This document shows positions 1-64,000 of a DNA stretch of 64,000 nucleotides, piece by piece. The stretch is from an uncultured Terracidiphilus sp. (GTDB taxonomy: Bacteria; Acidobacteriota; Terriglobia; Terriglobales; Acidobacteriaceae), in contig CAYOYX010000006.1 in assembly GCA_964408275.1 (NCBI GenBank), positions 7,307-71,306 on the forward strand, in the 5' to 3' direction. The position numbers and the translations under genes were made by a program. Each line of letters starts with the position of its first letter. Position 1 is the first letter of the stretch. The notes beneath the pieces were generated by a model. The model worked only from the letters and a program-made list of their open reading frames with translations. It was not told where the DNA came from and did not search any database.

Positions 1-91
1 CGGCCTCCATCAAGCGAATAAGTTCGTCAGTGCCCTGCTCCTGAATGAAGAGCTTGGCGAAGGCCGTGGCCTCAAGAAAGTAGCAGCTCAC
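1..91 (-). CDS. PIN-domain (VapC-like) protein, N-terminal fragment; the gene runs off the window start
   Basis: Reverse-strand reading from GTG at 91..89 gives VSCYFLEATAFAKLFIQEQGTDELIRLMEA. This resembles the YLD(T/A)SAL.KL...E.GS N-terminus of many VapC PIN proteins, with Glu in place of the first Asp. There is a GTGA start/stop overlap with ORF 88..807. Confidence 0.3.
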   Translation of the reverse strand, partial: MSCYFLEATAFAKLFIQEQGTDELIRLMEA

Positions 92-807
92 AGGCTCCCC
101 CGTTCTTCTTCGATTGCCTCGGCGATGGATTCACCATGCGCCGCGACCGGGTGGAAGCGCTGCGCCTCTTCCGGCATTCCGGCTTCGACGCGATTGAGGC
201 GAATGGTGGTGGTGGGATAAGCCGGTGTCTTGGGATTGGCTATTTTGCTGGTGACGACGACGCCGCGCTGAATGGCCTCGGCCAGCACCGACTGGCGCGA
301 TTCGGGATGCTGATTCCAGCGGAAGGCCTTGCGGGGCAGAAAGGAATCGCGGAACCACTTGAGGGCGATAAAGGCGTGACCGCCGCGCTCGGCCTCGGCC
401 AGAGCCGCGCATAGCTCTTTGACACGGGCGTCGAGATCGGCGGGAATGATCGCCTCCTGGCTATCGTCGTCCTCGGCGAAGTCATGATCAAAGATTGCTC
501 GCGATGCTCGGATGGCACGTGGCGCAGGCTCTTCGCCGTCGATGCGCTCGAAGTAGATGCGCAGCTCGTCCTCTTCCGGCGACCACGAGTCCGCCATGGC
601 GTTGCGGCGCTTGCTGCGGCCGTTTTCACCGCACAACTCGACAATCGCCTGATAGCCTGGAGGCGCAAGGAAGGGCAAGGCGCGCACCAAGCCCGGATCG
701 GGCGAGACGGCCAGTTCATTGAGCGCTTCTTCGATGATTTCTTCCGCGTCGGGAATGGTTAGATTGCTTGTTTCTACATTACTTTGCATTGCTTTTGCCG
801 ATTTCAT
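88..807 (-). CDS. hypothetical protein (239 aa), acidic N-half, basic/structured C-half
   Basis: ATG start preceded by GGAGAAG. Open frame with coding-like composition. I recognise no family motif. It is translationally coupled to the downstream PIN-like ORF. Confidence 0.6.
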   Translation of the reverse strand: MKSAKAMQSNVETSNLTIPDAEEIIEEALNELAVSPDPGLVRALPFLAPPGYQAIVELCGENGRSKRRNAMADSWSPEEDELRIYFERIDGEEPAPRAIRASRAIFDHDFAEDDDSQEAIIPADLDARVKELCAALAEAERGGHAFIALKWFRDSFLPRKAFRWNQHPESRQSVLAEAIQRGVVVTSKIANPKTPAYPTTTIRLNRVEAGMPEEAQRFHPVAAHGESIAEAIEEERGSL

Positions 808-1449
808 TTTTCTTCTCCGTTATGCCGCCGCTTGTGCCCGTTTGCGCTCGGTGATCTCCGGCAGGCACCAAGGCCTGATGTATGGAGTTCGTGGCGCGCT
901 CGCGTCAAGAGCAGCCTTAAGTTCTAAATCTCAATGATGGATCGCGGCAGAAAATTGACAGGCAATTATCTCTGCTTTACGGGCGGCCAAGCGGCATATC
1001 CCGGCGATAAATACGATTCTTTTGTTACGCGCCAGCCATTTTCCGGCGGGCAGTCTTCGTACTAATTGCATTTCCCGATGAAGTTATGACGGTGTATGGC
1101 TCTTTCAGGACTCTGTGCCCGAATCTTGGCCATCTTCCGCAGGTTTCTTCCGCGCAGATGAATTCGAGAAATACTTTAGCTAATCCATTCAGCATGAGGC
1201 TAATCATGCAACAGTGTATCCGAATCATACAATCTTGCCGGGTAATGTGGCAAGCGAAACTGGGATAGCAGAACGGCTTGACTGCGGGTAAGCCTGACAG
1301 TCGGTCGCGATCCGGAGATCTTCTGTTCAGGACTCGCCAACCCGCAAAGCTGCGGTGGGACGCGCGGCTCGTTTGCGGAAAAATATATTCTTGACTCGTA
1401 CAATTAGGAGATATGCGCCGATGCGCCTGAGTTCGATAACTCCACAGAC

Positions 1450-1662
1450 GTGTCGATGGATTTTTCGGGAACGCAATTAAGCCTCCCTAATCCCGTGGTC
1501 GGCGCGCTTTACTTCAAGCTGCTCGATGAACCGGAGAGGGTGCGGAAACTGACGCTGCCGGAGATGCGGGCGAACGCCACTGCGGCAGCAGCACCTGCTC
1601 TTGCGGGACCTGCTTCTATCACAACCGCGCCAGCGCATTCGCCCGTGAAGAGCGAGACGTAA
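1450..1662 (+). CDS. hypothetical small protein (70 aa), weak call
   Basis: Only ORF of note in an otherwise non-coding stretch. Non-ATG start, Ala-rich tail, no recognisable motif. Confidence 0.2.
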   Translation: MSMDFSGTQLSLPNPVVGALYFKLLDEPERVRKLTLPEMRANATAAAAPALAGPASITTAPAHSPVKSET

Positions 1663-1669
1663 ATTCGCC

Positions 1670-1924
1670 TTAGTTGAAGTAGGCTTTGTTTTTGCCGGCG
1701 AAATGAGCCTTGTCGGCGGGCAGATCGTCTTCTGCGAAGATGGCGCTGGAAGGGCAGATCGAGGCGCAATTGCCGCAGTCGATGCACTCATCCGGATTGA
1801 TGAACAATTGCGAGACGCCGGCGGCGGCTGGATCAGAGTCGCAGACAGGCACGATAGCCGCAGTCGCGCACTCAGCAGCGCAGATAAAGTCCTTGGTGCA
1901 AGCATCGGTAATTACGTAAGCCAT
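1670..1924 (-). CDS. 4Fe-4S ferredoxin family protein
   Basis: CIDCGNCASICP cluster motif plus an N-terminal Cys set (C..C...C). AAGGAG RBS before the ATG. Confidence 0.85.
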   Translation of the reverse strand: MAYVITDACTKDFICAAECATAAIVPVCDSDPAAAGVSQLFINPDECIDCGNCASICPSSAIFAEDDLPADKAHFAGKNKAYFN

Positions 1925-2137
1925 GAAAAACTCCTTGGTCGCCGGGGCGCTCGTGGCGCATGCGTTGTATCTTGAGGTTACCCAAGTTGATGCAGGCGGC
2001 TCCGTGACTCAGATCACAGTGGGAATAAAGGATTGCCTATTGTGGGACGCGGGAGGGAAAGCTGAAGCATGAAAATACTTTGCAGATTATTATTGCTCTG
2101 ATGTGCACAATGAAAGCATGAACAGCTACCCTATCCA

Positions 2138-2216
2138 GGGCTTTTTTACTGACAACTGACAACTGAGAACTGGAAGGGTACCCCCTACCCCCCTCATTTA
2201 TTTTCAAAACCTTGCG
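2138..2216. repeat. Repeat family B copy (T-run, CTGA(C/G)AA heptamers, C-rich tract, ATTTTCAAAACC box)
   Basis: gggcttttttactgacaactgacaactgagaactg..gggtaccccctacccccctc..attttcaaaacc. About 90% identical to 55542..55620. Confidence 0.85.
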
Positions 2217-2307
2217 TATAATTTTAACCATCATAGAATCTTACAGTTACAAAAAACAATCCTGCCACTTTTACCGTAATGTGAAACGGCAAAAATCTCT
2301 CTCAAAG

Positions 2308-4092
2308 TCAGCGCCAGTCGTCTTGCGCTTGCATCAAGCCTGCGCTCATCACATTGTCAAAGCCTGTGTGCTTTTTGATGAAGATTTCGCTGAAGGCCAG
2401 ATCCTGACGAAGAAGAATGGCCTGGAGGCGGACCAGTTCGAGCAGCGCCAGAAACATGGCAATCAGCGCGCGCTCGCTGTGAGTATGGCTCAGCAAGCGG
2501 CGCAATGCGATGGGCTTGTCTTCCATCGAGAGGCGGCGCGCGAGGAACTGAATCATCTGGCCGACGGTAACCGAATCCTCCTCAAGATCAATGACCGGAC
2601 GCGAGCGGGCGCGCTCCAGAATGTCGCGAAAGATGCGAACAAGATCGACGGTATCGGCGGCGATCTCCGGCTCCGCCGCCGCATCGTCTTTGAACTCGCG
2701 GGCGCCGGGATTGGTCCAGGTCGCGGCCTCGAGCATCTGCTTCTGCTGGAGCATTTGAGCGGCGTTTTTGAAACGCTCATGCTCGAGAAGGCGCTCGACC
2801 AGTTCACGGCGCGGGTCTTCGGCAGCCTCTTCCGGACCGTGGTCGGCGCGCGGCAGCAGCATCCTGCTCTTGATGTGGATGAGCAGCGAAGCGGTATAGA
2901 TGAACTCGCCGGCCACGTCCACATCGCCGGCCTTGAGCTGATTGACGTAAGCGAGAAACTGCGCGGTGATGGTGGCGATGGGGATGTCGTAGATGTCGAT
3001 GTCCTGCTTGCGGATCAGGTCGAGCAACAGGTCGAGCGGGCCATCATAAACCTGGCCGACGATGACCGAAAACGGAGATTGCTCGCTGCTTTCGTCGAGT
3101 TTTTTTTGCCGCGCTGCGAGTTTTGCGGCGGCTTTTTCGGCAGCGATTTTATTGGCCTGCTCCTCGGCTGTGGGCTGCGGAGTGAGGAGCAGCGGGGGAG
3201 CGGCGGGCGGCGCGGCTTCTGTCACAGCTTCGAGTGGCTCTGGAATAGATTCCATGACGTTCACGGCTTCAACAACGGCTTCGACAGCGTCTATTTGTTC
3301 TTGAGCAGGCTCGATCACGGCCTCCGGCTCGACGATGAGTTCGACAACTTCCATTGGCTCTGGTTCTGAAGAAGATTCGATCACGACTTCATGTTTAGTT
3401 TCGGTTTGCGTGGATTCCTCCGGCTCTGGCTCTGGTTCTACAGGGGCCTCGACTGGCGTGCCAGAACAGCAAATCTCAGGGGCTAAAGCCCGATCATCTT
3501 TTTGCTGCATTTGCGGCACGACTGAAGTCGTGCCCTGATACAAAGCGGACTCAATTTCAATTTTATCTTCCGAATATATTGCCTCGACTTCTTCAAGTTT
3601 CTGATCGGCTTCCGGCTCGGCATCAACGAGAGCTTCTGCTGGAGCTTCGGTAGGTTCAACCAGTTCGGGTAGAGCGAGGATCGGGTCGGCGAGAGCGGCG
3701 ATTTGAATCGGCGCAGCGGCGGTCTCAGGCTCGGCGAGTGGGACTGGCGCTATTGCAACCTCGGGTTCCGCGACAGGAATTGGCGCGGCTGCGGGCTTCG
3801 AGTCGGCTGTTGGAAGAGGCTCGGCCACTGGCTCAGCCAGGAGCGGTTCGGCGGCGGCAATTTCGGTTTGGGGAGAGGCTTCGGTCAATGTTGTGTTTTC
3901 TTCCTGAATCTTTTGCTGAGTGATGGATGAGTTCGCAACTGTGACAGTTTCAGGCTTCGAGGAGATGGCTTCAGGTTCAATGACAACGGCTTCAGATTCG
4001 CTCGGACGAGAAAAGAGACCAAATCGCGAGCGAATGCCGTCGAGAGCAAATTTGAACGCCCTTCGCCACCACGGGATTGTCTTTTCAAGCAT
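2308..4092 (-). CDS. scpA: segregation and condensation protein A (ScpA) with a ~340-aa acidic Pro/Glu/Ala-rich N-terminal extension
   Basis: The C-terminal ~255 aa (SPFSVIVGQVYDGPLDLLLDLIRKQDIDIYDIPIATIT...) are ScpA-like. The frame stays open to an ATG 18 nt downstream of the trpS stop. Confidence 0.85.
   Translation of the reverse strand: MLEKTIPWWRRAFKFALDGIRSRFGLFSRPSESEAVVIEPEAISSKPETVTVANSSITQQKIQEENTTLTEASPQTEIAAAEPLLAEPVAEPLPTADSKPAAAPIPVAEPEVAIAPVPLAEPETAAAPIQIAALADPILALPELVEPTEAPAEALVDAEPEADQKLEEVEAIYSEDKIEIESALYQGTTSVVPQMQQKDDRALAPEICCSGTPVEAPVEPEPEPEESTQTETKHEVVIESSSEPEPMEVVELIVEPEAVIEPAQEQIDAVEAVVEAVNVMESIPEPLEAVTEAAPPAAPPLLLTPQPTAEEQANKIAAEKAAAKLAARQKKLDESSEQSPFSVIVGQVYDGPLDLLLDLIRKQDIDIYDIPIATITAQFLAYVNQLKAGDVDVAGEFIYTASLLIHIKSRMLLPRADHGPEEAAEDPRRELVERLLEHERFKNAAQMLQQKQMLEAATWTNPGAREFKDDAAAEPEIAADTVDLVRIFRDILERARSRPVIDLEEDSVTVGQMIQFLARRLSMEDKPIALRRLLSHTHSERALIAMFLALLELVRLQAILLRQDLAFSEIFIKKHTGFDNVMSAGLMQAQDDWR
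3476..3538. repeat. Repeat family A copy (REP-like), inside the scpA coding frame
   Basis: tcaggggctaaagccc..N..tgcggcacgactgaagtcgtgccctga. Contains a perfect 8-bp hairpin GGCACGAC/GTCGTGCC. Same architecture as 9194..9254. Confidence 0.85.
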
Positions 4093-4110
4093 TGGCTTTT
4101 CCTGTGCAGC

Positions 4111-5127
4111 TCACTGGCTCATTCGCATGGCGGCGCGCACCTGCACCATTGTCTCTTCGGCGCGGGCGCGAGCGCGGCTGGAACCATCTTTGAGAATTGC
4201 TTCGACCTGCGCTTCGCTGAAGCTGGTGCGGCGGGCCTGGATGGGCTGGAGTACCTGCACCAACCCATCGGCGGCCCAACCCTTGCACTCGATGCAGCCG
4301 ATTCCCGCCGAGCGGCAGCCGTCATAGACTTTGGCCATTGTCTCCGGCGTAGAAAAGACTTTGTGCAGATCGCCGACAGGGCATTTGTCCGGGTCGCCCT
4401 TATCGATGCGGCGAATGCGGGCCGGGTCGGTAACCATCGTCTTGAGCTTCTGGCGGACGATTGGCTCCTCGTCGGTCAACTGAATGGTGTTGCCGTAGCT
4501 CTTGGACATCTTGCGACCATCAGTGCCAGGAAGTGTAGGCGAGGGTGTGAGGAGCACCTTCGGCTCGGGAAGGACTTCACGTCCGTCTAGCTTGTAGAAC
4601 TGGTTGAAGCGGCGGGCGATCTCGCGCGTCAACTCGACGTGGGCGGTCTGATCGTTGCCGACGGGCACATAGTTGGCCTGATAGAGCAGAATGTCGGCGG
4701 CCATCAGCAGCGGATAGCCGAGGAAACCGAAGTTCGAGAGATCTTTGCTGGCGAGGTTCTCCTGCTGGTCCTTGTAGCTAGGCACACGCTCCAACCAGCC
4801 GAGCGGGGTAATCATGCCGAGCAGCAGATTCAACTCGCCGTGCTGCAAGACCTTGCTCTGCTGGAAGATCACACACTTGGCCGGGTCAAGGCCCGCGCCG
4901 AGGTAGTCGAGCAACACTCCCAGCGTGTAGGCCGGTATCTTCGATGGGTCCGCATAGTCGGTGGTCAGCGCATGCAGATCGGCGATAAAAAAATAGCACT
5001 CGTATTGGTCTTGCAGTTTGACCCAGTTGGCCAGCGCGCCCATGTAGTTGCCGAGATGAAGCTTGCCGGTGGGGCGCATACCGCTGAGAACGCGCGGACG
5101 AGAGGCGGGAGTGGCGGATTCAGGCAT
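4111..5127 (-). CDS. trpS: tryptophan--tRNA ligase
   Basis: Class I aaRS motifs GKLHLGNY (HIGH-type) and KMSKS. Overall TrpS-like sequence, 338 aa. Confidence 0.95.
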   Translation of the reverse strand: MPESATPASRPRVLSGMRPTGKLHLGNYMGALANWVKLQDQYECYFFIADLHALTTDYADPSKIPAYTLGVLLDYLGAGLDPAKCVIFQQSKVLQHGELNLLLGMITPLGWLERVPSYKDQQENLASKDLSNFGFLGYPLLMAADILLYQANYVPVGNDQTAHVELTREIARRFNQFYKLDGREVLPEPKVLLTPSPTLPGTDGRKMSKSYGNTIQLTDEEPIVRQKLKTMVTDPARIRRIDKGDPDKCPVGDLHKVFSTPETMAKVYDGCRSAGIGCIECKGWAADGLVQVLQPIQARRTSFSEAQVEAILKDGSSRARARAEETMVQVRAAMRMSQ

Positions 5128-5166
5128 TTTTCTTATCGATTCCAGAGTTCGATTTTGGAGTGAAGC

Positions 5167-5206
5167 AAAAAAGATGCGCCGCTCTTCGCCAGAGGCGGAA
5201 AACGGC
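5167..5206 (-). terminator. candidate intrinsic terminator after the M50 peptidase gene
   Basis: On the minus strand, an imperfect GC-rich hairpin (gccgttttccgcc..gcgaagagcggc) is followed by a T-run (gcatctttttt). Confidence 0.45.
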
Positions 5207-5257
5207 TCTTTCTATTGTAATGGGCGATTGCAGCGGGAGGGAACGTATGTGGAGTTT

Positions 5258-5971
5258 CTAAATACGGCCCAGCGCAGAGTAGAAGAGGCCCAGGACCGGA
5301 GGGAGCAGGAAGCCGAGGATAGCGCGGCCCGCGATGATGATGAGGAAGTAACTGGCGATGCCGGTGATGCGGTCAAAGACTTGTGCTGCGTTGTAGGGCA
5401 GAACGTGGCGCAGGATGTGGCTGCCGTCGAGCGGGGGAATGGGAATCAGGTTAAAGATGCAAAGGATGAGGTTAAGCAAAACCATCATTGAGCAGAGAAA
5501 GGCAACCGGCTGCGGCGCGATACCGACATCCTGACCGTCGGCATATAAGAAAGCAACGATCACGTCCCTATGACCGTGAGGCGTTGCGATGGCAATAGCA
5601 GCAAGAGCGGCGAATGCCAGCAACGCCAGCAGCAGATTCGACGCAGGACCTGCGAGGCTGACCAGCGTGTCGTCGCGGCGGAAGTTGCGGAAGTTGCGGC
5701 TGACGATAGGAACGGGCTTGGCCCAGCCGAAGATGAAGCCGCCGAGATAACCCAGGCCGAAGAGCGGGCCAAAAATACCGATGGCGGGGATGAGGAGGGT
5801 GCCGATGGGGTCGATGTGATCCATGGGGTTGAGTGAGACGCGGCCCAGCATGCGGGCGGTCTGATCGCCGAGGCGCGAGGCTACCCAGGCGTGAGCGGAT
5901 TCATGAACGCTGAGCGAGAAAAGAAGAACGACAAATTCAGAGATGCAGAAGACAAGCTGGCTGGATTGCAA
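5258..5971 (-). CDS. site-2 protease family (peptidase M50) membrane metalloprotease
   Basis: HESAHAW (HExxH) in the first TM segment. Multi-pass hydrophobic profile. Confidence 0.8.
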   Translation of the reverse strand: MQSSQLVFCISEFVVLLFSLSVHESAHAWVASRLGDQTARMLGRVSLNPMDHIDPIGTLLIPAIGIFGPLFGLGYLGGFIFGWAKPVPIVSRNFRNFRRDDTLVSLAGPASNLLLALLAFAALAAIAIATPHGHRDVIVAFLYADGQDVGIAPQPVAFLCSMMVLLNLILCIFNLIPIPPLDGSHILRHVLPYNAAQVFDRITGIASYFLIIIAGRAILGFLLPPVLGLFYSALGRI

Positions 5972-6020
5972 AGGAACTCTCCACGGGCTGGAAGATTCAG
6001 GTTAGCATGCAAGGCGCGAG

Positions 6021-6797
6021 TCAGTAGAGGAGAACGGCAAGCCGGTAGGCAGTGAAGGAGCCTTCCTCGCCTTGCGTGGGACAGTTGGCAACGGCGGCCT
6101 TGCGATACCTTCCCGAAACCAGCTTGTCCGTCAACTCCTGAGGCAGTTGGGTCAGCGCGGCTGTCTGCCAGCGCATGACGTAGTGAGGCTGCGGACCGGA
6201 GGCGGCTCGCGGCATTCCGTCGTCCGTGGCGCAGGCGGCGCGGGCGAGTGTCGCATCACTTTGAAGGGCGATGCCGCTGGTTTTCACGAGAGCAGCAATT
6301 TTGCTCTCGACTTGAGACTGCGAAAGCACGACCACGATTCGCTCGTAGTCGGCGACGACATAGAGACCGTCGCGGCCAGCGATTACAGCTATGCCAACGT
6401 GATCCACATCGGGGTTGAGCAGGTTGGAGCGGTGATGCGGCGAGTTCATCCATGCGTTGTGAATCGCGGCGGGCGTGGGCGCAAGGGCGACGTTCTCCTC
6501 GATCAGGCTGAAGTGCGCGTCGGCCTGATGGGCGCGCTCGCTGGCGTCAGGCTCGCCTGGATACTGATGCGAGATGGAGCGATTGGCGGCCATGAGCTGA
6601 CAATGCTGGCGCGCCGCGGCAGCCAATGCCGCGTCCCATTGAAGCGGCGCAGCTCCGTCCTGCGCGCGGGCCTCGTTGGCCAGCGAGAGAATCTGCGCGG
6701 CCTCGGGCTGAATCGCGGCTGAGCTTTGAGCGCGCGCGGGAAAGACAGGCGTGGTCATCGCCAAAAACAAAAGCAAAAGCTGCCTTGAAGTGATCAT
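6021..6797 (-). CDS. secreted CAP/SCP (PR-1-like) domain protein
   Basis: Signal peptide. The CAP-like stretch ANEARAQDGAAPLQWDAALAAAARQHCQLMA...SHQ is YkwD-like. Confidence 0.7.
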   Translation of the reverse strand: MITSRQLLLLFLAMTTPVFPARAQSSAAIQPEAAQILSLANEARAQDGAAPLQWDAALAAAARQHCQLMAANRSISHQYPGEPDASERAHQADAHFSLIEENVALAPTPAAIHNAWMNSPHHRSNLLNPDVDHVGIAVIAGRDGLYVVADYERIVVVLSQSQVESKIAALVKTSGIALQSDATLARAACATDDGMPRAASGPQPHYVMRWQTAALTQLPQELTDKLVSGRYRKAAVANCPTQGEEGSFTAYRLAVLLY

Positions 6798-6844
6798 TAA
6801 CTAATTAAACCCTGTCTGGCCTCGGTGGTCGCGGTATTCTTGCA

Positions 6845-7720
6845 TTGCCGATGAATTTATTTCGAGCCAGTTCGATCTCCGCCTTGCGCAATCGCATTCG
6901 CCGCCAGCCGCTGGGCGCCGTGGGCGCTTTTCTCCTTTTTATCTTTCTTCTTGCCGGACTGGCCGCGCCCTGGCTTGCGCCGGCGAATCCTGCGGCTATC
7001 GACCTGCTGCACCGTCTCGAAGGCCCATCGGCGCAGCACTGGGCCGGGACCGATGAACTGGGCCGCGACACGTTCTCGCGCCTGCTCTACGGAGCGCGGC
7101 TTTCACTGGCTGTTTCAGTCACGGTGGTGACGATTTCGCTGGCGCTGGGTCTGGCGATTGGCGGCTTGGCGGGTTATCTGGGCGGCTGGATCGACACCGC
7201 GCTGACGACGGTTGCGATGAACACATTTTTGGCGCTGCCGGGGATTTTGCTGGCGATTGCCTTTGCCGCGTTTCTTGGACCCGGCTTTACGAATCTGGTA
7301 CTGGCGCTGGCCATCGGCGGATGGGCGGGCTATGCGCGGCTGGTGCGGGCGCAAGTGATGGCGGTGCGCGACCGCGAATACGTGGATGCGGCGCGCGCGC
7401 TGGGCGCAAGCGGAATGCGCATCTTCTTCCGCCATATTTTGCCGAATATCATGCAGCCGATTCTGGTGCAGGCGGCCATCGGCATGGCCGGAGTGATTTT
7501 GGCCGAGGCGACGCTTTCGTTTCTCGGCCTGGGCATTCCCGCGCCGGCGCCGAGCTGGGGCGCGATGCTGAATGACGCGCGCTCGCATCTGTTTGACTCG
7601 CCGCACATGGTGCTCTTCCCCGCGTTGGCCGTGGCCGGCGCGGTGCTGGGCTTCAACTTTATCGGCGACGCGCTGCGCGATCAGCTTGATCCGCGGACAC
7701 GCTTGGAGATGGGTCTATGA
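6845..7720 (+). CDS. ABC transporter permease (peptide/nickel DppC/OppC type)
   Basis: Six-TM profile. EAA-type loop ARALGASGMRIFFRHILPN. N-terminal DppC-like segment. Confidence 0.9.
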   Translation: MPMNLFRASSISALRNRIRRQPLGAVGAFLLFIFLLAGLAAPWLAPANPAAIDLLHRLEGPSAQHWAGTDELGRDTFSRLLYGARLSLAVSVTVVTISLALGLAIGGLAGYLGGWIDTALTTVAMNTFLALPGILLAIAFAAFLGPGFTNLVLALAIGGWAGYARLVRAQVMAVRDREYVDAARALGASGMRIFFRHILPNIMQPILVQAAIGMAGVILAEATLSFLGLGIPAPAPSWGAMLNDARSHLFDSPHMVLFPALAVAGAVLGFNFIGDALRDQLDPRTRLEMGL

Positions 7721-7775
7721 TGTCTAATGCACAAAAAGCATTTATAGCATCCCAAAATCTGAGTAAGGAGAATCA

Positions 7776-7958
7776 ATGAATAAGCAAAAAATCAACCTAT
7801 GGCTTTCCGGTTTATCATGTTTAATCTTTCTTGCCTGCGCCATAATAGCTTGGTTCGATTCGACCGACAGATCAACCCATCTTCGTTTTTACATATACTG
7901 CATCGGTTTAGTTAGTGCGACCACCGGTTTGATTCTGAGTTTTCGACACAAAAACTGA
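7776..7958 (+). CDS. small membrane protein (60 aa, two TM), AT-rich
   Basis: Strong AAGGAGA RBS 6 nt before the ATG. Two hydrophobic helices. Composition is clearly AT-richer than the flanks. Confidence 0.5.
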   Translation: MNKQKINLWLSGLSCLIFLACAIIAWFDSTDRSTHLRFYIYCIGLVSATTGLILSFRHKN

Positions 7959-7979
7959 ACTTTCTTTGAGGAGTAAATA

Positions 7980-8444
7980 GTGAAGATCGGCGTGGTCAGC
8001 GATACCCACGGACTCTTTCGGCCAGAGGTTGCCAAGGCGCTCAAGGGCGTCGAGCGCATTCTACATCTGGGCGACGTGGGCGACGTGTCGGTGCTCAAGG
8101 AGTTGGGCAAGATCGCGCCGGTGACGGCGGTGCGCGGCAACACCGATCGCGAAGGGCCGCAGAGTGAGTTGCCGGAGACTGAGGTGGTGCTCGTACGCGA
8201 CCGCTACGTGTATATGCTGCACGATCTGAGCCTGATCCACCTGGACCCCGTTGCTGGAAAATTTGCCGCCGTGCTCTTCGGCCACACGCACATCCCCAAT
8301 TTCTACACGCGCAAAGGCGTGCTCTATTTCAATCCCGGCTCGTGCGGGCCGAGGCGCTTCAAGCTGCCGGTGACGGTGGGCGTGCTGAAGGTGAACAAAG
8401 AGGGCGAGTTCAAAGCGAAGATCATCGACCTGAAGCGCGGGTAG
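7980..8444 (+). CDS. metallophosphoesterase, YfcE/MJ0936 family
   Basis: Motifs SDTHG, GDVGD, GNTD, GHTH in canonical order. 154 aa. Confidence 0.85.
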   Translation: MKIGVVSDTHGLFRPEVAKALKGVERILHLGDVGDVSVLKELGKIAPVTAVRGNTDREGPQSELPETEVVLVRDRYVYMLHDLSLIHLDPVAGKFAAVLFGHTHIPNFYTRKGVLYFNPGSCGPRRFKLPVTVGVLKVNKEGEFKAKIIDLKRG

Positions 8445-8543
8445 GAATCGCGCGGGCGTCGCCTTCCTCATGCATTCCTTGTGAGTATTCTGCTAATCAA
8501 TAACGAAGAGCGACGCATTTCAGATGCGTTATTCTGTTAAGAA

Positions 8544-9158
8544 ATGAATCTCAACCTTGAGGAGCCTGTACCTTTGAAAGCGAACTTGTTCAAGAGTCTG
8601 TTTGTATGTGTGCTCGTCTTTGTTTCTACGCTCGGATTGGCCGCGCAGACTCCGGAAGCGGAGTCTCATGCAGCGATGAATATGCCCGGTGCAATGTCGA
8701 GCACTTCGACTGACTTTTTTGTGATGCCGGGATCGGACTTCGACCGGCCGGGATTGGTTCCCAGAGCCAACCTCAACATCGGCATCGGGCATACTTTTGG
8801 TTTTATGAAGAAAGACCCCTTCGGCGACGAGCTGACCTTTACCTATACTTACGAAAACGCGGGAAGCCACGGCTTCTTCCATACAAGCATGGGGTCGCAT
8901 ACCGAGGCACTCGGCGTGATGAAAAACTTTTCGCTGCCCAAAACAAAGACTGTCGGCGGTTACACGATGATCCAGGCTGGGTTGACCAGCATGACAGGAA
9001 TGGCGCATATAGAAAACCGATTTTATGACGGCGAGGCGCTGGGCGCGATGATCCACTTCAACGATCACAACGGCATCTGGATTCAGGAGACCTACAACAA
9101 GATTCCGACGATTCCGTGGTACACCACGACCAGCATCGGTTATACGTGGAGTTGGTGA
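8544..9158 (+). CDS. hypothetical secreted / small outer-membrane beta-barrel-like protein
   Basis: Signal-like segment LFKSLFVCVLVFVSTLGLAAQ. Alternating beta-like pattern. Aromatic C-terminus GYTWSW. Confidence 0.5.
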   Translation: MNLNLEEPVPLKANLFKSLFVCVLVFVSTLGLAAQTPEAESHAAMNMPGAMSSTSTDFFVMPGSDFDRPGLVPRANLNIGIGHTFGFMKKDPFGDELTFTYTYENAGSHGFFHTSMGSHTEALGVMKNFSLPKTKTVGGYTMIQAGLTSMTGMAHIENRFYDGEALGAMIHFNDHNGIWIQETYNKIPTIPWYTTTSIGYTWSW

Positions 9159-9193
9159 ACTGTTCTTATCACGATGGGGGGACTAACAATCCC

Positions 9194-9254
9194 TCAGGGG
9201 CTAAAGCCCAGTACATTTGTCACCCTTTGCGGCACGACTGAAGTCGTGCCCTGA
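9194..9254. repeat. Repeat family A copy
   Basis: tcaggggctaaagccc..tttgcggcacgactgaagtcgtgccctga, in a convergent intergenic region. Confidence 0.85.
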
Positions 9255-9287
9255 CGCTTGTCGCCATTCTTATGAGTTCTTCTTTAG

Positions 9288-9345
9288 ACTGCAAAGCCCG
9301 CAGATTTTTTGATCTTTTTGCGGCACAACTGAAGTCGAGCGCTGA
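9288..9345. repeat. Repeat family A copy, degenerate (tandem to the previous copy)
   Basis: ctgcaaagcccgcag..tttgcggcacaactgaagtcgagcgctga. Same layout with several substitutions that break the hairpin. Confidence 0.6.
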
Positions 9346-9423
9346 CTCTTATTGCATTTCCAAATTGATTTCAGCGGCCTGTATAGTCGCGGACTTTTAA
9401 AAGATCGACTGAAAAGAGCTTCC

Positions 9424-10632
9424 CTAAACCGCGACGCGCGCGACGCGCTGCCCGATGCGCGTAAAGACCTCCCAGGGTATCGTACCTGTTGCTTCTGCGT
9501 GGTCGAAGGCAGTGATCTCCGTTTCGCCCTGGCGGCCAAGGATCACCACTTCGTCGCCAGCTTCGACGCCCGGAATCTCCGTCACATCGACGACGGCTTG
9601 ATCCATGCTGACGCGGCCCACCAGCGGCGCGCGTTCACCACGCACCAGCAGGCTGAAGCGGTTGCCGAGCCTCCGGTCGAGGCCGTCGGCGTAACCCGCG
9701 GCAATGAGCGCAAGGCGCATAGGCTCGGTGGCAACGAAGGTTCCATTGTAGCCAACCACGGCCCCGGGCTCGACCGCGCTCACACCGACCACGCGGCTCT
9801 TCCATGCAAGCACGGGGTGCAACCGGGCGCGAGCCGCTGTCATCGACTCCGGCTCCGTAGACCCCGACGGATCGAAGTTAGGATCGAAGCGCGGCAGCAA
9901 CCCATAGAGCGCCAGACCGGGCCGCAGCATGGCCTTCATCCCGTGGCGCGCGGCAAGTGCGGCAATTTCAGCGGCCCTGCCAGCCACGAGCGCCGCCGAG
10001 TTGCCCACATTCAGCCACTCGGGATAAACTCCTGCATCTTCAATCCGGTGCAGCGCCTCTTCCAGCCGCGCCAGTTGTGACCTGGTCACCGCGCCGTCGG
10101 CCTCGTCGGCGGCAAAGAGGTGGGTCATCACGCCCTCCATGCGCAGCGGAGAACCGGGATTGAAGCGAGCCAGCAGCGCGATCAGCCCTTCCGGGCCAAC
10201 ACCCTGACGGCTCATGCCGGTATCGATCTCAAGATGAACGGGAAGTGAATCTGCTCTGGCATCGGCAGCGCGCGCCGCGTGCTCCAACTCATTCAATTGA
10301 TACGGCTCCCATACCACCGCAGTCAGGCCGTGGCGCACTAGCTCCGCTCCCTGGCCGGGGAAGACGCCGCCGATGACCAGAATCCTCGCCTCTGGGCAGA
10401 AGGAACGTGCGGCTGCGCCCTCTTCAACGCTGGTAACGCCAAGCCATCGCGCGCCAGCGCGCACAGCAGCCGGAGCGCAGATTTCCAGAGAGTGCCCATA
10501 AGCATTGGCTTTGACAATGGCCAGCAACTCCGCTTGGGGCGCGGCCAATTCAGAGAGAAAACGATAGTTGTCTTCGAGAGAACGGGTGCTGATCTCAACC
10601 CAGCAGGGGCGCATTGTCATGAGGGGGTCCAA
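9424..10632 (-). CDS. alr: alanine racemase
   Basis: PLP-lysine motif AIVKANAYGHS. Full-length Alr-like sequence. The exact start is uncertain (several Met near the N-terminus). Confidence 0.9.
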   Translation of the reverse strand: MDPLMTMRPCWVEISTRSLEDNYRFLSELAAPQAELLAIVKANAYGHSLEICAPAAVRAGARWLGVTSVEEGAAARSFCPEARILVIGGVFPGQGAELVRHGLTAVVWEPYQLNELEHAARAADARADSLPVHLEIDTGMSRQGVGPEGLIALLARFNPGSPLRMEGVMTHLFAADEADGAVTRSQLARLEEALHRIEDAGVYPEWLNVGNSAALVAGRAAEIAALAARHGMKAMLRPGLALYGLLPRFDPNFDPSGSTEPESMTAARARLHPVLAWKSRVVGVSAVEPGAVVGYNGTFVATEPMRLALIAAGYADGLDRRLGNRFSLLVRGERAPLVGRVSMDQAVVDVTEIPGVEAGDEVVILGRQGETEITAFDHAEATGTIPWEVFTRIGQRVARVAV

Positions 10633-10664
10633 GAATCAGTGTAGCGCGCGAAGACTCGAAGTGT

Positions 10665-11282
10665 TCACCCCAGCAGCGCAAAGGCCACCACGGTCTCGCC
10701 CTTTGCCGGAATCTCGTCCAGCAATTCGGCCTCAAGATCGTACGGAACTGTCATCTCGCAGGCCGCAACCTCTTCTTGGCTCGCGCCCTTGAAACACAGT
10801 TCGCAGTGAGCCAGCGCCGAACCGTCTCCCATGCGAACGGGCGGTCCAAAGACGCGGCAGGTCATCGGCCTCCACGCGTAGACATCGCAGCGGCCCGTGG
10901 CGCGGTCCAGCGCAGGACAAGCAGCATAGTTGGCAAAGTTCTCAAATCGCTCCCGCTCCTCCGGCGAGTTGCCCAGCAGACCCGTCTCCACATCTCCGGG
11001 AAAGGACGGACCATGCTCGACGACCCACATCCCGGCGCGATGCTTAACTTCAGCAGCCAGCTCCGGTTGCGTCTCGCGCAGCTTTTCCATCCCGGAGTGC
11101 AGTCGCAGCGCATCCAGCGGACTCACGGCGAAAGCGCCGTGGCAACACTGCGTACAGCCCTGCTTGCAGACAAGATTCTTCCCCGCCTTCTCCGCTGCCT
11201 CGGCGAAGGCTCCATCCATGATCTGGATCAAAAAAGAATCACCCGTTGGTAAACTCATCTCGGTGAGAATACTCGATTTCAC
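10665..11282 (-). CDS. YkgJ-family cysteine-cluster protein
   Basis: CKQGCTQCCHG (CxxCxxCC) plus distal Cys residues. Confidence 0.7.
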   Translation of the reverse strand: MKSSILTEMSLPTGDSFLIQIMDGAFAEAAEKAGKNLVCKQGCTQCCHGAFAVSPLDALRLHSGMEKLRETQPELAAEVKHRAGMWVVEHGPSFPGDVETGLLGNSPEERERFENFANYAACPALDRATGRCDVYAWRPMTCRVFGPPVRMGDGSALAHCELCFKGASQEEVAACEMTVPYDLEAELLDEIPAKGETVVAFALLG

Positions 11283-11445
11283 TCATCCCAGTCGCTATCA
11301 ATCATCTGCCCAGGTATACCATTAGTCATAGGTCAACCTACCCACGAGTACCCGCGGCTCCGCGACCAGGAGTTTGACGTGAATGATGACTGCCCACTGA
11401 TCTCGCCATTTACAATCGCAGCAACAGCAGAGGAATCCGCCAACA

Positions 11446-12225
11446 ATGACGAAAGAAATGAAAGAGCAGAACGCCGCCGCCCTGGCCGGCCACAACGGCT
11501 TCTCGCTCATCTCCAACGACAAACTCCTTCAGTTCTACTCAACCATGGTGCAGTGCCGCCTGATCGCCGAGCGCGCGCAAGCCAATCGTCAAGGCTCGCT
11601 TGCCGGACAAGAAGCTGTAGCAACCGGCGTGCTTCTCGACCTTCTGCCGGAGGACGCCATCGCTTGCGATTCCAACAACCGCATCCTCAGGTACATTCAC
11701 GGGACTCCTCTCAATAGGCTCTTCGCCCGCGCAACCGAGCCGGCTTTCGCCTTGCAGCTCAGGCAGGTACTCGGCGCAGTCCAGGCCGGCAAGACCGAAG
11801 TGAGCCGCAGTGTTGCCGCAGTCTTCGCCGCGAGCGATTCCCGCATATGGCGAGAGGCTCTCACGCAGGCCCACGCCGAAGATTTGCCTATTCTCTTTAT
11901 CTGCCCTGTGAGGCCCGCCGCCGAGCCGGTGCATCGCAAACTTGAGACTGCGGGACTCGCGCGTATCATTGTGGACGGCAACGACGTGGTGGCGGTTTAT
12001 CGCGTCGCCACCGAGGCCATCACGCACGCGCGCAAGGGCAACGGGCCGACTCTGATCGAATGCATCTTCAATCGCACCAAGGCACATGACCCCGTTAGCA
12101 AGATGGAAGCGTACCTCACCGGCAAGGACCTCTTCCGCGCAGAATGGAAGCGCAAGGTCGAGAGCAACTTCAAGCGGAGGCTGGACGCGGCCCTCAAAGC
12201 GGGAAGCAAACTGCAAAATTCCTGA
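11446..12225 (+). CDS. E1-alpha-like (2-oxoacid dehydrogenase TPP subunit) homolog, short and motif-degenerate
   Basis: E1-alpha-like blocks (LLQFYSTMVQCRLIAERA, DLPILFIC, IVDGNDVVAVYRVATEAITHARKGNGPTLIEC). The GDG..NN TPP motif positions read ASDS..PVR. No E1-beta gene follows. Confidence 0.6.
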   Translation: MTKEMKEQNAAALAGHNGFSLISNDKLLQFYSTMVQCRLIAERAQANRQGSLAGQEAVATGVLLDLLPEDAIACDSNNRILRYIHGTPLNRLFARATEPAFALQLRQVLGAVQAGKTEVSRSVAAVFAASDSRIWREALTQAHAEDLPILFICPVRPAAEPVHRKLETAGLARIIVDGNDVVAVYRVATEAITHARKGNGPTLIECIFNRTKAHDPVSKMEAYLTGKDLFRAEWKRKVESNFKRRLDAALKAGSKLQNS

Positions 12226-12308
12226 TTTTGCCCTCGTCGCGGATTTGGTCTGACCGTCCCGCTTTTGTCTGCATAAAACATCGGCGGGCCAGTGATACAG
12301 TGAGGGGT

Positions 12309-14198
12309 ATGAGATCGCGCATCCATAGGTTGACGGCAACTATTCTTCTCTGCACGGCGCTCTTTGCGGCGCTGCTCCTTCTGGCCGCGTCGCCGCTCAC
12401 TGCTCAGCAGCCTGCCGCACCCTGCGAACCCGGCGTACTCGGTTCGCCTTACATCCCCGTCGATAGCTGGATATATCCTGCCGTGCTGCGGCTCTACTCG
12501 CTCGGCTACGTGGATACGGTTTATCTGGGCATGAGGCCCTGGACACGAGCCAGCCTCGGCCACATGGTTGAAGAGGCCGGCGCGCGCCTCGATGATGCAA
12601 ATAAAGATGCAGCCGGCGACGAGGCGCAGGGAATCTACGACGCATTGCTGCGTGAACTGAGGCCGGATAGCGAGGGTCCATGCCTCAGCCACAAGGGTAA
12701 CTCGCGCGTCGAATCGGTCTATGAAGCCGCGCGCGGCATTAGCGGCACACCACTGCGCGACAGTTATCATCTTGGCTCGACGATCATCAATGACTACGGC
12801 CGCCCTTACGAAAACGGCATCAACAGTTACACAGGAGCGAGCGGCTACGCCTCAGCCGGCCGCTTCGTGCTCTATGCGCGCGGCGAGTTTGAAGCCGCTC
12901 CATCGGCCACCGGCTACTCGCAGGCATTGGCGCAGGCACTCAGCATCGTAGATGGCACGATCTTCACCGACCCGACTACTCACGTGACCACGTATTTCCT
13001 TCCACAGGCCACCATCCCGATGGGACCAATCTCAAGCACCGCCAACGGGCGCATTATGGAGGCCTTTGTCTCGGCGCACGTCCTCAACCACGAAATCTCC
13101 CTCGGCAAGCAAGACGAGTGGCTTGGACCGGGCGTGGGCGGCGGCATGGCATACTCCAACAACGCCGAAAACATTTACTCCTTCCGCATCAACCGCATCG
13201 AGCCGCTGCATATTCCGGGTCTATCACGCCTCACCGGCCCCTTCCGCTACGACTTTCTCGTCGGGGGTCTGCACGGGCATACATATATACCCAATCCGGC
13301 CAATCCCGGCGGCGCCAATCCGAATATGCCCAACGTGATCAACCCCGGCGACCCCTGGGTCCATGTCGAGAAGATCAGCTTCCGGCCCACGGAAAACCTT
13401 GAATTCGGTTTTGAGCGCACCGTCATCTGGGCCGGTCAGGGCCACGGTGCCGTCAACTTCGCCAGCTTCTATCGCAGCTTCATCAGCCTCTCTTCTCCGC
13501 CGGGCAACACCAAAGATGGACCGGACGATCCCGGTGCGCGTTTTGCCGCCTTCGACTTCTCTTACCGGCTGCCCTTTCTGCGCAAGTGGCTCACACTCTA
13601 TAGCGATTCCGAGGTCCACGACGACGTTTCTCCCATCGACGCTCCGCGCCGCGCCGCCTATCGTCCCGGTCTCTATCTCTCCCACGTCCCAGGCCTTCGC
13701 AAGCTGGACATCCGCGCGGAAGCCGCCTCCACAGACCCCTCCTCCTCTACAGTCACGGCCAGACAGTACGGCATATTCATGTACTGGGAAGGCATTCAGA
13801 AGCAGGGCTACACCAATCATGGCCAACTCTTCGGCGATTGGATCGGGCGCGAGGACAAGGGTGGACAAGCCTGGATTACTTGGCATCTAAGCGGCAATGA
13901 ATTAATCCAGGCGGGCTATCGCAATCAAAAGGCCACCAGCGACTTCATTCCAGGCGGAACGATTCAGAAATATGCAATTGCGCCGTGCTCGGTCAGCAAC
14001 CTCTGCCTTCCGCCCGGAGGCACCACGCTGAATGACTTCAACCTGCGGGTGGTCAAGCGCATCGGCAGGGAGTTCGAGGTCAACGGCAACTTCGCCTACG
14101 AGCAATGGAAGGCGCCAATTTATATGTCCGGCCAGCAGACGGTAACCACTACCACGATTCAGATTACGTGGTTCCCGGAGCGCAAGGTCAGCTTTTGA
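12309..14198 (+). CDS. Wzi-like capsule-assembly / outer-membrane beta-barrel protein
   Basis: Signal peptide from the internal ATG at 12309 (MRSRIHRLTATILLCTALFAALLLLAASPLTAQ). N-terminal PVDSWIYPAVLRLYSLGYVD..GMRPWTR motif as in Wzi-family proteins. Beta-rich, with a C-terminal F. Confidence 0.55.
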   Translation: MRSRIHRLTATILLCTALFAALLLLAASPLTAQQPAAPCEPGVLGSPYIPVDSWIYPAVLRLYSLGYVDTVYLGMRPWTRASLGHMVEEAGARLDDANKDAAGDEAQGIYDALLRELRPDSEGPCLSHKGNSRVESVYEAARGISGTPLRDSYHLGSTIINDYGRPYENGINSYTGASGYASAGRFVLYARGEFEAAPSATGYSQALAQALSIVDGTIFTDPTTHVTTYFLPQATIPMGPISSTANGRIMEAFVSAHVLNHEISLGKQDEWLGPGVGGGMAYSNNAENIYSFRINRIEPLHIPGLSRLTGPFRYDFLVGGLHGHTYIPNPANPGGANPNMPNVINPGDPWVHVEKISFRPTENLEFGFERTVIWAGQGHGAVNFASFYRSFISLSSPPGNTKDGPDDPGARFAAFDFSYRLPFLRKWLTLYSDSEVHDDVSPIDAPRRAAYRPGLYLSHVPGLRKLDIRAEAASTDPSSSTVTARQYGIFMYWEGIQKQGYTNHGQLFGDWIGREDKGGQAWITWHLSGNELIQAGYRNQKATSDFIPGGTIQKYAIAPCSVSNLCLPPGGTTLNDFNLRVVKRIGREFEVNGNFAYEQWKAPIYMSGQQTVTTTTIQITWFPERKVSF

Positions 14199-14257
14199 GC
14201 AGCCGCAGCTTCCCGCTTCAACGTGATCCCGGTGGAATCAGATTGTCGAGAGCAGGC

Positions 14258-14362
14258 CCGCCCACCCCCACCCATATTTTGTAGGGAAATTCCTTTGTTT
14301 CATGAGGTTACAGGGATGGTTGCGCTGTAAAATCGTCAAAACAAAGAAGTTCCCTACAAAAT
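14258..14362. repeat. C-rich tract plus ~25-bp imperfect inverted repeat (hairpin or MITE-like)
   Basis: cccgcccacccccaccc, then attttgtagggaaattcctttgttt (14276..14300), about 37 nt, then aaaacaaagaagttccctacaaaat (14338..14362). Confidence 0.75.
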
Positions 14363-14610
14363 CGTCCTAAATAAGGAGTTAGGTGATGTTTTGGCCTTTT
14401 CTGACCGCTTTCGACTAGAAAACGGCATGAAGAGGAGGCGCAGGGGCGATGATTTGTAGGAGACCACTGAGGACTATTGTGCGACGAAGCGGGGAAATTA
14501 TCTGCAAAGGAGCAGCCCCTTCGACTCCGCTCAGGGCAGGTTGCCCGCGCAGTTGTGTGATGGTAGCTCGATTGTGGTTCGACCCGGCATAAGTTGACTA
14601 TGCCACAAAT

Positions 14611-16209
14611 TTAGTTGTGCTTGCCCTTCCACTCGGCATACGGGCCTTGGAAGTCTTCGATGCCATCGTCTTTGAAGACCCAGAGGCGGGTGGCGACTTC
14701 GTCGATCAAGTCATGGTCGTGAGTGACTAACAGGACTGTGCCTTCATAGCGCTGGAGAGCGATGTTGAGAGCGTTGATGGCTTCGAGATCGAGGTGATTG
14801 GTCGGCTCGTCAAAGATCAAGATGTTGGGCTTGGTGAGGATCAGCTTGCAGAATGCAAGTCGGGCCTGTTCGCCGCCGCTGAGAGCTTTGGTTTGCTTAT
14901 CGCCCTCTTCGCCGCTGAAAAGCATTTGTCCGAGAATGCCGCGGATGTCTTCGACGTGGGCCGCGGGGTTCCAGCGATGGAGCCACTCGGCTACGGTGAG
15001 GCCATGCTCGATAGTCGCGCCGACATCCTGCGGAAAGTAGCCGATCTGCGCTTCGTGGCCCCAGAAGACAGTGCCGTTGTCGAGAGAGAAGTCCTTGTCA
15101 GCGAGGCCGGGATAGTTGGCGAGGATGCTCTTGAGGAGCGTGGTCTTCCCTGCCCCGTTGCGGCCCATGAGACAGATATGCTCGCCGCGCAGGAGATTGG
15201 CGCTGAAGCCGTCGATGACTTTGTGGTCGTCGTAGGATTTGGTGAGGTGCTTGAATTCAAGGACGTGCTTGCCGCTGGGGCGCGTCTGATCGAAGCGAAT
15301 GTAAGGGCGGGCGATGTTGGAGCGGGCGAGGTCGTTGGTTTGCAGGCGCTCGACCTCTTTGCGGCGGCTTGTGACCTGCGAACTGCGCGTGCCGGCCGAG
15401 AAGCGGGCGATAAAGTCGTTGAGCTGCGCGATCTTTTTTTCGCGCTGGGCGTTTTGCGATTCGAGAGTGGAACGAATCTGCGTCTTGGCCATGACCATCT
15501 CGTCGTAGCCGCCGGTGTAGGTGATGATGGTTGCGTAGTCGATGTCGGCGGTGTGTGTGGTGACGGAGTTGAGGAAGTGGCGATCGTGGCTGATGGCGAT
15601 CAGCGTGCCGTCGAAGTTGATGAGGAAGTCCTGGAGCCAGTGGATGGATTCGAGATCGAGGTAGTTGGTAGGCTCGTCGAGCAGCAGCGCCTGGGGCTTG
15701 CCGAAGAGCGCCTGGGCGAGCAGGACGCGCATCTTCTGGCCGCCTTGCAGCTCGGACATTTTGCGCTCGTGAACGGCTTCGGGGATGTCGAGACCGTCGA
15801 GCAGGACAGCGGCGTCGGATTCAGCGGAGTAGCCGTCTTCATCGCCTATAACGCCTTCGAGTTCGCCGAGGCGCATTCCGTCGGCGTCGGAGAGTTCGGG
15901 CTTCTCATAAATTCGATCACGTTCTTCGAGAGCGGTCCACAGCGGCTTGTTGCCCATGATGACGGTGTCAATGACTCGATAGGTATCGAAGGCGAATTGA
16001 TCCTGGCGCAGCACACCGAGCTTGCGCGGACGGACGACGGTGCCTTTTTGAGCATCGAGTTCGCCGGTGAGAATCTTCATAAAAGTAGATTTGCCGCTGC
16101 CGTTGGGGCCGGTGAGGCCGTAGCGGCGACCGGGGACAAAGTTGACAGAGACGTCCTCGAAGAGCACCTTCGAGCCGTAGCGCATGGTTACATTGCTGAC
16201 ACTGATCAT
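14611..16209 (-). CDS. ABC-F family ATPase (YbiT/Uup-like translation factor type)
   Basis: Two NBDs: Walker A GPNGSGKST and GRNGAGKTT, signatures LSGGQ and LSGGE. No TM domain. 532 aa. Confidence 0.92.
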   Translation of the reverse strand: MISVSNVTMRYGSKVLFEDVSVNFVPGRRYGLTGPNGSGKSTFMKILTGELDAQKGTVVRPRKLGVLRQDQFAFDTYRVIDTVIMGNKPLWTALEERDRIYEKPELSDADGMRLGELEGVIGDEDGYSAESDAAVLLDGLDIPEAVHERKMSELQGGQKMRVLLAQALFGKPQALLLDEPTNYLDLESIHWLQDFLINFDGTLIAISHDRHFLNSVTTHTADIDYATIITYTGGYDEMVMAKTQIRSTLESQNAQREKKIAQLNDFIARFSAGTRSSQVTSRRKEVERLQTNDLARSNIARPYIRFDQTRPSGKHVLEFKHLTKSYDDHKVIDGFSANLLRGEHICLMGRNGAGKTTLLKSILANYPGLADKDFSLDNGTVFWGHEAQIGYFPQDVGATIEHGLTVAEWLHRWNPAAHVEDIRGILGQMLFSGEEGDKQTKALSGGEQARLAFCKLILTKPNILIFDEPTNHLDLEAINALNIALQRYEGTVLLVTHDHDLIDEVATRLWVFKDDGIEDFQGPYAEWKGKHN

Positions 16210-16526
16210 TGTATTTTTTGCTTCCTATGTGGAGGCGCGACGGAAGTTCGGCCACGCGAGGCGGATGACGCTGGGATTTTTTAGTCTGCTCTTTTAGTTT
16301 CTCATAGGCGCGATGGAGCTGTTTCATTTCTGAATACAATGAATAAATTCTCTCTTTTCTCGTCGAAAAGAGGCCTTTATGAATGAAAAGCAGGCATTTT
16401 AGGCTGAAAAAAAGGGCAAAAAACGGGGTTTCATGTTGCCAATCAGTCAACAGGTGAAAAATATAAGTTATTTATTTAGTATTAGATGCAAGAGGAGAGG
16501 GGGAGAATAACCGGCCTCCGAGGAGT

Positions 16527-16675
16527 AGGGGGGTGGGGGCATAAGCGTTAAGTTAAGCGCTACGGACGAGCTTGGTGTTCAATATATGGGGTCATCAAAT
16601 TGGTTAACGCACAAGGAAAGGGTACAACCGATGACCAAAACACCTTATCTTAACGCTTATGGGGGGTGGGGGGTA
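16527..16675. repeat. 12-bp inverted repeats flanked by directly repeated G-tracts (MITE-like arrangement)
   Basis: ggggggtgggggc ATAAGCGTTAAG ...96 nt... CTTAACGCTTAT ggggggtgggggg. Confidence 0.7.
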
Positions 16676-16720
16676 GACAGTTCTCAGTTCTTAGATGCCA
16701 GTTGTCAGTAAAACAGCCCG
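16661..16720. repeat. Repeat family B copy (reverse orientation, diverged)
   Basis: The reverse complement reads gggctgttttactgacaactggcatctaagaactgagaactgtctaccccccacccccc. Confidence 0.7.
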
Positions 16721-16858
16721 GGGCTTGGTCGGTGGTCATGCACTCATTGTGCGCTCGGGTTGGAAATAATCTGCAAATCCCTTTGGAATTTTGCGAGAGG
16801 TTCGATTGTTAAAGATTTCAGCTGACAATAATATCTTGAAGATATATCTTTTAGATAT

Positions 16859-17428
16859 ATGAATCGTAATCGTACCGCCTATGTAATCCTTGGAATGCTC
16901 TCCATCGAGCGGAATCTCTCCGGTTACGAGATTCACAAGGCTATCGAAGAGAACTTCGGAAGCTTCTGGGGCGAGAGTTACGGTCAAATCTACCCCACTT
17001 TAAAGCGGCTGGCCGCTGAGGGACTGATTGAACCGTGCGAGCCATCCATTACGCCTAAAAAGCGGCGGCAGGAGTATGCGCTGACCGACGCGGGGCGCGC
17101 CTGCCTGCGGGAGTGGCTTGCCCAACCCTTCCACAATGATCCGCCGCGCAATGAATTCCTACTCAAGCTGTTTTTTGGCCGCGAGGCCGCGCCGGACGTC
17201 TCGCTCGCGCACGTCCGCGAACTACAACGGCGAAACCTGCAGATGCTGGCAACCCTGGAGGGGATAGAGAACATGGCAAATATGCACCAATCGCAAAATC
17301 CGAATCGGCCTTACTGGATGCTCACGCTGGGTCTGGGCCTGACGCTGACCCGTGCCGCGCTGGAGTGGGGCGAAAAGGCGCTGGCTGAGTTGGCTGCGAT
17401 GGAAAAGCGAGCCTCTACAACAAATTGA
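16859..17428 (+). CDS. PadR family transcriptional regulator
   Basis: PadR winged-helix N-terminus (YVILGMLSIERNLSGYEIHKAIE...GQIYPTLKRL) plus a C-terminal dimerisation region. Confidence 0.85.
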   Translation: MNRNRTAYVILGMLSIERNLSGYEIHKAIEENFGSFWGESYGQIYPTLKRLAAEGLIEPCEPSITPKKRRQEYALTDAGRACLREWLAQPFHNDPPRNEFLLKLFFGREAAPDVSLAHVRELQRRNLQMLATLEGIENMANMHQSQNPNRPYWMLTLGLGLTLTRAALEWGEKALAELAAMEKRASTTN

Positions 17429-17464
17429 AAGACCTCGTTCACAGCAATAAATGGAGAATCTACC

Positions 17465-18949
17465 ATGCAAACCACGATAAAATCCAGCCGCCTCTCAATG
17501 ATTGGAGCTTGGGCTGCCACCAGCCTGTTTGTCTCCGGCTTTTTCATCCATTTCATCAGGCTCTGGACCGGACCCATTCTCGGAGTCTGGTTCGTCGGTA
17601 CACAGCGGCCCCGGCGAGGGTTTCTCTGGATGATGGCATTCAGCGTCGTTCCCAGCCTGATCTTTGGCTGGCGCAAAATCCCGCTGACCGGGCGGCAACA
17701 GACGTTTGAATATCTTGGCTTGATGCTCATCGCTGCGGTGCTCAGCGTTCTACCCTACACCTTTCACCGGCTGGTCAGTCCGCGTTTGCCTGGATTCCTT
17801 TCGACGCTGCCCTTTCCGCTCATGGCGGCAGCAATTCCATCGCTTGCGTTAGCGCTGCACTCCAGCACGGCTCCGCAAATTGGCCTCGACGGATTTTTCA
17901 TTCTCTGGTTCGCAGCAACTGTCGTCTGGCTGTGGAACCGCGAATCTCGCGCCACTGGCATAGTTTTCGCGGCGGGCTTTATCGTTGCAGGCGCTATAGG
18001 AGTCTACCTCCACTACAGCGGAACCGCGCTACGTACCCCACAAGATTTGACCGCGATCTTCGGCTATCTATGCCTTTCAGCTTCTATCTTTCTTAGCGTT
18101 TGGACGCTCTTCCGCCCGCTCAAAACTAAATCCTGGGCCAGCAGACCGGATACCATCGCCCGCCTGCGAAGCTCATTCACGGGCGAACCGTTGCATATTG
18201 TCAATGAACAGGAGCATGAATCCTTGATCAGCAGTTCCGGTGAGCGCTTCCCGGTGCGCAATGGAATTCCATCCTTTGTCAATCCGGATGATCTGACTGG
18301 AGACAATGGCAAATACAACCATCTGTATGAGACAATCGGCGGTTTTTACGACGATACCCAGCGATTCGTCGCTGCTTTTCGTGGATTAGAAATCGACTCG
18401 TATTTTGAGAGCTATATGAATTTGCTTGAGGTGAAAGCAGGCGACTCAGTGCTCGAAACCTGCGTCGGCACCGGCCTCAACTTCAAATATCTGCCTCATG
18501 GAACAAAACTCTCAGGCCTTGATCTCTCGCCTGAAATGCTTATCAATTGCCAGAACAATTTGCGCCGCTGGAAGATGGAGGCTGACCTTTATCACGGCAA
18601 TGCCGAATCCCTGCCCTTCGCCGATGCGAGCTTCGATGTCGTGTACACAGCGGGCGGCTTCAACTTCTTCAGTGACCGCTCCAAGGCCATCCGAGAGATG
18701 ATCCGCGTAGCCAAGCCGGGCGGCCATCTGATGATCGAGGACGAAACCGAAGAGTATGTGAAGAGCACCTACGAGAAGATTCCATTTACCAGCAGTTTTT
18801 ATTCAAACCGCAAACAGTTAGTGACGGTGCCGATTGATCTGGTGCCGCCGGAGATGGAAGAGATTCATCTTGAAATGCTGAAGAAGGGTACGTTTTACGC
18901 GATCACCTTCCGCAAGCCGTCTGCGGTGGTGCAGAAACATTCGGCATAA
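17465..18949 (+). CDS. fusion protein: polytopic membrane domain + Trm112-like segment + class I SAM-dependent methyltransferase
   Basis: The N-terminal ~240 aa are hydrophobic (about 7 TM). Then FPVRNGIPSFV. Then SAM motif I VLETCVGTGLN and a UbiE/Methyltransf_11-like C-terminus. Confidence 0.8.
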   Translation: MQTTIKSSRLSMIGAWAATSLFVSGFFIHFIRLWTGPILGVWFVGTQRPRRGFLWMMAFSVVPSLIFGWRKIPLTGRQQTFEYLGLMLIAAVLSVLPYTFHRLVSPRLPGFLSTLPFPLMAAAIPSLALALHSSTAPQIGLDGFFILWFAATVVWLWNRESRATGIVFAAGFIVAGAIGVYLHYSGTALRTPQDLTAIFGYLCLSASIFLSVWTLFRPLKTKSWASRPDTIARLRSSFTGEPLHIVNEQEHESLISSSGERFPVRNGIPSFVNPDDLTGDNGKYNHLYETIGGFYDDTQRFVAAFRGLEIDSYFESYMNLLEVKAGDSVLETCVGTGLNFKYLPHGTKLSGLDLSPEMLINCQNNLRRWKMEADLYHGNAESLPFADASFDVVYTAGGFNFFSDRSKAIREMIRVAKPGGHLMIEDETEEYVKSTYEKIPFTSSFYSNRKQLVTVPIDLVPPEMEEIHLEMLKKGTFYAITFRKPSAVVQKHSA

Positions 18950-18992
18950 AATACTCAAGCGTTGCGGCGGCTAATCGCTGAAGATGGCCGAT

Positions 18993-21554
18993 TTATTCCT
19001 CGCGCAGGACTTCCAGCGGACGCAGGCCGAGGATGCGGTAGCTGGCGATCCAGCCTGTGGCCGTGGCGAGAAGGGCCGTGCCAATAAGAGCGACGAGAGT
19101 GGCGCGAATGTCGAGTTGGAAGCCGACTTCGAGCTTGCGCAGGAGGATGCGCGTGAGGACGTTGGCGAAGATGACGCCGACGGAGCCGGCCAGCAGACCG
19201 AGGAAGCTGAATTCAACGCTGAAGGTGCGGACGATTCTCATGCGCGTTGCGCCGAGGGTCTTGAGCACGACGGCCTCGCGCATCCGCCGGAAGCGCGTGC
19301 TGGCGATGCTGGAGGCGAGAATCATCAGACCCGCGAAGATGGAGAAGCCGGCGAGGAAGCGGACGACGAAGGTGATCTGATCGACGACGCTCTCGATGCG
19401 GGCAAGGACATCGGCGACATTGATGACGGTGACGGCGGGATAAGCGACGAAGAGAGCGCGCTCCATTGCGGCGACCTGGTGGGGATCGATGTGCGCACCG
19501 CCGTACCATGTGGCGGGCTGACCTTTGAGCTGGCCGGAGGGCAGGACGAACTCGATGCGCGCGCCGAGGTGGTTGCCATCGGCGCGATAGATGGCGGAGA
19601 CTTTGAGCGCGCGCTTGAGGCCGCCGGTTTCGAGTTCGACCGACGAGCCGATGCTGAGATGGAGGCGCTGAGCGACGCCTTCGGCGAGGGCGATCTCCGC
19701 TGTGTCGGCGCTGGTCCACCATTTACCCTGCGTGATTTTGTCGCCAGCGGGCGGCGCATCGGCCCAACTCAGGCTGGCGCGCTCCAGCATTCGGCGGGGA
19801 AAATGCTGCCCCTTGAGCTGATCGAGTGTCTGGCCGTTGATGGAGACAAAGCGGCCCTGCACGACCGGCATCAGCTCCAGTTTCTGAGAGACTCCGGGCT
19901 GATGCGCGAAGAAGTTGGTGACACCGGCGGCTTCATCGGTGGAGACATCAATAAGAAAAATGTTGGGCAGCTTGGGGGATGCGTTCTCGCGGAGATCGCG
20001 CAGCAGGGTTGCCTGCATCAGATAGACGGCGAGGATGAGCATGACGCCTGTGCCCAGCGCGGCCATCACCGCGGCGGATTGATTGCCGGGGCGATAGAGG
20101 TTGGAAAGGCCGTGCCGCAGGAAGGACGGCAGGCGCAGACGAACGCGATTGAGAAGGAAACGCAAGATGCGCAGCGACGCGAAAGCCTGAAGCAGCAGAA
20201 CGATCAAAGCAATTGTGAAGATGAGCGCGAAGGATGCGCCGACTTTGGCGGAGTCGGAGAGCGCCCAGGCGATAGCGCCCAGCGCGGCGATGACCGCTGC
20301 CGCGAGACCGAGTTGCAAGCGGCGCGCCCACCAAGCGGCGAGCCAGCCTCTGATTCCCTCCGGGCCTTGCTCGACCAACCTGCGCAGAACCAGCACCGGC
20401 CTGATATTGCGCACATCCAGCAGCGGCGGAAGACAGAAGAGCAGCGTGGTGAGCAGGCCGGTTCCCAGACCAGCGGCGACCGAGCGCCAGGGAAATTCGA
20501 GCTGCGCGTGAACCGGGAGCAGATGGCCGAAGACGGTAGGCAACGCGGCCATTACGCCAACGCCGGCGGCTACTCCGAGCAGACCTCCGGCCAAGCCAAG
20601 CGCCAGCGTTTGTAACAAAAATATCCGCAGCAAGTCGGTGGAGGTTGCGCCGACGGCCTTCAGGATGGCGAGCATATCCATGCGCTGCTCAAGATGGGCG
20701 TGCATGGCCATCGCCACGCCAATCGCGCCGAGGACCATAGCGACGAGGCAGATTAGGCTCAGGATTGCGGTGGCGTTGTCCAGGCCGCGACTCAGGCCCG
20801 GATTGCCCTCGCGAAAGTCCATCACCTGCGCGTCAGGCAGAGCCGACTCGACCTGCGTGCGCAGAGCCACGGGATCAGCTTGCGGCGGCAGCTTCATCAG
20901 CAGACGTTGGGTGGCGCGACTGCCGGGCACGACGAGCCCAGTGCGAGTGAGCGCGGCTTGCGAGATCATCACGCGCGGCCCCATCGTGGCCGCGGCTGAG
21001 AGGCGATCAGGTTCTTGACGGAGTATGGCGGCAATGCGGAAGTCTCTGCCGCCCAGGCGCAGCGTTTGGCCGACGCGGGCATTCAGACGAATAAGAAATT
21101 CTTCGGCGACAATTGCGGAGTCGCCGTCAAGAGCCTGCGCGAGACTCATCGAAGGTTCGAGTTCCGCCTTGCCGTAGAAGGGGTACGCAGCCGGGTCAAC
21201 GGCCTTGAGCGAAACCAGCAGCGGCACAGGGTCGGGCGGAGCGGAGGCCATCGAAACCGTCTCCGTGACCCAAGTGATTTGCAGATTGTTTTGCTGGGCA
21301 ATCGCGGCGATTTTGCTGGTCTCATCGGCGGTTGGCGGATGAAAGAGCCGCGCGCTGAGGTCGCCTGCCATCAGCGAACGCGCCTCCAAACTTAAAGTTC
21401 GACGGAAGCTGTCGCTGAAGCCGCGCACACCGACGAGAGCTGCGACGCCGACGGCCACCGAGAGCACCACGAAGCCGAATTTGCCCGGAGCGGAGCGCAG
21501 ATCGCGCCAGCCGATAGAGGCGGCCCGTTGCCAACTTAATGCGCGCTTAGCCAT
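18993..21554 (-). CDS. FtsX-like ABC transporter permease, YbbP type (two FtsX modules)
   Basis: About 850 aa with two 4-TM FtsX-like blocks. The preferred start is ATG 21554, which overlaps the upstream ATPase stop by 8 nt. The ORF-track start is 21599. Confidence 0.85.
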   Translation of the reverse strand: MAKRALSWQRAASIGWRDLRSAPGKFGFVVLSVAVGVAALVGVRGFSDSFRRTLSLEARSLMAGDLSARLFHPPTADETSKIAAIAQQNNLQITWVTETVSMASAPPDPVPLLVSLKAVDPAAYPFYGKAELEPSMSLAQALDGDSAIVAEEFLIRLNARVGQTLRLGGRDFRIAAILRQEPDRLSAAATMGPRVMISQAALTRTGLVVPGSRATQRLLMKLPPQADPVALRTQVESALPDAQVMDFREGNPGLSRGLDNATAILSLICLVAMVLGAIGVAMAMHAHLEQRMDMLAILKAVGATSTDLLRIFLLQTLALGLAGGLLGVAAGVGVMAALPTVFGHLLPVHAQLEFPWRSVAAGLGTGLLTTLLFCLPPLLDVRNIRPVLVLRRLVEQGPEGIRGWLAAWWARRLQLGLAAAVIAALGAIAWALSDSAKVGASFALIFTIALIVLLLQAFASLRILRFLLNRVRLRLPSFLRHGLSNLYRPGNQSAAVMAALGTGVMLILAVYLMQATLLRDLRENASPKLPNIFLIDVSTDEAAGVTNFFAHQPGVSQKLELMPVVQGRFVSINGQTLDQLKGQHFPRRMLERASLSWADAPPAGDKITQGKWWTSADTAEIALAEGVAQRLHLSIGSSVELETGGLKRALKVSAIYRADGNHLGARIEFVLPSGQLKGQPATWYGGAHIDPHQVAAMERALFVAYPAVTVINVADVLARIESVVDQITFVVRFLAGFSIFAGLMILASSIASTRFRRMREAVVLKTLGATRMRIVRTFSVEFSFLGLLAGSVGVIFANVLTRILLRKLEVGFQLDIRATLVALIGTALLATATGWIASYRILGLRPLEVLREE

Positions 21555-22275
21555 TTTGTTCCATTCGTGATGCGGTGTAGGGCAACGTGTCTTCGACAAT
21601 CAATCCGTCGCGCAGTACGATTTTGCGGTCGGCGCGGCAGGCTGCTTCGGGGTCGTGCGTGACGAGAACCAAAGTGGTTTTCATCTTACGATTGCGCTCC
21701 AGCAGAAGATCGAGCACCAGCTTTCCGTTGGCGGAGTCGAGATTACCGGTTGGCTCATCGGCCATCACGATAGGCGGCGCAACGACAAATGCGCGGGCCA
21801 GCGCCACACGCTGCTGCTCACCGCCGGAGAGTTGGACCGGGTAGTGATCCATGCGCTCTGCCAGTCCGATCTCGTCGAGCAGCCTGCGAGCCTGATCGAG
21901 GCCGCTGCCGTCGATGTTCAGTTCATAAGGAAGCAGGACGTTTTCAAGAGCCGTGAGCGTTTGAATCAACTGATAAGACTGGAAGACAAAGCCGATCTTG
22001 CTGCCGCGCACGGCGGCCAGGTCGGTCTCGGCAAGATTGTGAATCGGGAGGCCGTCGAGAATGATCTCGCCGGAGCTGGGCGAGTCGAGGCCGGCCATGA
22101 GGCCGAGCAGCGTGCTCTTGCCGCTGCCGCTGGCGCCGACGATGGCGACGAATTGACCAGCGGGGATGGTGAGCGTGATGCCTTTGAGAATCTCCACGCG
22201 CCGCGCGCCATTTTGAATCCATTTCTTCGCGTCCCGAAGCTCGATCACGCTGACTTCCTCCAAGTTTTCGTACAC
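21547..22275 (-). CDS. ABC transporter ATP-binding protein (YbbA/LolD-like)
   Basis: Walker A GASGSGKST, signature LSGGEQQR, Walker B VMADEPTGNLD. Confidence 0.92.
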   Translation of the reverse strand: MYENLEEVSVIELRDAKKWIQNGARRVEILKGITLTIPAGQFVAIVGASGSGKSTLLGLMAGLDSPSSGEIILDGLPIHNLAETDLAAVRGSKIGFVFQSYQLIQTLTALENVLLPYELNIDGSGLDQARRLLDEIGLAERMDHYPVQLSGGEQQRVALARAFVVAPPIVMADEPTGNLDSANGKLVLDLLLERNRKMKTTLVLVTHDPEAACRADRKIVLRDGLIVEDTLPYTASRMEQNG

Positions 22276-22282
22276 TATAACT

Positions 22283-22909
22283 ATGTACGTATGCCGCGCG
22301 CTGTTTGTTTCGTTGGGAGCGATTTTGCTCGCCCGCGCGCCGCTTCAGGCAGCGGAGCGCCCGCTTCTCGTCTGTTATGGAGACAGTATCACTGCAGGTT
22401 ACGGCTTGCAGGATGGCCAATCCTATCCCGACGCATTGCAACGCGATCTGGACAAGCGCGGCTACCACTACAAGGTCGTCAATCAGGGCACCAGCGGCGC
22501 TACGACCAAGGATGCCGTTGCTGAGTTGCGGGCAATTTTGCTGCTGCATCCGGCGGTAGTCATTGTTGAATTCGGAGGCAACGACGGCCTGCGCGGAGTG
22601 CCGCTGACCGAAACTCGGCGCAACCTGGACGCTGTTCTGACGGCCTTTGAAAACGCCCACATCAAAACACTGCTGGCGGGAATTACTCTGCCACCGAATT
22701 ACGGACGGGATTACATTGGGCAATTCGAGCAAATCTATCGCGAACTGTCGACCAAACATCACGTTGCTTTTGTGCCGATGATCTATAAGAACCTTGTCAA
22801 TGTGCCGGGGACGATTCAAGCTGACGGGATTCATCCCACTGCGAAAGGCTCGGAGATCATCGCGCGGACGCTGATGACGGCGCTGATGCCGTTGCTGCGG
22901 AAAAACTAG
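22283..22909 (+). CDS. tesA: SGNH/GDSL arylesterase-thioesterase (TesA-like), secreted
   Basis: Block I YGDSITAGYG, block III GGND, block V DGIHPT. Signal peptide. Divergent from the ybbA/ybbP-like pair, as in E. coli. Confidence 0.8.
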   Translation: MYVCRALFVSLGAILLARAPLQAAERPLLVCYGDSITAGYGLQDGQSYPDALQRDLDKRGYHYKVVNQGTSGATTKDAVAELRAILLLHPAVVIVEFGGNDGLRGVPLTETRRNLDAVLTAFENAHIKTLLAGITLPPNYGRDYIGQFEQIYRELSTKHHVAFVPMIYKNLVNVPGTIQADGIHPTAKGSEIIARTLMTALMPLLRKN

Positions 22910-23031
22910 TTGTCTGTTGTCAGTTGTCAGTTTCATCTTTGCTGAAACGAGCTTTTGTCTTCACAGGAAGATCGATGCAATGAGCGGCTTTGCGTCATAA
23001 CTGAAAACTGAGAACTGACAACTGAGAACTG
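22908..23031. repeat. inverted arrays of the CTGA(C/G)AA heptamer (family B-related) between convergent genes
   Basis: agttgtctgttgtcagttgtcagtt (22908..22932) and ctgaaaactgagaactgacaactgagaactg (23001..23031) lie in opposite orientation. Confidence 0.8.
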
Positions 23032-23033
23032 CT

Positions 23034-23912
23034 TTACTCCATCACAGCAACCGGCTGAAAGAGCGTTCCGGCAACGCGTTTTGCGATTCCGACGAGGTCG
23101 CGCTGGCCGGCGAAGACTTTGACAAGAGGCGCCGAGGAGAACTCCGGCAGGTTGGCTTGCGCACCGTTGCTCAGACGACCGAGAACGTGCTCATCGCCTG
23201 TAACTGCGGGCATCTCCGGCAGCAGGCTGCGCGGATGGATGCAGAGCGATTCCAGTGCTTCGAGGTCGCCGGCGAGCGGAACGAGTTCGTCGAGCGTGTG
23301 CGCATCGGCGAGCGTGAAGACTCCGGCTTGCGTGCGGCGCAGGCTGCTGAGGTGCGCACCGCAGCGTAAATCCTGGCCCAGCTCATGCGCCACCGAGCGG
23401 ACGTAACCTCCGGCGCTGATCGCCATGGTGAAGGCAGCTTCGGGGCCGTTGAGCGCGGTGATTTCAAAGCTGGCGATATGGACGCGCGCGGCTTTGAGTT
23501 CCACCGGCTTGCCTTCGCGGGCGAGCTTGTAGGCGGGCTTGCCGGCGATCTTCTTGGCGGAGTACGGCGGCGGCGTCTGCTGCATCTCGCCGTGGAAGCG
23601 GCTGGCGGCGGCGCGAATCTGTTCGAGGGTCAATGCCGGCATAGCATCGGGTCCGGCCGGCTCGCCTTCGGCGTCGTAGGTGTCGGTAGCAAAGCCAAAT
23701 CGAATCGTGCCGGTGTAGCTCTTTTCCGCCGAAGAGAAGTACTGCGCGAGGCGAGTGAATTTGCCGAGGAGCAAGGGGAGAACGCCGGTGGCCATGGGGT
23801 CGAGCGTGCCGAGATGGCCGATGGATTTTTCGCCGGTAATTTTGCGCAGGCGATAGACCACATCGTGGCTGGTCATGCCGGCGGGTTTGTCGATGATGAG
23901 AAGTCCGTTCAC
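23034..23912 (-). CDS. truB: tRNA pseudouridine(55) synthase
   Basis: HLGTLDPMATGVLPLL catalytic Asp motif. TruB-like throughout. Confidence 0.92.
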   Translation of the reverse strand: MNGLLIIDKPAGMTSHDVVYRLRKITGEKSIGHLGTLDPMATGVLPLLLGKFTRLAQYFSSAEKSYTGTIRFGFATDTYDAEGEPAGPDAMPALTLEQIRAAASRFHGEMQQTPPPYSAKKIAGKPAYKLAREGKPVELKAARVHIASFEITALNGPEAAFTMAISAGGYVRSVAHELGQDLRCGAHLSSLRRTQAGVFTLADAHTLDELVPLAGDLEALESLCIHPRSLLPEMPAVTGDEHVLGRLSNGAQANLPEFSSAPLVKVFAGQRDLVGIAKRVAGTLFQPVAVME

Positions 23913-23939
23913 TCCTACAACTTTAGCGGGTCGAGTCGG

Positions 23940-24569
23940 TTATTGTCCGCCCGCGCCTTGCTGGCGGACGAGCGAGAGGAACTCCAGGCGAGTTTCCTTC
24001 TGGCGGAAGCAGCCGAGCATCGCCGAGGTCACAGTGGACGAGTGCTGCTTCTCGATGCCGCGCATCATCATGCAGAGGTGACGTGCTTCGATGACGACGC
24101 CCACGCCCTGCGGCTCGATGGCTTCTTGTATTGCGTCGGCGATCTGCCGCGTGAGGCGCTCCTGAATCTGCAAACGGCGCGCAAATACATCAACTAATCG
24201 CGGTATCTTGCTAAGGCCTATTACTTTGCCTTTTGGAACGTAGGCGACGTGAACCTTGCCGAAAAACGGCAGCATATGGTGTTCGCAGAGCGAGAATACC
24301 TCGATGTCCTTGACGATGACCATCTCATCGTAGTCCTCGTCGAAGAGCGCGCCGCGCAGGATTTCCGCCGCGTTCTCGCTGTAGCCTTTGGTCAGGTAGG
24401 CCATCGACTTCGCCACGCGACCGGGCGTGGCCAGCAGGCCGTCGCGCGCGGGGTCTTCTCCCAGACGGCTGATAATCTCGCGCACAATCTCCTCGGTGCT
24501 ATAAGCGCTGAGGCTCTGATCTATTTCGGACTGGGAAATTTTTCTACTCAATGCAATCGGCTGTGCCAT
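23940..24569 (-). CDS. folE: GTP cyclohydrolase I
   Basis: [18 protein letters not shown] and QERLT motifs. The start is set at internal ATG 24569 (MAQPIAL...) rather than ORF-track 24665. Confidence 0.9.
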
Positions 24570-24707
24570 GATTTCTGTCCTTCCGCTCTGGGGATAATTG
24601 ATCCGGCCCAAAATAGTGTTGAGGTTCCCACCCATTCCGCAAAGAACGCGGAATGGATGGGGCACGGAGTATCAGAAGTTACGGGCCGGATCAATAGGGT
24701 GATTTCT

Positions 24708-25115
24708 TCATTCTCCTTCGCACTCAAAGAAATTGTTTTCCGTCTCTTCCACGCGCACTCTCTCCAGCTTACCGGCGGGGAGCGCATCCTTCAACAACGC
24801 GAAGACCACTCTACAGAGATTCTCCGTCGTGGGGACGCGATTCACAAAGAGCGGATCGAGGTTGAGGTTGGCGTGGTCAAAACGGCTAACGATCTGCGAG
24901 TGCACAAGTTCATCGAGAGCGGCCATGTTGATGACCATGCCGGTCTCCGGGTCAAGCTCACCGGCCACCAAAATTTCCACGATGTAGTTGTGGCCGTGGC
25001 CGTGTGGATTATTGCACTTTCCGTATGCGGCGAGATTCTCTTCCGGCGAAAGCGCGTCGGTATGCAGCCGGTGGCTGGCGGAGATCGAGTAGCGGCGGCC
25101 AAAGGAGACTTTCAT
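24708..25115 (-). CDS. 6-pyruvoyl-tetrahydropterin / 6-carboxy-tetrahydropterin synthase family protein (paralog 1)
   Basis: SASHRL, GKCNNPHGHGHNY, TTEN motifs. 135 aa. Confidence 0.85.
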   Translation of the reverse strand: MKVSFGRRYSISASHRLHTDALSPEENLAAYGKCNNPHGHGHNYIVEILVAGELDPETGMVINMAALDELVHSQIVSRFDHANLNLDPLFVNRVPTTENLCRVVFALLKDALPAGKLERVRVEETENNFFECEGE

Positions 25116-25528
25116 TGCTTACCTACATATTCGGCAAAAATCTCCGGCGTCTCGTAGACGCGCACCCGGCTCAAGCGCGCACTTGCCGATTGAATTGCGG
25201 GAGCGATGCGATTCCAGGCGGCGATGGCGATATTCTCGGTGGTGGGAATGGTTTGCGCGAACTCCGGCGCTTCGAGGTTGAGGTGACGATGGTCCCAGGC
25301 TTCGAGAACTTCGCGCTCGATAATGTCTTTCAGCCATTTAAGATCGACGACGAAGCCAGTCGTTGGATCCGGTTCGCCCGCAACAGTGACCTCCAGCGTG
25401 TAGTTGTGGCCGTGACCGTTGCGATTGGCGCAGCGGCCAAAGACCTGCTCATTCTTTTCGTCGGACCAGGACGGATTCCAGTAGTAGTGCGAAGCTGAGA
25501 AGGTAGCCCGCCGCGTGAGATAGATCAT
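25112..25528 (-). CDS. 6-pyruvoyl-tetrahydropterin / 6-carboxy-tetrahydropterin synthase family protein (paralog 2)
   Basis: FSASH, GRCANRNGHGHNY, TTEN motifs. 4-nt overlap with paralog 1. The start is set at internal ATG 25528. Confidence 0.85.
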   Translation of the reverse strand: MIYLTRRATFSASHYYWNPSWSDEKNEQVFGRCANRNGHGHNYTLEVTVAGEPDPTTGFVVDLKWLKDIIEREVLEAWDHRHLNLEAPEFAQTIPTTENIAIAAWNRIAPAIQSASARLSRVRVYETPEIFAEYVGKQ

Positions 25529-25833
25529 TCCAGCTCCCTTACTTAGAAGATGCTTGAGCGCGTGCATAGGCTTCATGCAGTCTGTTTAATTGGCGAAGAA
25601 ACCATAACTATAACGATAGCTTAAGCTAGACAGTTTGGTGTAGAGTCATAGAGATTGCGCGCGCGGCAATGCGGTGCATTCGGCAACGGTCGGTAGAAGC
25701 AAATGCCTCCTTTCAACTGAGAAGAATGGAAGGCCTATTGCGATGAAGGACGTTGGTGAACCTCTTCCCTGACTATTCCGCATAGAAAACTTTCCTGGCT
25801 CCGTCGAACTGTGCACGCGTCTACAATAAACAA

Positions 25834-27345
25834 GTGACCAAACTTTCCCCACCCGCGCCTCCCACCGTGGGCTTCGTCTCGCTAGGCTGCCCAAAAAACC
25901 TCGTCGACTCCGAGGTGATGATGGGTCTGCTGGACCACGCCGGCGCGCGCCTCACATCTCATCCCGAAGATGCTGAAATTCTCGTCGTCAACACCTGCTC
26001 CTTTATCGACACGGCAAAACAAGAATCTATCGATACCATCCTCGAAATGGCTCGCCACAAAACCTCGGGCCGCGCGCGCAAACTCATCGTCGCCGGCTGC
26101 CTTGTTGAACGCTATCGCGACGAAATTCAGAAGAGCATTCCTGAAGTTGATGCCGTCGTCGGCACTGGAGAACTCGAATCCATTCTCGAAGCTGCGGGAC
26201 TCGCCGCACACGCTGCTGTCTCGCCCTTCAACATCCTCAGCAGTCAATCCGCCGCAACCCGCCCAGGACAGGAATCGCAATCGGGCACACACAAACAGGG
26301 AAGGCCCGAAGGCGATCACCGCGAACAGCAAGGACGATTCCGCCGCGATGCATGGCAAGGCGCGGCGCATCTGCTGCCCACCTATCTCTACGACGAAACC
26401 ACACCGCGCTTTTTGACGACGCCGAAGTCCTCGGCATACATCAAGATTGCCGAGGGCTGCGACCACCCCTGCAGCTTCTGCGTCATCCCCAACCTGCGCG
26501 GAAAATTTCGTTCGCGAAGATATGAATCTGTCGTTGCCGAAGCTCAGCAACTCGTCGCGCGCGGCACGAGCGAAATCACATTGATAGGCCAGGACACCAC
26601 CTGCTACGGCGAAGACCTCGGCCTCAAGGACGGTCTCGCCACACTTCTTGACGCGCTCGCCAAAATCGACGGCCTGCGCTGGCTCCGCTTTCTCTACGCC
26701 TATCCCAATCGCATCACGTCGCGCCTCCTCGACACCATCGCCCTGCACGACAACATCTGCAAGTATCTGGACCTGCCTCTCCAGCACGCTTCGCCTGATG
26801 TTTTGAAGCGCATGAAGCGCGGCGGCAGCGCGGAAATCTTTCTCAAGACTCTGGAAAAAGTTCGCGCCGCTGTTCCCGGCATTGCACTTCGCACATCCTT
26901 CATTGTCGGCTTTCCTGGTGAAACCACCGAAGACAGCGCCATCCTCGAAGAGTTCATCACAGCGGCGAAATTCGATTGGCTGGGCGTCTTTAATTACTCC
27001 GATGAAGAAGGCTCCGGCGCTTTTTCACTCGACGCAAAGATTCCCAAGCGCACCATTGAAGCCCGCAGGCGCAAACTGATGAAGCTCCAGCAATCCATCA
27101 GCAAGCGCGCCAAGCAGCAGTGGGTGGGCCGCGAACTCGTCGTCCTCGCTGAAGGCGAAAGCGAAGAGACGCCGCTGCTATGGGAAGGCCGCACCGAATT
27201 CCATGCGCCGGAGATCGACGGCAAACTCTACATCAACGACTTCGGCGCTCTTGAAAATCTAAAACCCGGCCGATACTACCGCGCCCAGATCACCGATGCT
27301 CATGACTACGACGTTGTGGCGCGAGCAATTTCCGGCCCACTATAA
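25834..27345 (+). CDS. rimO: ribosomal protein S12 methylthiotransferase
   Basis: N-terminal VGFVSLGCPKNLVDSE, radical-SAM CDHPCSFC, C-terminal TRAM-like domain. GTG start. Contains a ~45-aa polar insert. Confidence 0.9.
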   Translation: MTKLSPPAPPTVGFVSLGCPKNLVDSEVMMGLLDHAGARLTSHPEDAEILVVNTCSFIDTAKQESIDTILEMARHKTSGRARKLIVAGCLVERYRDEIQKSIPEVDAVVGTGELESILEAAGLAAHAAVSPFNILSSQSAATRPGQESQSGTHKQGRPEGDHREQQGRFRRDAWQGAAHLLPTYLYDETTPRFLTTPKSSAYIKIAEGCDHPCSFCVIPNLRGKFRSRRYESVVAEAQQLVARGTSEITLIGQDTTCYGEDLGLKDGLATLLDALAKIDGLRWLRFLYAYPNRITSRLLDTIALHDNICKYLDLPLQHASPDVLKRMKRGGSAEIFLKTLEKVRAAVPGIALRTSFIVGFPGETTEDSAILEEFITAAKFDWLGVFNYSDEEGSGAFSLDAKIPKRTIEARRRKLMKLQQSISKRAKQQWVGRELVVLAEGESEETPLLWEGRTEFHAPEIDGKLYINDFGALENLKPGRYYRAQITDAHDYDVVARAISGPL

Positions 27346-27371
27346 ACCGGAATCGAGTTATCATCAAAAGT

Positions 27372-27650
27372 ATGGAGACGATTCACATCCCGGAAGCGGA
27401 AGCCGCCCGTAACTTTGCCGCCGTCATCTCCCACGTCGATGAAGGCTTTGAGGTGGTGATCGAGAGAGATGCGCACCCCATAGCGTTTATTCACCCTCCG
27501 GTCAAGCGTCCAGGACTGTTGCTCTCGGAGATCATCGCCCGAGCAGAAGCGCGCGGATCGACAGTGACACTCGACGGGAACTTCGGCCATGATCTTGAAG
27601 ACGCAATCAACAGCCATAACGAACCGCTGAATCCGCCCGAATGGGATTGA
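27372..27650 (+). CDS. type II antitoxin (Phd/YefM-like)
   Basis: 92 aa. Overlaps the downstream PIN gene by 10 nt. N-terminal antitoxin-like fold pattern (IPEAEAARNFAAVISHVDEG.EVVIERD). Confidence 0.7.
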   Translation: METIHIPEAEAARNFAAVISHVDEGFEVVIERDAHPIAFIHPPVKRPGLLLSEIIARAEARGSTVTLDGNFGHDLEDAINSHNEPLNPPEWD

Positions 27651-28054
27651 TCCTCGATTCCAGCATCGTAATCGCCGCCGAGCGTCGCGGCGATACGCCC
27701 TTACAACTTTTTGCCCAACTTGCGTCTGCCGTTGGATCACAACAATTGGCAATTTCCTCCGTTGCCCTCACCGAGATCGTCCACGCTGTCTATCGCGCGA
27801 TGGAACCTCGAATTCGCATTCGCCGGGAGGCATTCATTCAGGAACTGCTGACCGATTTGGAAGTCGTACCCTACACCAAATCCACGGCATTTCTCGCCGG
27901 CAGAATCGACGGTGAACAGAGATCTGTAGGGGTCACCATTCCGTCTTTGGATCTACTCATCGGCGCTACAGCCCTTGAGGTCGGCTACGCGGTCGTGACC
28001 GCCATTCTACGCCACTTTCAACTCATTCCCGGTCTCGAAGTCATCGCACTTTGA
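27641..28054 (+). CDS. vapC: PIN-domain ribonuclease toxin VapC
   Basis: N-terminal LILDSSIVIAAERRG plus distal acidic residues. 137 aa, paired with the antitoxin. Confidence 0.85.
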   Translation: MGLILDSSIVIAAERRGDTPLQLFAQLASAVGSQQLAISSVALTEIVHAVYRAMEPRIRIRREAFIQELLTDLEVVPYTKSTAFLAGRIDGEQRSVGVTIPSLDLLIGATALEVGYAVVTAILRHFQLIPGLEVIAL

Positions 28055-28080
28055 GCATCAAGGTAACAAGAACAATTTTC

Positions 28081-28308
28081 ATGGCCGCAAAGAAAAAATC
28101 CGCCAAGCTGCTGCGTTGCCCCACTTGCGCAATGCTCGTCAGATTCAACGACGAGGACTTTCCCTTTTGCAGCGACCGCTGCCGCAAGATCGATCTCGGC
28201 AAGTGGGCGATGGGCGTCTACAAGATCAGTTCGCCCGTCCTCGATCCAGAAGTTCTAGAAGACCTGGGCGGCCTGACTGGCCAAAGCAGAGACGACTATG
28301 AAAACTGA
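28081..28308 (+). CDS. yacG: DNA gyrase inhibitor YacG-like zinc-finger protein
   Basis: CPTC..x..FCSDRCRKIDLGKW zinc-ribbon signature. The start is set at ATG 28081. Confidence 0.7.
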   Translation: MAAKKKSAKLLRCPTCAMLVRFNDEDFPFCSDRCRKIDLGKWAMGVYKISSPVLDPEVLEDLGGLTGQSRDDYEN

Positions 28309-28807
28309 GCCATCTATTGCAACTCCCGTCCAAAAAGCCCGCTCCATGCAATGGTGGACCATCGCTACATTCTTCGGCGCCGGCTTCGGCAAGCCCGGCC
28401 CAGGCACATGGGGATCTGTCGCCGCCGTGCTCCTCTGGGCCGCTTACGCCTTTGCTTTCCATCCCACGTCGCAGGCTCTGCTCATTGCCCTGCTCATCGG
28501 CATCGGCCTCACACTGATTCTCGGCATCCCCGCCTCGACCGTCGTTGCCCGCGAATCCGGCAAACACGATCCGCAGTTTGTCGTCGTCGACGAGGTCGCT
28601 GGCCAGTGGATCGCATTGCTCTTCAGTCCCTTCGATCTCCGCCACGCACTCATCGCGCTCATTCTCTTTCGCCTCTTCGACATCACCAAGCCATTTCCCG
28701 TTCGCCATCTGGAACGGCTTCCCGAAGGCTGGGGCATCGTCCTCGATGATGTTGGCGCGGGGTTGTATGCTTTGGGTATAGCGTCTCTGCTACGCATCTG
28801 GATTTAA
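28298..28807 (+). CDS. pgpA: phosphatidylglycerophosphatase A
   Basis: PGPGTWGS and VVDEVAGQW motifs. Membrane profile. Confidence 0.85.
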   Translation: MKTEPSIATPVQKARSMQWWTIATFFGAGFGKPGPGTWGSVAAVLLWAAYAFAFHPTSQALLIALLIGIGLTLILGIPASTVVARESGKHDPQFVVVDEVAGQWIALLFSPFDLRHALIALILFRLFDITKPFPVRHLERLPEGWGIVLDDVGAGLYALGIASLLRIWI

Positions 28808-28810
28808 GCC

Positions 28811-29857
28811 ATGCCCCAGGCCACCCAATCCGCCGCCAAATCCCTCGCATTGCCGCGCATTGACGATCTCGCGCCCGCCGCCGCGCTGCCTGGAGGCGAG
28901 GTCGAACTGACTGGCGCTAATCTCGGCCCATTGGCTTCGGCTCTGCCCACCGTCCTCGTCGCCGGCCATCAAGCTCACATCTTGATGAGCCGCCCCGGCT
29001 CGCTCGCCTTCCGCGTTCCTGACAAAGCCTCCACAGGCATGATCGAAGTCCGCAACTCAGCAGGCTCCAGCAACACCGTGCCGCTGCGTGTAGCTCGCCA
29101 GCTCTCCGAGGGCCTTCATCCCGTCTGCAATCCCGCAGTCAGCGGCTCCGGCATGATCTACGCCACCATCAGCGGCCAGCGCGGCAAACAAACTCCCGTC
29201 TCCATCGTTCGCATCAGCCCCGATGGCCGTGGAACTCCATTTGTCACCGACATCCTCAATGCCACCGGCCTTGCCTTCTCGCCCGACGGCGTTCTCTTCG
29301 TCACCTCGCGCGCCGAGGGCAACGTCTACCGCATCGACGAAGGCGGCGAGCCTTCTCTCTACGTCGAAGGCATGGGCGTCGCCACCGGCGCGGCCTTTGA
29401 CGCCGATGGAACGCTTTTTGTCGGCGACCGCAGCGGCACCATCTTCCGTATCGATTCCAAGCGCCAGATCTTTGTTCATGCGACGCTCGAACCCAGCGCC
29501 GCCGCCTATCACCTCGCCGTCGGTCCGGCTGGAACCCTCTACGTCACCGGCCCCACACTCTCTTCGAATGATGTTGTGTACGCCATTGAACCCAACGGTG
29601 AAGCCCGCGTCTGGTACCGCGGCCTGGGCCGCCCGCAGGGTCTGGCTCTCGACCGCGAGGGCAATGTTTTTCTCGCCGCCTGCCTTCAAGGACGACGCGG
29701 CCTGGTCCGCATCACCCCCAAAGGCGAAGCATCGCTTGCCCTCTCCGGCGCGAACCTCGTCGGCCTGGCCTTCTCACCCCTCGGAACCGTCATCCTCGCC
29801 ACCAATGACGCCGTTTACGATGTGGACCTGGGTGTCGAAGGATTGAATCTGTTTTAG
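28811..29857 (+). CDS. IPT/TIG-like N-domain + SMP-30/gluconolactonase/NHL-type beta-propeller protein
   Basis: N-terminal Ig-like segment (GGEVELTGANLGP...MIEVRN). Then repeated ...G.LFV.D / G.LYVT blades. Confidence 0.6.
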   Translation: MPQATQSAAKSLALPRIDDLAPAAALPGGEVELTGANLGPLASALPTVLVAGHQAHILMSRPGSLAFRVPDKASTGMIEVRNSAGSSNTVPLRVARQLSEGLHPVCNPAVSGSGMIYATISGQRGKQTPVSIVRISPDGRGTPFVTDILNATGLAFSPDGVLFVTSRAEGNVYRIDEGGEPSLYVEGMGVATGAAFDADGTLFVGDRSGTIFRIDSKRQIFVHATLEPSAAAYHLAVGPAGTLYVTGPTLSSNDVVYAIEPNGEARVWYRGLGRPQGLALDREGNVFLAACLQGRRGLVRITPKGEASLALSGANLVGLAFSPLGTVILATNDAVYDVDLGVEGLNLF

Positions 29858-29952
29858 AGTTGAGTATCCGTGGTCCGTACTCACTCTGGCAACGGCACAT
29901 GGGCGCTGAACTAATTTGATGGCGTCTGATATTCTGAGCATGGATAGCTGCA

Positions 29953-30126
29953 ATGCGCTGGTTAATGATTGTCCTTCACATCTCGCTAGTAGCGCTGCTG
30001 ATAGCGGCTGCCGGGATGACGCTCCACGTACTTATCTGGAGATCTCGGAGTCGCTCCAAGATGGCAAAGGGCGCTGATACTACCGTGGACGAGATTGAAG
30101 AGAGCGACCAGGAGACTGAGCTATAA
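29953..30126 (+). CDS. possible small single-TM protein (57 aa), weak call
   Basis: ATG-initiated MRWLMIVLHISLVALLIAAAGMTLHVLIW... with an acidic tail. Below the ORF-track size cutoff. No RBS checked. Confidence 0.2.
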   Translation: MRWLMIVLHISLVALLIAAAGMTLHVLIWRSRSRSKMAKGADTTVDEIEESDQETEL

Positions 30127-30318
30127 GGAAGTCTGATTGAGTCTCGCTTCAGACCGGGCAATCCCCAACCGGATGAAGCCCAAGTTTTTTGTTGTATTTT
30201 TGCACGGATCACACCGTGCTCTTTCAAAACACCGACTTGTGCCGAGGTATCTTAAGAACCATCAGCAAGCCATCGGAATCTTCATTGCAGCCGTCCGTTG
30301 AAAGGACATTGATCTTCC

Positions 30319-31191
30319 ATGAGTAAAGAGAAATCAGCTATCGCCACTGCGGCCGAGACCATCGAAATCTCCATCGCGCACAGCCCCGATTCCGATGACG
30401 CCTTCATGTTCTATGGTCTGGCCACCGGCAAGGTTCGCGTTCCCGGCTATCGCTTCACGCACACGCTGTGCGACATCCAAACACTGAACCTGCGCGCGCG
30501 CGACGAAGCCTTCTTCGACGTAACGGCAATCAGCTTTCATGCTTATCCTTCGCTGCAACATAATTACACGCTGATGGGCTGCGGCGGCAGCGTGGGCGAG
30601 GGCTACGGGCCTATGATCGTCTCCGTCAAGCCGCTTGCACTGGAGGATCTGAGCCGCGTCAAGATCGCAGTTCCCGGCACGCTGACCACCGCTTACCTGG
30701 CGCTAAAGATCTTCAATCCGGAGATTCAGGCCGAAGTCGTGCCCTTCGATGAGATTATTCCAGCGATTCTGGCGGGGAAATTTGAAGCCGGGTTGATTAT
30801 CCACGAGGGGCAGCTTACCTACACCGCCAGCGGCCTCTACAAGATTCTCGACCTGGGCGCATGGTGGCGGGAGACGACCGGCATGGTGCTGCCGCTGGGC
30901 GGGAACGCGATTCGCCGCTCACTAGGCGCGGCGGCGCACAAGATCATCTCCAAGGCGCTGCGCGACAGCATTCAGCACGGCCTGGACCACCGCGAACAGG
31001 CTCTGGAATATGCGATGCAATTTGCGCGCGACCTGGATACACGGATGGCCAGCCGCTTTGTCAGTATGTATGTGAACGAGCGCACGCTCGACTACGGCGC
31101 CGACGGACGCGAGGCCATTCGCAAACTGCTGGAGATGGGCCACCAACGCGGCATCATCGAGATTGAGCCGAAGGTGGATTTTGTGGATTGA
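30319..31191 (+). CDS. MqnA/MqnD/SBP-family protein (futalosine-pathway-type periplasmic-binding fold)
   Basis: IAHSPDSDDAFMFYGL N-terminal motif and overall COG2107-like layout. Confidence 0.7.
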   Translation: MSKEKSAIATAAETIEISIAHSPDSDDAFMFYGLATGKVRVPGYRFTHTLCDIQTLNLRARDEAFFDVTAISFHAYPSLQHNYTLMGCGGSVGEGYGPMIVSVKPLALEDLSRVKIAVPGTLTTAYLALKIFNPEIQAEVVPFDEIIPAILAGKFEAGLIIHEGQLTYTASGLYKILDLGAWWRETTGMVLPLGGNAIRRSLGAAAHKIISKALRDSIQHGLDHREQALEYAMQFARDLDTRMASRFVSMYVNERTLDYGADGREAIRKLLEMGHQRGIIEIEPKVDFVD

Positions 31192-31221
31192 AGCAGCGGC
31201 AAGATCGCATACACTGTTTCC

Positions 31222-31947
31222 ATGCTGACGCACACACAACGCGCTCTCGTCCTCAGCCACGTTGCCTTTGAAGACCTCGGCACGCTGGAAGCGCCGCTTC
31301 TGGAGCGGGGATTTGAGATTGAAAGCGTCTTGGCAGCTACAGCGCGTTTCCCCTTGCCGCTGGCTGCGTCCTGTGATCTTCTCATCGTGCTTGGCGGTCC
31401 GATCGGGGTTTACGACCAACAGGATTATCCATTTTTGAAGGACGAGATCGCCTGCATACGGGAGCGATTAGCTGCGCGAAAGCCGATTCTGGGAATATGT
31501 CTCGGTGCGCAACTGATGGCCGCGGCGATGGACGCACGGGTTTATCCCGGAACACATGGCGCGGAGATCGGCTGGTTTCCACTTGATGCCGCATCGAGTG
31601 AGAAGCCGCCTGCATGGTTTGTTCCACTGCTTGCCGACGGCCTTAGTGTCTTTCATTGGCACGGCGACACCTTCGATCTTCCGCAAGGCGCGGTTCATCT
31701 GGCCAGATCGAAGCGCTACGAGCATCAGGCATTCGCCGTCGGCAATTTCGCGCTGGGATTGCAATTTCATCCCGAGGTTACGGCTGCCGGTTTGGAGAGC
31801 TGGTACGTTGGCCATGCCAGTGAACTGCACCACGCGGGCATCAATGCTGCGAGTCTGCGCGAAGAAGCCAACGAACGCGGCGCCGCGTTGGAAGCGGCTG
31901 CTATGAGCTTCTGGAAGTTGTGGCTTGATGCGATTTTTCCTGCATGA
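31222..31947 (+). CDS. class I glutamine amidotransferase
   Basis: Nucleophile elbow ICLGAQL and LQFHPE (His/Glu) motif. Confidence 0.8.
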   Translation: MLTHTQRALVLSHVAFEDLGTLEAPLLERGFEIESVLAATARFPLPLAASCDLLIVLGGPIGVYDQQDYPFLKDEIACIRERLAARKPILGICLGAQLMAAAMDARVYPGTHGAEIGWFPLDAASSEKPPAWFVPLLADGLSVFHWHGDTFDLPQGAVHLARSKRYEHQAFAVGNFALGLQFHPEVTAAGLESWYVGHASELHHAGINAASLREEANERGAALEAAAMSFWKLWLDAIFPA

Positions 31948-32049
31948 TTTCCACCGCCGGTGACCTTCAGTACCCAACTCATCGCTCTAAAGTCATTGCA
32001 CACAGACAATAATCTCTCTCACGCTCTAAATTATTTCTAACTACAGCCG

Positions 32050-33066
32050 ATGCATCCGTTAGAGAGGATTAACAGGATGCTAGCCCACTCCACTTCGGTC
32101 TACCTACTTGCATCTGCTGAGCCTGCGCTGTTGGCCGTGATTGAACCCGTGCTGGCCGCCGAAGGAGCGCGCGTGGATATCTATCTCTCCGCCGAAGCTG
32201 CTCTTCCCGCCTTGACCGCAGTCCATGCTCCGACTCTGGCATTGATCGATGTAAATCTGCCGGGGATGGAAATCGGGCAGTTGCTGGCGGCGGCGCGCGG
32301 AGAGACTGCGGGCAGGCCGTACCCGATTGTCCTGTTTTCGGACACTGTAACCCAGGAGTGGATCGACCGGCTGGCCGAGGGAGTCGTCGACGATTTGTTG
32401 CCGCGTTCGACCGAGCCGGCCTTTGTGCGGCTACGAGTGGAGGCTGTGCTGCGCGAACATCGGCGGATGCGCGAGCTGGAGATGCTGCGTGAGGCAGCGA
32501 CGCTGAATGCGCAGACTGACCGGCTGACCGGCGTTTACAACCGCGAAACGATGCTCTCAATGATCTTTCGCGAGACCGATCGCGTACAGCGGATGAACAG
32601 CTCGTTGTGCATGATTCTCTTTGACATCGACGACTTCGGCCATTGGAACTCGCGGCTGGGCACGGACGCCTGCGACGATCTGCTCTGCCAGGTTGTGACG
32701 CGCACGGCTCGTCTATTGCGCAGCTACGATATTTTAGGCCGCCCCGGCATGGACGAGTTCCTGATTGCGCTACCCGGCTGTTCGAGCGTCAACGCGGTGA
32801 TGCTGGCTGAGCGGCTGCGTGTGGATGTCTTCTGCGCGCCCTTCCATGTGAACAACGACGCCGTGCGCTTATCGGCCTGCTTCGGCATCACCACCAGTAT
32901 GGGCCGCTCGCCGGTGGTGGTTCTGCGCGAAGCGGAACAAGCTCTGCTGGCGGCCAAATCCACCGGCCCTGAATCGATTCACTGTACAGGCGACTGCCCT
33001 GAGCCTTGCGCCCCGCCGGTGGCCTTCCTTTCGACAGCGTCTGGGGATGAACTGCTGGCGTGGTAG
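32050..33066 (+). CDS. receiver-like domain + GGDEF-family domain protein with non-canonical GMDEF site
   Basis: REC-like N-terminus (LIDVNLPGM). GGDEF-domain blocks (DRLTGVYNR, ILFDIDDFG.WN). The active-site position reads RPGMDEF (32746..32760). Confidence 0.8.
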   Translation: MHPLERINRMLAHSTSVYLLASAEPALLAVIEPVLAAEGARVDIYLSAEAALPALTAVHAPTLALIDVNLPGMEIGQLLAAARGETAGRPYPIVLFSDTVTQEWIDRLAEGVVDDLLPRSTEPAFVRLRVEAVLREHRRMRELEMLREAATLNAQTDRLTGVYNRETMLSMIFRETDRVQRMNSSLCMILFDIDDFGHWNSRLGTDACDDLLCQVVTRTARLLRSYDILGRPGMDEFLIALPGCSSVNAVMLAERLRVDVFCAPFHVNNDAVRLSACFGITTSMGRSPVVVLREAEQALLAAKSTGPESIHCTGDCPEPCAPPVAFLSTASGDELLAW

Positions 33067-33093
33067 GGAGCGGATCGCCGCTGAAAAATGGTT

Positions 33094-34143
33094 TTAGCTG
33101 CTCTGCCGCTCCATCGCTTTGAGCGAGTCGGCAAAGGGCGCGCGCAGCAGGCCGCGTTCAGTGATAATGGCGCCGATATACTTCGCCGGGGTTACGTCGA
33201 AGGCCGGGTTGCGAATGCCGACGCCGTTGGGCGTGAGCTGCCGGCCGCCGTGGTGAGTGACTTCAACTGCGGGCCGCTCCTCGATGGGGATGGAGTCGCC
33301 GGTAGGCGTGGCCATGTCGATGGTGGACCAGGGCGCTGCGACATAGAACGGAATGCCGTGCTCTTTGGCGAGGATGGCGACGTTGTAGGTGCCGATCTTG
33401 TTGGCGGCATCGCCGTTGGCCGCAATGCGATCCGCACCGACGACCACGGCCTGAATCTTTCCGGCGCGCATCAGGCTGGCGGCCATGTTGTCGCAGATGA
33501 CAGTGGTGGGAATGTGATCGGCCAACAGTTCCCATGCGGTAAGGCGCGCGCCTTGCAGGAAGGGCCGGGTTTCGTCTGCGAAAACGTGAATCCGCTTGCC
33601 CTGTTCGACAGCCGAGCGGATAACGCCGAGAGCGGTTCCGTAGCCGCAGGTGGCCAACGCGCCGGCGTTGCAGTGAGTCAGTACGCCGCCTTCATCGGGC
33701 AATAGCGCGCCGCCAAATGCGCCCATCGTCTTGCAGGCGCGGATGTCTTCCTCGTACATTTTGTGGGCTTCGGCGAGGAGCTTTTCCTGGATTTCTGCGA
33801 GAGTTGCGCCCGCCGAGAGCTGTGCGGCGAAGAGCTCCTTCATGCGGTCGATGGCCCAGAATAAATTCACTGCAGTCGGGCGAGTTCCGGCGAGGCGAGC
33901 GCAGATTCGTTCGAACTCCGGCGCAAATTCCTGGGGAGTTTTGGCAGTGGTGCGCAGTGCGCCGAGAGCGACGCCGTAGGCCGCCGAGACGCCTATGGCC
34001 GGCGCGCCGCGAACGACCATAGTGACGATGACATCGGCAACCTGCTCGTAAGTTGTGGCAAGCACATAGCTCTCCTCCAGGGGGAGCCGGGTCTGATCGA
34101 TAAAGCGAACGCCTTCCGGCGTCCATGCAAGTGTGGGAATCAT
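33094..34143 (-). CDS. mtnA: S-methyl-5-thioribose-1-phosphate isomerase
   Basis: eIF-2B alpha/beta/delta-like MtnA sequence (FIDQTRLP...VRGAPAIG...[12 protein letters not shown]). The start is set at ATG 34143. Confidence 0.9.
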
Positions 34144-34399
34144 GGAATTCCAGTGTAAATGGAGAGGCAGGGACCAGGGACTAGGGGCTGGGGAATAGTT
34201 GTTCGTTGCTGGATTGAGAGCCATTTTTTCGTTAGCACTGGACTTGCCTTGCCCCTAATGCATTAGAGTTATCTGGATAGAATTCAGCGCGGTTTTGATA
34301 TTGCCTGCGTGCCGGTCGAGGGCTTAATGCTTCGGCTGATTCCAGCAGGCGATTGGCGCGCGTAGCAGAGACGGATTGATGAGAGCGGAGAAAATATTC

Positions 34400-35650
34400 A
34401 TGGCAAAGCAAAACCCAGCACCGGCGGCCACAGGCGCGCCCAACTATCTTGTGCCGTTCATCATTGTTACGGCACTGTTCGGCATCTTCGGATTCCTCAC
34501 CAGTCTCAACAACCAATTGGTAGGCAAGCTGAAAGAGATCTTCGATCTACCCTACGGGCCGTCGATGCTGGCGACATCGGCCTGGTTCTTTGCTTACCTG
34601 ATCTTTTCGGTTCCCAGCGGCAAGCTGATCGAGAAGGTGGGCTATAAGTACACGATGGTGATCTCACTGTTCATCATGGTGGCGGGCGCGCTGTTGTTTG
34701 TTCCGGCAGCGAATCTGGTGAGCTTTCCTCTGACGCTGACAGCGATTTTCGTTTTGGCCACAGGCGTCTGCGCTTTGCAGACCTCGGCCAACCCTTATGT
34801 TGCGATTCTTGGTCCCGAGCATAGCGCATCGGCGCGGCTGAACCTGGCGCAGGCCTTTAACTCAGGTGCTTCAGCCGCCGCTGGATGGTTTGCCGCCCGC
34901 TTCATTCTGGCCGATACCAGCAAAATCTCCGATGCCGTCGGCGAAGCGCATATGCTTGAGATGCCATACGTCTATATCGCAGCCGGGTTGCTTGTACTAG
35001 GCATTACGGTGAGGTTCCTGCATCTGCCGGCGATTGCCTCCTCACGGCCAGCCGATGACTCGCCGCTGCCGGGTCGCAGCATTTGGAGTTTTCCGCACAC
35101 GGTACTTGGCATGGTTGGAATTTTCTTCTATGTGGGCGTAGAAATCGCCTTGGCCGCAATCGCCATTCAGTACTTCAAGCAGCAAGGCATCAGCAACCTG
35201 CAAACAGCCGGAATCCTGGTTACGGCCTATTACCTGTTCATCATGGCGGGACGCTTCCTGGGCAGCTTCCTGATGAAGTGGATCAAAGCGGAAAAGATGC
35301 TGGTATTCCTGGGCATTCTGGGCGTTGCATTGATGCTGATCTCGATGTTCACTACGGGTCAAGTCGCCATCTGGAGCCTGGTGCTCTGCGGACTGGCCAA
35401 CTCCATTATGTATCCGACCATCTTCGCTCTGGGCATCGCCGAACTGGGACCGATGACCAGCAAGGGATCGGGTGTCATTACGATTGGCAATGTGGGCGGA
35501 GCAGTGATTCCGCCGCTGATGGGCTTTTTAGCTGACAAGATCGGAATTCAGTATGCGTTTATTCTGCCGATCATCTGCTACATCTACGTGGCCTACTACG
35601 GCCTGTCGGGCTACAAGCCCACGCGGGCTGTCGCCGCTCTAGCAAAATAA
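34400..35650 (+). CDS. sugar MFS transporter (FucP/GluP-like)
   Basis: 12-TM profile. FucP/GluP-like N-terminus (FGIFGFLTSLNNQLV.KLKEIF). The start is set at ATG 34400. Confidence 0.85.
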   Translation: MAKQNPAPAATGAPNYLVPFIIVTALFGIFGFLTSLNNQLVGKLKEIFDLPYGPSMLATSAWFFAYLIFSVPSGKLIEKVGYKYTMVISLFIMVAGALLFVPAANLVSFPLTLTAIFVLATGVCALQTSANPYVAILGPEHSASARLNLAQAFNSGASAAAGWFAARFILADTSKISDAVGEAHMLEMPYVYIAAGLLVLGITVRFLHLPAIASSRPADDSPLPGRSIWSFPHTVLGMVGIFFYVGVEIALAAIAIQYFKQQGISNLQTAGILVTAYYLFIMAGRFLGSFLMKWIKAEKMLVFLGILGVALMLISMFTTGQVAIWSLVLCGLANSIMYPTIFALGIAELGPMTSKGSGVITIGNVGGAVIPPLMGFLADKIGIQYAFILPIICYIYVAYYGLSGYKPTRAVAALAK

Positions 35651-35725
35651 CGCGGGCGAAAAAAGAAATAAGGCAGGAGCTTCGGCTGCGCAACGCGGTC
35701 GGAGCTTTTGCTTTTTTGTCATTTT

Positions 35726-37033
35726 TTATGCGCTCTCTTCAAGCGGCGGGGCGAAGCGCGCGCCCGCGCGGAGGATGATGCAGGAGACGACCATCATGAC
35801 GAGCGTGGCTCCGAGGCCGATGCGCAGGCTGCGAGTGCGGTCGGAGAGATAGCCGATGATCTGCGGCGAGAAGGTGTCTCCGAAGCAGTGAATGCAGAAG
35901 AGATTGACGGAGACGGCGGTGGCGCGAATCGGGCCGGAGACCGAGTTGACGATGGCGGTGTTGAGCGGGCCGGTGTTGAGGAAGAGGAAGAACTCGGCGG
36001 CGAAGAGTGATGGAACAGCCCACGACGCGGGGCCGAAGAAGAGCAGCAGGCCGCAGGGCAGAGTGAGCGCGACGCTCCAGAAAGAGAGCAGATAAAGCGC
36101 GCGGTGATTGGTGCGCAGCCAGCGCTGGGCAATCCAGCCACCGATGAGGGTTCCGGCGATGCCGTCGATAACCGTGGCTGCGCCGACCACCAAACTGGAG
36201 TTGGCGATGGTGAGTCCGGCATTGCGATGAAGGAATTCCGGCACCCAGTTGGAGATGCCGCCCATCGCAAAGGTGAGCGTAGCGAGGCCGAAGGTCGCGG
36301 TGAGGAACGCGGGGTTGCGGAAGAGGCCGAGGACGGTGTCGCGACTGGCGGTGGGGCGGATATGGTCGCAGGAGCCGCGCTCCGGTTCCCTGCCCCACAG
36401 ACCATAGAGCGCCGCGATGATAAAGCCGGGGACAGCGCAGACAAAGAAGGGCGCGCGCCAGCCCCAAATGGAACCGATTTGTCCTCCAGCCATGTAGCCG
36501 AGCGCCGCGCCGACGGGAATGGCCACGTAAAAGATGGAGAGGATGCGATTGCGCTCGCGCTCGGGATAGAAGTCGGCGAGCACGGCAGGCGCGAAGATGC
36601 CGAAGGTGGCCTCGCCGATGCCGACAAAGGCTTGGCGGATGTAGAAGGTCCAGTAGCCGTGAACCCAGACGGTGGCGAGCGTGGCGAGACTCCACAGAAC
36701 CGCGCCGGCAATGATGAGCGGCTTGCGCGGATAGCGGTCGCCGAGCCAGCCGGTCAGAGGCGCGGCGAACATATAGAAGATGAACAGCGCCGTGGTCAGG
36801 GCGCCCATCTGCTGATCTGTCGAGTGGAATTCGCGCTGAATCAGCGATAGCTCGCCGGGAAGAATATAACGGTCAATATAGTTGAGCAGGTTGAGGCCAA
36901 TCAGCAACACGAACGTCCCCAGAGCGGGGCTTATGCGAGGGCGCGCGGAGTGGGTGGCAGTCGGCACGTGGGATCTGATCAGGCAGAGATTGCCGGACTC
37001 CAAAGGAATATCACAACCGGCGGAGAGATGCAT
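35726..37033 (-). CDS. MFS transporter (Spinster-like subfamily)
   Basis: 12-TM profile. LNLLNYIDRYIL and GWLGDRYPRK (MFS motif A-like). Confidence 0.8.
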   Translation of the reverse strand: MHLSAGCDIPLESGNLCLIRSHVPTATHSARPRISPALGTFVLLIGLNLLNYIDRYILPGELSLIQREFHSTDQQMGALTTALFIFYMFAAPLTGWLGDRYPRKPLIIAGAVLWSLATLATVWVHGYWTFYIRQAFVGIGEATFGIFAPAVLADFYPERERNRILSIFYVAIPVGAALGYMAGGQIGSIWGWRAPFFVCAVPGFIIAALYGLWGREPERGSCDHIRPTASRDTVLGLFRNPAFLTATFGLATLTFAMGGISNWVPEFLHRNAGLTIANSSLVVGAATVIDGIAGTLIGGWIAQRWLRTNHRALYLLSFWSVALTLPCGLLLFFGPASWAVPSLFAAEFFLFLNTGPLNTAIVNSVSGPIRATAVSVNLFCIHCFGDTFSPQIIGYLSDRTRSLRIGLGATLVMMVVSCIILRAGARFAPPLEESA

Positions 37034-37171
37034 CAGGTTCGTTGGCTATCCGGCTCACCATTATTCATCCGCGGCATACGAAGTTGAGGCTGCGTTCTCA
37101 AGTGTATACTGGAGGCCGGACTACTTAGGTCCGATCTCAACGTCATTCCCTCAAGAGGTAGAATTTCAATC

Positions 37172-38563
37172 ATGCCTATCCACGAAGACCGTCTGTTTCC
37201 CTCCGAGCCAGGCACACGAAAGATAGCCAAAGCGCTCTATGCCAGCATCAAAGACCTGCCGATCATCAGCCCCCACGGACACACGCAGGCGGCGTGGTTT
37301 GCCAAGAACGAACCCTTCCCCAATCCGGCAAAGCTGCTGATCCAGCCTGATCACTACGTCTACCGGATGCTCTACAGCCAGGGAATCTCGATGGAGGAGC
37401 TGGAGATCGGCGTGGCGGAGATGAAGAACCCGCGCAAGGTCTGGAGCATCTTCGCCAGCCATTATTATTTGTTTCGCGGAACACCGTCGCGAATGTGGAT
37501 GGATTACGTCTTCCAGAATCTCTTCGGGCTAAAGCAGCGTTTTTCAGCGGAGACGGCCGACCTTTTCTTTGACACGATTGCGGAGAAGCTGAAGTCGCCG
37601 GAGTTTTTGCCGCGCGCGCTTTTTGAGCGCTTCAACATCGAAGTGCTCTCGACAACCGATTCGCCGCTGGACTCGCTGGAAGACGTACAGGCAATTCGCG
37701 CCTCTGGCTGGAAGGGACGGATTCTGCCCGCCTTCCGGCCCGATCCGGTCGTCGATCCGGAGTTTGCAGGGTTTTCACAGTCGATTCTCAAGCTGGGCGA
37801 ACAGACCGGCGAAGACACCGCAACATGGTCCGGCTATCTGAAGGCTCTGCGCAAGGCACGGCTGCGCTTCAAGGCGCTGGGCTGCACCTCGACCGATCAC
37901 GGCCATCTGACTGCGGAGACCGCCGACCTGCCGTTGGCCGAAGCCGAGGCGCTCTTCAACAAAGTCTTCAGCGGCAAGGCCGAGAAGCGCGAGATGGTTC
38001 TCTTCCAGGCGCAGATGCTCACCGAGATGGCCGCGATGAGCCTGGAAGACGGCCTGACGATGCAGATTCATCCAGGAAGCGTGCGCAACCACAATCGCCT
38101 ACTGTATGAAAAATATGGCCGCGATGTGGGCGCCGATATTCCGCAGCCGACCAACTATGTGAATGCGCTGCGCCCACTGCTCAACCGCTTCGGCAATGAA
38201 AGCAAGCTGACGATCATTCTGTTTACGCTCGATGAATCCACTTATAGCCGCGAGCTGGCGCCGCTGGCCGGCCACTACCCCTGCCTGCGCCTCGGACCCT
38301 CGTGGTGGTTCCATGACAGCCCAGAAGGCATGATGCGCTTCCGCGAACAGGCTACCGAGACGGCGGGGTTCTATAATACGGTAGGCTTCAACGACGACAC
38401 CCGGGCTTTCCTATCCATTCCGGCGCGTCACGACGTGGCTCGCCGCGTGGACAGCTCCTTCCTGGCCAGACTCGTCACCGAGCACCGGCTGGACGAGGAC
38501 GAAGCCTTTGAAGTTGCGCGCGAGCTGACTTATGGGCTGGTCAAGAAGGCATACCGACTTTGA
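37172..38563 (+). CDS. uxaC: glucuronate isomerase
   Basis: UxaC-like throughout (LPIISPHGH, FRGTPS..W, HPGSVRNHN). 463 aa. Confidence 0.92.
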   Translation: MPIHEDRLFPSEPGTRKIAKALYASIKDLPIISPHGHTQAAWFAKNEPFPNPAKLLIQPDHYVYRMLYSQGISMEELEIGVAEMKNPRKVWSIFASHYYLFRGTPSRMWMDYVFQNLFGLKQRFSAETADLFFDTIAEKLKSPEFLPRALFERFNIEVLSTTDSPLDSLEDVQAIRASGWKGRILPAFRPDPVVDPEFAGFSQSILKLGEQTGEDTATWSGYLKALRKARLRFKALGCTSTDHGHLTAETADLPLAEAEALFNKVFSGKAEKREMVLFQAQMLTEMAAMSLEDGLTMQIHPGSVRNHNRLLYEKYGRDVGADIPQPTNYVNALRPLLNRFGNESKLTIILFTLDESTYSRELAPLAGHYPCLRLGPSWWFHDSPEGMMRFREQATETAGFYNTVGFNDDTRAFLSIPARHDVARRVDSSFLARLVTEHRLDEDEAFEVARELTYGLVKKAYRL

Positions 38564-38575
38564 GGAGAGCAGTGT

Positions 38576-39886
38576 ATGAGTGTTGATCTCTCGCAGGACG
38601 TCCAGGCCGAGAATATCTCTTCGCCAAAGGAACGAATCGGCCGTGTGCGCTGGACTATCTGCGCCATGCTCTTCGCTGCCTTCACCATCAACTATATGGA
38701 TCGCTCGATTCTCTCGCTCCTCAAACCCACCCTTGCGCAATCCATCGGCCTGACCGAGGTGGGCTACAGCTATGTGGTGGATGCGTTCTTTGTCGCCTAC
38801 ACGATCGGCCTGCTGTTCTCCGGGCGGATTATTGACAAGGTAGGCACACGAGTCGGTTTCCTGGGGATGATGGGCTTCCGCACCGTGGCGGTGCTGGGCC
38901 ATTGTCTGGTTAATACCGTCATGCAGTTCGGCGTCGCGCGCTTCGCTCTGGGCTTGGGCGAATCGGGCAGCTTTCCCGCGGCCATCAAAGCCGTCGCGGA
39001 GTGGTTCCCGCAGAAAGAACGCGCGCTGGCCACCGGCATCTTCAACGCCGGAACCAATGTCGGCGCAGTCTTAGCTGCGCTGACCGTGCCCTGGGTGGTC
39101 ATCCACTTTGGATGGCACGCTACCTTTCTACTCACGGGCGCCCTCAGCTCTACATGGATATTGATGTGGTACATCTTGTACCGAAAGCCCAGTGAATATC
39201 CCTCGCTCACCGCCAAGGAACTGCGTTACATCAGCGATGGAATGGCGGCAACCACGACGGAGCCATCCCTCCCCTGGATCAAATTGCTCGGCTATCGTCA
39301 GACCTGGGCGTATACGGTCGGCAAGTCCCTCACCGATCCGGTCTGGTGGTTCTTGCTCTTCTATATACCGTCTTTCTTTAGCGATAAATTCCATCTGAAC
39401 ATTTTTCATCTTGGACTTCCGATGATTGTCTGCTATAGCGCCTCGGCCGTCGGCAGCGTCTTCGGCGGCTGGTTGTCCGAGCCATTTCTAAGCATGGGCA
39501 TGAAGCCCAGCAACGCGCGCCTTGCGGCCATGCTTGTCTGCGCTATTCTCGTGCTTCCCATTTGCACCGTGGCCTTTGTCAACTCGGAGTGGGTGGCCAT
39601 TGGGATCTTCAGCCTGGTGACAGCGGCGCACCAGGGGTGGTCGGCTAATCTCTTCACCACCACCTCGGATATGTTTCCAAAAAGTCATGTGGGGTCTGTC
39701 ACTAGTATCGGCAGCATGGCCGGTTCAGCTCTCGGCGTCTCGCTGATCACCTTTGCGGGCTACCGCCTGGGACATTCGCACAGCTATGTGCAGCTCTTTT
39801 TCATTTGCGGCAGCGTCTATCTTCTGGCCCTGCTCATCATGGTCCTGCTTGCTCCGGGGCTGAAGAAAGTTGAGTTCGCCGCATGA
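38576..39886 (+). CDS. MFS hexuronate transporter (ExuT-like)
   Basis: ACS-family MFS features (INYMDRSILS, GR.IDK.G). Lies 12 nt after uxaC. Confidence 0.8.
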   Translation: MSVDLSQDVQAENISSPKERIGRVRWTICAMLFAAFTINYMDRSILSLLKPTLAQSIGLTEVGYSYVVDAFFVAYTIGLLFSGRIIDKVGTRVGFLGMMGFRTVAVLGHCLVNTVMQFGVARFALGLGESGSFPAAIKAVAEWFPQKERALATGIFNAGTNVGAVLAALTVPWVVIHFGWHATFLLTGALSSTWILMWYILYRKPSEYPSLTAKELRYISDGMAATTTEPSLPWIKLLGYRQTWAYTVGKSLTDPVWWFLLFYIPSFFSDKFHLNIFHLGLPMIVCYSASAVGSVFGGWLSEPFLSMGMKPSNARLAAMLVCAILVLPICTVAFVNSEWVAIGIFSLVTAAHQGWSANLFTTTSDMFPKSHVGSVTSIGSMAGSALGVSLITFAGYRLGHSHSYVQLFFICGSVYLLALLIMVLLAPGLKKVEFAA

Positions 39887-41151
39887 GTCTTTACTGCGCA
39901 GTAGGAAATCCCGATACCGATCTGACGCCTCAGCAGTTGAACGATCTGCTGGTGGAGGGTTTGGCCAAGCTCGGCCCGCGCAAGAACGTGCTGGCTGTGC
40001 CGCCTGATCAGACTCGTGCTCACTCGCGTGCCGGCGAACTGACGCGCTACGCGTGGAAGCACTATGGCGACCGGCTCAAAGCGGTTCTGCCCGCGCTGGG
40101 AACCCATGTGGCGATGAATCCAGAGCGGGTCGCCGCCATGTTCGGCGAGATGCCCTTCGATCTCTTCAAGGTGCATAACTGGCGCACCGACATCGAGACA
40201 ATGGGCGAGGTTCCCGCCGAGTTCATTCGCGAGCAATCGGAAGGCAAGCTGGATTATGCATATCCGGCGCAGGTCAACAAGCTGGTCTCGCGCGGCGGCT
40301 TCGATCTGATTCTCTCCATCGGCCAGGTCGTGCCTCATGAAGTGATCGGCATGGCCAACTACAACAAGAACATTCTGGTCGGCACCGGAGGCCGCGACGG
40401 CATCAATCGCAGCCATTATCTCGGCGCTGTCTACGGAATGGAGCGCATTCTTGGTCGCGCCGTTAATCCTGTGCGCAACGTACTGAACTACGCCGCCGAT
40501 CACTTCCTCAAGCATCTGCCCATCGTCTATGTACAGACGGTGGTGAGCCGCAGAGCCGACGGCACTCTGGCCGTGCGCGGACTTTTTATCGGCGATGATA
40601 TGGAGTGCTTCACCAAGGCCGCCGAACTCAGCCTCAAGGTCAACTTCGAGATTGTCGCCAATCCGATCAAGAAGGCTGTCGTCTATCTCGATCCCGAAGA
40701 GTTTCACTCCACTTGGCTGGGCAACAAAGCCGTCTATCGCACCCGCATGGCTCTGGCCGACAATGCGGAGCTGATCGTGCTGGCTCCGGCGGTAAAGGAA
40801 TTCGGTGAAGACAAAACCATCGACACGCTGATTCGTAAGTATGGCTATCGCGGCACCCCGGCAACGCTCAAGGCTGTCGCGGAAAATCCCGAGTTGGCCA
40901 ACGATCTGAGCGCCGCCGCGCACCTGATTCACGGCTCATCGGAAGGGCGCTTCAAGATTACCTGGTGCCCCGGCCACCTGACGAAAGAAGAGGTCGAGGG
41001 CGTCGGCTTCGGCTTCGGCGATTTGACCGCGATGCAGAAGCGCTACGATCCCGCGAAGCTTTCGCTGGGCATTAACAAGGTTAATGGCGAAGAGATCTTC
41101 TTCATCTCCAATCCCGGATTAGGGCTGTGGGCGCATCGCAGCCGGCTCTAG
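39883..41151 (+). CDS. LarA (nickel-pincer lactate racemase) superfamily 2-hydroxyacid racemase/epimerase-like protein
   Basis: 422 aa. Motifs PDQTR, LGTH, PHEVIGMANYNK, NRSH match, in order and spacing, my recollection of LarA SDHTR, TGFH, SHFFAGFSGGRK, MANH (His-10-Lys-16-His). ATGA overlap with the exuT-like gene. Confidence 0.7.
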   Translation: MSLYCAVGNPDTDLTPQQLNDLLVEGLAKLGPRKNVLAVPPDQTRAHSRAGELTRYAWKHYGDRLKAVLPALGTHVAMNPERVAAMFGEMPFDLFKVHNWRTDIETMGEVPAEFIREQSEGKLDYAYPAQVNKLVSRGGFDLILSIGQVVPHEVIGMANYNKNILVGTGGRDGINRSHYLGAVYGMERILGRAVNPVRNVLNYAADHFLKHLPIVYVQTVVSRRADGTLAVRGLFIGDDMECFTKAAELSLKVNFEIVANPIKKAVVYLDPEEFHSTWLGNKAVYRTRMALADNAELIVLAPAVKEFGEDKTIDTLIRKYGYRGTPATLKAVAENPELANDLSAAAHLIHGSSEGRFKITWCPGHLTKEEVEGVGFGFGDLTAMQKRYDPAKLSLGINKVNGEEIFFISNPGLGLWAHRSRL

Positions 41152-41176
41152 AATCACAAACAACAGGAGAGAAATT

Positions 41177-42433
41177 TTGAAACTTCCCAAGTATTCCGTA
41201 GGAACCGGCGACCGCTTCGCGCATCAGGCCAAGGCACAGTTGCAGGCCTGCATCCAGGCTCTCGCGAGCGGCGTTGAAGTGATTCCCGTGTGGAACAAAT
41301 CGAACCGCGAACATACCATCATCGGCTCCGAGCCGGCCACAACGCGCGCCGCCGCCGATGCCGCCGTCAAGGCGCTCAACTGGAAGCTGCCCTACTATTG
41401 CGACGCCGACCACATCACATTGCAGACGCTGAACCGCTTCCTCGGCGCCTGCGATTTTTACACGCACGATGTGGCCGACTTTATCGGCCAGCCGGCGCCC
41501 GCCGCCGAGATCGATCACTTTGTCGGCAAGCACAAGGAACTGATCGGGCGCATCCAGCTTGAAGGCGTCAGCGACAGCTTCGAGATTACGCCGGAGATTC
41601 TGCGCCAGACCGCGCAGAAGTATCTCACCGCCGTGAAGAAGGCCGGCGAAATTTACCGCGCCATCGTCGCCGTCAAAGGCGCAGGCAACTTCATTCCTGA
41701 AGTTTCGATGGACGAGACCGACAGCGCGCAATCGCCCGTCGAGCTGCTCATCATTCTCGCCGCTATTGCCGATGAAGGCATTCCCGTGCAGACGATTGCG
41801 CCCAAATTCAGCGGCCGCTTCAACAAGGGCGTGGACTATGTGGGCGACTTGGCGCAGTTCGAGCGCGAGTTCGTTCTTGACGTTGCGGCGATTGCTTATG
41901 CGGTCAATCACTTTGGCCTGCCGGAAAATCTCAAGCTGAGCGTACACTCAGGCTCGGACAAATTCTCCATCTATCCTGTGATTCACTCGACGATCAAGCG
42001 CTTCAACGCAGGCTTGCATCTGAAGACCGCTGGAACCACGTGGCTGGAGGAACTGATCGGATTGGCCGAGGCCGGCGGAGATGCGCTCGCGCTGGCTCAG
42101 GAGATTTATGCCGAGGCCTTTGCGCACAGCGAAGAATTATGCGCGCCCTACGCCACGGTCATTGACATCGACCGCAGCAAGCTGCCCTCGCCCGCCGAAG
42201 TGAAAACATGGAATTCAGCGCAGTTTACCTCCGCGCTGCGCCATGTGCGTGGAGCCGCTGCATACAACAGCAGCCTGCGCCAGTTGCTGCACGTCGGCTT
42301 CAAGGTTGCTGCCAAGATGGGCGACCGCTATCTCGGCCTGCTCGAAGCCAATGAAGCTGTGATTGCGAAAAATGTGACGGAGAATCTCTATAACCGGCAC
42401 ATCGCGCCCGTCTTTCTGGGACGCAATGCCTGA
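41177..42433 (+). CDS. uxaE: tagaturonate/fructuronate epimerase
   Basis: KGVDYVGDLAQFEREF, SVHSGSDKFSIYP and HLKTAGTTWLEE closely match remembered Thermotoga UxaE blocks. TTG start with an AGGAGAG RBS. Confidence 0.8.
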   Translation: MKLPKYSVGTGDRFAHQAKAQLQACIQALASGVEVIPVWNKSNREHTIIGSEPATTRAAADAAVKALNWKLPYYCDADHITLQTLNRFLGACDFYTHDVADFIGQPAPAAEIDHFVGKHKELIGRIQLEGVSDSFEITPEILRQTAQKYLTAVKKAGEIYRAIVAVKGAGNFIPEVSMDETDSAQSPVELLIILAAIADEGIPVQTIAPKFSGRFNKGVDYVGDLAQFEREFVLDVAAIAYAVNHFGLPENLKLSVHSGSDKFSIYPVIHSTIKRFNAGLHLKTAGTTWLEELIGLAEAGGDALALAQEIYAEAFAHSEELCAPYATVIDIDRSKLPSPAEVKTWNSAQFTSALRHVRGAAAYNSSLRQLLHVGFKVAAKMGDRYLGLLEANEAVIAKNVTENLYNRHIAPVFLGRNA

Positions 42434-42480
42434 TTTTTTTGTAAATTCAAAATTTTGCGAAGAACAACAAGGAGTGAGTC

Positions 42481-43563
42481 ATGAGTCATGGATTGAATAT
42501 CCGCAAAGATGCGGAACTGGATTTTCTGTCGCTGGGAGCGTTGGTGCATCGGCTTGATCCGGGAATTATTCCCTTCCGCAAAGCGACCGAGTGCAAGATT
42601 CACGTCAGCGGCGGCGAGTTCAATGTGGCCGCCAACCTGTCCGATTGCTTTGGCATGAAGACGGCAATCGCCAGCGCGATGTCGGAGTATCCCATTGGCG
42701 ATCTGATCGCCGAGCGCGTACGCGCGATGGGCGTGAAGCCTTACTACAAGCGCTTCAAGCACAACGGCGTGAACGGCCCCAACATGGCCACCGTCTACAG
42801 CGATCAGGGCCACGGTGTGCGCCCGCCGGTGGTTTTTTATAACCGCAGCAACGAAGCTGCCGCTCAACTGAAACCCGGCGACTTCGATTGGAAGGCGATC
42901 TTCTCGGGTGGCGTGAAGTGGGTTCATTCCGGCGGAATCTTCGCGGCGCTCTCGCCGACGACCGCTCCACTGGCTGCAGAGATGATGAAGGAAGCCAAGG
43001 CCGCGGGCGCAGTCACTTCCTTCGATCTGAACTTCCGCGAGAAGCTGTGGAATATCCACGGCGGCGCGGAGAAGGCCGTCGAAACCATCAGCAAGATCGT
43101 CGAGAATGTGGACGTGCTGGTCGGCAACGAAGAGGATTTGCAAAAGGGTCTCGGCATTCCTGGGCCGGAGGTTGCGGCTAAATCGAAGCTCGATCCCAGC
43201 GTCTTTTTTGGCATGATCGATCAAGTGATCAAGAAGCACCCCAAGGTGAAGGTGGTAGCCACTACGCTGCGCGAGGTGCATTCGACCAATCACCATAGCT
43301 GGAGCGCTGTTGCGTGGGTGGACGGCAAAACGCACACTGCGCCGACGGCCGAGCTCGATGTGATCGATCGCGTGGGCGGCGGCGACGGCTTTGCGGCTGG
43401 CTTCATCTATGGCCTGCTGAACGGCGAATCGCCCGAGGAAGCGATCAAGCTGGGATGGGCGCACGGCGCGCTGCTGACCACCTTCCCCGGCGACACCACG
43501 ATGGCGACCGTCGATCAGGTACGCGCATTCGCCAAGGGCGGATCGGCTCGCATTCAGCGCTAA
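42481..43563 (+). CDS. kdgK: PfkB-family sugar kinase, 2-dehydro-3-deoxygluconokinase-like
   Basis: PfkB motifs (GGEFNVAANL, DRVGGGDGFAAG). Hexuronate operon context. Confidence 0.8.
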   Translation: MSHGLNIRKDAELDFLSLGALVHRLDPGIIPFRKATECKIHVSGGEFNVAANLSDCFGMKTAIASAMSEYPIGDLIAERVRAMGVKPYYKRFKHNGVNGPNMATVYSDQGHGVRPPVVFYNRSNEAAAQLKPGDFDWKAIFSGGVKWVHSGGIFAALSPTTAPLAAEMMKEAKAAGAVTSFDLNFREKLWNIHGGAEKAVETISKIVENVDVLVGNEEDLQKGLGIPGPEVAAKSKLDPSVFFGMIDQVIKKHPKVKVVATTLREVHSTNHHSWSAVAWVDGKTHTAPTAELDVIDRVGGGDGFAAGFIYGLLNGESPEEAIKLGWAHGALLTTFPGDTTMATVDQVRAFAKGGSARIQR

Positions 43564-43604
43564 CTGGAATTATTCACGGAGTTATCACTGGAACAGGAGA
43601 AGCT

Positions 43605-44453
43605 ATGAGCAGTGAGTCATTCGATCTTGCGGAACTAACGACAATGTACAACTTCAAGGGGAAGACGGTGGCCATCACCGGCGGCGCGGGCGTGTTGGGC
43701 GGCGATATGGCTGTCGCGCTGGCCGGTTGCGGCGCGCAGGTTGCCATCCTCGACATGAACGAAGATGCGGGCAAGGCGCTGATCGAGCGCATGGGAGTGC
43801 TTGGCAAGCAGGTCTCCTTCTTCAAGTTCAACGCGCTTGATCGCGAGAGCGTTGCGCAGGTATCGCAGGAGTTGATCAAGAGCCTGGGCAAGCTCGATTG
43901 CCTGATCAACGCCGCTGGCGGCAACAAGCCGCAGGCCACGACCAGCGCGGAGTTGAAGTTCTTCGATCTGCCCACCGATGCCTTGCGCTGGGTCTTCGAC
44001 CTGAATGTTCTGGGCACGATTCTGCCCTGTCAGGCCTTTGGAAAAGTGATGGCGGAGCAGGGGTACGGCACGATTCTGAATATCTCTTCGATGAATGCAT
44101 TTCGTCCGCTGACCCGCATTCCCGCTTATTCGGCGGCGAAGGCGGCGGTGAGCAACTTCACGCAGTGGCTGGCCGTGCACATGGCGCAGGAGTACTCGCC
44201 GAAGATTCGCGTGAATGCGATTGCGCCGGGATTTTTCCTTACCAATCAAAACCGCTTTTTGTTGACCGACAAAGATACAGGCGAATGGACCGCGCGCGGC
44301 AAGACAATCGTCGGTCACACGCCGATGGGACGCCTGGGAGAATCCAAAGATCTCTTTGGATGTGTATTGTGGCTGCTCTCTCCGGCTTCGGAGTTTGTTA
44401 CCGGCGTGGTAATTCCTGTCGATGGCGGATTCTCCGCCTTCAGCGGCGTGTAG
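43605..44453 (+). CDS. SDR-family oxidoreductase, D-mannonate oxidoreductase (fructuronate reductase)-like
   Basis: TGGAGVLGG cofactor motif and YSAAK catalytic motif. GGAGA RBS before ATG 43605. Last gene of the operon. Confidence 0.75.
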   Translation: MSSESFDLAELTTMYNFKGKTVAITGGAGVLGGDMAVALAGCGAQVAILDMNEDAGKALIERMGVLGKQVSFFKFNALDRESVAQVSQELIKSLGKLDCLINAAGGNKPQATTSAELKFFDLPTDALRWVFDLNVLGTILPCQAFGKVMAEQGYGTILNISSMNAFRPLTRIPAYSAAKAAVSNFTQWLAVHMAQEYSPKIRVNAIAPGFFLTNQNRFLLTDKDTGEWTARGKTIVGHTPMGRLGESKDLFGCVLWLLSPASEFVTGVVIPVDGGFSAFSGV

Positions 44454-44478
44454 GCATTTGAAACTCAACCAACAGAAG

Positions 44479-44508
44479 AGGCTGCGTCGAAAGGCGCAGC
44501 CTTTTTTA
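44479..44508 (+). terminator. intrinsic terminator after the hexuronate operon
   Basis: Perfect 8-bp stem aggctgcg / cgcagcct with an 8-nt loop, followed by tttttt. Confidence 0.8.
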
Positions 44509-44524
44509 TTAGTTGCTCTCACAA

Positions 44525-45799
44525 TCAGCGCAAGGAAACCTTCGCGCCCGCCTGCTTCATAATCGCTTCGCCGCTCTCAGCCTGTACGGTCACGTTCTCC
44601 CCGCTCACTTCGGCATAAGCAATCGTCATTCCAGTTTTGGCGCCGATCTTCACATTGCGCAGCGCGACGCCGATGATTGGAGCCTCCGGCAATCCCACAA
44701 TCGCTCCCGCGGAATCGCTTCCCTCCGCCGTAACATTCTCCAGCACAATATCGTGAAAGCGCGGAGTGAGGCGCGTAATCGGTTGCGCGGTTTCTGTTGC
44801 AGGCGGAAGAACCTTGGGATAGTATTCGCTGATAATCAGCGCGTTCTTCACGCCTTTCATTGAAATATCACGAAAGATAAGATGGCTGACATCGTTGCCG
44901 CGATCGCGATTGGCTTTTACGCGAATGCCGTTGTCGGTTCCTTCGAAGTGAATGCGCTCGGCGCGGATATTCCGCGCTCCGCCTGCAATCTCGCTGCCGA
45001 TGGAAAGGCCATGCCCATGCAGAAAAATGCAATCGGTGATGGTGATCTCTTGGCTGGGCGCATCCGGCCCCGGCGAGTTGATTGCCCCCGACTTGATCGC
45101 GACATTATCATCGCCCACGTCCGCAAAAACATGATCGATAATCACGTGCGACGACGAGAAGGGATCGATGGCATCAGTGTTCGGTGAATGCGGTGGCGCA
45201 AGGATCCTGACATTGCGAATCACCACGTCGTCCGAGTAATAAGGAACCAGTTGCCACATCGGCGAATTCTGGATAGTCACTCCCTCAATGCGAATGTGTT
45301 TGCAGTGGTCGAAGACAATCAGCTTGGGCCGCGGATGTTCGGAGCCGAGAATCCCGGAGTTCTTGAAGCTGCGCGCCATCTCCCACCAGCTCTCGCCGTT
45401 GCCGTCGATTACGCCTTCGCCGGTAATGGAGATATTCATCGCGTTGGTTGCGCTCACTAGCGATTGCAATCCCGGCAGACGAAACTCCGTCCACGCTGGG
45501 TAATCCGCGTGATCGGGAGAACCGAGCAGCGTCGCGCCTTTGTCGATTTGCAGCGTGATGTTGCTCTTCAACACGATCGGCGCGCTGAGATACGTTCCCG
45601 CCGTAAGACGAACCGTGCCGCCAACATTTGCGCAACTATCGATGGCTTTCTGAATCGCCGCAGTATCTTTAGTTACGCCGTCTCCCTTGGCGCCGAAGGT
45701 GCGTGGATTACAAATGGCGGGAGTTGCAAAGGCGCTGGCCGAAGCGGCAACAACGACAGACAAACAGAGAAGTTTTACGAACAAACAGCTCTTTCGCAT
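44525..45799 (-). CDS. glycoside hydrolase family 28 (polygalacturonase), secreted
   Basis: GH28 signature blocks NTDAIDP, GDDNVAIKSG, HGHGLSIGSE, GIRVKA. Signal peptide from ATG 45799. Confidence 0.9.
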   Translation of the reverse strand: MRKSCLFVKLLCLSVVVAASASAFATPAICNPRTFGAKGDGVTKDTAAIQKAIDSCANVGGTVRLTAGTYLSAPIVLKSNITLQIDKGATLLGSPDHADYPAWTEFRLPGLQSLVSATNAMNISITGEGVIDGNGESWWEMARSFKNSGILGSEHPRPKLIVFDHCKHIRIEGVTIQNSPMWQLVPYYSDDVVIRNVRILAPPHSPNTDAIDPFSSSHVIIDHVFADVGDDNVAIKSGAINSPGPDAPSQEITITDCIFLHGHGLSIGSEIAGGARNIRAERIHFEGTDNGIRVKANRDRGNDVSHLIFRDISMKGVKNALIISEYYPKVLPPATETAQPITRLTPRFHDIVLENVTAEGSDSAGAIVGLPEAPIIGVALRNVKIGAKTGMTIAYAEVSGENVTVQAESGEAIMKQAGAKVSLR

Positions 45800-45854
45800 T
45801 CCGATATTATTGCACTGCGCCGCCTGCGCTGGCCGAAGCGCGGGCGGAAGTTCT

Positions 45855-46535
45855 CTACCCACGCACGGATACACCGGAGAAGGATAGCACCGCTAATCCG
45901 GGGATGGGCTGGCCGAAGCGGCGGGCCGGCTCAAAGCGGCTCCACAGCAGCAGGTTCTCCACCTGCGCCCGTGTGGCGTCGTCGGTGGGACCGGAGACGA
46001 TGCGATAGTCGTAGACCTGGCCCGCGCCGTTCACGTAGGCCTCGATCACCACCGAGCCGGAGATAGCGTTGATCGGGTCGGCGCCCGCGACGCTGGAGAG
46101 ATAGAGGAAGCGCGGAGCGGTGACCATTCCCAGCGGCTCATCAGCCGTAGCCTGCACCTTCTCCGGTTGAGCAAACATTCCTACCATTACAGCGACCGAG
46201 CCCATTAGCAGCACTGCGGAGACAAAGCCGCCCGCCGCCTGCAACAGGAATGGTCCAACCGTATTTTTCCAGGCCAGATTCCAGGCATGGAAGGGACTCT
46301 GACGGCGCGCCCGCTCATGGCTGATGGCCACGCGAATCCGCAATTGCAGGTCCGCAGGCGCAGGCGCCGGACCCAACGCGGCCAGCGAAGACTGCGCCAG
46401 CTTGAGAGAGTTCCACTCCACAGCGCACTCTTTGCAACCCTCCAGATGGGCGGCGATCTCCTGCATCTCGCGTCCGCTCAGACGGCCATCCAGGTACTCG
46501 GTAAATCTAGTCCGCATTGCATTACAGCCGTTCAT
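45855..46535 (-). CDS. anti-sigma factor (zf-HC2) with single TM and TonB-C-like C-terminal domain
   Basis: N-terminal H..C..C zinc motif (AAHLEGCKECAVEW). Central TM. C-terminus resembles a TonB C-terminal fold. 4-nt overlap with the sigma gene. Confidence 0.7.
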   Translation of the reverse strand: MNGCNAMRTRFTEYLDGRLSGREMQEIAAHLEGCKECAVEWNSLKLAQSSLAALGPAPAPADLQLRIRVAISHERARRQSPFHAWNLAWKNTVGPFLLQAAGGFVSAVLLMGSVAVMVGMFAQPEKVQATADEPLGMVTAPRFLYLSSVAGADPINAISGSVVIEAYVNGAGQVYDYRIVSGPTDDATRAQVENLLLWSRFEPARRFGQPIPGLAVLSFSGVSVRG

Positions 46536-47224
46536 CGCGCCTCCTCTCTCAGGGGCATCTCAAATCCGGCTCTCGCCGGAGAAACATTCTGTTGCGCCGG
46601 AGCCGTCAGAATCGCCTTCAAGGCGGCGCGTCCCCGCACCAGCCGCGATTTGACCGTCCCCAGGTTCACGCCCTCGATCTCCGCTACGTCCTCGTAGATA
46701 AAACCCTCAATGTCGCGCAGGATAAGAGTGGTCCGGAATGGCTCCGGAACCTGCTTCAAAGCCGCCTCAACCCGCGCCCGATTCTCCTCGCGCTCCACTG
46801 TCTCATAGGGCGATTCAGCCGAGTCGACCAGCATCTCTTTCAGCAGCACCGGCTGCCCGCTTTCGCTCTCCACCATCTCCTGCTCGATGGGAATCTCCTG
46901 CTGACGGTGCCGCGCCCACCAGCGGCGCTGGTTGGAGGCCTCGCGCAGCGCGATGCGATAGATCCACGTCCGCAGCGACGACTCGCCATGAAAGCTGCCC
47001 ACTCCGCGGAAGACCTTCACAAAGACCTCCTGCGTGAGGTCAGCGGCATCCGCGCTATCCTGCACGGCGCGCGCAAGCAGCGAGTAAATGGGTTGGTGGT
47101 AGTGCGCGATCAGCCACGCAAACGCCTCCTCCGAGCCAGTCTGCAACTCCGCGATCAGAGCCGACTCCTGGGATTGAAACGTCAACGTGCTGGCAAAATT
47201 GCCCATGGTGAGGTCCGCCTGCAT
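46532..47224 (-). CDS. ECF-type RNA polymerase sigma-70 factor
   Basis: Region 2 (DLTQEVFVKVFRG...SLRTWIYRIA) and region 4 (DVAEIEGVNLGTVKSRLVRGR). Confidence 0.88.
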   Translation of the reverse strand: MQADLTMGNFASTLTFQSQESALIAELQTGSEEAFAWLIAHYHQPIYSLLARAVQDSADAADLTQEVFVKVFRGVGSFHGESSLRTWIYRIALREASNQRRWWARHRQQEIPIEQEMVESESGQPVLLKEMLVDSAESPYETVEREENRARVEAALKQVPEPFRTTLILRDIEGFIYEDVAEIEGVNLGTVKSRLVRGRAALKAILTAPAQQNVSPARAGFEMPLREEAR

Positions 47225-47474
47225 ATCAGAATCCTCCCACTATACCGCAACTGCCTTCGAGTGCGCGGGAGACGGATACCGGTTCCAGAACTAGTATCCC
47301 ACGCATTCTATTCTCTTAGACACCGAAGGCGCCTCAAGTGTTCCCGGTCACGCAAGTTATTTTATAGAGCCATCCGGGCAGAATTTGGAAGAAAATCAGT
47401 GTCAGCCTGTCGCAGAGCGGACTATAAAGAGGTGACCGCCGGACAAAATATATCCTCCCAATGCCTTGAAAGAG

Positions 47475-48572
47475 TCATGCTTTGTAGCTTCTGCCCTTCC
47501 AGCTTACCTGCTTCAAGATGCGGTGCTGAAACCAACTCCGGTAGAGGAGCACGACAAACAGCGGCAGGCCCATCGGCGAAATGGCGCAATCAAAGAAGGA
47601 AAAGTTGGATTTGATTACGCGGCCGTAGAAGCGGAAGAGGTTGCGAACCCATAAAAGCGCCAGCAGCCATCCATCGTAGACCCAGGGCAGCATATGCGGA
47701 GCGAAAGGCTGATTCCACACCGCGATGGCCAGCAGTGGAAGCACGAAAAGAAGCATAATGTCGAGGGCGCGCCAGAGCGCCAGCGCAAGGCAATTATGGA
47801 AGAGCAGCGCGAGATTCTTGGTCCAGCCTTCGATCATCGCGGCGGTTGAGCGGTACATCCGCGTGGAGAGTGCATCGGCGGCGTAGCGGAAACGCAGGCC
47901 AATGTGACGGCGCTTGGCGAGGTAAGCGAGTTCCACGTCTTCGAGAACCTTTTCAGCGACAGCTGCGTGACCGCCGAGACGGCGATAGGCCTCGCGTTCG
48001 ATAAGCAGAAACTGGCCGTTGGCGGCGGCGATGCGTTGAGCGGGATCGGAGACTTTCGCCGGAGGATAGGCTAGAGCCAGTTCGCAAAATACAAGCGGCA
48101 TCAGCGAACGCTGGGCGAGGCCGCTGACAATCTGGCGTGGCGAATAGCTGAGCACGCCAACTTCATGCTTTGCGGCTTCATGCATTGCGCGGTGGAGATT
48201 TCCCGGCTCGTGAATGGTATCGGCGTCGGTGAAGAGCAGCCAGCGGCCACGCGCCTGTTTCGCAGCGGTCCAAATCGCGTTATTCTTGCCGGTCCAGTTT
48301 GGCTCCAGCTTGCCGGCTTCGAGAACCGTGACTACGACAAAGCTACGAGCGATTTCGGCAGTGCGGTCGGTGGAGTGGTCATCCACAACGATCAACTCCC
48401 AGTCGCGGCCCAGTTGGAAGAGATCGTCGGCTTGGCTGGTCAGGGATTTGAGGCAAGCAGCGAGACAGTCTTGCTCGTTGCGCGCGGGGATGATGACGGT
48501 GAGTTCGAGCAGTTCGGCAGGCTCAGGCTGGTTGAAGACTGTTCCCATATCTTTTATCTCATCACGAATCAA
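47475..48572 (-). CDS. family 2 glycosyltransferase, hopanoid-associated (HpnB/HpnI-like)
   Basis: GT2 motifs VIIPARNE and FTDADT. C-terminal TM helices. Neighbourhood of hpn genes. Confidence 0.75.
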   Translation of the reverse strand: MIRDEIKDMGTVFNQPEPAELLELTVIIPARNEQDCLAACLKSLTSQADDLFQLGRDWELIVVDDHSTDRTAEIARSFVVVTVLEAGKLEPNWTGKNNAIWTAAKQARGRWLLFTDADTIHEPGNLHRAMHEAAKHEVGVLSYSPRQIVSGLAQRSLMPLVFCELALAYPPAKVSDPAQRIAAANGQFLLIEREAYRRLGGHAAVAEKVLEDVELAYLAKRRHIGLRFRYAADALSTRMYRSTAAMIEGWTKNLALLFHNCLALALWRALDIMLLFVLPLLAIAVWNQPFAPHMLPWVYDGWLLALLWVRNLFRFYGRVIKSNFSFFDCAISPMGLPLFVVLLYRSWFQHRILKQVSWKGRSYKA

Positions 48573-48649
48573 TATACTTCCTGGGCTGAAGCCCGCATAA
48601 ATTGCAAGTTTCCATCCATGGCATAAATGCCCCTGCTCCCTCCAAAATC

Positions 48650-49045
48650 TTAGACAGGCCGCGGCCAGCGGGCTTCGACGGTCGTTCCGATGCCGCCTCG
48701 GGGGCGGAACTCGCCGCGAACTACTGCCCAGACCGGATTGCAGGCTTTGACGACGTCTTCCAGCACCTGATTCACGATGTTCTCCTGAAAGATGCCCAGA
48801 TTGCGGTAGGAGAAGAGATACTCCTTGAGCGATTTGAGCTCGAGGCAGCGCTCGCTCGGCTTATAGCGGATGGTGAGCGTGCCGAAGTCGGGCAGGCCGG
48901 TTTTAGGGCAGACGGAGGTCAACTCCGGGTCGTCGATGGAGATCTCGTAGCCCGGAAACTGGTTTTGCCAGGTCTCGATGGAGGGAAAGTTAAAGTCGAG
49001 ACCGGCTTTGGCGTGATCGTCGGTGTAACGTGCTTCGGTAGCCAT
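48650..49045 (-). CDS. queF: NADPH-dependent 7-cyano-7-deazaguanine reductase
   Basis: Catalytic Cys context SVCPKTGLPDFG and QueF motif ELKSLKEYLFSYRN. 131 aa (type I). Confidence 0.9.
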   Translation of the reverse strand: MATEARYTDDHAKAGLDFNFPSIETWQNQFPGYEISIDDPELTSVCPKTGLPDFGTLTIRYKPSERCLELKSLKEYLFSYRNLGIFQENIVNQVLEDVVKACNPVWAVVRGEFRPRGGIGTTVEARWPRPV

Positions 49046-49129
49046 GACTTTATTGTACGAGGCACTCTCATTTACTGGCCAGAGATCGTGCTGGAGTCCG
49101 CGTCCTATATACTATTTTTGGTTGCCTGA

Positions 49130-50365
49130 ATGATAGAAGAAAGAAACCAATTGAACCGGCGCTGGCTTTGGCTGGGCGCACTCCTGCTGATCATTGCCGT
49201 TTTTATCCTGGTGCGTTCGCTGACGAAGGATCGCGTTCAGGTTCATGCTGCGACTGCCGCACGTGTGCCGCTGATCAACGAAGTCAGCACCAATGGCCGC
49301 GTTGAGCCGGAAGAGAATTATGCAATTTACAGCCCGATTTCGACCACGGTCAAGGCGGTATACATACAGCCCGGAGACGTGGTGGCAGCAGGCAAGCTGC
49401 TGATGGTGTTGGATGATGTGCAAGCGCGCGCCCATCTGGCAACGGCAGAGAGCGGCGTGAAGGCCGCGCAGGCCGCGTTGGAGGCCGCGACCCACAACGG
49501 AAGCCAACTGGAGCATGATACGGCTGTGGCCGACGAGACGCGCGCGCGGCTGGATCGCGACGAGGCGCGCAGGGATATGGTTGCGCTGACTAAGCTGAAC
49601 GCCGCCGGAGCAGCCTCTTCCAGCGAAGTGACAGCGGCGCGGCAGCGGATGGAAGCGGCCGATGTTACTCTTCGCGCAATGGAGCAAAGTACAACCAGCC
49701 GCTATTCGCCGGCAGAGGTGGAGCGGGCGCGGGCGGCGCTGACCGACGCGGAGGCCGGGCTGACGGCAGCGCGCGAAGTAATGGCTCAAACGGTGTTGCG
49801 CGCTCCTGTGGCGGGAACAGTCTATGACGTTGAGGTCGGACGCACCGAATATGTGGAAGAGGGCAAACTCCTGATCCAGGTGGCTGACCTGCACCATGAG
49901 CGGATACGCGCCTACTTTGACGAGCCGGAGATCGGAAGCCTGCAAGTTGGACAAAAGATTCAGATCAAGTGGGACGCCAAACAGGGACGCGTCTGGAACG
50001 GGCATATCGAGCGGACACCTGTGACGGTGATCAACCGGGGCACGCGCAGTGTGGGCGAGGTGCTGGTGAAGATTGACGACTCTGACAGCGGCCTGCTTCC
50101 GGAGACGAATGTGAACGTGACGGTAACCATTTCAAGCGAGCCGAACGCGTTGAGCATTCCGCGCGATGCGTTGCATGATGAGAATGGCAAGACCTTCGTT
50201 TATAAGGTTGAGAATAACAGGCTACAGCGAACTCCGGTGACGATTGGGAGCATTAATCTGACCCAGGTAGCAATTCTCTCTGGAATAGGGGAGGGGGATT
50301 TGGTGGCGACCAGATCGATCAACGGAGATTCGTTGCGCGATGGCGTAGCGGTGGTTGTGCGGTGA
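49130..50365 (+). CDS. efflux periplasmic adaptor (HlyD/MFP family)
   Basis: N-terminal TM anchor, long coiled-coil (AQAALEAA...RAALTDAEAGL), beta-barrel C-terminus. Confidence 0.85.
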   Translation: MIEERNQLNRRWLWLGALLLIIAVFILVRSLTKDRVQVHAATAARVPLINEVSTNGRVEPEENYAIYSPISTTVKAVYIQPGDVVAAGKLLMVLDDVQARAHLATAESGVKAAQAALEAATHNGSQLEHDTAVADETRARLDRDEARRDMVALTKLNAAGAASSSEVTAARQRMEAADVTLRAMEQSTTSRYSPAEVERARAALTDAEAGLTAAREVMAQTVLRAPVAGTVYDVEVGRTEYVEEGKLLIQVADLHHERIRAYFDEPEIGSLQVGQKIQIKWDAKQGRVWNGHIERTPVTVINRGTRSVGEVLVKIDDSDSGLLPETNVNVTVTISSEPNALSIPRDALHDENGKTFVYKVENNRLQRTPVTIGSINLTQVAILSGIGEGDLVATRSINGDSLRDGVAVVVR

Positions 50366-51354
50366 AAAAGCAGGTGTTGCTGGGTTTTGCAGGGTTGGGG
50401 ATGGTGCTGGGCATGGCGTCAGCCGTGGCCGCTTTTGCCTCTGCGCCGGGCGGAGTGAGTACGCAGCTTGCCTTGGCTAAAACGGCGCTGGAAGCCGGAG
50501 AGGCGGATAAAGCGATTGCCTTGCTGAATCCGCTGGCGCAGCGAGGCAATGCTGAGGCTTATAACCTGAGATGCCGCGTAGAGTATGCGCTGGAGCAGTG
50601 GGATCAGGCCGCGAACGATTGCGAGCAGGCAGTCAAGCTGGACGGACACAACTCCGACGATCATATGTGGTTGGCCCGAGCGCTGGGAGAGAAGGCGCGC
50701 AGGGCATCGTTTCTGAGTGCATACAGGCTGGCCAAGCGGGTAAAGGCCGAGTTTGAAGAGGCAGTCCGGCTGAATCCCGGCAATGGCGAGGCGCTCACCG
50801 ACCTGGCGAATTATTACTACTCGGCGCCGGGGGTGGTGGGCGGCGGAATCGACAAGGCTGAGCGCGTAGCCGAGCAACTGGACAAGATTGACGCGGCGCG
50901 CGCCCACGAACTCCGCTGCCATCTTGACGAGCAGCGCAAGGATTACGGCACGGCGGAGCGTGAGTACAAGCAGATGATCGGGTGGTCGGCGCATCCTGCC
51001 TTTCCCTGGATAGCGCTGGCGCGCTTCTATCGCGGGCGCGAGCGCTGGGCGGAGATGGAGTCGGCGGTGCGCAGCGGACAAAGCGCAGCGGAGAGGGATA
51101 AGCACGCGGGCGTGGCGTTCTATTCCGGCGCATCCATTTTGCTCGCAACCAGCCGCGACCCGGCGCGTGCCGCAAAGATGTTGGAAGAATATCTCGCCGG
51201 CAACTCGAAGAGCGAGGATGCGCCGGCGTTTGTGGCGCACACTTGGCTGGCCGAACTGAAGCTGAAGTTAGGCGACAAAGCGGGAGCAAGCCAGGAACGC
51301 GCGGCGGCTCTGGCCCTGGCGCATGATTACAAGCCTGCTCTGGATTTGAAGTGA
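50362..51354 (+). CDS. TPR-repeat protein with signal peptide
   Basis: GTGA overlap with the adaptor gene. Repeated A..Y..A...G TPR-like helices. Confidence 0.7.
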   Translation: MKKQVLLGFAGLGMVLGMASAVAAFASAPGGVSTQLALAKTALEAGEADKAIALLNPLAQRGNAEAYNLRCRVEYALEQWDQAANDCEQAVKLDGHNSDDHMWLARALGEKARRASFLSAYRLAKRVKAEFEEAVRLNPGNGEALTDLANYYYSAPGVVGGGIDKAERVAEQLDKIDAARAHELRCHLDEQRKDYGTAEREYKQMIGWSAHPAFPWIALARFYRGRERWAEMESAVRSGQSAAERDKHAGVAFYSGASILLATSRDPARAAKMLEEYLAGNSKSEDAPAFVAHTWLAELKLKLGDKAGASQERAAALALAHDYKPALDLK

Positions 51355-51370
51355 TGAAGGGATCGACTTC

Positions 51371-52711
51371 GTGAAGAACGGACAGAATCCGTTGAAGGGC
51401 TGGGCATTCCTGATTGCTGCGGCGCTGACTGTGGCTCCGTTGCCGCTCTCGGCGCAGAACTCGCTGACGACGGTCGTGGAACTTGCCGAGCGCAATTCCA
51501 GCGCCGTCAAGCTGGCCGAGGCGGATCTGCGCAAGGCGCAAGCCGTGCACTCCGAGACCAAGGATGTTTTTGTACCAAGCCTGATGCTCGGTTCGGGGCT
51601 TCCCGCAGTGCCAACTGTCGGCTTTACCGGAGGCGTGCCCTCGATCCTGAACGGCACCGCGCAGTCGATGGTCTTCAGCCTTCCGCAGATGCTCTACATC
51701 AAAGCGGCGCGCGCCGCGGTTGAAGCCGCCAATCTCAATCTGAAGAGCGCCCGCGAGCAGGTTGCGCTGGAAGCCTCCACGGAATACATCGAACTCGATA
51801 CCGTCGAACGCGAGTTGGAGGCCGCGCATCAGCAGGAGGAATTCGCGGAGCGGCTGGTGACCATCGAGCAGGAACGCGCTGAAGCTGGCGTGGACCCGCT
51901 GAGCGATCTGCTCCAGGCGCGGCTGACGGCAGCGCAGTTGAAGCTCAAGCGGCTGCATCTGGAAACCCGCGCCGCAACCCTTTCAAAAGAGCTTGCTACG
52001 CTCACAGGTTTGCAGGCCGGTTCAATTACAACGGATCACGACAGCATCCCGGAAATTCCCCAGGTGAAGGCGAGCGATGGGAAAGACTCTATTGCCGGAG
52101 TGGATTCAGCGCAAATGAATGCGCTCGCAAAACAACGGCAGGCAAAGGGAGACAGCAGATATACGTTAATCCCGCAGATAAGCTTCGCCGCGGAGTACCT
52201 GCGTAGCACCGGAATACTGAACGATGCCGCCCACTACTATTTAGATCACGGCGCCCTCCCAACCAACAACTTCACTTCAGGATTTCAGATTCAGGTGCCG
52301 CTGTTTGACTGGGGCCATCGCGCCAAGGTGCGGGAGTCGGCGGCTGACGCGCTCCGAGCCACGGTCGAGGCCGAGCAAGCCCAGCGGCAAAATGAACTTC
52401 AAATAGCGGAGTTGACGGGAAGCCTGCTGGAGTTGGATACTTTGGCTGAGATTGCGAGTCTAAAGCAACAGATCGCCAATGAGCAGCTCCAGGCCGTGCT
52501 GTCTCAACTGGAGTTGGGCAATGGCGCCGCTGCCGCTCCGGGCGCTCCGCCGCAGCTTTCCCCGAAGGCGGAGCAGTTGGCCCGCATCGATGAGCGCCAG
52601 AAGTATCAGGATGCGCTGGATACGGAGTTCGATCTCAGCAAGGCGCGGCTGGGTCTGTTGCGCGCCCTCGGCCACATGGAAGACTGGCTGCACGAACTGA
52701 ACGCAAAGTAA
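51371..52711 (+). CDS. TolC-family outer membrane efflux protein
   Basis: Signal peptide. Two OEP-like repeats with long coiled segments. 446 aa. Confidence 0.85.
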   Translation: MKNGQNPLKGWAFLIAAALTVAPLPLSAQNSLTTVVELAERNSSAVKLAEADLRKAQAVHSETKDVFVPSLMLGSGLPAVPTVGFTGGVPSILNGTAQSMVFSLPQMLYIKAARAAVEAANLNLKSAREQVALEASTEYIELDTVERELEAAHQQEEFAERLVTIEQERAEAGVDPLSDLLQARLTAAQLKLKRLHLETRAATLSKELATLTGLQAGSITTDHDSIPEIPQVKASDGKDSIAGVDSAQMNALAKQRQAKGDSRYTLIPQISFAAEYLRSTGILNDAAHYYLDHGALPTNNFTSGFQIQVPLFDWGHRAKVRESAADALRATVEAEQAQRQNELQIAELTGSLLELDTLAEIASLKQQIANEQLQAVLSQLELGNGAAAAPGAPPQLSPKAEQLARIDERQKYQDALDTEFDLSKARLGLLRALGHMEDWLHELNAK

Positions 52712-52773
52712 GCCCCAACGCAAGACGGCTGGCAAGCGCTGCCGGAACCGACAAAATCCTACGAAATGTTAGA

Positions 52774-54258
52774 ATGAAGGGGATGACTATGCCTTTGAAG
52801 ACGCTGTTGCTGAATCCGCCCTCGTTCGAGAAATTTGACGGAGGCGCGAGTTCGCGCTGGCCGGCCACGCGCGAGATCGAATCCTACTGGTTCCCCGTCT
52901 GGCTCACCTATCCCGCCGGATTGCTCGAGGGTTCGCGGCTGCTCGACGCGCCGCCGCACCACATCTCCGCCGACGAAACCATCAAGATTTGCAAAGACTA
53001 CGAGTTCCTGGTGCTCTTCACTTCAACCATCGGCTGGGCGAGCGATCAGAAGCTGGCCGAGGCCATCAAGGCTGCGAATCCCTCCATGCGCATTGCCTTC
53101 GTCGGGCCGCCGGTGACCACCGATTCAGACAAGGCGCTGAACGAGTGCGCCGCTGTGGACTTCATCTGCCGTCGCGAGTTCGATTATTCCGTCGTCGAGT
53201 TCGCGCAGGGCAAGCCGCTCAATGAGATTCTCGGCATCAGCTACAAAAAGGATGGTAAGATCGTCCACAACCCTGACCGCCCGCAGGTCGAAGACCTGGA
53301 CGCAATGCCCTGGGCGACGAAGATTTACAAGCGCGATCTGGATGTCGCGCGCTACAACGTGCCCTTCCTGCTGCATCCGCACATCGCGCTCTACACCACG
53401 CGCGGCTGCCCGGCGCAGTGCACCTTCTGCCTGTGGCCGCAGACACTGAGCGGACACGCATGGCGCAAGCGCTCCACCGATGATGTGGCCGCCGAGCTGG
53501 CCTGGGCCAAAGAGAATTACCCCGATGTGAAGGAGTACTTCTTCGACGACGACACCTTCAACATCCAGAAGCCGCGCACCATCGAGCTATGCGAAAAGAT
53601 CAAGCCGCTCGGTCTCACCTGGAGTTGCACCTCGCGCGTAACCACCGACCGCGAAACGCTGAAAGCGATGAAAGACTCCGGCTGCCGCCTGCTCATCGTC
53701 GGCTTTGAATCCGGCGATCCGCAGATTCTCAAGAACGTCAAGAAGGGCGCAACCGTCGAGCGCGCCCGCGCCTTCGCCAAAGATTGCCATGACCTCGGCC
53801 TGACGATTCACGCTGATTTTATCCTCGGCCTTCCCGGCGAAACCAAGGCGTCGATTCGCAACACCATCAACTTCGCCAAGTCACTGGACTGCGAAACTAT
53901 TCAAGTCAGCATCGCCCACGCCTTCCCCGGAACGGAGTTCTACGATTACGCCAAAGACAACGGCTTCATCGTGAACGCGCAGTCGATGAGCGACGAAGGC
54001 GGCCATCAGATGGCGCACATCGAATATCCTGGCCTGCCTACCGACTACGTGCTGGAGATGGTGCACCGCTTCTACGACGAGTACTACTTCCGGCCCAAGG
54101 CAGCCTTCCGCGTCATCTGGAAGGCGATCGTCAACCGCGACGTGCCCCGGCTTTATACCGAGGCCAAGGCATTCCTCAAGCTGCGCTCACAGCGCAACAA
54201 GATGGTGAAGGCCGCGCGCAGCAAATCCGTCGAGCCGGCCGCGGTTGTAAGCGCCTGA
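52774..54258 (+). CDS. hpnJ: hopanoid biosynthesis-associated B12-binding radical SAM protein HpnJ
   Basis: LLNPPSFEKFDGGASSRW N-terminus typical of HpnJ. Radical SAM CPAQCTFC. The start may be ATG 52789. Confidence 0.85.
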   Translation: MKGMTMPLKTLLLNPPSFEKFDGGASSRWPATREIESYWFPVWLTYPAGLLEGSRLLDAPPHHISADETIKICKDYEFLVLFTSTIGWASDQKLAEAIKAANPSMRIAFVGPPVTTDSDKALNECAAVDFICRREFDYSVVEFAQGKPLNEILGISYKKDGKIVHNPDRPQVEDLDAMPWATKIYKRDLDVARYNVPFLLHPHIALYTTRGCPAQCTFCLWPQTLSGHAWRKRSTDDVAAELAWAKENYPDVKEYFFDDDTFNIQKPRTIELCEKIKPLGLTWSCTSRVTTDRETLKAMKDSGCRLLIVGFESGDPQILKNVKKGATVERARAFAKDCHDLGLTIHADFILGLPGETKASIRNTINFAKSLDCETIQVSIAHAFPGTEFYDYAKDNGFIVNAQSMSDEGGHQMAHIEYPGLPTDYVLEMVHRFYDEYYFRPKAAFRVIWKAIVNRDVPRLYTEAKAFLKLRSQRNKMVKAARSKSVEPAAVVSA

Positions 54259-54380
54259 CACTGGCCGGGTATCTGAACTTTGTATCCCATCGCTTATGAA
54301 TTCCTTGTGGATAGGATGGGATACTAGGGTTAGTGTTTCCCTATGGGATGCTAGAGAGTGTTTCAAAAAACAGCTTTGTG

Positions 54381-54463
54381 TCAGGGCACGACTGGTAACT
54401 CAGGGCTTCAGCCCTGACTGCCGTATGTAATGCAATATCAACGCGAGCTTTAGCCCCTGAGGG
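54381..54463. repeat. Repeat family A copy (long variant, opposite orientation)
   Basis: tcagggcacgact..CAGGGCttcaGCCCTG..gctttagcccctgaggg. Confidence 0.8.
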
Positions 54464-54567
54464 ATCACAACAGGAACCCCTAAGGCATTTTTGAAATATG
54501 CTTTACGAACCTTAACTGCCGCACTGTCCACTGTTCAGCGTCCAATCGTCAGGAACGAAAACTACAA

Positions 54568-55029
54568 ATGGCTCATGCAAGACTTTCGCCGAGACAATAC
54601 ATCATTCTGGGGCTAGTCTCTGTCTGCGCGCCGGTAGGAGACTCCTGCCTTTCGCGCGGCATGGCTCATCTGACGGGAATATCGCTGGCTCATCCCATCA
54701 CACTCGTAGCAGCGGTCTTTACGCCGTGGATCGTGCTGGGCATCGCGTTGCTGATCGGCTTCTTCGCCAGCTACCTGACTGCGCTCTCGTGGGCCGATCT
54801 CACCTTTGTTCTGCCCGCAACAGGCCTGGGCAACGTGGTTGTTGCACTGCTCGCGCGCTTCTGGCTGCACGAACCGATCTCGCTGGCACGCTGGGCGGGG
54901 ATTGTGCTGATTACCGTGGGCGTGGGCTTTGTAACGCAGGGGCCTTCGCTGACAGAAAACACAGCCATTGAAGCGCCATCCCGCGCCGAAGAAATGCGGC
55001 CTGTCCTTGAGAAGGAGCAGGTGCGATGA
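54568..55029 (+). CDS. half-size EamA/DMT-superfamily membrane protein (subunit 1)
   Basis: About 4 TM. EamA-like C-terminal helix (HEPISLARWAGIVLITVGV). Confidence 0.7.
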   Translation: MAHARLSPRQYIILGLVSVCAPVGDSCLSRGMAHLTGISLAHPITLVAAVFTPWIVLGIALLIGFFASYLTALSWADLTFVLPATGLGNVVVALLARFWLHEPISLARWAGIVLITVGVGFVTQGPSLTENTAIEAPSRAEEMRPVLEKEQVR

Positions 55030-55433
55030 CGATTCCCTTCCCTGCCGTGCCATCCGGCCTCTGGGCCGCAGCCGCGATGATCGCCGCCATCGTGCTGGCA
55101 TCAACTGCCGGTGAAGTGTTGACCGCTGCGGCGATGAAGTCCGTTGGCGACCTCGATGAGATTCGCGCTCGCGATGGACTGATGGGCGCGATTCGCGCCG
55201 TCCTCACCTGCCCGCTCTTTTTTGCGGGCGTAGGCTTTCTCGCACTGGCTTTTTTCTCGCTGCTCTTCTCGCTCAATCATCTGCCGGTGAGCCTGGTGGC
55301 TCCGGCTTCGTCCTCGCTGACGTTGGTCACCAACGCCATAGCCGGCAAATTCTTTCTCAAGGAGAATGTGGACCGTCGCCGCTGGACCGCAGCTATCCTG
55401 GTCTGCATTGGGGTTTATCTACTGGCGCATTGA
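55026..55433 (+). CDS. half-size EamA/DMT-superfamily membrane protein (subunit 2)
   Basis: About 4 TM. EamA-like end (KENVDRRRWTAAILVCIGVYLL). ATGA overlap with subunit 1. Confidence 0.7.
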   Translation: MTIPFPAVPSGLWAAAAMIAAIVLASTAGEVLTAAAMKSVGDLDEIRARDGLMGAIRAVLTCPLFFAGVGFLALAFFSLLFSLNHLPVSLVAPASSSLTLVTNAIAGKFFLKENVDRRRWTAAILVCIGVYLLAH

Positions 55434-55541
55434 AAAGGTGAAGATAGAGGCACTTTCCTCGTCTCTGCGAAATAGGCTGCGTTTTGCAGATAATTATCCG
55501 TCGCCGGCGCACAATCAATCCATGACCACCACCCAAAGACC

Positions 55542-55620
55542 GGGCTTTTTTACTGACAACTGACAACTGAGAACTGTAGGGGTACCCCCCTACCCCCCTC
55601 CTATATTTTCAAAACCGTGC
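55542..55620. repeat. Repeat family B copy
   Basis: gggcttttttactgacaactgacaactgagaactgtaggggtacccccctacccccctcctatattttcaaaaccgtgc. Confidence 0.85.
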
Positions 55621-55626
55621 TGTTAA

Positions 55627-57051
55627 TTATCTAGTTAACACCATCAATCCCTGCGGCTTCAGATCGCGCTCAAAGCACTTGAGAGGTTCTCCGGCTTCCA
55701 TGCCTAGCGCTTCCGCGGCCAGATGACCGGAGCGCGCCGCGCTCTCCATCGTCGATGGCCAGCCGGTCGCTGTCCAGTCTCCAGCCAGAAAAAGCTGTGG
55801 CCATGACGAGACGGCAGACGGCCGCGCGGAATCGATTCCGGGACGCACACCGAAGGTTGCGTGCATTTCTTTGATGAGCGCGACTTTTTCCAGCTTGGCT
55901 TCTTTCACGCGCGGAAAAAACTCGGCAAGCTCGCGGAGCGCAAGTTGAATCGCGGCATCACGCGGCATAGCTGCGAAGGTGCGTGAGGCGCTGATGACTA
56001 ACTCGATGTAATGGCCGCCGCGCCCTTGCAGCTTCGACTGGTTGTACATCCAGTGAATCTCTCGGTCGAGCAGCACGGCGTGTTCGAGGTCGGTTACCTC
56101 GCGGTCAAACCACAGATGGACGCTGCAAAGCGGCCAGTGTTCATGGCGTTCAATCTGGCGCGCCAGCTTTTCCGCGCCCTCTTCAGCGGGCAGATGCGGC
56201 AGCAGTTTTTGCATCGCCTCAAAGGGCAGGGCCAGAATAATGTAGTCGGAAACCAGCTCACTCGTGCGTGTGCAGATCAGCCACTTCGCGGAGGCATCAT
56301 CCCAGGCCGCGCCTTCAACAAAAGTATTCAGCAGCAAACTGCCGCCGCGCTCCGTGATGAACGGCGTAACGCCCGCATACAACTGGCTCAGCGGAACTGT
56401 GCTCATTCCCATGCTGCCCGCCTCGGCGGAGTTCATGAAGAGTTCGCGAATAACTTTGGCGGCGTAGGGAACGGCAATCGAATCGATCTCTGCATTCATG
56501 GCGCTGGCGATAACCAGCCGCCAGAAGCGATTGATTGCGCCGTCGGTCTGCTTGTGCCGCCGCAGCCAATCGCCGAGCGATTCGCGCGTGTCGATCAGCG
56601 CCTCCGGCTTCATCATCGCTCGCATCGCGCGAGCGAGCGAGAGTTTGTCAGCAAGCGTGAAGGCTTTTGCATTCAAAAAACTGGGCGCTCCATGCAGCGG
56701 CGCGGGCAAACGCAGCGGACCAAGTTCGAGGGGACCGAGGCGCGAGCGTCGCCCACCGGGCTCAATCATCGTCATCGCTCTAGTCCAGTGAATGCGATCA
56801 GCGACGCCGATGCGGCGATAGAAGCCGAGGAGATTGGTGCAGCAACCAAAGAGAACGTGCTGGCAGTTGTCGATGACCTCATTGACACCGGGATGCAGGT
56901 AGGAACTGGCGCGTCCGCCGAGGTAGCCCCGCTGCTCAACCAGTTGCACAAGGTACCCGGCCTCAGCGAGAGCGCAGGCCGCGCTCATCCCGGCCACGCC
57001 GGCGCCGATCACCGTGACGGACTTTTGCGAATTGGGCTGCAAATCACTCAT
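55627..57051 (-). CDS. hpnE: hydroxysqualene dehydroxylase (FAD-dependent amine-oxidase fold)
   Basis: VTVIGAGVAGMSAA..E..GGR dinucleotide motif. Adjacent to hpnC and hpnD. Confidence 0.85.
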   Translation of the reverse strand: MSDLQPNSQKSVTVIGAGVAGMSAACALAEAGYLVQLVEQRGYLGGRASSYLHPGVNEVIDNCQHVLFGCCTNLLGFYRRIGVADRIHWTRAMTMIEPGGRRSRLGPLELGPLRLPAPLHGAPSFLNAKAFTLADKLSLARAMRAMMKPEALIDTRESLGDWLRRHKQTDGAINRFWRLVIASAMNAEIDSIAVPYAAKVIRELFMNSAEAGSMGMSTVPLSQLYAGVTPFITERGGSLLLNTFVEGAAWDDASAKWLICTRTSELVSDYIILALPFEAMQKLLPHLPAEEGAEKLARQIERHEHWPLCSVHLWFDREVTDLEHAVLLDREIHWMYNQSKLQGRGGHYIELVISASRTFAAMPRDAAIQLALRELAEFFPRVKEAKLEKVALIKEMHATFGVRPGIDSARPSAVSSWPQLFLAGDWTATGWPSTMESAARSGHLAAEALGMEAGEPLKCFERDLKPQGLMVLTR

Positions 57052-57183
57052 CCGATATATTCATCAATAATCCTGTCATCCTGAGCGAAGTTTGGCGCGC
57101 TCTTTGCGTCAAACGGAGTCGAAGGACCTGCGGTTGCTTTTGCTGTTGCTCATCAGTTCCTCAATGGTAAAAGCCCGCACACT

Positions 57184-57597
57184 TCAATTATCGGCTGATA
57201 CATCTTGCATTTTATTCCGCTTCGACTTGAGATATTCTTTGATCGCAGAAAGCCCACTGGTCAAAAGCCCCCCACCACATACCACAACGAATAATATTTT
57301 GAAAAATACGCCAGCCATCGATTTGTCCGTTGATAATAGGTTCCAGACGTAAAGACCAAAGGACAGAAAATACACTGCGTTTCTAGCCGAGGAATCACGC
57401 TCTTTGCGTCGAACCAAAATTGCCAACACGAAGGCGATCAATAATAAAGAACATATTTCATACTTGTCCGATAAATAAATAAGATGTGTCATTCGCAGAA
57501 TGCCATAGATACAGATCGCTACAGCGGTCAGCAGCACCTTTGATTCCAAACTCAATAATGGTAGCTTCATGGCTTTCCAATTCCTTTCTGCGGACAA
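57184..57597 (-). CDS. hypothetical 4-TM membrane protein, AT-rich
   Basis: Open frame between hpnD and hpnE. Hydrophobic helices. TTG at 57597 or ATG at 57570. Composition is much AT-richer than the operon. Confidence 0.4.
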   Translation of the reverse strand: MSAERNWKAMKLPLLSLESKVLLTAVAICIYGILRMTHLIYLSDKYEICSLLLIAFVLAILVRRKERDSSARNAVYFLSFGLYVWNLLSTDKSMAGVFFKILFVVVCGGGLLTSGLSAIKEYLKSKRNKMQDVSADN

Positions 57598-57614
57598 TCC
57601 TCAAAACATATTTC

Positions 57615-58532
57615 TCAACCTAACAACCGCGCCCAAAACATCTTCGCCATTCCCGCACAGAGAATACTTAGCTTATGAATCATCGGCATACTGGCGCGTC
57701 GTGAGAATACATCATAATCGGCTCTCTCGATGCGCTTGAGCAGCGAGTGATAGATCGTTACCAAAACCCACAGCGCCGGGCGGCTCTCGCGGTCGATCAA
57801 CGGCAGCAGCTTCTCAGCGGATTCATAGTAATTCTCGGCGCGCTGTGCGATGGCCGCCAGCAACGCTCGCTCTTCAGGCGTGGGCGGCGAGCCTTGCGCG
57901 CGATGGAGCAGTGAGTCGAGAGAGACCTTGTGAGTCGCCAAATCTTCAAGCGGTAGATAGACGCGATTGCGCTCCATGTCTTCGTTTACATCGCGCAGAA
58001 TATTGGTGAGCTGGAAGGCGACGCCGGTCTCTTCGGCGAGCTTCTCGGCGCGGGGATCGGTGTAGCCGAAGATGCGAATGCAGACCAGGCCGACGACAGA
58101 AGCGACGAGATAGCAATAGCTATATAGCTCGGCGAAGGCTGCGTAGGTGTCGGGCGCGGCGGATTCAGCCTGATCGAGGTCCATCGTCACGCCTTCGACT
58201 AGCTCATCGAGTAGACTGAGAGGAATGTTGAAGCGCGCGACGGCATCTAGCACGGCGAGGAAGACGGGGTCCGTATCGACGGAGACGGGACCATGACAGA
58301 CTTCGCGCCAGCCGGCCAGCCACGCATTCAAAAGGTGGCGGCGCTCTTCGCGCGAGAGGCTCTCGTCGTCGGCCAGATCGTCGGCCTGGCGCATAAAAGC
58401 ATAGATGGCGCAGATAGCGTTGCGGCGCGACTCCGGCAAGGCGACGAAGGCGTAATAGAAGTTCTTCGCCTCGTGCCGTGCGATCTGGCGGCAAGCAGCG
58501 TAGGCCGCATTCAATTGAGGATCGTGCTTCAT
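57615..58532 (-). CDS. hpnD: presqualene diphosphate synthase
   Basis: Squalene/phytoene synthase fold. FMRQADDLADD and NILRDV..D motifs. The start is set at ATG 58532 (ORF-track TTG 58547 would overlap hpnC by 4 nt). Confidence 0.85.
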   Translation of the reverse strand: MKHDPQLNAAYAACRQIARHEAKNFYYAFVALPESRRNAICAIYAFMRQADDLADDESLSREERRHLLNAWLAGWREVCHGPVSVDTDPVFLAVLDAVARFNIPLSLLDELVEGVTMDLDQAESAAPDTYAAFAELYSYCYLVASVVGLVCIRIFGYTDPRAEKLAEETGVAFQLTNILRDVNEDMERNRVYLPLEDLATHKVSLDSLLHRAQGSPPTPEERALLAAIAQRAENYYESAEKLLPLIDRESRPALWVLVTIYHSLLKRIERADYDVFSRRASMPMIHKLSILCAGMAKMFWARLLG

Positions 58533-58543
58533 GCGGTCTTCCT

Positions 58544-59542
58544 TCAAATCCGCGTCCCGATGCGCAGAAAGGGCAAGAACTTTCCGGTGACGGCGCGAGC
58601 AAGCAGCGCCAGCTTCCTGCTCTTCGAGATTGCGGGGCGCGAGCTGAGAACATCATAGCCTTGCCGCTCGATGGCGCGCAGAATCTCCAGGCCGCCACGG
58701 CTGAAGAGGTCGAGATCGACGGCCAGATCGCGATTGACATTGGCGATCAACGGCAGGCCTTGTTCAAACATCGCCCGCGCATAGTTGACCTCGCAATGCA
58801 TCAGGGCGCGAAACTCCGGAGTAAAAATGCCGTCGGCTATATACTCCTCGGATACGCCATAAAACTGCATATCTTTTTGCGGAAGATAGATTCGGCCTCG
58901 TTTGTAATCTTCGCCCACATCCTGCCAAAAGTTTGCTAGTTGCAGCGCGCTGCAAGTGGCGTCAGAGAATAGAAAGTTCTCTTCGCTCACCTCAGCGCAG
59001 GCGTACAGCACCAGACGGCCGACGGGATTCGCCGAATAGCGGCAGTAATCCAGCACGTCCTCCATCGTCTGGTAGCGCGTCACGGTCTGGTCCTGGCGAA
59101 AGGCAGTAAGCAGATCGGCGAATGGCTCTTTGGGAATGGAGCACTCGCTGATGGTCTCAGCCAGCGCGACAAAAACAGGATGGCGCGCGCGGCCTTCGTA
59201 GCAGGCATCCAATTCTCGCCCCCACAGATCGAGCAGCGCCAAAGCTGCGGCACTGTCGCCCACCTCGTCGCCGAGATCGTCGGAGACGCGACAGTAGGCG
59301 TAGATGGAGTGAAAATGCGGGCGCAGATTTTTGGGCAGAAACCACGAGGCTACATGAAAGTTTTCATAGTGCGACTCGGCCAACTGCCTACACCAGGTCT
59401 GAGCCTCTTCGAGCGACGGCGCAACGTCAGGGATGCGATAGCTTGCAGGCAATGCAGCCCAGCCGCGAGCGAGCAACTCCTCCTGAGAGAACGCCGTACT
59501 ACCGGGTGTCTGATTGACGGAATTCCTTGCTTTCCTTGTCAT
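58544..59542 (-). CDS. hpnC: hydroxysqualene synthase
   Basis: Squalene/phytoene synthase fold. YCRVSDDLGDE and FWQDV..D motifs. The start is set at ATG 59542, with GAGG just upstream. Confidence 0.85.
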   Translation of the reverse strand: MTRKARNSVNQTPGSTAFSQEELLARGWAALPASYRIPDVAPSLEEAQTWCRQLAESHYENFHVASWFLPKNLRPHFHSIYAYCRVSDDLGDEVGDSAAALALLDLWGRELDACYEGRARHPVFVALAETISECSIPKEPFADLLTAFRQDQTVTRYQTMEDVLDYCRYSANPVGRLVLYACAEVSEENFLFSDATCSALQLANFWQDVGEDYKRGRIYLPQKDMQFYGVSEEYIADGIFTPEFRALMHCEVNYARAMFEQGLPLIANVNRDLAVDLDLFSRGGLEILRAIERQGYDVLSSRPAISKSRKLALLARAVTGKFLPFLRIGTRI

Positions 59543-59550
59543 GGCTTGCC

Positions 59551-60603
59551 TCAAGGCACAATGGCGGTCTTGATCTCGTTCGAGCGTTTCATCAGCTTCT
59601 CAAAGACGTGGTTGAGTTCGCTGAGCGGCGCATGGCCGGTGATAAAAGCATCCGCCTGAAAGCGCCCGCCGGCGATCAGATCGAGCGCCTTGCGACAGAT
59701 GGCCGGAGTGTGGTGGAATGTGGCGCGCAGCGTGATATTCGAGTAGTGAATGCGATTGGTATCGAGTTTGATGCTCGTGCCCACGGCGCATCCGCCAAAG
59801 AAGTTGACCGTGCCACCCTTGCGCACCAGTTCAAAGGCTTCTTTCCAGGCCTCGGGCACACCAACGGCCTCGATGGCAATGTCCACGCCGCGATTGTTTT
59901 CCGTAAGCGCGCGGGTTTCGCGAATCGACTTTGTGATGCTGCTGGTCTGCACAACATGAGCCGCGCCAAGTCGCCGCGCAGCTTCGACCTGGCCGTCGTG
60001 CTTGACGATGGCGATCACCTGGCAACCGTAGAGCGCGGCAACGTGCAGAAGCATCAGCCCCAGCGGGCCGCCGCCGATGACGGCCACGGTGTCGCCGGGG
60101 CGCGGGTTCGAGTCCTCAAAACCATGCACGGCGCAGGCCAATGGCTCTGTCAGCGCGGCGTGCTCGATTGGCACATTGTCCGGCACGTGCAAGGTGTTTT
60201 TTTGCACGATGCGCTGCGGAATGCGAATGAATTCGGCGTAGGCGCCGTTATTGAAGAGCAGATTGTCGCAGAGGTTCTCCTGGCCGCGAGCGCAAAAATA
60301 ACACTCGCCGCAAGGGGCGGAGTTGAGGGCTACTACGCGGTCGCCAGATGCAAAGCCCTTGACGCCCTCGCCAGCCTCGACAACGGTTCCAGCCAGTTCG
60401 TGACCGAAGAGAGCCGGAGGCACGATCATGCGCGCATGATAACCGCGGCGAAATACCTTGAGGTCGGTGCCGCAGGTGAGCGCGGCGTTTACGCGCAGAA
60501 CCAGTTCGCCGGGGCCGGCAACGGGAACCGGCACTCGCTCTATGCGAACATCCTCGCGTCCGTGGAGGACCGCGGCATTCATCGTCGTCGCCTTCGGCTC
60601 CAT
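59551..60603 (-). CDS. zinc-dependent medium-chain alcohol/polyol dehydrogenase (paralog 1)
   Basis: Catalytic Zn ligands CGTD and GHE. Structural Zn CGECYFC..C. Rossmann VIGGGPLG. ATG 60603 lies 1 nt after the upstream stop, with an AAGAGGA RBS. Confidence 0.85.
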   Translation of the reverse strand: MEPKATTMNAAVLHGREDVRIERVPVPVAGPGELVLRVNAALTCGTDLKVFRRGYHARMIVPPALFGHELAGTVVEAGEGVKGFASGDRVVALNSAPCGECYFCARGQENLCDNLLFNNGAYAEFIRIPQRIVQKNTLHVPDNVPIEHAALTEPLACAVHGFEDSNPRPGDTVAVIGGGPLGLMLLHVAALYGCQVIAIVKHDGQVEAARRLGAAHVVQTSSITKSIRETRALTENNRGVDIAIEAVGVPEAWKEAFELVRKGGTVNFFGGCAVGTSIKLDTNRIHYSNITLRATFHHTPAICRKALDLIAGGRFQADAFITGHAPLSELNHVFEKLMKRSNEIKTAIVP

Positions 60604-60604
60604 C

Positions 60605-61678
60605 CTATCCTCTTCCCGCTCCATTCGCAGTTTCAATCATAATCTTCATCGAGTCGGCCTTAGGGTGCGACGCAATCTCAATCGCCTGAACCGCCTCTTC
60701 GAGCGGAAAACGATGCGAGATCAATTGCGTCATATCATAGCCGGTGCGATAACCGCCGAGAACCAACTCCTCCACTTCAGGCTGAATCGCCGTTGATGCA
60801 GAGTATGAACCCAACAGCGTCTTTTCGTCCATGCAAACCGCGCCGGGATCGAAGTTCGCTTGCTCGTGCTGGGTCTGCGCAAAGAGCAACACCTTGCCGC
60901 CGGGCCGCGCTGCAGCCATTGCCGTGGGAATCAGCGCCGTGCCGCCAACGGCCAAAATCACCGCATCCGCTCCTCTGCCTTCAGTGGCTGCGAGAACGCG
61001 TTCAACTACGTCCTCTGTGCCTGCCTGAATCGGTTCATGCAGGCCGAACTTCGCGGCGATGGCGTGGCGCTCTGGGTACAAATCCGAGGTCAGGACGCGC
61101 GCTCCGGTGCGGCGCGAGAGCGCAGCCAACATCACACCGATAGGCCCCTGGCCGATGACCAGCACCGTCTCGTCGGCGGCCAGATGGAGCAGTTTTACGG
61201 CCTTGAGCACGGTATTGACCGGCTCGATGAAGGCCGCCTGCTCGAACGGAACGCCATCGGGAATCTGCACCACGCCGCCCATGCCGACGATCCAATCCAT
61301 CACGCGAATGTACTCGGCAAAGCCGCCGCCGGAAGGCTCCATGCCCGCGGTCGCGCCGACTTTCTTGTAGACCGCGCACTGAGCCGGAGTCTGCTTGCGG
61401 CAGTAGTAGCAATGGCCGCAAGGGATGTGATGGAAGACCATTACCCGCTCGCCGACGGCAAAATTCGTTACGCCTTCTCCCGCCTGCACAATGGTTCCGG
61501 CCATCTCGTGGCCAAAGATGCGCGGCGCGGAGTGGGAGCCGGTGTGAATCTTTTTCAGATCAGTCCCGCAGACCCCGCAGGTGGCGATCTTCACCAGCAA
61601 CTCGCCGGGGCCGATAGCGGGCACAGGCACCGTCTCCAGGCGTAGGTCATTCACGCCGCGATAGACCACGGCACGCAT
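60605..61678 (-). CDS. zinc-dependent medium-chain alcohol/polyol dehydrogenase (paralog 2)
   Basis: CGVCGTD, GHEMAG, CGHCYYC..C, VIGQGPIG. The start is set at ATG 61678 (MRAVVYRG). The ORF-track extension to 61912 runs through a repeat element. Confidence 0.85.
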   Translation of the reverse strand: MRAVVYRGVNDLRLETVPVPAIGPGELLVKIATCGVCGTDLKKIHTGSHSAPRIFGHEMAGTIVQAGEGVTNFAVGERVMVFHHIPCGHCYYCRKQTPAQCAVYKKVGATAGMEPSGGGFAEYIRVMDWIVGMGGVVQIPDGVPFEQAAFIEPVNTVLKAVKLLHLAADETVLVIGQGPIGVMLAALSRRTGARVLTSDLYPERHAIAAKFGLHEPIQAGTEDVVERVLAATEGRGADAVILAVGGTALIPTAMAAARPGGKVLLFAQTQHEQANFDPGAVCMDEKTLLGSYSASTAIQPEVEELVLGGYRTGYDMTQLISHRFPLEEAVQAIEIASHPKADSMKIMIETANGAGRG

Positions 61679-61757
61679 CGTTGCGGGGATTGTCTCTGTT
61701 AGCTGCTTTGGAACAGGGCTCGACTCCGAGGGTAACAAATCTTCAATTGGTTTTGTA

Positions 61758-61836
61758 TCAGGGCACGACTGGTAGGTCGGGGTTTCAACCCCGACATGAA
61801 TCGCGTCAACAGAAGCGGGGGCTTTAGCCCCTGAGG
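61758..61836. repeat. Repeat family A copy (long variant, opposite orientation)
   Basis: tcagggcacgact..CGGGGTttcaACCCCG..gctttagcccctgagg. Confidence 0.8.
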
Positions 61837-61886
61837 AATGCTCGTCAGGGAAATAATTCAAATTCCGGCTCTCGTCTGAAACGTGT

Positions 61887-62609
61887 TTACCGATTGTTGT
61901 TTGGGTTTCCATTCAGCTTGTCGGGTTGACCTCGTTCATCCAGCAATTCCAGCAGTGAGACCGCGATGGCGCGGGCGGCCTTTCTACTATTTTCGCCCAT
62001 CCGGATGAGGGCGGGCCACTGCCACGACCTGACGAGCGCAAAAAAGACGAAACGAGTCAGTTGAAAGCTCCCGTCTGCTGATATAAATCGATTGAAATCA
62101 GGGAGTTTGTCCTTGTAGCCATCGCTGATTCCTTTGATGCAATAAAACGGAATGCCGCGCATACGGGCGAGGCGCGCGATAACGGTGGCCTCCATATCTA
62201 CGAGAGCGGCTTCATAAGTGGAGGTAAGGCGCTGCTTCTCGGCTGTATCGGCAACCTTTGAACTTGTAACCAACCAGCAATCATTTCGCGGACCTGCTGT
62301 AACAAACCGCTCGCCAGTCCGCGCATCAATCACACACGAGATATCGTAAGCCTTCCCAGATACAAGCTCCTCGCGCAATGCTCCCGCCCAGCCGGTGGAG
62401 ATGAGCTTGTCGATGGGGCCGAGTTTCTCGACCTCGGCAAAGGCTCGCGTGGCAGCAGAGACGCCGGCTCCGGCGCAAGCGGCAATCCACTCGCCGCCGT
62501 CAAAGCTCCTGCGCCAAAGATCGACGCCGTTCGAGCGCGAACGCAGCCAACCGCGCACGAGCGGCTTCAGTTCAGCGGGCATGGCGGCGATGATGGCGGT
62601 GCGTGTCAT
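61887..62609 (-). CDS. hpnG: hopanoid-associated nucleoside phosphorylase/nucleosidase (HpnG-like)
   Basis: PNP_UDP_1-like fold (AIIAAMPAE..., VDMEA, GISD). hpn cluster context. Confidence 0.7.
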   Translation of the reverse strand: MTRTAIIAAMPAELKPLVRGWLRSRSNGVDLWRRSFDGGEWIAACAGAGVSAATRAFAEVEKLGPIDKLISTGWAGALREELVSGKAYDISCVIDARTGERFVTAGPRNDCWLVTSSKVADTAEKQRLTSTYEAALVDMEATVIARLARMRGIPFYCIKGISDGYKDKLPDFNRFISADGSFQLTRFVFFALVRSWQWPALIRMGENSRKAARAIAVSLLELLDERGQPDKLNGNPNNNR

Positions 62610-62625
62610 AGATGGAGGTTCTCGA

Positions 62626-63021
62626 TCAACAGCCTTTCAAAAGCACAATGTCTTCAACGCGGCCGTCTTTCATCAATACCATCCAATTGCTGTTTCTGAG
62701 CCTCAGCGCTGGCTGCGAGGGGCGGCCTGAAGTCCTATAACAAAATCCGTAATAACCATCATCGGCTTGGCTTAATGGGGTTACGTAGCCGAATTTTTTG
62801 ATCAGCTCGGCCTCGGTTTTCCCCAATACCATGTCCTCACGGTGAGCATCTCCGACCATCGTTTCAAGCGCACTATCCGGGTCCAATGGATAGATACCAT
62901 GTCTCCATCCTATGTACCGCAAATCCTTCTTATCCGCGTCGTGATACAACAACTCCCATACTCCGACTGACAAGATAAGAACAACCACAATCATCACGAG
63001 AAGTTTGACCAGTTTTCGCAT
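62626..63021 (-). CDS. hypothetical N-terminally anchored protein (131 aa), lower GC
   Basis: ATG 63021 with a GGAGA RBS. One N-terminal TM (LVKLLVMIVVVLILSVGVW). No recognised motif. Confidence 0.45.
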   Translation of the reverse strand: MRKLVKLLVMIVVVLILSVGVWELLYHDADKKDLRYIGWRHGIYPLDPDSALETMVGDAHREDMVLGKTEAELIKKFGYVTPLSQADDGYYGFCYRTSGRPSQPALRLRNSNWMVLMKDGRVEDIVLLKGC

Positions 63022-63080
63022 CTTCGTCTCCAAATTTAACCCATAGCAGTATTAGGTCAACGCTTCATTATGTGAATCAA

Positions 63081-64000
63081 TCACTGCGTATACCCGTGCG
63101 CCCGGAACCACTCAATCGCAGCCTTCATTGCGGGATTGACGGGCAGGATGCGGAAGCCTAGCTCCTGCTGGGCGCGGGCGCTCGATGCGTACATCTTTTT
63201 GCGGCCCATGCGCACCTCTTCCAGCGTGGCGCGCGGCTCACGATTGCGGATGCGGCCGGTGATCCACTCTTCAAAGAATGCGTACGTCGCGGCGACGGCG
63301 AAGGGAATCTTGACCGTCGGCGAAGGAAGGCCAGTCAGCGCCGACATCTTGTCGAGAATCTGCTTGAGGGTGAGGTTTTCGCCGCCGAGAATGTAGCGTC
63401 TTCCTGGCTGGCCTTTGCTGAGCGCAGTCGCGTGTGCGCGGGCAACCTCGGCAACGTCTACGAGGTTGAGGCCGGTGTCCATGTAGGCGGGAAATTTGCC
63501 GTTGAGGAAGTCAAGGAAGATGCGGCCCGTCGGCGTGGGCTTCGCGTCGTTCGGGCCGATCGGGCTGGTGGGATTGAGAATGATGACGCTCTGACCGCCT
63601 TGCGCGGCCTTGATGGCTTCCTGCTCGGCGAGGAACTTGGAACGCTTGTAGTGGCCGACCATATCCGCGAGAGTCACAGGCGTCTCTTCGTTGACTACCG
63701 TGCCGTCGCGGAAGAAGTGCATGGTGGCGACGCTCGACGTATAGACGAAGCGCTTGACGCCAGCCTCGCGCGCCATGCGCAGCAACTCGCGCGTCCCGTC
63801 CACATTGGCGCGATACATCGCCTGCGGATCGGGAATCCAGAGACGGTAATCCGCCGCGACGTGGACGACGGCATCGCAGCCAGCAAGCGCGGGCTTGAGC
63901 GATTCGGGATCGGACAAGTCGCCGACGTGCGTCTCTCCGGCAATGCCTTCGAGGTTCGAGAGATTGCTCGTCTTGCGAACGAGCAGGCGCAGTTTGGCGC
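63081..64000 (-). CDS. hpnA: hopanoid-associated NAD-dependent sugar epimerase/reductase (HpnA-like), N-terminus beyond window end
   Basis: Extended SDR: GDLSDPESL..GCDAVVHVAA, YKRSK catalytic motif. The reading frame stays open to position 64000. Confidence 0.8.
   Translation of the reverse strand, partial: AKLRLLVRKTSNLSNLEGIAGETHVGDLSDPESLKPALAGCDAVVHVAADYRLWIPDPQAMYRANVDGTRELLRMAREAGVKRFVYTSSVATMHFFRDGTVVNEETPVTLADMVGHYKRSKFLAEQEAIKAAQGGQSVIILNPTSPIGPNDAKPTPTGRIFLDFLNGKFPAYMDTGLNLVDVAEVARAHATALSKGQPGRRYILGGENLTLKQILDKMSALTGLPSPTVKIPFAVAATYAFFEEWITGRIRNREPRATLEEVRMGRKKMYASSARAQQELGFRILPVNPAMKAAIEWFRAHGYTQ

Follow-up and report, generated by a model that had tools for sequence, protein, structure and literature searches.

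The larAH18 gene, located at positions 39,883 to 41,151 on the forward strand of the window (the whole 64-kb stretch of DNA analysed, from a Terracidiphilus-like Acidobacteriaceae genome), encodes a member of homolog group 18 of the LarA superfamily, which gathers 2-hydroxyacid racemases and epimerases dependent on a nickel-pincer nucleotide (NPN) (Pfam PF09861, COG3875). This predicted NPN-dependent hexonate 2-epimerase would, in the reading that we consider probable, convert D-mannonate into D-gluconate, thereby feeding hexuronates into 6-phosphogluconate. The gene is real and well conserved; its family, that of the nickel-cofactor sugar-acid epimerases, had been catalogued before, and the find is not new. 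Indeed, the prediction for this clade predates the present work, as it is found in NCBIfam, in Desguin et al. 2020 (PMC7583248) and in Rodionova 2012 (via PMC6978723). According to the passages of PMC6978723 and PMC7583248 that cite the latter study, the Thermotoga enzyme was proposed in 2012 to act as a mannonate/gluconate epimerase, and the Acidobacterium homologs were noted at that time.

Family assignment and conserved residues

The larAH18 open reading frame begins with an ATG and encodes 422 amino acids. Since its N-terminus, MSLYCAVG, agrees with those of homologs such as ACP_2683 (MSLYCAIG), the start codon appears to be correct. Membership in the LarA superfamily, already put forward in the earlier note, was confirmed by the Pfam search suggested there, Lar_N (PF09861) matching residues 33-180 of the protein with 29.3 bits for a gathering score of 23.3. 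The NCBIfam equivalog NF052594, named "nickel-dependent putative hexonate epimerase", is matched over nearly its full length (profile positions 3-410 of 411) with 641.3 bits for a cut-off of 500 (E 5e-193). In the same line, the structure of the Thermotoga maritima GntE2 (PDB 4NAR) is matched with an E value of 3e-29 by the single sequence and of 3e-51 by a group-18 profile, the latter also matching the lactate racemase 2YJG at E 4.5e-6. Judged from these sequence comparisons, the similarity is far beyond chance and the protein is a group-18 member of the LarA superfamily. NF052594 corresponds to the LarAH group 18 of Desguin et al. 2020 (PMC7583248) and is specific for it: in a control scan, ACP_2683 and Terro_4320 reached 622 and 543 bits, respectively, compared to 160 bits for GntE1, 194 bits for GntE2, and 26 bits for LarA. 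The larAH18 protein is moreover 85-92% identical to many relatives, in which the operon position and the translational coupling of the gene are conserved. An AlphaFold2 model, computed from an input alignment of only 19 close homologs (85-92% identity), was of low confidence, with a mean pLDDT of 46.8 and a pTM of 0.42.

At the residue level, the protein was aligned with MAFFT to the Lactiplantibacillus plantarum LarA, GntE1, GntE2, and two group-18 proteins. Among the invariant columns are D42, R45, H75, H152, K162, H178, and K282, which are equivalent, in this order, to D72, R75, H108, H174, K184, H200, and K298 of LarA. More precisely, H75 and H152 align with the catalytic histidine pair, K162 with the NPN-tethering lysine, and H178 with the Ni-binding histidine. 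The motifs named in the earlier note all fall on these catalytic and cofactor-binding residues of LarA, and the spacings to which it had drawn attention, H-x9-K and K-x15-H, are those of LarA. The seven residues are invariant across 13 group-18 proteins from 7 phyla, and so are E153, V154, W278, N281, H347, and H350, which belong to the substrate-pocket signature. At the 20 LarA reference positions, the larAH18 protein carries the complete group-18 signature (D R H H E V K H V W L N K S A A L I H S), and the motifs PPDQTR, LGTH, PHEVIGMANYNK, NRSH, NPV, STWLGNK, and LSAAAHLIHGSS are the same in this protein and in ACP_2683, whose signature is listed in the Dataset of PMC7583248.

The hexuronate operon and its counterparts in related loci

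As stated in the earlier note, larAH18 lies in a hexuronate operon. The latter comprises six genes on the forward strand, in the order uxaC, MFS transporter, larAH18, uxaE, kdgK-like pfkB, and SDR-type uxuB. The first gene, uxaC (37,172-38,563), encodes a glucuronate/galacturonate isomerase (Pfam UxaC, 254 bits; glucuronate isomerase NF002794, 568 bits for a cut-off of 387). It is followed by the gene for an MFS transporter of the D-galactonate/hexuronate (ExuT-like) type (38,576-39,886; MFS_1, 177 bits, with TIGR00893 as the top NCBIfam subfamily, below its cut-off), whose stop codon overlaps the larAH18 start codon in an ATGA read directly in the sequence, in agreement with the earlier note; an identical 4-nt overlap occurs in the relative L001. 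Downstream of larAH18 come uxaE (41,177-42,433), coding for a tagaturonate/fructuronate 3-epimerase (Pfam UxaE, 163 bits) from a TTG start with an AGGAGA Shine-Dalgarno sequence, and the gene for a PfkB-family sugar-acid kinase (42,481-43,563; PfkB, 77.6 bits) resembling the 2-keto-3-deoxygluconate (KDG) kinase KdgK. The best PDB match of this kinase is indeed 2AFB, the T. maritima KDG kinase (E 5e-45), and in NCBIfam it scores best against the kinase half of a KDPG-aldolase/kinase fusion (249 bits, below cut-off). The final gene (43,605-44,453), with an AGGAGA upstream of the ATG at 43,605, encodes an SDR-type fructuronate reductase, or D-mannonate oxidoreductase, analogous to UxuB (NF006132 "D-mannonate oxidoreductase", 354 bits for a cut-off of 281). 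Between uxuB and a convergent gene for a GH28 polygalacturonase on the reverse strand (44,525-45,874; Glyco_hydro_28, 170 bits; PglA-type polygalacturonase, 229 bits, below cut-off), a GC-rich hairpin with T-runs on both strands (44,479-44,505), recognised by consensus match only, likely acts as a bidirectional terminator closing the operon. Taken as a whole, the window provides one more well-preserved example of this arrangement, in a compact six-gene form convenient for cloning.

Profile and probe searches of the 64-kb window detected no gluconokinase, gnd, edd, eda, larB, larC, or larE, and no uxuA is present there. The neighbourhoods of larAH18 homologs were compared in 80 related loci, where uxaC occurs in 43, uxaE in 33, and an SDR gene in 50. 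A gnd-type 6-phosphogluconate dehydrogenase (788 bits) is encoded in 17 loci, often directly 3' of larAH18, and a gluconokinase of the GntK/IdnK type in 5 (156-162 bits for a cut-off of 114). A KdgK-like kinase was found in 14 of the 80 loci and eda in 2, and a search with an E. coli Edd probe found no IlvD/Edd-type dehydratase in any of them. Only one locus has uxuA as a neighbour; the "missing UxuA" of the earlier note hence holds for the window and for the 79 other neighbourhoods, and is not a statement about whole genomes. Table S1 of PMC7583248 leads one to expect an SDR, a 6-phosphogluconate dehydrogenase (6PGD), a ribokinase-family kinase, an MFS transporter, and UxaC around group-18 genes. 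The window presents this typical neighbourhood, with SDR, PfkB, MFS, and UxaC, and without 6PGD, which is also present in the closest relative, L001/L003. Clustering of the open reading frames of the 80 loci showed that, apart from the genes named here and a GntR/FadR-type regulator, only unrelated housekeeping genes recur. This regulator is found in 15 loci and is absent from the window.

As for the cofactor, the earlier note had deduced a dependence on LarB, LarC, and LarE. Complete larE-larC-larB clusters do adjoin the orthologous operon in other Acidobacteriaceae, in indirect support of this claim, whereas the 64-kb window itself contains none of the three genes. The clusters lie within 10 kb of the epimerase gene in four loci, namely L041, L045, and L059 from Acidobacteriaceae, and L050. 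In L041, larB (291 bits), larE (304 bits), and larC adjoin the operon; the best 120 matches of its LarB protein share 80% identity or more with it, and all those that bear a name at NCBI are from Edaphobacter.

Proposed pathway and alternative readings

In the proposed pathway, the GH28 polygalacturonase would provide galacturonate from pectin, and UxaC would isomerise galacturonate or glucuronate. Tagaturonate would then be converted to fructuronate by UxaE, fructuronate reduced to mannonate by the SDR-type UxuB, and mannonate epimerised to D-gluconate by LarAH18, presumably loaded with NPN. Finally, gluconate would be phosphorylated to 6-phosphogluconate and enter the pentose-phosphate or Entner-Doudoroff pathways, the kinase and the dehydrogenase of these last steps being expected to lie outside the window. 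Within the epimerase, proton-coupled hydride transfer would invert C2 of the 2-hydroxy acid, His75 and His152 serving as the acid/base pair. Profile searches, alignment, and comparative context agree with the reaction class proposed in the earlier note, in which a C6 aldonate is epimerised at C2, mannonate most likely being turned into gluconate. NPN-dependent conversion of D-mannonate to D-gluconate has been shown in vitro for members of groups 19 and 20, and a hexonate was predicted as the substrate of group 18 (PMC7583248); our literature searches found no assay of a bacterial group-18 enzyme, and the term "LarAH18" returned no matches. The presence of a KdgK-like kinase in the operon suggests that KDG is still made somewhere, this kinase belonging to the UxuA/KDG branch rather than to the gluconate branch. 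A self-contained operon, in which the PfkB protein would phosphorylate gluconate or mannonate, was also considered and was rejected as the main reading, because the best matches of this protein are KDG kinases and because, in addition to such a PfkB kinase, L041 and L042 encode a distinct GntK-type gluconokinase, and L071 and L075 contain eda.

The Km values for free mannonate in this family are high, from 9 to 120 mM (PMC7583248, PMC11770544), and therefore leave room for a different or a phosphorylated native substrate. One may accordingly imagine that mannonate is first phosphorylated by the PfkB or a GntK-type kinase, LarAH18 then converting 6-phosphomannonate to 6-phosphogluconate. In this context, Valk et al. 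[quoted passage not shown] The position of 6PGD immediately 3' of larAH18 in many loci, often with an adjoining sugar-acid kinase, would also fit. Nevertheless, GntE1, GntE2, and the Phytophthora LarAH15 turn over free mannonate with kcat values of 59-197 per s, the second kinase of the operon, where present, is a gluconokinase of the GntK/IdnK type, the PfkB protein is KdgK-like, and tests of 6-phosphomannonate on any LarAH are unreported, so that we regard a phosphorylated substrate as unlikely. Slightly less probable still is a replacement of UxuA, as in the route around the missing UxuA step suggested in the earlier note. The gluconate formed from mannonate would here yield KDG through a gluconate dehydratase encoded at another place in the genome, the KdgK of the operon would phosphorylate this KDG, and pectin catabolism would do without mannonate dehydratase. 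The rarity of uxuA and the occurrence of KdgK-like kinases and eda in the 80 neighbourhoods speak for it; the lack of any IlvD/Edd-type dehydratase in them with the E. coli Edd probe speaks against it, the gnd and gntK associations indicate 6-phosphogluconate instead, and a KduI/KduD route is another source of KDG. Besides, uxuA may sit elsewhere in the genome, as it does in T. maritima.

Mannonate could also be only a side substrate of an enzyme devoted to another uronate-derived 2-hydroxy acid, such as L-gulonate/L-idonate, D-altronate/D-allonate, or an aldarate. For Desguin et al. 2020 (PMC7583248), group 18 remained a "putative hexonate epimerase" and mannonate a questionable native substrate of group 19. 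The group-18 pocket differs from those of groups 19 and 20 at several signature positions, helix 11 carrying L/N where the other two groups have T/A or T/G, and helix 14 carrying S-A-A-L-I-H-S. However, the operon would itself yield mannonate through uxaC, uxaE, and an NF006132-type mannonate oxidoreductase, its conserved downstream partner is 6-phosphogluconate dehydrogenase, and no conserved nearby gene would metabolise another epimer pair, all of which makes this reading very improbable. As to a cofactor-less or inactive relic in a genome devoid of NPN biosynthesis, the lack of larB, larC, and larE in the window is its one argument; it is scarcely credible in view of the catalytic and NPN-binding residues invariant across phyla, of the close relatives with the same operon position and coupling, and of the larBCE genes adjoining the orthologous operon in other Acidobacteriaceae.

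Should the preferred annotation of LarAH18 as a mannonate/gluconate epimerase hold, uronic acids from pectin would reach 6-phosphogluconate by way of a nickel-pincer enzyme in a common group of soil Acidobacteria, and part of plant-polymer turnover in acidic soils would depend on nickel supply and on the LarB/C/E cofactor pathway. Such routing is not new in concept. The route is redox-neutral, as the NAD(P)H used by fructuronate reductase is recovered at 6-phosphogluconate dehydrogenase (PMC6978723), which is of interest for engineering galacturonate fermentation. A stronger version, which we hold to be doubtful, is that mannonate is consumed through the epimerase alone, the genome lacking UxuA and growth on pectin, galacturonate, or glucuronate being strictly dependent on nickel and LarB/C/E, with 6-phosphomannonate possibly as the true substrate. 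In the latter case, the gene would encode the 6-phosphomannonate 2-epimerase of the redox-neutral galacturonate pathway.

Comparison with known LarA homologs

The founding member of the superfamily, the lactate racemase LarA of L. plantarum (PDB 5HUQ), shares with the larAH18 protein the catalytic dyad, the tethering lysine, the Ni-binding histidine, and their spacing, at only 20% identity. In place of its hydrophobic F-F/W lactate pocket, the larAH18 protein has E-V together with small or polar residues that would suit a polyol chain. GntE1 (LarAH19) from Corynebacterium glutamicum performs NPN-dependent mannonate/gluconate epimerisation in vitro and has a uronate-linked context. It differs by an identity of 27% to the larAH18 protein and by larB/E/C often adjoining group-19 genes, and, given its Km of 120 mM, the authors questioned whether mannonate is its native substrate (PMC7583248). 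GntE2 (LarAH20, TM0442, PDB 4NAR) from T. maritima is a D-gluconate 2-epimerase of proven mannonate/gluconate activity. It has in common with the larAH18 protein the fold family, the residues for catalysis and NPN binding, the E-V/S loop that follows the second histidine, and a tryptophan in helix 11, its gene lying likewise in a uxaE-containing hexuronate cluster. The pocket residues of helices 11 and 14 differ, and the Thermotoga cluster has its own FGGY gluconokinase, unlike the window. The identity of 28%, together with 194 bits on NF052594 for a cut-off of 500, sets GntE2 in a separate clade. At 27-28% identity, the larAH18 protein is found outside both GntE clades and in the sister group 18, and it would therefore "work like" GntE without being a member of LarAH19 or LarAH20.

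Two comparisons concern group 18 itself. The "LarAH15" of Phytophthora nicotianae (JBC 2024) is a narrow-spectrum eukaryotic GntE with a Km of 9.4 mM and a kcat of 111 per s (PMC11770544). Its cloning primer encodes MATLLFAE, matching the MTLLFAEG of P. infestans PITG_09435, a group-18 protein according to the Dataset of PMC7583248; on this 8-residue primer translation, the enzyme is probably a group-18-type protein, which differs from LarAH18 in being eukaryotic and in having no operon context. The nearest likeness is to bacterial group-18 members, the larAH18 protein being 78% identical to ACP_2683 of Acidobacterium capsulatum and 71% identical to Acid345_4308 of Ca. Koribacter. The 20-residue signature, the length, and the types of neighbours are shared and nothing material differs, larAH18 being another group-18 ortholog.

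The operon around larAH18

larAH18, a gene of LarA homolog group 18 predicted to encode a nickel-pincer-nucleotide (NPN) hexonate epimerase of 422 residues, runs from an ATG over 39883-41151 (+) and occupies third place in a row of six closely spaced genes that all point the same way. It follows uxaC (37172-38563, +; 568 bits on the glucuronate isomerase equivalog) and an MFS transporter gene identified by profile match (38576-39886, +), whose stop overlaps the larAH18 start as gcATGAgt, a 4-nt overlap also present in the closest public relative. Downstream are uxaE (41177-42433, +; Pfam UxaE, 163 bits), which starts with TTG at 41177 with AGGAGA eight bases before, a PfkB kinase gene (42481-43563, +), whose best matches are 2-keto-3-deoxygluconate (KDG) kinases (kinase half of an aldolase-kinase fusion model; PDB 2AFB, E 5e-45), and an SDR gene (43605-44453, +; 354 bits against a cut-off of 281 on NF006132, 'D-mannonate oxidoreductase'). 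The window sequence thereby confirms the reading frame, the ATGA coupling to the transporter and the position of uxaE described in the earlier note. In view of uxaC, the transporter, uxaE and the NF006132-type SDR, the operon is predicted to encode hexuronate uptake and conversion to D-mannonate. Among ORFs of at least 150 residues over the whole window, no uxuA, uxaA/B, eda, edd, gntK, gnd, larB, larC or larE was found. At 44479-44505, between the operon and the GH28 polygalacturonase gene that converges on it, lies a hairpin with T-runs on either strand.

Upstream of uxaC (35726-37171), a divergent MFS transporter gene (35726-37033, -), adjoined by a FucP/GluP-type permease gene (34376-35650, +), stands where 15 related loci carry a divergent GntR/FadR-type regulator (e.g. 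L018:6198-6953, -), which is missing from the window. Beyond the operon, GH28 is directly followed by a gene for an anti-sigma-factor-like zf-HC2 protein (45855-46535, -), and farther along lies a HlyD/TPR/outer-membrane efflux (OEP) gene set (49130-52711, +); neither is obviously linked to the operon. A hopanoid/squalene-type cluster (52774-62609) comprises genes for a B12-binding radical-SAM protein (52774-54258), an amine-oxidase-family protein (55627-57051, -), two squalene/phytoene-synthase family members (57615-59554, -), two Zn-dependent dehydrogenases (59551-61912, -) and a PNP_UDP_1 phosphorylase-family member (61887-62609, -).

Family assignment and predicted mechanism

The Pfam Lar_N domain named as a check in the earlier note passes its gathering score weakly (29.3 vs 23.3 bits), while NF052594 ('NPN_18_hexonate, nickel-dependent putative hexonate epimerase') matches the whole protein with 641 bits (curated cut-off 500), and it is this equivalog that provides the decisive match. 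A control scan of six comparison proteins gave 622 bits for ACP_2683, 543 for Terro_4320 and 481 for a truncated diatom member, compared to 194 for GntE2 (TM0442, Thermotoga maritima), 160 for GntE1 (Corynebacterium glutamicum) and 26 for the L. plantarum lactate racemase LarA, showing that the model is specific to group 18. In alignments, larAH18 shares 78% identity with ACP_2683 (Acidobacterium capsulatum), 71% with Acid345_4308, 27-28% with GntE1 and GntE2, and 20% with LarA, and it matches exactly the group 18 signature of Desguin et al. 2020. Among solved structures the best match is 4NAR, apo-GntE2 of T. maritima (E 3e-29 for the sequence alone, 3e-51 when a group-18 profile is used), and the profile also reaches 2YJG, the lactate racemase apoprotein. 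Soil and peat metagenomes and Terracidiphilus MAGs supply the public homologs at 85-92% identity, some of which NCBI already names 'D-mannonate epimerase'.

When the window protein was aligned with LarA, GntE1, GntE2 and two group 18 proteins from the Desguin et al. 2020 dataset, the invariant columns included D42, R45, H75, H152, K162, H178 and K282, which correspond to D72, R75, H108, H174, K184, H200 and K298 of LarA. Since the catalytic and cofactor residues fall in invariant columns, the LarA motifs and spacings given in the earlier note are all correct. Judging from this conservation, NPN would be bound through Lys162, with His178 completing the nickel coordination, while His75 and His152 would take turns at removing and returning the proton of the C2 hydroxyl, the C2 hydride being parked on the pyridinium C4 during this exchange. 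Such proton-coupled hydride transfer is the mechanism described for LarA (PMC11770544; PMC7583248); for larAH18, we infer mechanism, cofactor loading and turnover from conservation.

Neighbourhoods of related loci

A scan of one genome per species recovered at least 591 loci with larAH18 relatives, of which the best 80 are mostly from Acidobacteriaceae, then Bacteroidales, Planctomycetota, Ignavibacteria and Spirochaetota. The flanks of these 80, as far as 10 kb in either direction, were searched by tblastn; the queries were proteins of the window, reference enzymes from E. coli and the Gnd of a relative. An SDR gene was found in 50 of the 80 loci, uxaC in 43, uxaE in 33, an MFS transporter gene in 29, gnd in 17, a KdgK-like PfkB gene in 14, GH28 in 10, gntK in five, eda and kduI in two each, and uxuA in one. 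Across phyla, gnd often lies directly 3' of larAH18; neighbouring gnd scores 788 bits on its equivalog, and the neighbouring gluconokinases exceed the GntK/IdnK cut-off (156-162 vs 114 bits). The closest relative (epimerase 88% identical) reads pfkB-gnd-uxaC-MFS-larAH18-uxaE-SDR, and L041 (Acidobacteriaceae) and L042 read uxaC-larAH18-uxaE-pfkB-gntK-SDR; as pfkB and gntK are both present there, PfkB and gluconokinase are separate functions in these two loci.

Motif scans followed by NCBIfam scans revealed complete larE-larC-larB sets for NPN biosynthesis at four loci, three in Acidobacteriaceae MAGs and one in a Spirochaetota MAG, each set convergent with the larAH18 hexuronate operon and no more than 10 kb from it: L041 (15750-19366, -; larB 291 bits, larC with both domains, larE 304 bits), L045 (about 15100-18260), L059 (about 19700-21266) and the Spirochaetota L050 (15509-18400). 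These clusters beside orthologous operons support a probable NPN dependence of the family in Acidobacteriaceae; no lar-cluster association is listed for group 18 in Desguin 2020 (PMC7583248). In L045 the lar genes are broken up between reading frames, with three tblastn pieces for LarB and two apiece for LarC and LarE, which probably reflects long-read assembly frameshifts rather than real pseudogenes.

Two SDR types occupy the operon end. The NF006132 type (49-83% identity) occurs in the window, L003, L004 and non-Acidobacteria loci, and most Acidobacteriaceae loci (L005-L036, e.g. L008:12739-13482) carry a KduD-like SDR only 35-40% identical to that of the window, which looks like non-orthologous replacement. 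The position of PfkB also differs between close relatives. The window kinase shares 81% identity with its counterparts in two Ignavibacteria loci (L075:8910-9968; L082:2727-3806), where the adjacent epimerase is only 62-64% identical to larAH18; this suggests that the kinase gene has moved laterally between phyla.

Substrate and relation to known epimerases

The gnd and gntK associations are those expected if the epimerase product is gluconate en route to 6-phosphogluconate. The most serious rival is that larAH18 acts on a phosphorylated substrate, from 6-phosphomannonate to 6-phosphogluconate: in L. suebicus extracts, mannonate is turned first into 6-phosphomannonate and from there into 6-phosphogluconate, with no free mannonate epimerase activity (PMC6978723), and the assayed GntEs have a high Km for free mannonate (9-120 mM), although they do turn it over at 59-197 per s (PMC7583248; PMC11770544). 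The earlier note had proposed a bypass of UxuA, which relies on epimerisation of free mannonate to gluconate as well; the gluconate would then be dehydrated to KDG for the operon's KdgK. The near-absence of uxuA in the related neighbourhoods fits this route, but the E. coli Edd probe found no linked gluconate dehydratase in any of the 80, and the gnd/gntK signal competes with it. Action on a different hexonate and an inactive protein both seem unlikely. Epimerisation of free mannonate to gluconate agrees with the earlier note's reading of a LarA-family epimerase in a hexuronate operon, which profiles, alignment and gene context support.

A 2024 JBC paper describes a Phytophthora nicotianae enzyme as a narrow-spectrum GntE (PMC11770544). 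The forward primer used to clone it translates to MATLLFAE, matching MTLLFAEG of P. infestans PITG_09435, which is listed in group 18 (PMC7583248), so that an enzyme of group-18 type was very probably assayed there. No more recent work on bacterial enzymes of the group turned up in the literature search. The suggestion that TM0442 (GntE) is a mannonate/gluconate 2-epimerase goes back to Rodionova et al. 2012 (as cited in PMC6978723 and PMC7583248), who saw it as connecting the uxaE route with gluconokinase and 6-phosphogluconate dehydrogenase and pointed out homologs in Acidobacterium and Terriglobus. The associations in the 80 loci fit those tabulated for group 18 in Desguin 2020 (Table S1: SDR 36%, 6PGD 32%, ribokinase-family kinase 16%; PMC7583248), and larAH18 is an ordinary ortholog of this curated, previously predicted family.

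What the first reader, a model, noticed from the sequence alone, without database searches (positions are those of the whole stretch)
59551..61678. Two tandem Zn-dependent polyol/alcohol dehydrogenases between hpnG and hpnC; candidates for the unassigned ribosylhopane-to-bacteriohopanetetrol reductase
Both proteins have complete MDR signatures: catalytic Cys/His-Glu, a structural 4-Cys zinc site and a GxGxxG Rossmann motif. Their sequence (sorbitol/threonine-dehydrogenase-like) fits sugar-alcohol chemistry. They are the middle of a co-directional chain hpnA-orf-hpnG-adh2-adh1-hpnC-hpnD. adh1 starts 1 nt after the adh2 stop, and hpnC starts 8 nt after the adh1 stop. In the established C35 side-chain pathway, HpnH makes adenosylhopane and HpnG removes adenine to give (phospho)ribosylhopane. 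To my knowledge, the reduction of the ring-opened ribosyl aldehyde to bacteriohopanetetrol has no assigned enzyme. An NAD(P)H-dependent polyol dehydrogenase encoded immediately after hpnG is exactly the activity required. The second paralog could act on a different oxidation state, or in the aminotriol/cyclitol branch.
Basis: inference. Interest (0 to 1): 0.7.

Follow-up and report, generated by a model that had tools for sequence, protein, structure and literature searches.

The report
Dehydrogenase pair in hopanoid gene cluster
Two intact zinc-dependent dehydrogenase genes sit inside an acidobacterial hopanoid-lipid gene cluster; they are an old gene pair, already noted in the literature, with no known function, and because their most widely conserved neighbours are the squalene-synthase genes, a role as the missing enzyme that makes bacteriohopanetetrol is possible but not favoured.

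Summary
Window 59551-61912 (minus strand) encodes two complete Zn-dependent medium-chain dehydrogenases (MDRs) between an hpnG-like gene and hpnC, in a Terracidiphilus-like acidobacterium. They are not recent paralogues (32% identity). They belong to two ancient orthologous clades, A2 (adh2) and A1 (adh1).

The pair matches the description and position of 'ug1' and 'ug2', cluster-associated genes of unestablished function in Sinninghe Damsté et al. 2017 (PMC5462960).

- **Linkage.** In 160 related loci, A2→A1 adjacency and A1→hpnC/hpnD adjacency recur in several phyla (Acidobacteriota, Armatimonadota, Gemmatimonadota, unassigned lineages). hpnG→A2 adjacency is confined to class Terriglobia.
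- **Wider distribution.** A1 also stands alone in Verrucomicrobiota. The pair occurs in a Vicinamibacteria MAG, a class whose cultured strains lack hopanoid cyclase. ug2 is reported absent from Chloracidobacterium, which makes bacteriohopanetetrol (BHT).
- **Cofactors.** A2 has an NAD-type signature and A1 an NADP-type signature, which suggests an oxidise-then-reduce couple.

I give it about 0.17. A redox couple tied to the squalene module is more likely (about 0.42). adh2's native start is probably 61912, with a 177-nt repeat element inserted in frame.

The parts
59551..60603 (-). adh1, a member of clade A1 (matches 'ug2' of PMC5462960). It is a Zn-dependent MDR of 350 aa with an NADP(H)-type cofactor signature (V200-K201-H202).
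   Evidence: Orthologues give 268-364 bits across phyla, against 105-170 bits to clade A2.
60605..61678 (-). adh2 conserved core, a member of clade A2 (matches 'ug1'). It is a Zn-dependent MDR of 357 aa with an NAD(H)-type signature (D199).
61679..61912 (-). Probable N-terminal extension of adh2. The ATG at 61912 (METQTT) is homologous to the MATQ start of relatives and overlaps the hpnG 3' end by 26 nt. The ORF stays open down to the core.
61717..61893 (-). A 177-nt in-frame insertion that four close relatives lack. It is a copy of a dispersed two-hairpin repeat (GGGGCTAAAGCCC ... AGTCGTGCCCTGATACAAA).
   Evidence: No Rfam family matches it.
61887..62609 (-). hpnG-like nucleosidase/phosphorylase (PNP_UDP_1), 240 aa.
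   Evidence: TIGR03468 scores 92 bits, below its cut-off of 187.
62626..63033 (-). orf135, a small ORF between hpnA and hpnG. It matches no family and has no counterpart in 160 related loci.
63081..64000 (-). hpnA (SDR 'hopanoid-associated sugar epimerase'). The gene runs off the window end.
   Evidence: (TIGR03466, 395 bits).
58544..59542 (-). hpnC (hydroxysqualene synthase). It starts 8 nt after the adh1 stop.
   Evidence: (TIGR03464, 352 bits).
57615..58547 (-). hpnD (presqualene diphosphate synthase). Its longest ORF overlaps the end of hpnC.
   Evidence: TIGR03465 scores 237 bits, below its curated cut-off of 279.
55627..57051 (-). hpnE (hydroxysqualene dehydroxylase).
   Evidence: TIGR03467, 430 bits.

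Best explanation
adh2 and adh1 match the two cluster-associated genes called 'ug1' and 'ug2' in acidobacterial hopanoid clusters. They form an ancient, co-inherited gene pair (A2 then A1) of catalytically intact Zn-dependent MDRs.

**Shown here**
- The two clades are distinct, and each keeps all zinc and Rossmann residues across 105 (A2) and 163 (A1) orthologues.
- The order A2→A1 and the adjacency A1→hpnC/hpnD recur in several phyla.
- hpnG→A2 adjacency is limited to Terriglobia.

**Inferred from sequence**
- A2 is NAD(H)-dependent because it has an invariant acidic residue at the end of beta-2.
- A1 is NADP(H)-dependent because it has V/G/A followed by K/R and R at the positions of A199-R200 in the NADP(H) ketose reductase.
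- Where sorbitol dehydrogenase and ketose reductase have F-R-Y, residues I recall as polyol-binding, A1 has F-H-H and A2 has S-Y-S, so both pockets are polar.

**Inferred mechanism**
The two enzymes work as an oxidise/reduce couple. A2 removes a hydride from a CH-OH group to NAD+, and A1 delivers a hydride from NADPH to a carbonyl. The net result would be an inversion or isomerisation, or an aldose→polyol→ketose conversion, on a polar, polyol-like group. The logic resembles IolG/IolW or xylose reductase/xylitol dehydrogenase.

The genomic coupling places this step with the squalene (HpnC/HpnD/HpnE) module of isoprenoid-lipid synthesis rather than specifically with HpnG. In Terriglobia that module has been joined to the ispH-shc-hpnH-hpnA-hpnG block to form one hopanoid supercluster. 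The actual substrate is not identified.
For: **Family and residues**
- MDR domains and residues. They are conserved across orthologues.
- Two clades: within-clade scores across phyla are 250-365 bits, against 105-170 bits between clades. The NJ tree shows A1 monophyletic.

**Pair outside Acidobacteria**
- Armatimonadota MAG: aminotransferase-A2-A1-orf-hpnC-hpnD-hpnE.
- Unassigned contig: A2-A1-hpnC-hpnD with overlapping genes.
- The pair alone in marine and other contigs.

**Counts over 160 loci**
- 122 of 151 scorable loci have hpnC/hpnD within 1.5 kb downstream of A1.
- 115 of 142 scorable loci have A2 upstream of A1.

**A1 with squalene genes but without A2 or hpnG**
- Gemmatimonadota L011: a four-gene unit bounded by unrelated genes.
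- Granulicella, Edaphobacter and Tunturibacter (L015, L045, L058, L086, L087).
- L096: an SQS_PSY gene lies immediately upstream of A1.
- L135, L142, L168: the ispH-shc-hpnA-hpnG block is inverted and A2 stays with A1-hpnCDE.
- Silvibacterium bohemicum keeps hpnA-hpnG-A2-A1 with only one SQS_PSY gene.

**Other**
- Cofactor signatures.
- In the window, adh2-adh1-hpnC are spaced by 1 and 8 nt.
- Rough estimate (inference): a genome has about 1-3 SQS_PSY genes among thousands of genes. Chance adjacency in five or more deep lineages is therefore very unlikely.
Against: - No substrate is known. HpnC, HpnD and HpnE alone are reported to suffice for squalene synthesis (Pan 2015, as cited in PMC7306690), so the squalene module has no obvious missing alcohol/carbonyl step.
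- The polar, polyol-dehydrogenase-like pocket fits a sugar-like substrate better than squalene intermediates.
- A1 stands alone among housekeeping genes in Verrucomicrobiota, with no conserved neighbour. The pair lies next to proline dehydrogenase or a threonine-aldolase-like gene in other lineages. Both contexts fit general metabolism equally well.
- Locus counts are phylogenetically redundant because most loci are Terriglobia. Block transfer of A1-hpnCDE between phyla could mimic independent conservation.
- Cofactor preference is predicted, not measured.
Confidence: 0.42

Rival explanations
1. One reading: one of the two enzymes reduces the open-chain aldehyde of ribosylhopane, the product of HpnG, to bacteriohopanetetrol. 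adh1/A1 is the better candidate because it is the NADP(H)-type enzyme. The other enzyme would act on a different oxidation state of the C35 side chain, for example lactol to ribonolactone or an epimerisation.
For: - The step has no assigned enzyme in papers from 2025-2026.
- In Terriglobia the chain hpnA-hpnG-A2-A1 is contiguous in 78 of 158 loci. It is tightly packed, with hpnG/A2 overlapping by 26 nt or separated by 14-16 nt.
- PMC5462960 describes hpnA-hpnG-ug1 as a separate recurrent cluster.
- The enzymes belong to the polyol-dehydrogenase family and have polar pocket residues.
- A1's NADP(H) signature would fit an NADPH-dependent cell-free activity (from memory of Bodlenner 2015; paper not read here).
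Against: - hpnG-A2 adjacency was found only in Terriglobia.
- Orthologues sit with hpnCDE alone, or entirely alone, in Armatimonadota, Gemmatimonadota, Verrucomicrobiota, a Vicinamibacteria MAG and aquatic lineages.
- Cultured subdivision-6 Acidobacteria lack shc, hpnH and hpnG.
- C. thermophilum makes BHT and BHT cyclitol ether but is reported to lack ug2.
- From my own knowledge, the hpn clusters of BHT-producing Proteobacteria and Streptomyces contain no MDR.
- One reduction needs one enzyme, not a conserved NAD/NADP pair.
- This MDR branch usually acts on secondary alcohols and ketones.
Confidence: 0.17
2. The pair is an ordinary soluble polyol, sugar(-phosphate) or amino-alcohol dehydrogenase couple of general metabolism. 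Its place beside hpn genes would be inherited gene order, or co-regulation for cofactor or precursor supply, with no lipid substrate involved.
For: - A1 is free-standing among housekeeping genes (TsaB/TsaE/ThiL) in Pedosphaera and other Verrucomicrobiota, with no conserved neighbour.
- The pair lies next to proline dehydrogenase (Vicinamibacteria) and a threonine-aldolase-like gene (Armatimonadota).
- A cyanobacterial A2-like gene stands alone.
- A distant A2 relative is fused to a sugar-phosphate nucleotidyltransferase domain (P0156).
- The best sequence matches are threonine, sorbitol, inosose and galactitol-phosphate dehydrogenases.
Against: - Direct adjacency of A1 to SQS_PSY genes, often with overlap, recurs in at least five deep lineages and several arrangements.
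- No score reaches any curated NCBIfam cut-off, so the genes are not recognisable orthologues of any characterised enzyme.
Confidence: 0.25
3. The pair tailors squalene-derived C30 carotenoids (oxidation or reduction of terminal hydroxyl or aldehyde groups) rather than hopanoids.
For: The phyla carrying A1 (Acidobacteriota, Verrucomicrobiota, Armatimonadota) overlap with those reported to have CrtN and the squalene route to C30 carotenoids via HpnCDE (PMC9907078). In Armatimonadota the pair sits with hpnCDE.
Against: - No crtN/crtP-like second amine oxidase lies next to the pair in the loci I inspected.
- In Terriglobia the pair is embedded among shc, hpnH and hpnG.
- Planctomycetes, the model group for this route, did not appear among the best hits.
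- The pocket residues are polar.
Confidence: 0.08

Closest known systems
'ug1' and 'ug2' of acidobacterial hopanoid gene clusters (Sinninghe Damsté et al. 2017, PMC5462960)
   Same: These appear to be the same genes. ug1 is a Zn-dependent ADH of about 370 aa that follows hpnG. ug2 is a Zn-binding ADH of about 350 aa that precedes hpnC. In Terracidiphilus gabretensis all the clusters are concatenated, as they are here. I matched them by description and position, not by sequence.
   Different: That paper gave no function ('not established') and proposed HpnA for the ribosylhopane-to-BHT step. It did not report that the two genes form a phylum-spanning pair, that A1 tracks hpnC/hpnD outside Acidobacteria, or the NAD/NADP dichotomy.
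L-threonine 3-dehydrogenase (Pyrococcus horikoshii 2d8a/2dfv; TIGR00692, NF003808)
   Same: It is the best characterised sequence relative (E 3e-43 for adh1, 2e-32 for adh2). It shares the fold, the catalytic Cys/His/Glu/Glu and the structural Cys4 lobe.
   Different: Scores are 148-174 bits against cut-offs of 380-458. adh1 has V200 where TDH has the NAD-binding Glu. No kbl partner gene is present.
NADP(H)-dependent ketose reductase (1e3j) and sorbitol/xylitol dehydrogenases (1pl6, 7y9p)
   Same: They belong to the same polyol-dehydrogenase branch. adh1 V200-K201 aligns with ketose reductase A199-R200, which I recall as the NADP determinants. adh2 D199 aligns with the Asp of NAD-type enzymes.
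   Different: Identity is about 30%. The F-R-Y triad of sorbitol dehydrogenase and ketose reductase is F-H-H in A1 and S-Y-S in A2. JGI's label 'L-iditol 2-dehydrogenase' is an automatic annotation only.
Two-enzyme NAD+/NADPH redox couples (IolG/IolW for myo- to scyllo-inositol; xylose reductase/xylitol dehydrogenase)
   Same: They provide a working analogy: one NAD+-type oxidising enzyme and one NADPH-type reducing enzyme acting in sequence on a polyol (my own knowledge).
   Different: IolG and IolW are Gfo/Idh/MocA enzymes and xylose reductase is an aldo-keto reductase, so they are not homologous to this pair. The analogy rests on predicted cofactor use only.
4ej6/4ejm putative zinc-binding dehydrogenase (Sinorhizobium)
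   Same: It is the best solved-structure match for adh1 (E 5e-45) and the second best for adh2.
   Different: It is itself uncharacterised, so it says nothing about substrate.

Membership tests
Zn-dependent medium-chain dehydrogenase/reductase (MDR) superfamily | GroES-like ADH_N domain plus a Rossmann ADH_zinc_N domain | tested here: met
   adh1: 6.7e-25 and 2.5e-24. adh2: 7.6e-27 and 1.3e-18.
Zn-dependent medium-chain dehydrogenase/reductase (MDR) superfamily | Catalytic zinc ligands (Cys, His-Glu, Glu), a structural Cys4 lobe and a GxGxxG motif | tested here: met
   One search gives the positions. They are conserved in 163 A1 and 105 A2 orthologues.
L-threonine 3-dehydrogenase (TIGR00692 / NF003808) | Score above the curated equivalog cut-off | tested here: not met
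   Scores are 174 and 167 bits (adh1) and 149 and 157 bits (adh2), against cut-offs of 458 and 380.
Sorbitol / L-iditol 2-dehydrogenase | Conserved polyol-binding residues (the F-R-Y triad of SDH/KR) and close sequence similarity | tested here: not met
   A1 has F-H-H. A2 has S-Y-S at the aligned positions. PDB SDH matches have E-values of only 6e-33 and 3e-26, at about 30% identity.
scyllo-inosose 3-dehydrogenase IolM (NF041097) and galactitol-1-phosphate dehydrogenase GatD (NF007642) | Score above the curated cut-off | tested here: not met
   IolM: 164 and 154 bits against 450. GatD: 99 and 127 bits against 550.
Hopanoid biosynthesis (hpn) pathway genes | Conserved linkage to hpn genes across hopanoid producers of different phyla | tested here: inconclusive
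   Linkage to hpnC/hpnD is seen in several phyla. Linkage to hpnG, hpnA, hpnH and shc is seen only in Terriglobia. Orthologues also occur without any hpn neighbour.
Hopanoid biosynthesis (hpn) pathway genes | Loss-of-function or in-vitro evidence for a hopanoid substrate | not testable with these tools
   No genetic or biochemical data were found in the literature searches.
Ribosylhopane reductase (activity defined by Bodlenner 2015; no gene known) | NADPH-dependent reduction of ribosylhopane to BHT, with the gene present in all BHT producers | tested here: inconclusive
   An NADP(H)-type signature is present in A1 only. ug2 is reported absent from BHT-producing C. thermophilum. No orthologue from Proteobacteria or Cyanobacteria appeared among the best 160 loci, but the listings were capped at 80 of more than 600 hits per scan.

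The most novel reading that the evidence does not exclude
The A2/A1 pair, or A1 alone, is an unrecognised enzymatic component of bacterial HpnD/HpnC-type squalene synthesis that spans several phyla. It could be an NADPH-dependent step that lets lineages lacking hpnC and/or hpnE still make squalene. Examples of such lineages are Silvibacterium bohemicum and the L048/L123/L130 clade; Verrucomicrobia are reported to keep only hpnD. If so, the pair would not be a hopanoid side-chain enzyme. This reading would address a puzzle raised in PMC5462960 and PMC9907078, namely squalene producers that have only hpnD.
Probability: 0.15. Interest if true: 0.8.

Novelty: new member of a known kind. Interest (0 to 1): 0.45.

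Why it matters
Hopanoids are major bacterial membrane lipids and geological biomarkers, and the enzyme that turns ribosylhopane into bacteriohopanetetrol has been missing since 2015. These two genes are among the few cluster-encoded oxidoreductases of unknown function, so they are natural candidates. The comparison made here narrows what a wet-lab test should look for. The pair behaves as one unit, has opposite predicted cofactor preferences, and follows the squalene-synthase genes across phyla. Knock-outs should therefore be scored for squalene and hydroxysqualene as well as for ribosylhopane and BHT. If the pair proves to belong to squalene synthesis, it could explain how bacteria with only hpnD make squalene. 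If it reduces ribosylhopane, it would fill a gap in the C35 pathway, at least for Acidobacteria.

Tried and rejected
1. **Assignment to a characterised enzyme.** No NCBIfam equivalog reaches its cut-off. The best PDB matches are generic or uncharacterised.
2. **Rosetta-stone fusion.** The 602-aa relative P0156 turned out to be NTP_transferase plus an A2-like MDR, not HpnG plus MDR. It is only a weak hint towards sugar-phosphate chemistry.
3. **Conserved neighbours of free-standing A1.** I clustered the flanking ORFs of 37 loci (Verrucomicrobiota and aquatic lineages) and found none. Pfam hits on the few recurrent neighbours (TsaB-like, peptidase S10) were uninformative.
4. **Cofactor preference from the first six-sequence alignment.** It looked variable. 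Column counts over 163 sequences showed a consistent NADP-type pattern.
5. **My earlier reading that hpnG and adh2 are loosely linked (208-nt spacer with hairpins).** I rejected it. The spacer is a repeat-element insertion, and relatives have overlapping genes.
6. **A phosphatase between hpnG and A2.** In the subclade with a roughly 700-nt gap, the inserted gene is a small protein with a hydrophobic, signal-peptide-like N-terminus and no informative similarity.
7. **Locating A2 in genomes where A1-hpnCDE stands apart (Granulicella group).** The profile search returned only closer genera. I rely on PMC5462960 for the hpnA-hpnG-ug1 cluster.
8. **Papers not held.** Liu 2014 and Pan 2015 could not be fetched. 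What I say about Bodlenner 2015 beyond its title comes from memory.
9. **Rfam search of the insertion.** No credible match.
10. **Structure prediction.** Not run, because it would only re-confirm the MDR fold.
Full report
**What is in the window**

On the minus strand the order is hpnA (63081 to beyond 64000), orf135, an hpnG-like gene (61887-62609), adh2, adh1, hpnC, hpnD, orf137 and hpnE. hpnJ and two half-size EamA genes lie on the plus strand. Close homologues are named Terracidiphilus sp..

Both ADHs have ADH_N and ADH_zinc_N domains. The key residues are as follows.

| Protein | Catalytic zinc | Structural zinc | Rossmann motif |
|---|---|---|---|
| adh1 | C44, H68-E69, E153 | C98, C101, C104, C112 | G177-GGPLG |
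| adh2 | C37, H57-E58, E152 | C87, C90, C93, C101 | G176-QGPIG |

The adh2 stop and the adh1 ATG are 1 nt apart. The adh1 stop and the hpnC ATG are 8 nt apart.

**Family placement**

No curated NCBIfam model reaches its cut-off. The best are threonine dehydrogenase (174 and 157 bits against 458 and 380), IolM and GatD. The best solved structures are an uncharacterised Sinorhizobium enzyme (4ej6), archaeal threonine dehydrogenase, the NADP(H) ketose reductase, and sorbitol and xylitol dehydrogenases, with E-values from 1e-45 to 1e-30. Both proteins belong to the polyol/threonine-dehydrogenase branch of the MDRs, but to no characterised subfamily.

**Two ancient clades, not a duplication**

adh1 and adh2 are 32% identical. 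A search of 1.84 billion cluster representatives with adh2 found only about a dozen full-length clusters above 250 bits, at 39-48% identity.

I looked up the contigs of those relatives:
- An Armatimonadota MAG has [threonine-aldolase-like]-A2-A1-orf-hpnC-hpnD-hpnE.
- An unassigned contig has A2-A1-hpnC-hpnD with overlapping genes.
- A marine scaffold and two other contigs have the pair alone.
- A cyanobacterial contig has a single A2-like gene.

All-against-all BLAST separates clade A2 (adh2-like) from clade A1 (adh1-like). Within a clade, scores across phyla are 250-365 bits. Between clades they are 105-170 bits. The order is always A2 then A1.

**Linkage survey**

I scanned one genome per GTDB species and the JGI metagenomes with A1-clade alignments. 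Each scan gave more than 600 hits, of which the best 80 were kept. I labelled the flanks by tblastn with the window's Hpn proteins. Counts come from 158 loci with a complete A1.

| Context | Loci |
|---|---|
| hpnG upstream, then A2-A1-hpnC/D | 74 |
| A2-A1-hpnC/D (hpnG not detected upstream, or flank too short) | 32 |
| A1-hpnC/D, no A2 upstream | 7 |
| A1-hpnC/D, upstream flank too short to score | 9 |
| A1 alone | 18 |

These counts are dominated by Terriglobia. The informative result is the pattern by lineage:
- **A2-A1 adjacency:** Terriglobia, Armatimonadota, a Vicinamibacteria MAG (L029) and four unassigned lineages.
- **A1 next to an SQS_PSY gene:** Terriglobia, Gemmatimonadota (L011), Armatimonadota (L004, L010), L007, L110, a clade with hpnD only (L048, L123, L130), and L096. 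In L011 the four-gene unit is bounded by unrelated genes, and in L096 the SQS_PSY gene lies immediately upstream.
- **hpnG-A2 adjacency:** Terriglobia only.

Three further arrangements bear on this:
- In L135, L142 and L168 the ispH-shc-hpnA-hpnG block is inverted and A2 stays with A1-hpnCDE.
- In Granulicella, Edaphobacter and Tunturibacter, A1-hpnCDE stands without A2.
- About 15 Verrucomicrobiota loci, and Pedosphaera parvula, carry A1 alone among housekeeping genes with no conserved neighbour.

**Literature**

The association is already published. Sinninghe Damsté et al. 2017 list ug1 (Zn-dependent ADH, about 370 aa, after hpnG) and ug2 (Zn-binding ADH, about 350 aa, before hpnC) as 'not established'. 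They note that in Terracidiphilus gabretensis all the clusters are concatenated, and they proposed HpnA for the ribosylhopane-to-BHT step. I matched adh2 to ug1 and adh1 to ug2 by description and position, not by sequence.

The same paper reports three relevant facts:
- ug2 is absent from Chloracidobacterium thermophilum, which makes BHT and BHT cyclitol ether.
- Luteitalea (subdivision 6) has hpnCDE but no shc.
- S. bohemicum lacks hpnC and hpnE. I confirmed its locus as hpnA-hpnG-A2-A1 followed by one SQS_PSY gene.

Papers from 2025 and 2026 still describe the ribosylhopane-to-BHT enzyme as not established, or the step as presumed non-enzymatic, so the open question is real. Santana-Molina et al. 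report HpnCDE and SHC in Verrucomicrobia and CrtN with HpnCDE in Armatimonadetes. They also report that Rubritalea makes squalene with only hpnD.

**Cofactor signatures**

At the end of beta-2, A2 has Asp in 101 and Glu in 4 of 105 sequences. This position aligns with the Asp of NAD-type enzymes and with Gly198 of NADP-type alcohol dehydrogenases.

A1 has V, G or A in 158 of 163 sequences, followed by K or R in 148 and R in 123. These positions align with A199-R200 of the NADP(H) ketose reductase and with the NAD-binding Glu of threonine dehydrogenase.

The pair therefore looks like one NAD+-type and one NADPH-type enzyme. The simplest reading is an oxidise-then-reduce couple. Where sorbitol dehydrogenase and ketose reductase have F-R-Y, A1 has F-H-H and A2 has S-Y-S, which points to a polar substrate group. 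All of this is inference from sequence.

**Weighing the readings**

The ribosylhopane reductase idea fits the Terriglobia operon, the enzyme family and A1's NADP signature. Against it, orthologues that keep all conserved residues occur where no C35 pathway is evident, a BHT producer is reported to lack ug2, and the only cross-phylum partner is hpnC/hpnD.

I therefore place the pair with the squalene module as a redox couple of unknown substrate (0.42).

The most novel reading still open is that A1 supplies a missing step for squalene formation in lineages that lack hpnC or hpnE (0.15).

**Boundary of adh2**

Relatives have a conserved 19-aa N-terminal tail whose ATG overlaps hpnG by 26 nt. The window has the same ATG at 61912. 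It is followed by a 177-nt in-frame insertion (61717-61893) that is absent from four close relatives.

The insertion is a copy of a dispersed two-hairpin repeat. Other copies lie at window 3479-3537, 9197-9253 and about 54375-54462, and in three related loci. It has no Rfam match. Whether adh2 is translated from 61912, from a TTG at 61738 or from 61678 is unknown.

**Limits**

- Both scans were capped at 80 loci ranked by similarity, so absence from other phyla is weak evidence.
- MAG labels can be wrong; L057, L067 and L030 look mis-binned.
- The tree is neighbour-joining only.
- No whole-genome co-occurrence could be computed.

Noticed in passing
window 61717-61893; also 3479-3537, 9197-9253, about 54375-54462; L075 2205-2263, L076 13051-13107, L150 1051-1109: A dispersed two-hairpin repeat element with core GGGGCTAAAGCCC...GGCACGACTGAAGTCGTGCCCTGATACAAA occurs in Terriglobales genomes. 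The other copies I checked against genes appear to be intergenic. One 177-nt copy is inserted in frame at the hpnG/adh2 overlap of this genome only. No Rfam family matches it.
   Followed up: partly
L001 4025-5122 and 5368-6507: In a close relative, two tandem radical-SAM + DUF3463 (HpnH-like) genes follow shc, so there is a second HpnH paralogue inside the hopanoid cluster.
   Followed up: no
window 54568-55029 and 55026-55433 (+); also L170 16023-16870 and L171 17521-18335: Two overlapping half-size EamA/SMR-like membrane genes give weak ArnE/EbrA-like hits. They sit next to hpnJ here and in Silvibacterium and Alloacidobacterium. They fit the description of 'ug5' (transporter, about 140 aa) in PMC5462960 and could be a small heterodimeric lipid flippase.
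   Followed up: partly
window 62626-63033 (-) and 57184-57597 (-): orf135 (between hpnA and hpnG) and orf137 (between hpnD and hpnE; hydrophobic, in a stretch of lower GC) match no family and have no counterpart in 160 related loci. They are genome-specific insertions or spurious ORFs.
   Followed up: partly
window 61887-62609 (-): The hpnG-like gene scores only 92 bits against TIGR03468 (cut-off 187), so acidobacterial HpnG is a divergent member of the family. Related loci scored 50-300 bits against the window protein.
   Followed up: no
window 47475-48572 (-), with 46532-47224 and 45855-46535: A GT2 glycosyltransferase resembles HpnB (150 bits, cut-off 379) and the carotenoid glycosyltransferase CruG (100 bits). 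An ECF sigma factor and anti-sigma factor pair lies beside it.
   Followed up: no
L170 5425-7928 (Silvibacterium bohemicum): A myo-inositol-1-phosphate synthase gene and a radical-SAM/SPASM gene lie directly upstream of hpnA-hpnG-A2-A1. I did not see this in the other loci inspected.
   Followed up: no
protein P0156 (602 aa, from the representative search): A fusion of an N-terminal sugar-phosphate nucleotidyltransferase domain (PF00483) with an A2-like MDR (37% identity). It recalls the cytidylyltransferase plus pentulose-phosphate reductase systems of the TarI/TarJ type.
   Followed up: partly
window 37172-45874: A hexuronate/pectin utilisation block (UxaC, MFS transporter, LarA-like, UxaE, PfkB kinase, GH28) lies upstream of the hopanoid region and is unrelated to the finding.
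   Followed up: no
L061 8281-8862; L163 4344-4841: In one Terriglobales subclade a small gene (about 165-193 aa), whose product has a hydrophobic, signal-peptide-like N-terminus, is inserted between hpnG and A2.
   Followed up: partly
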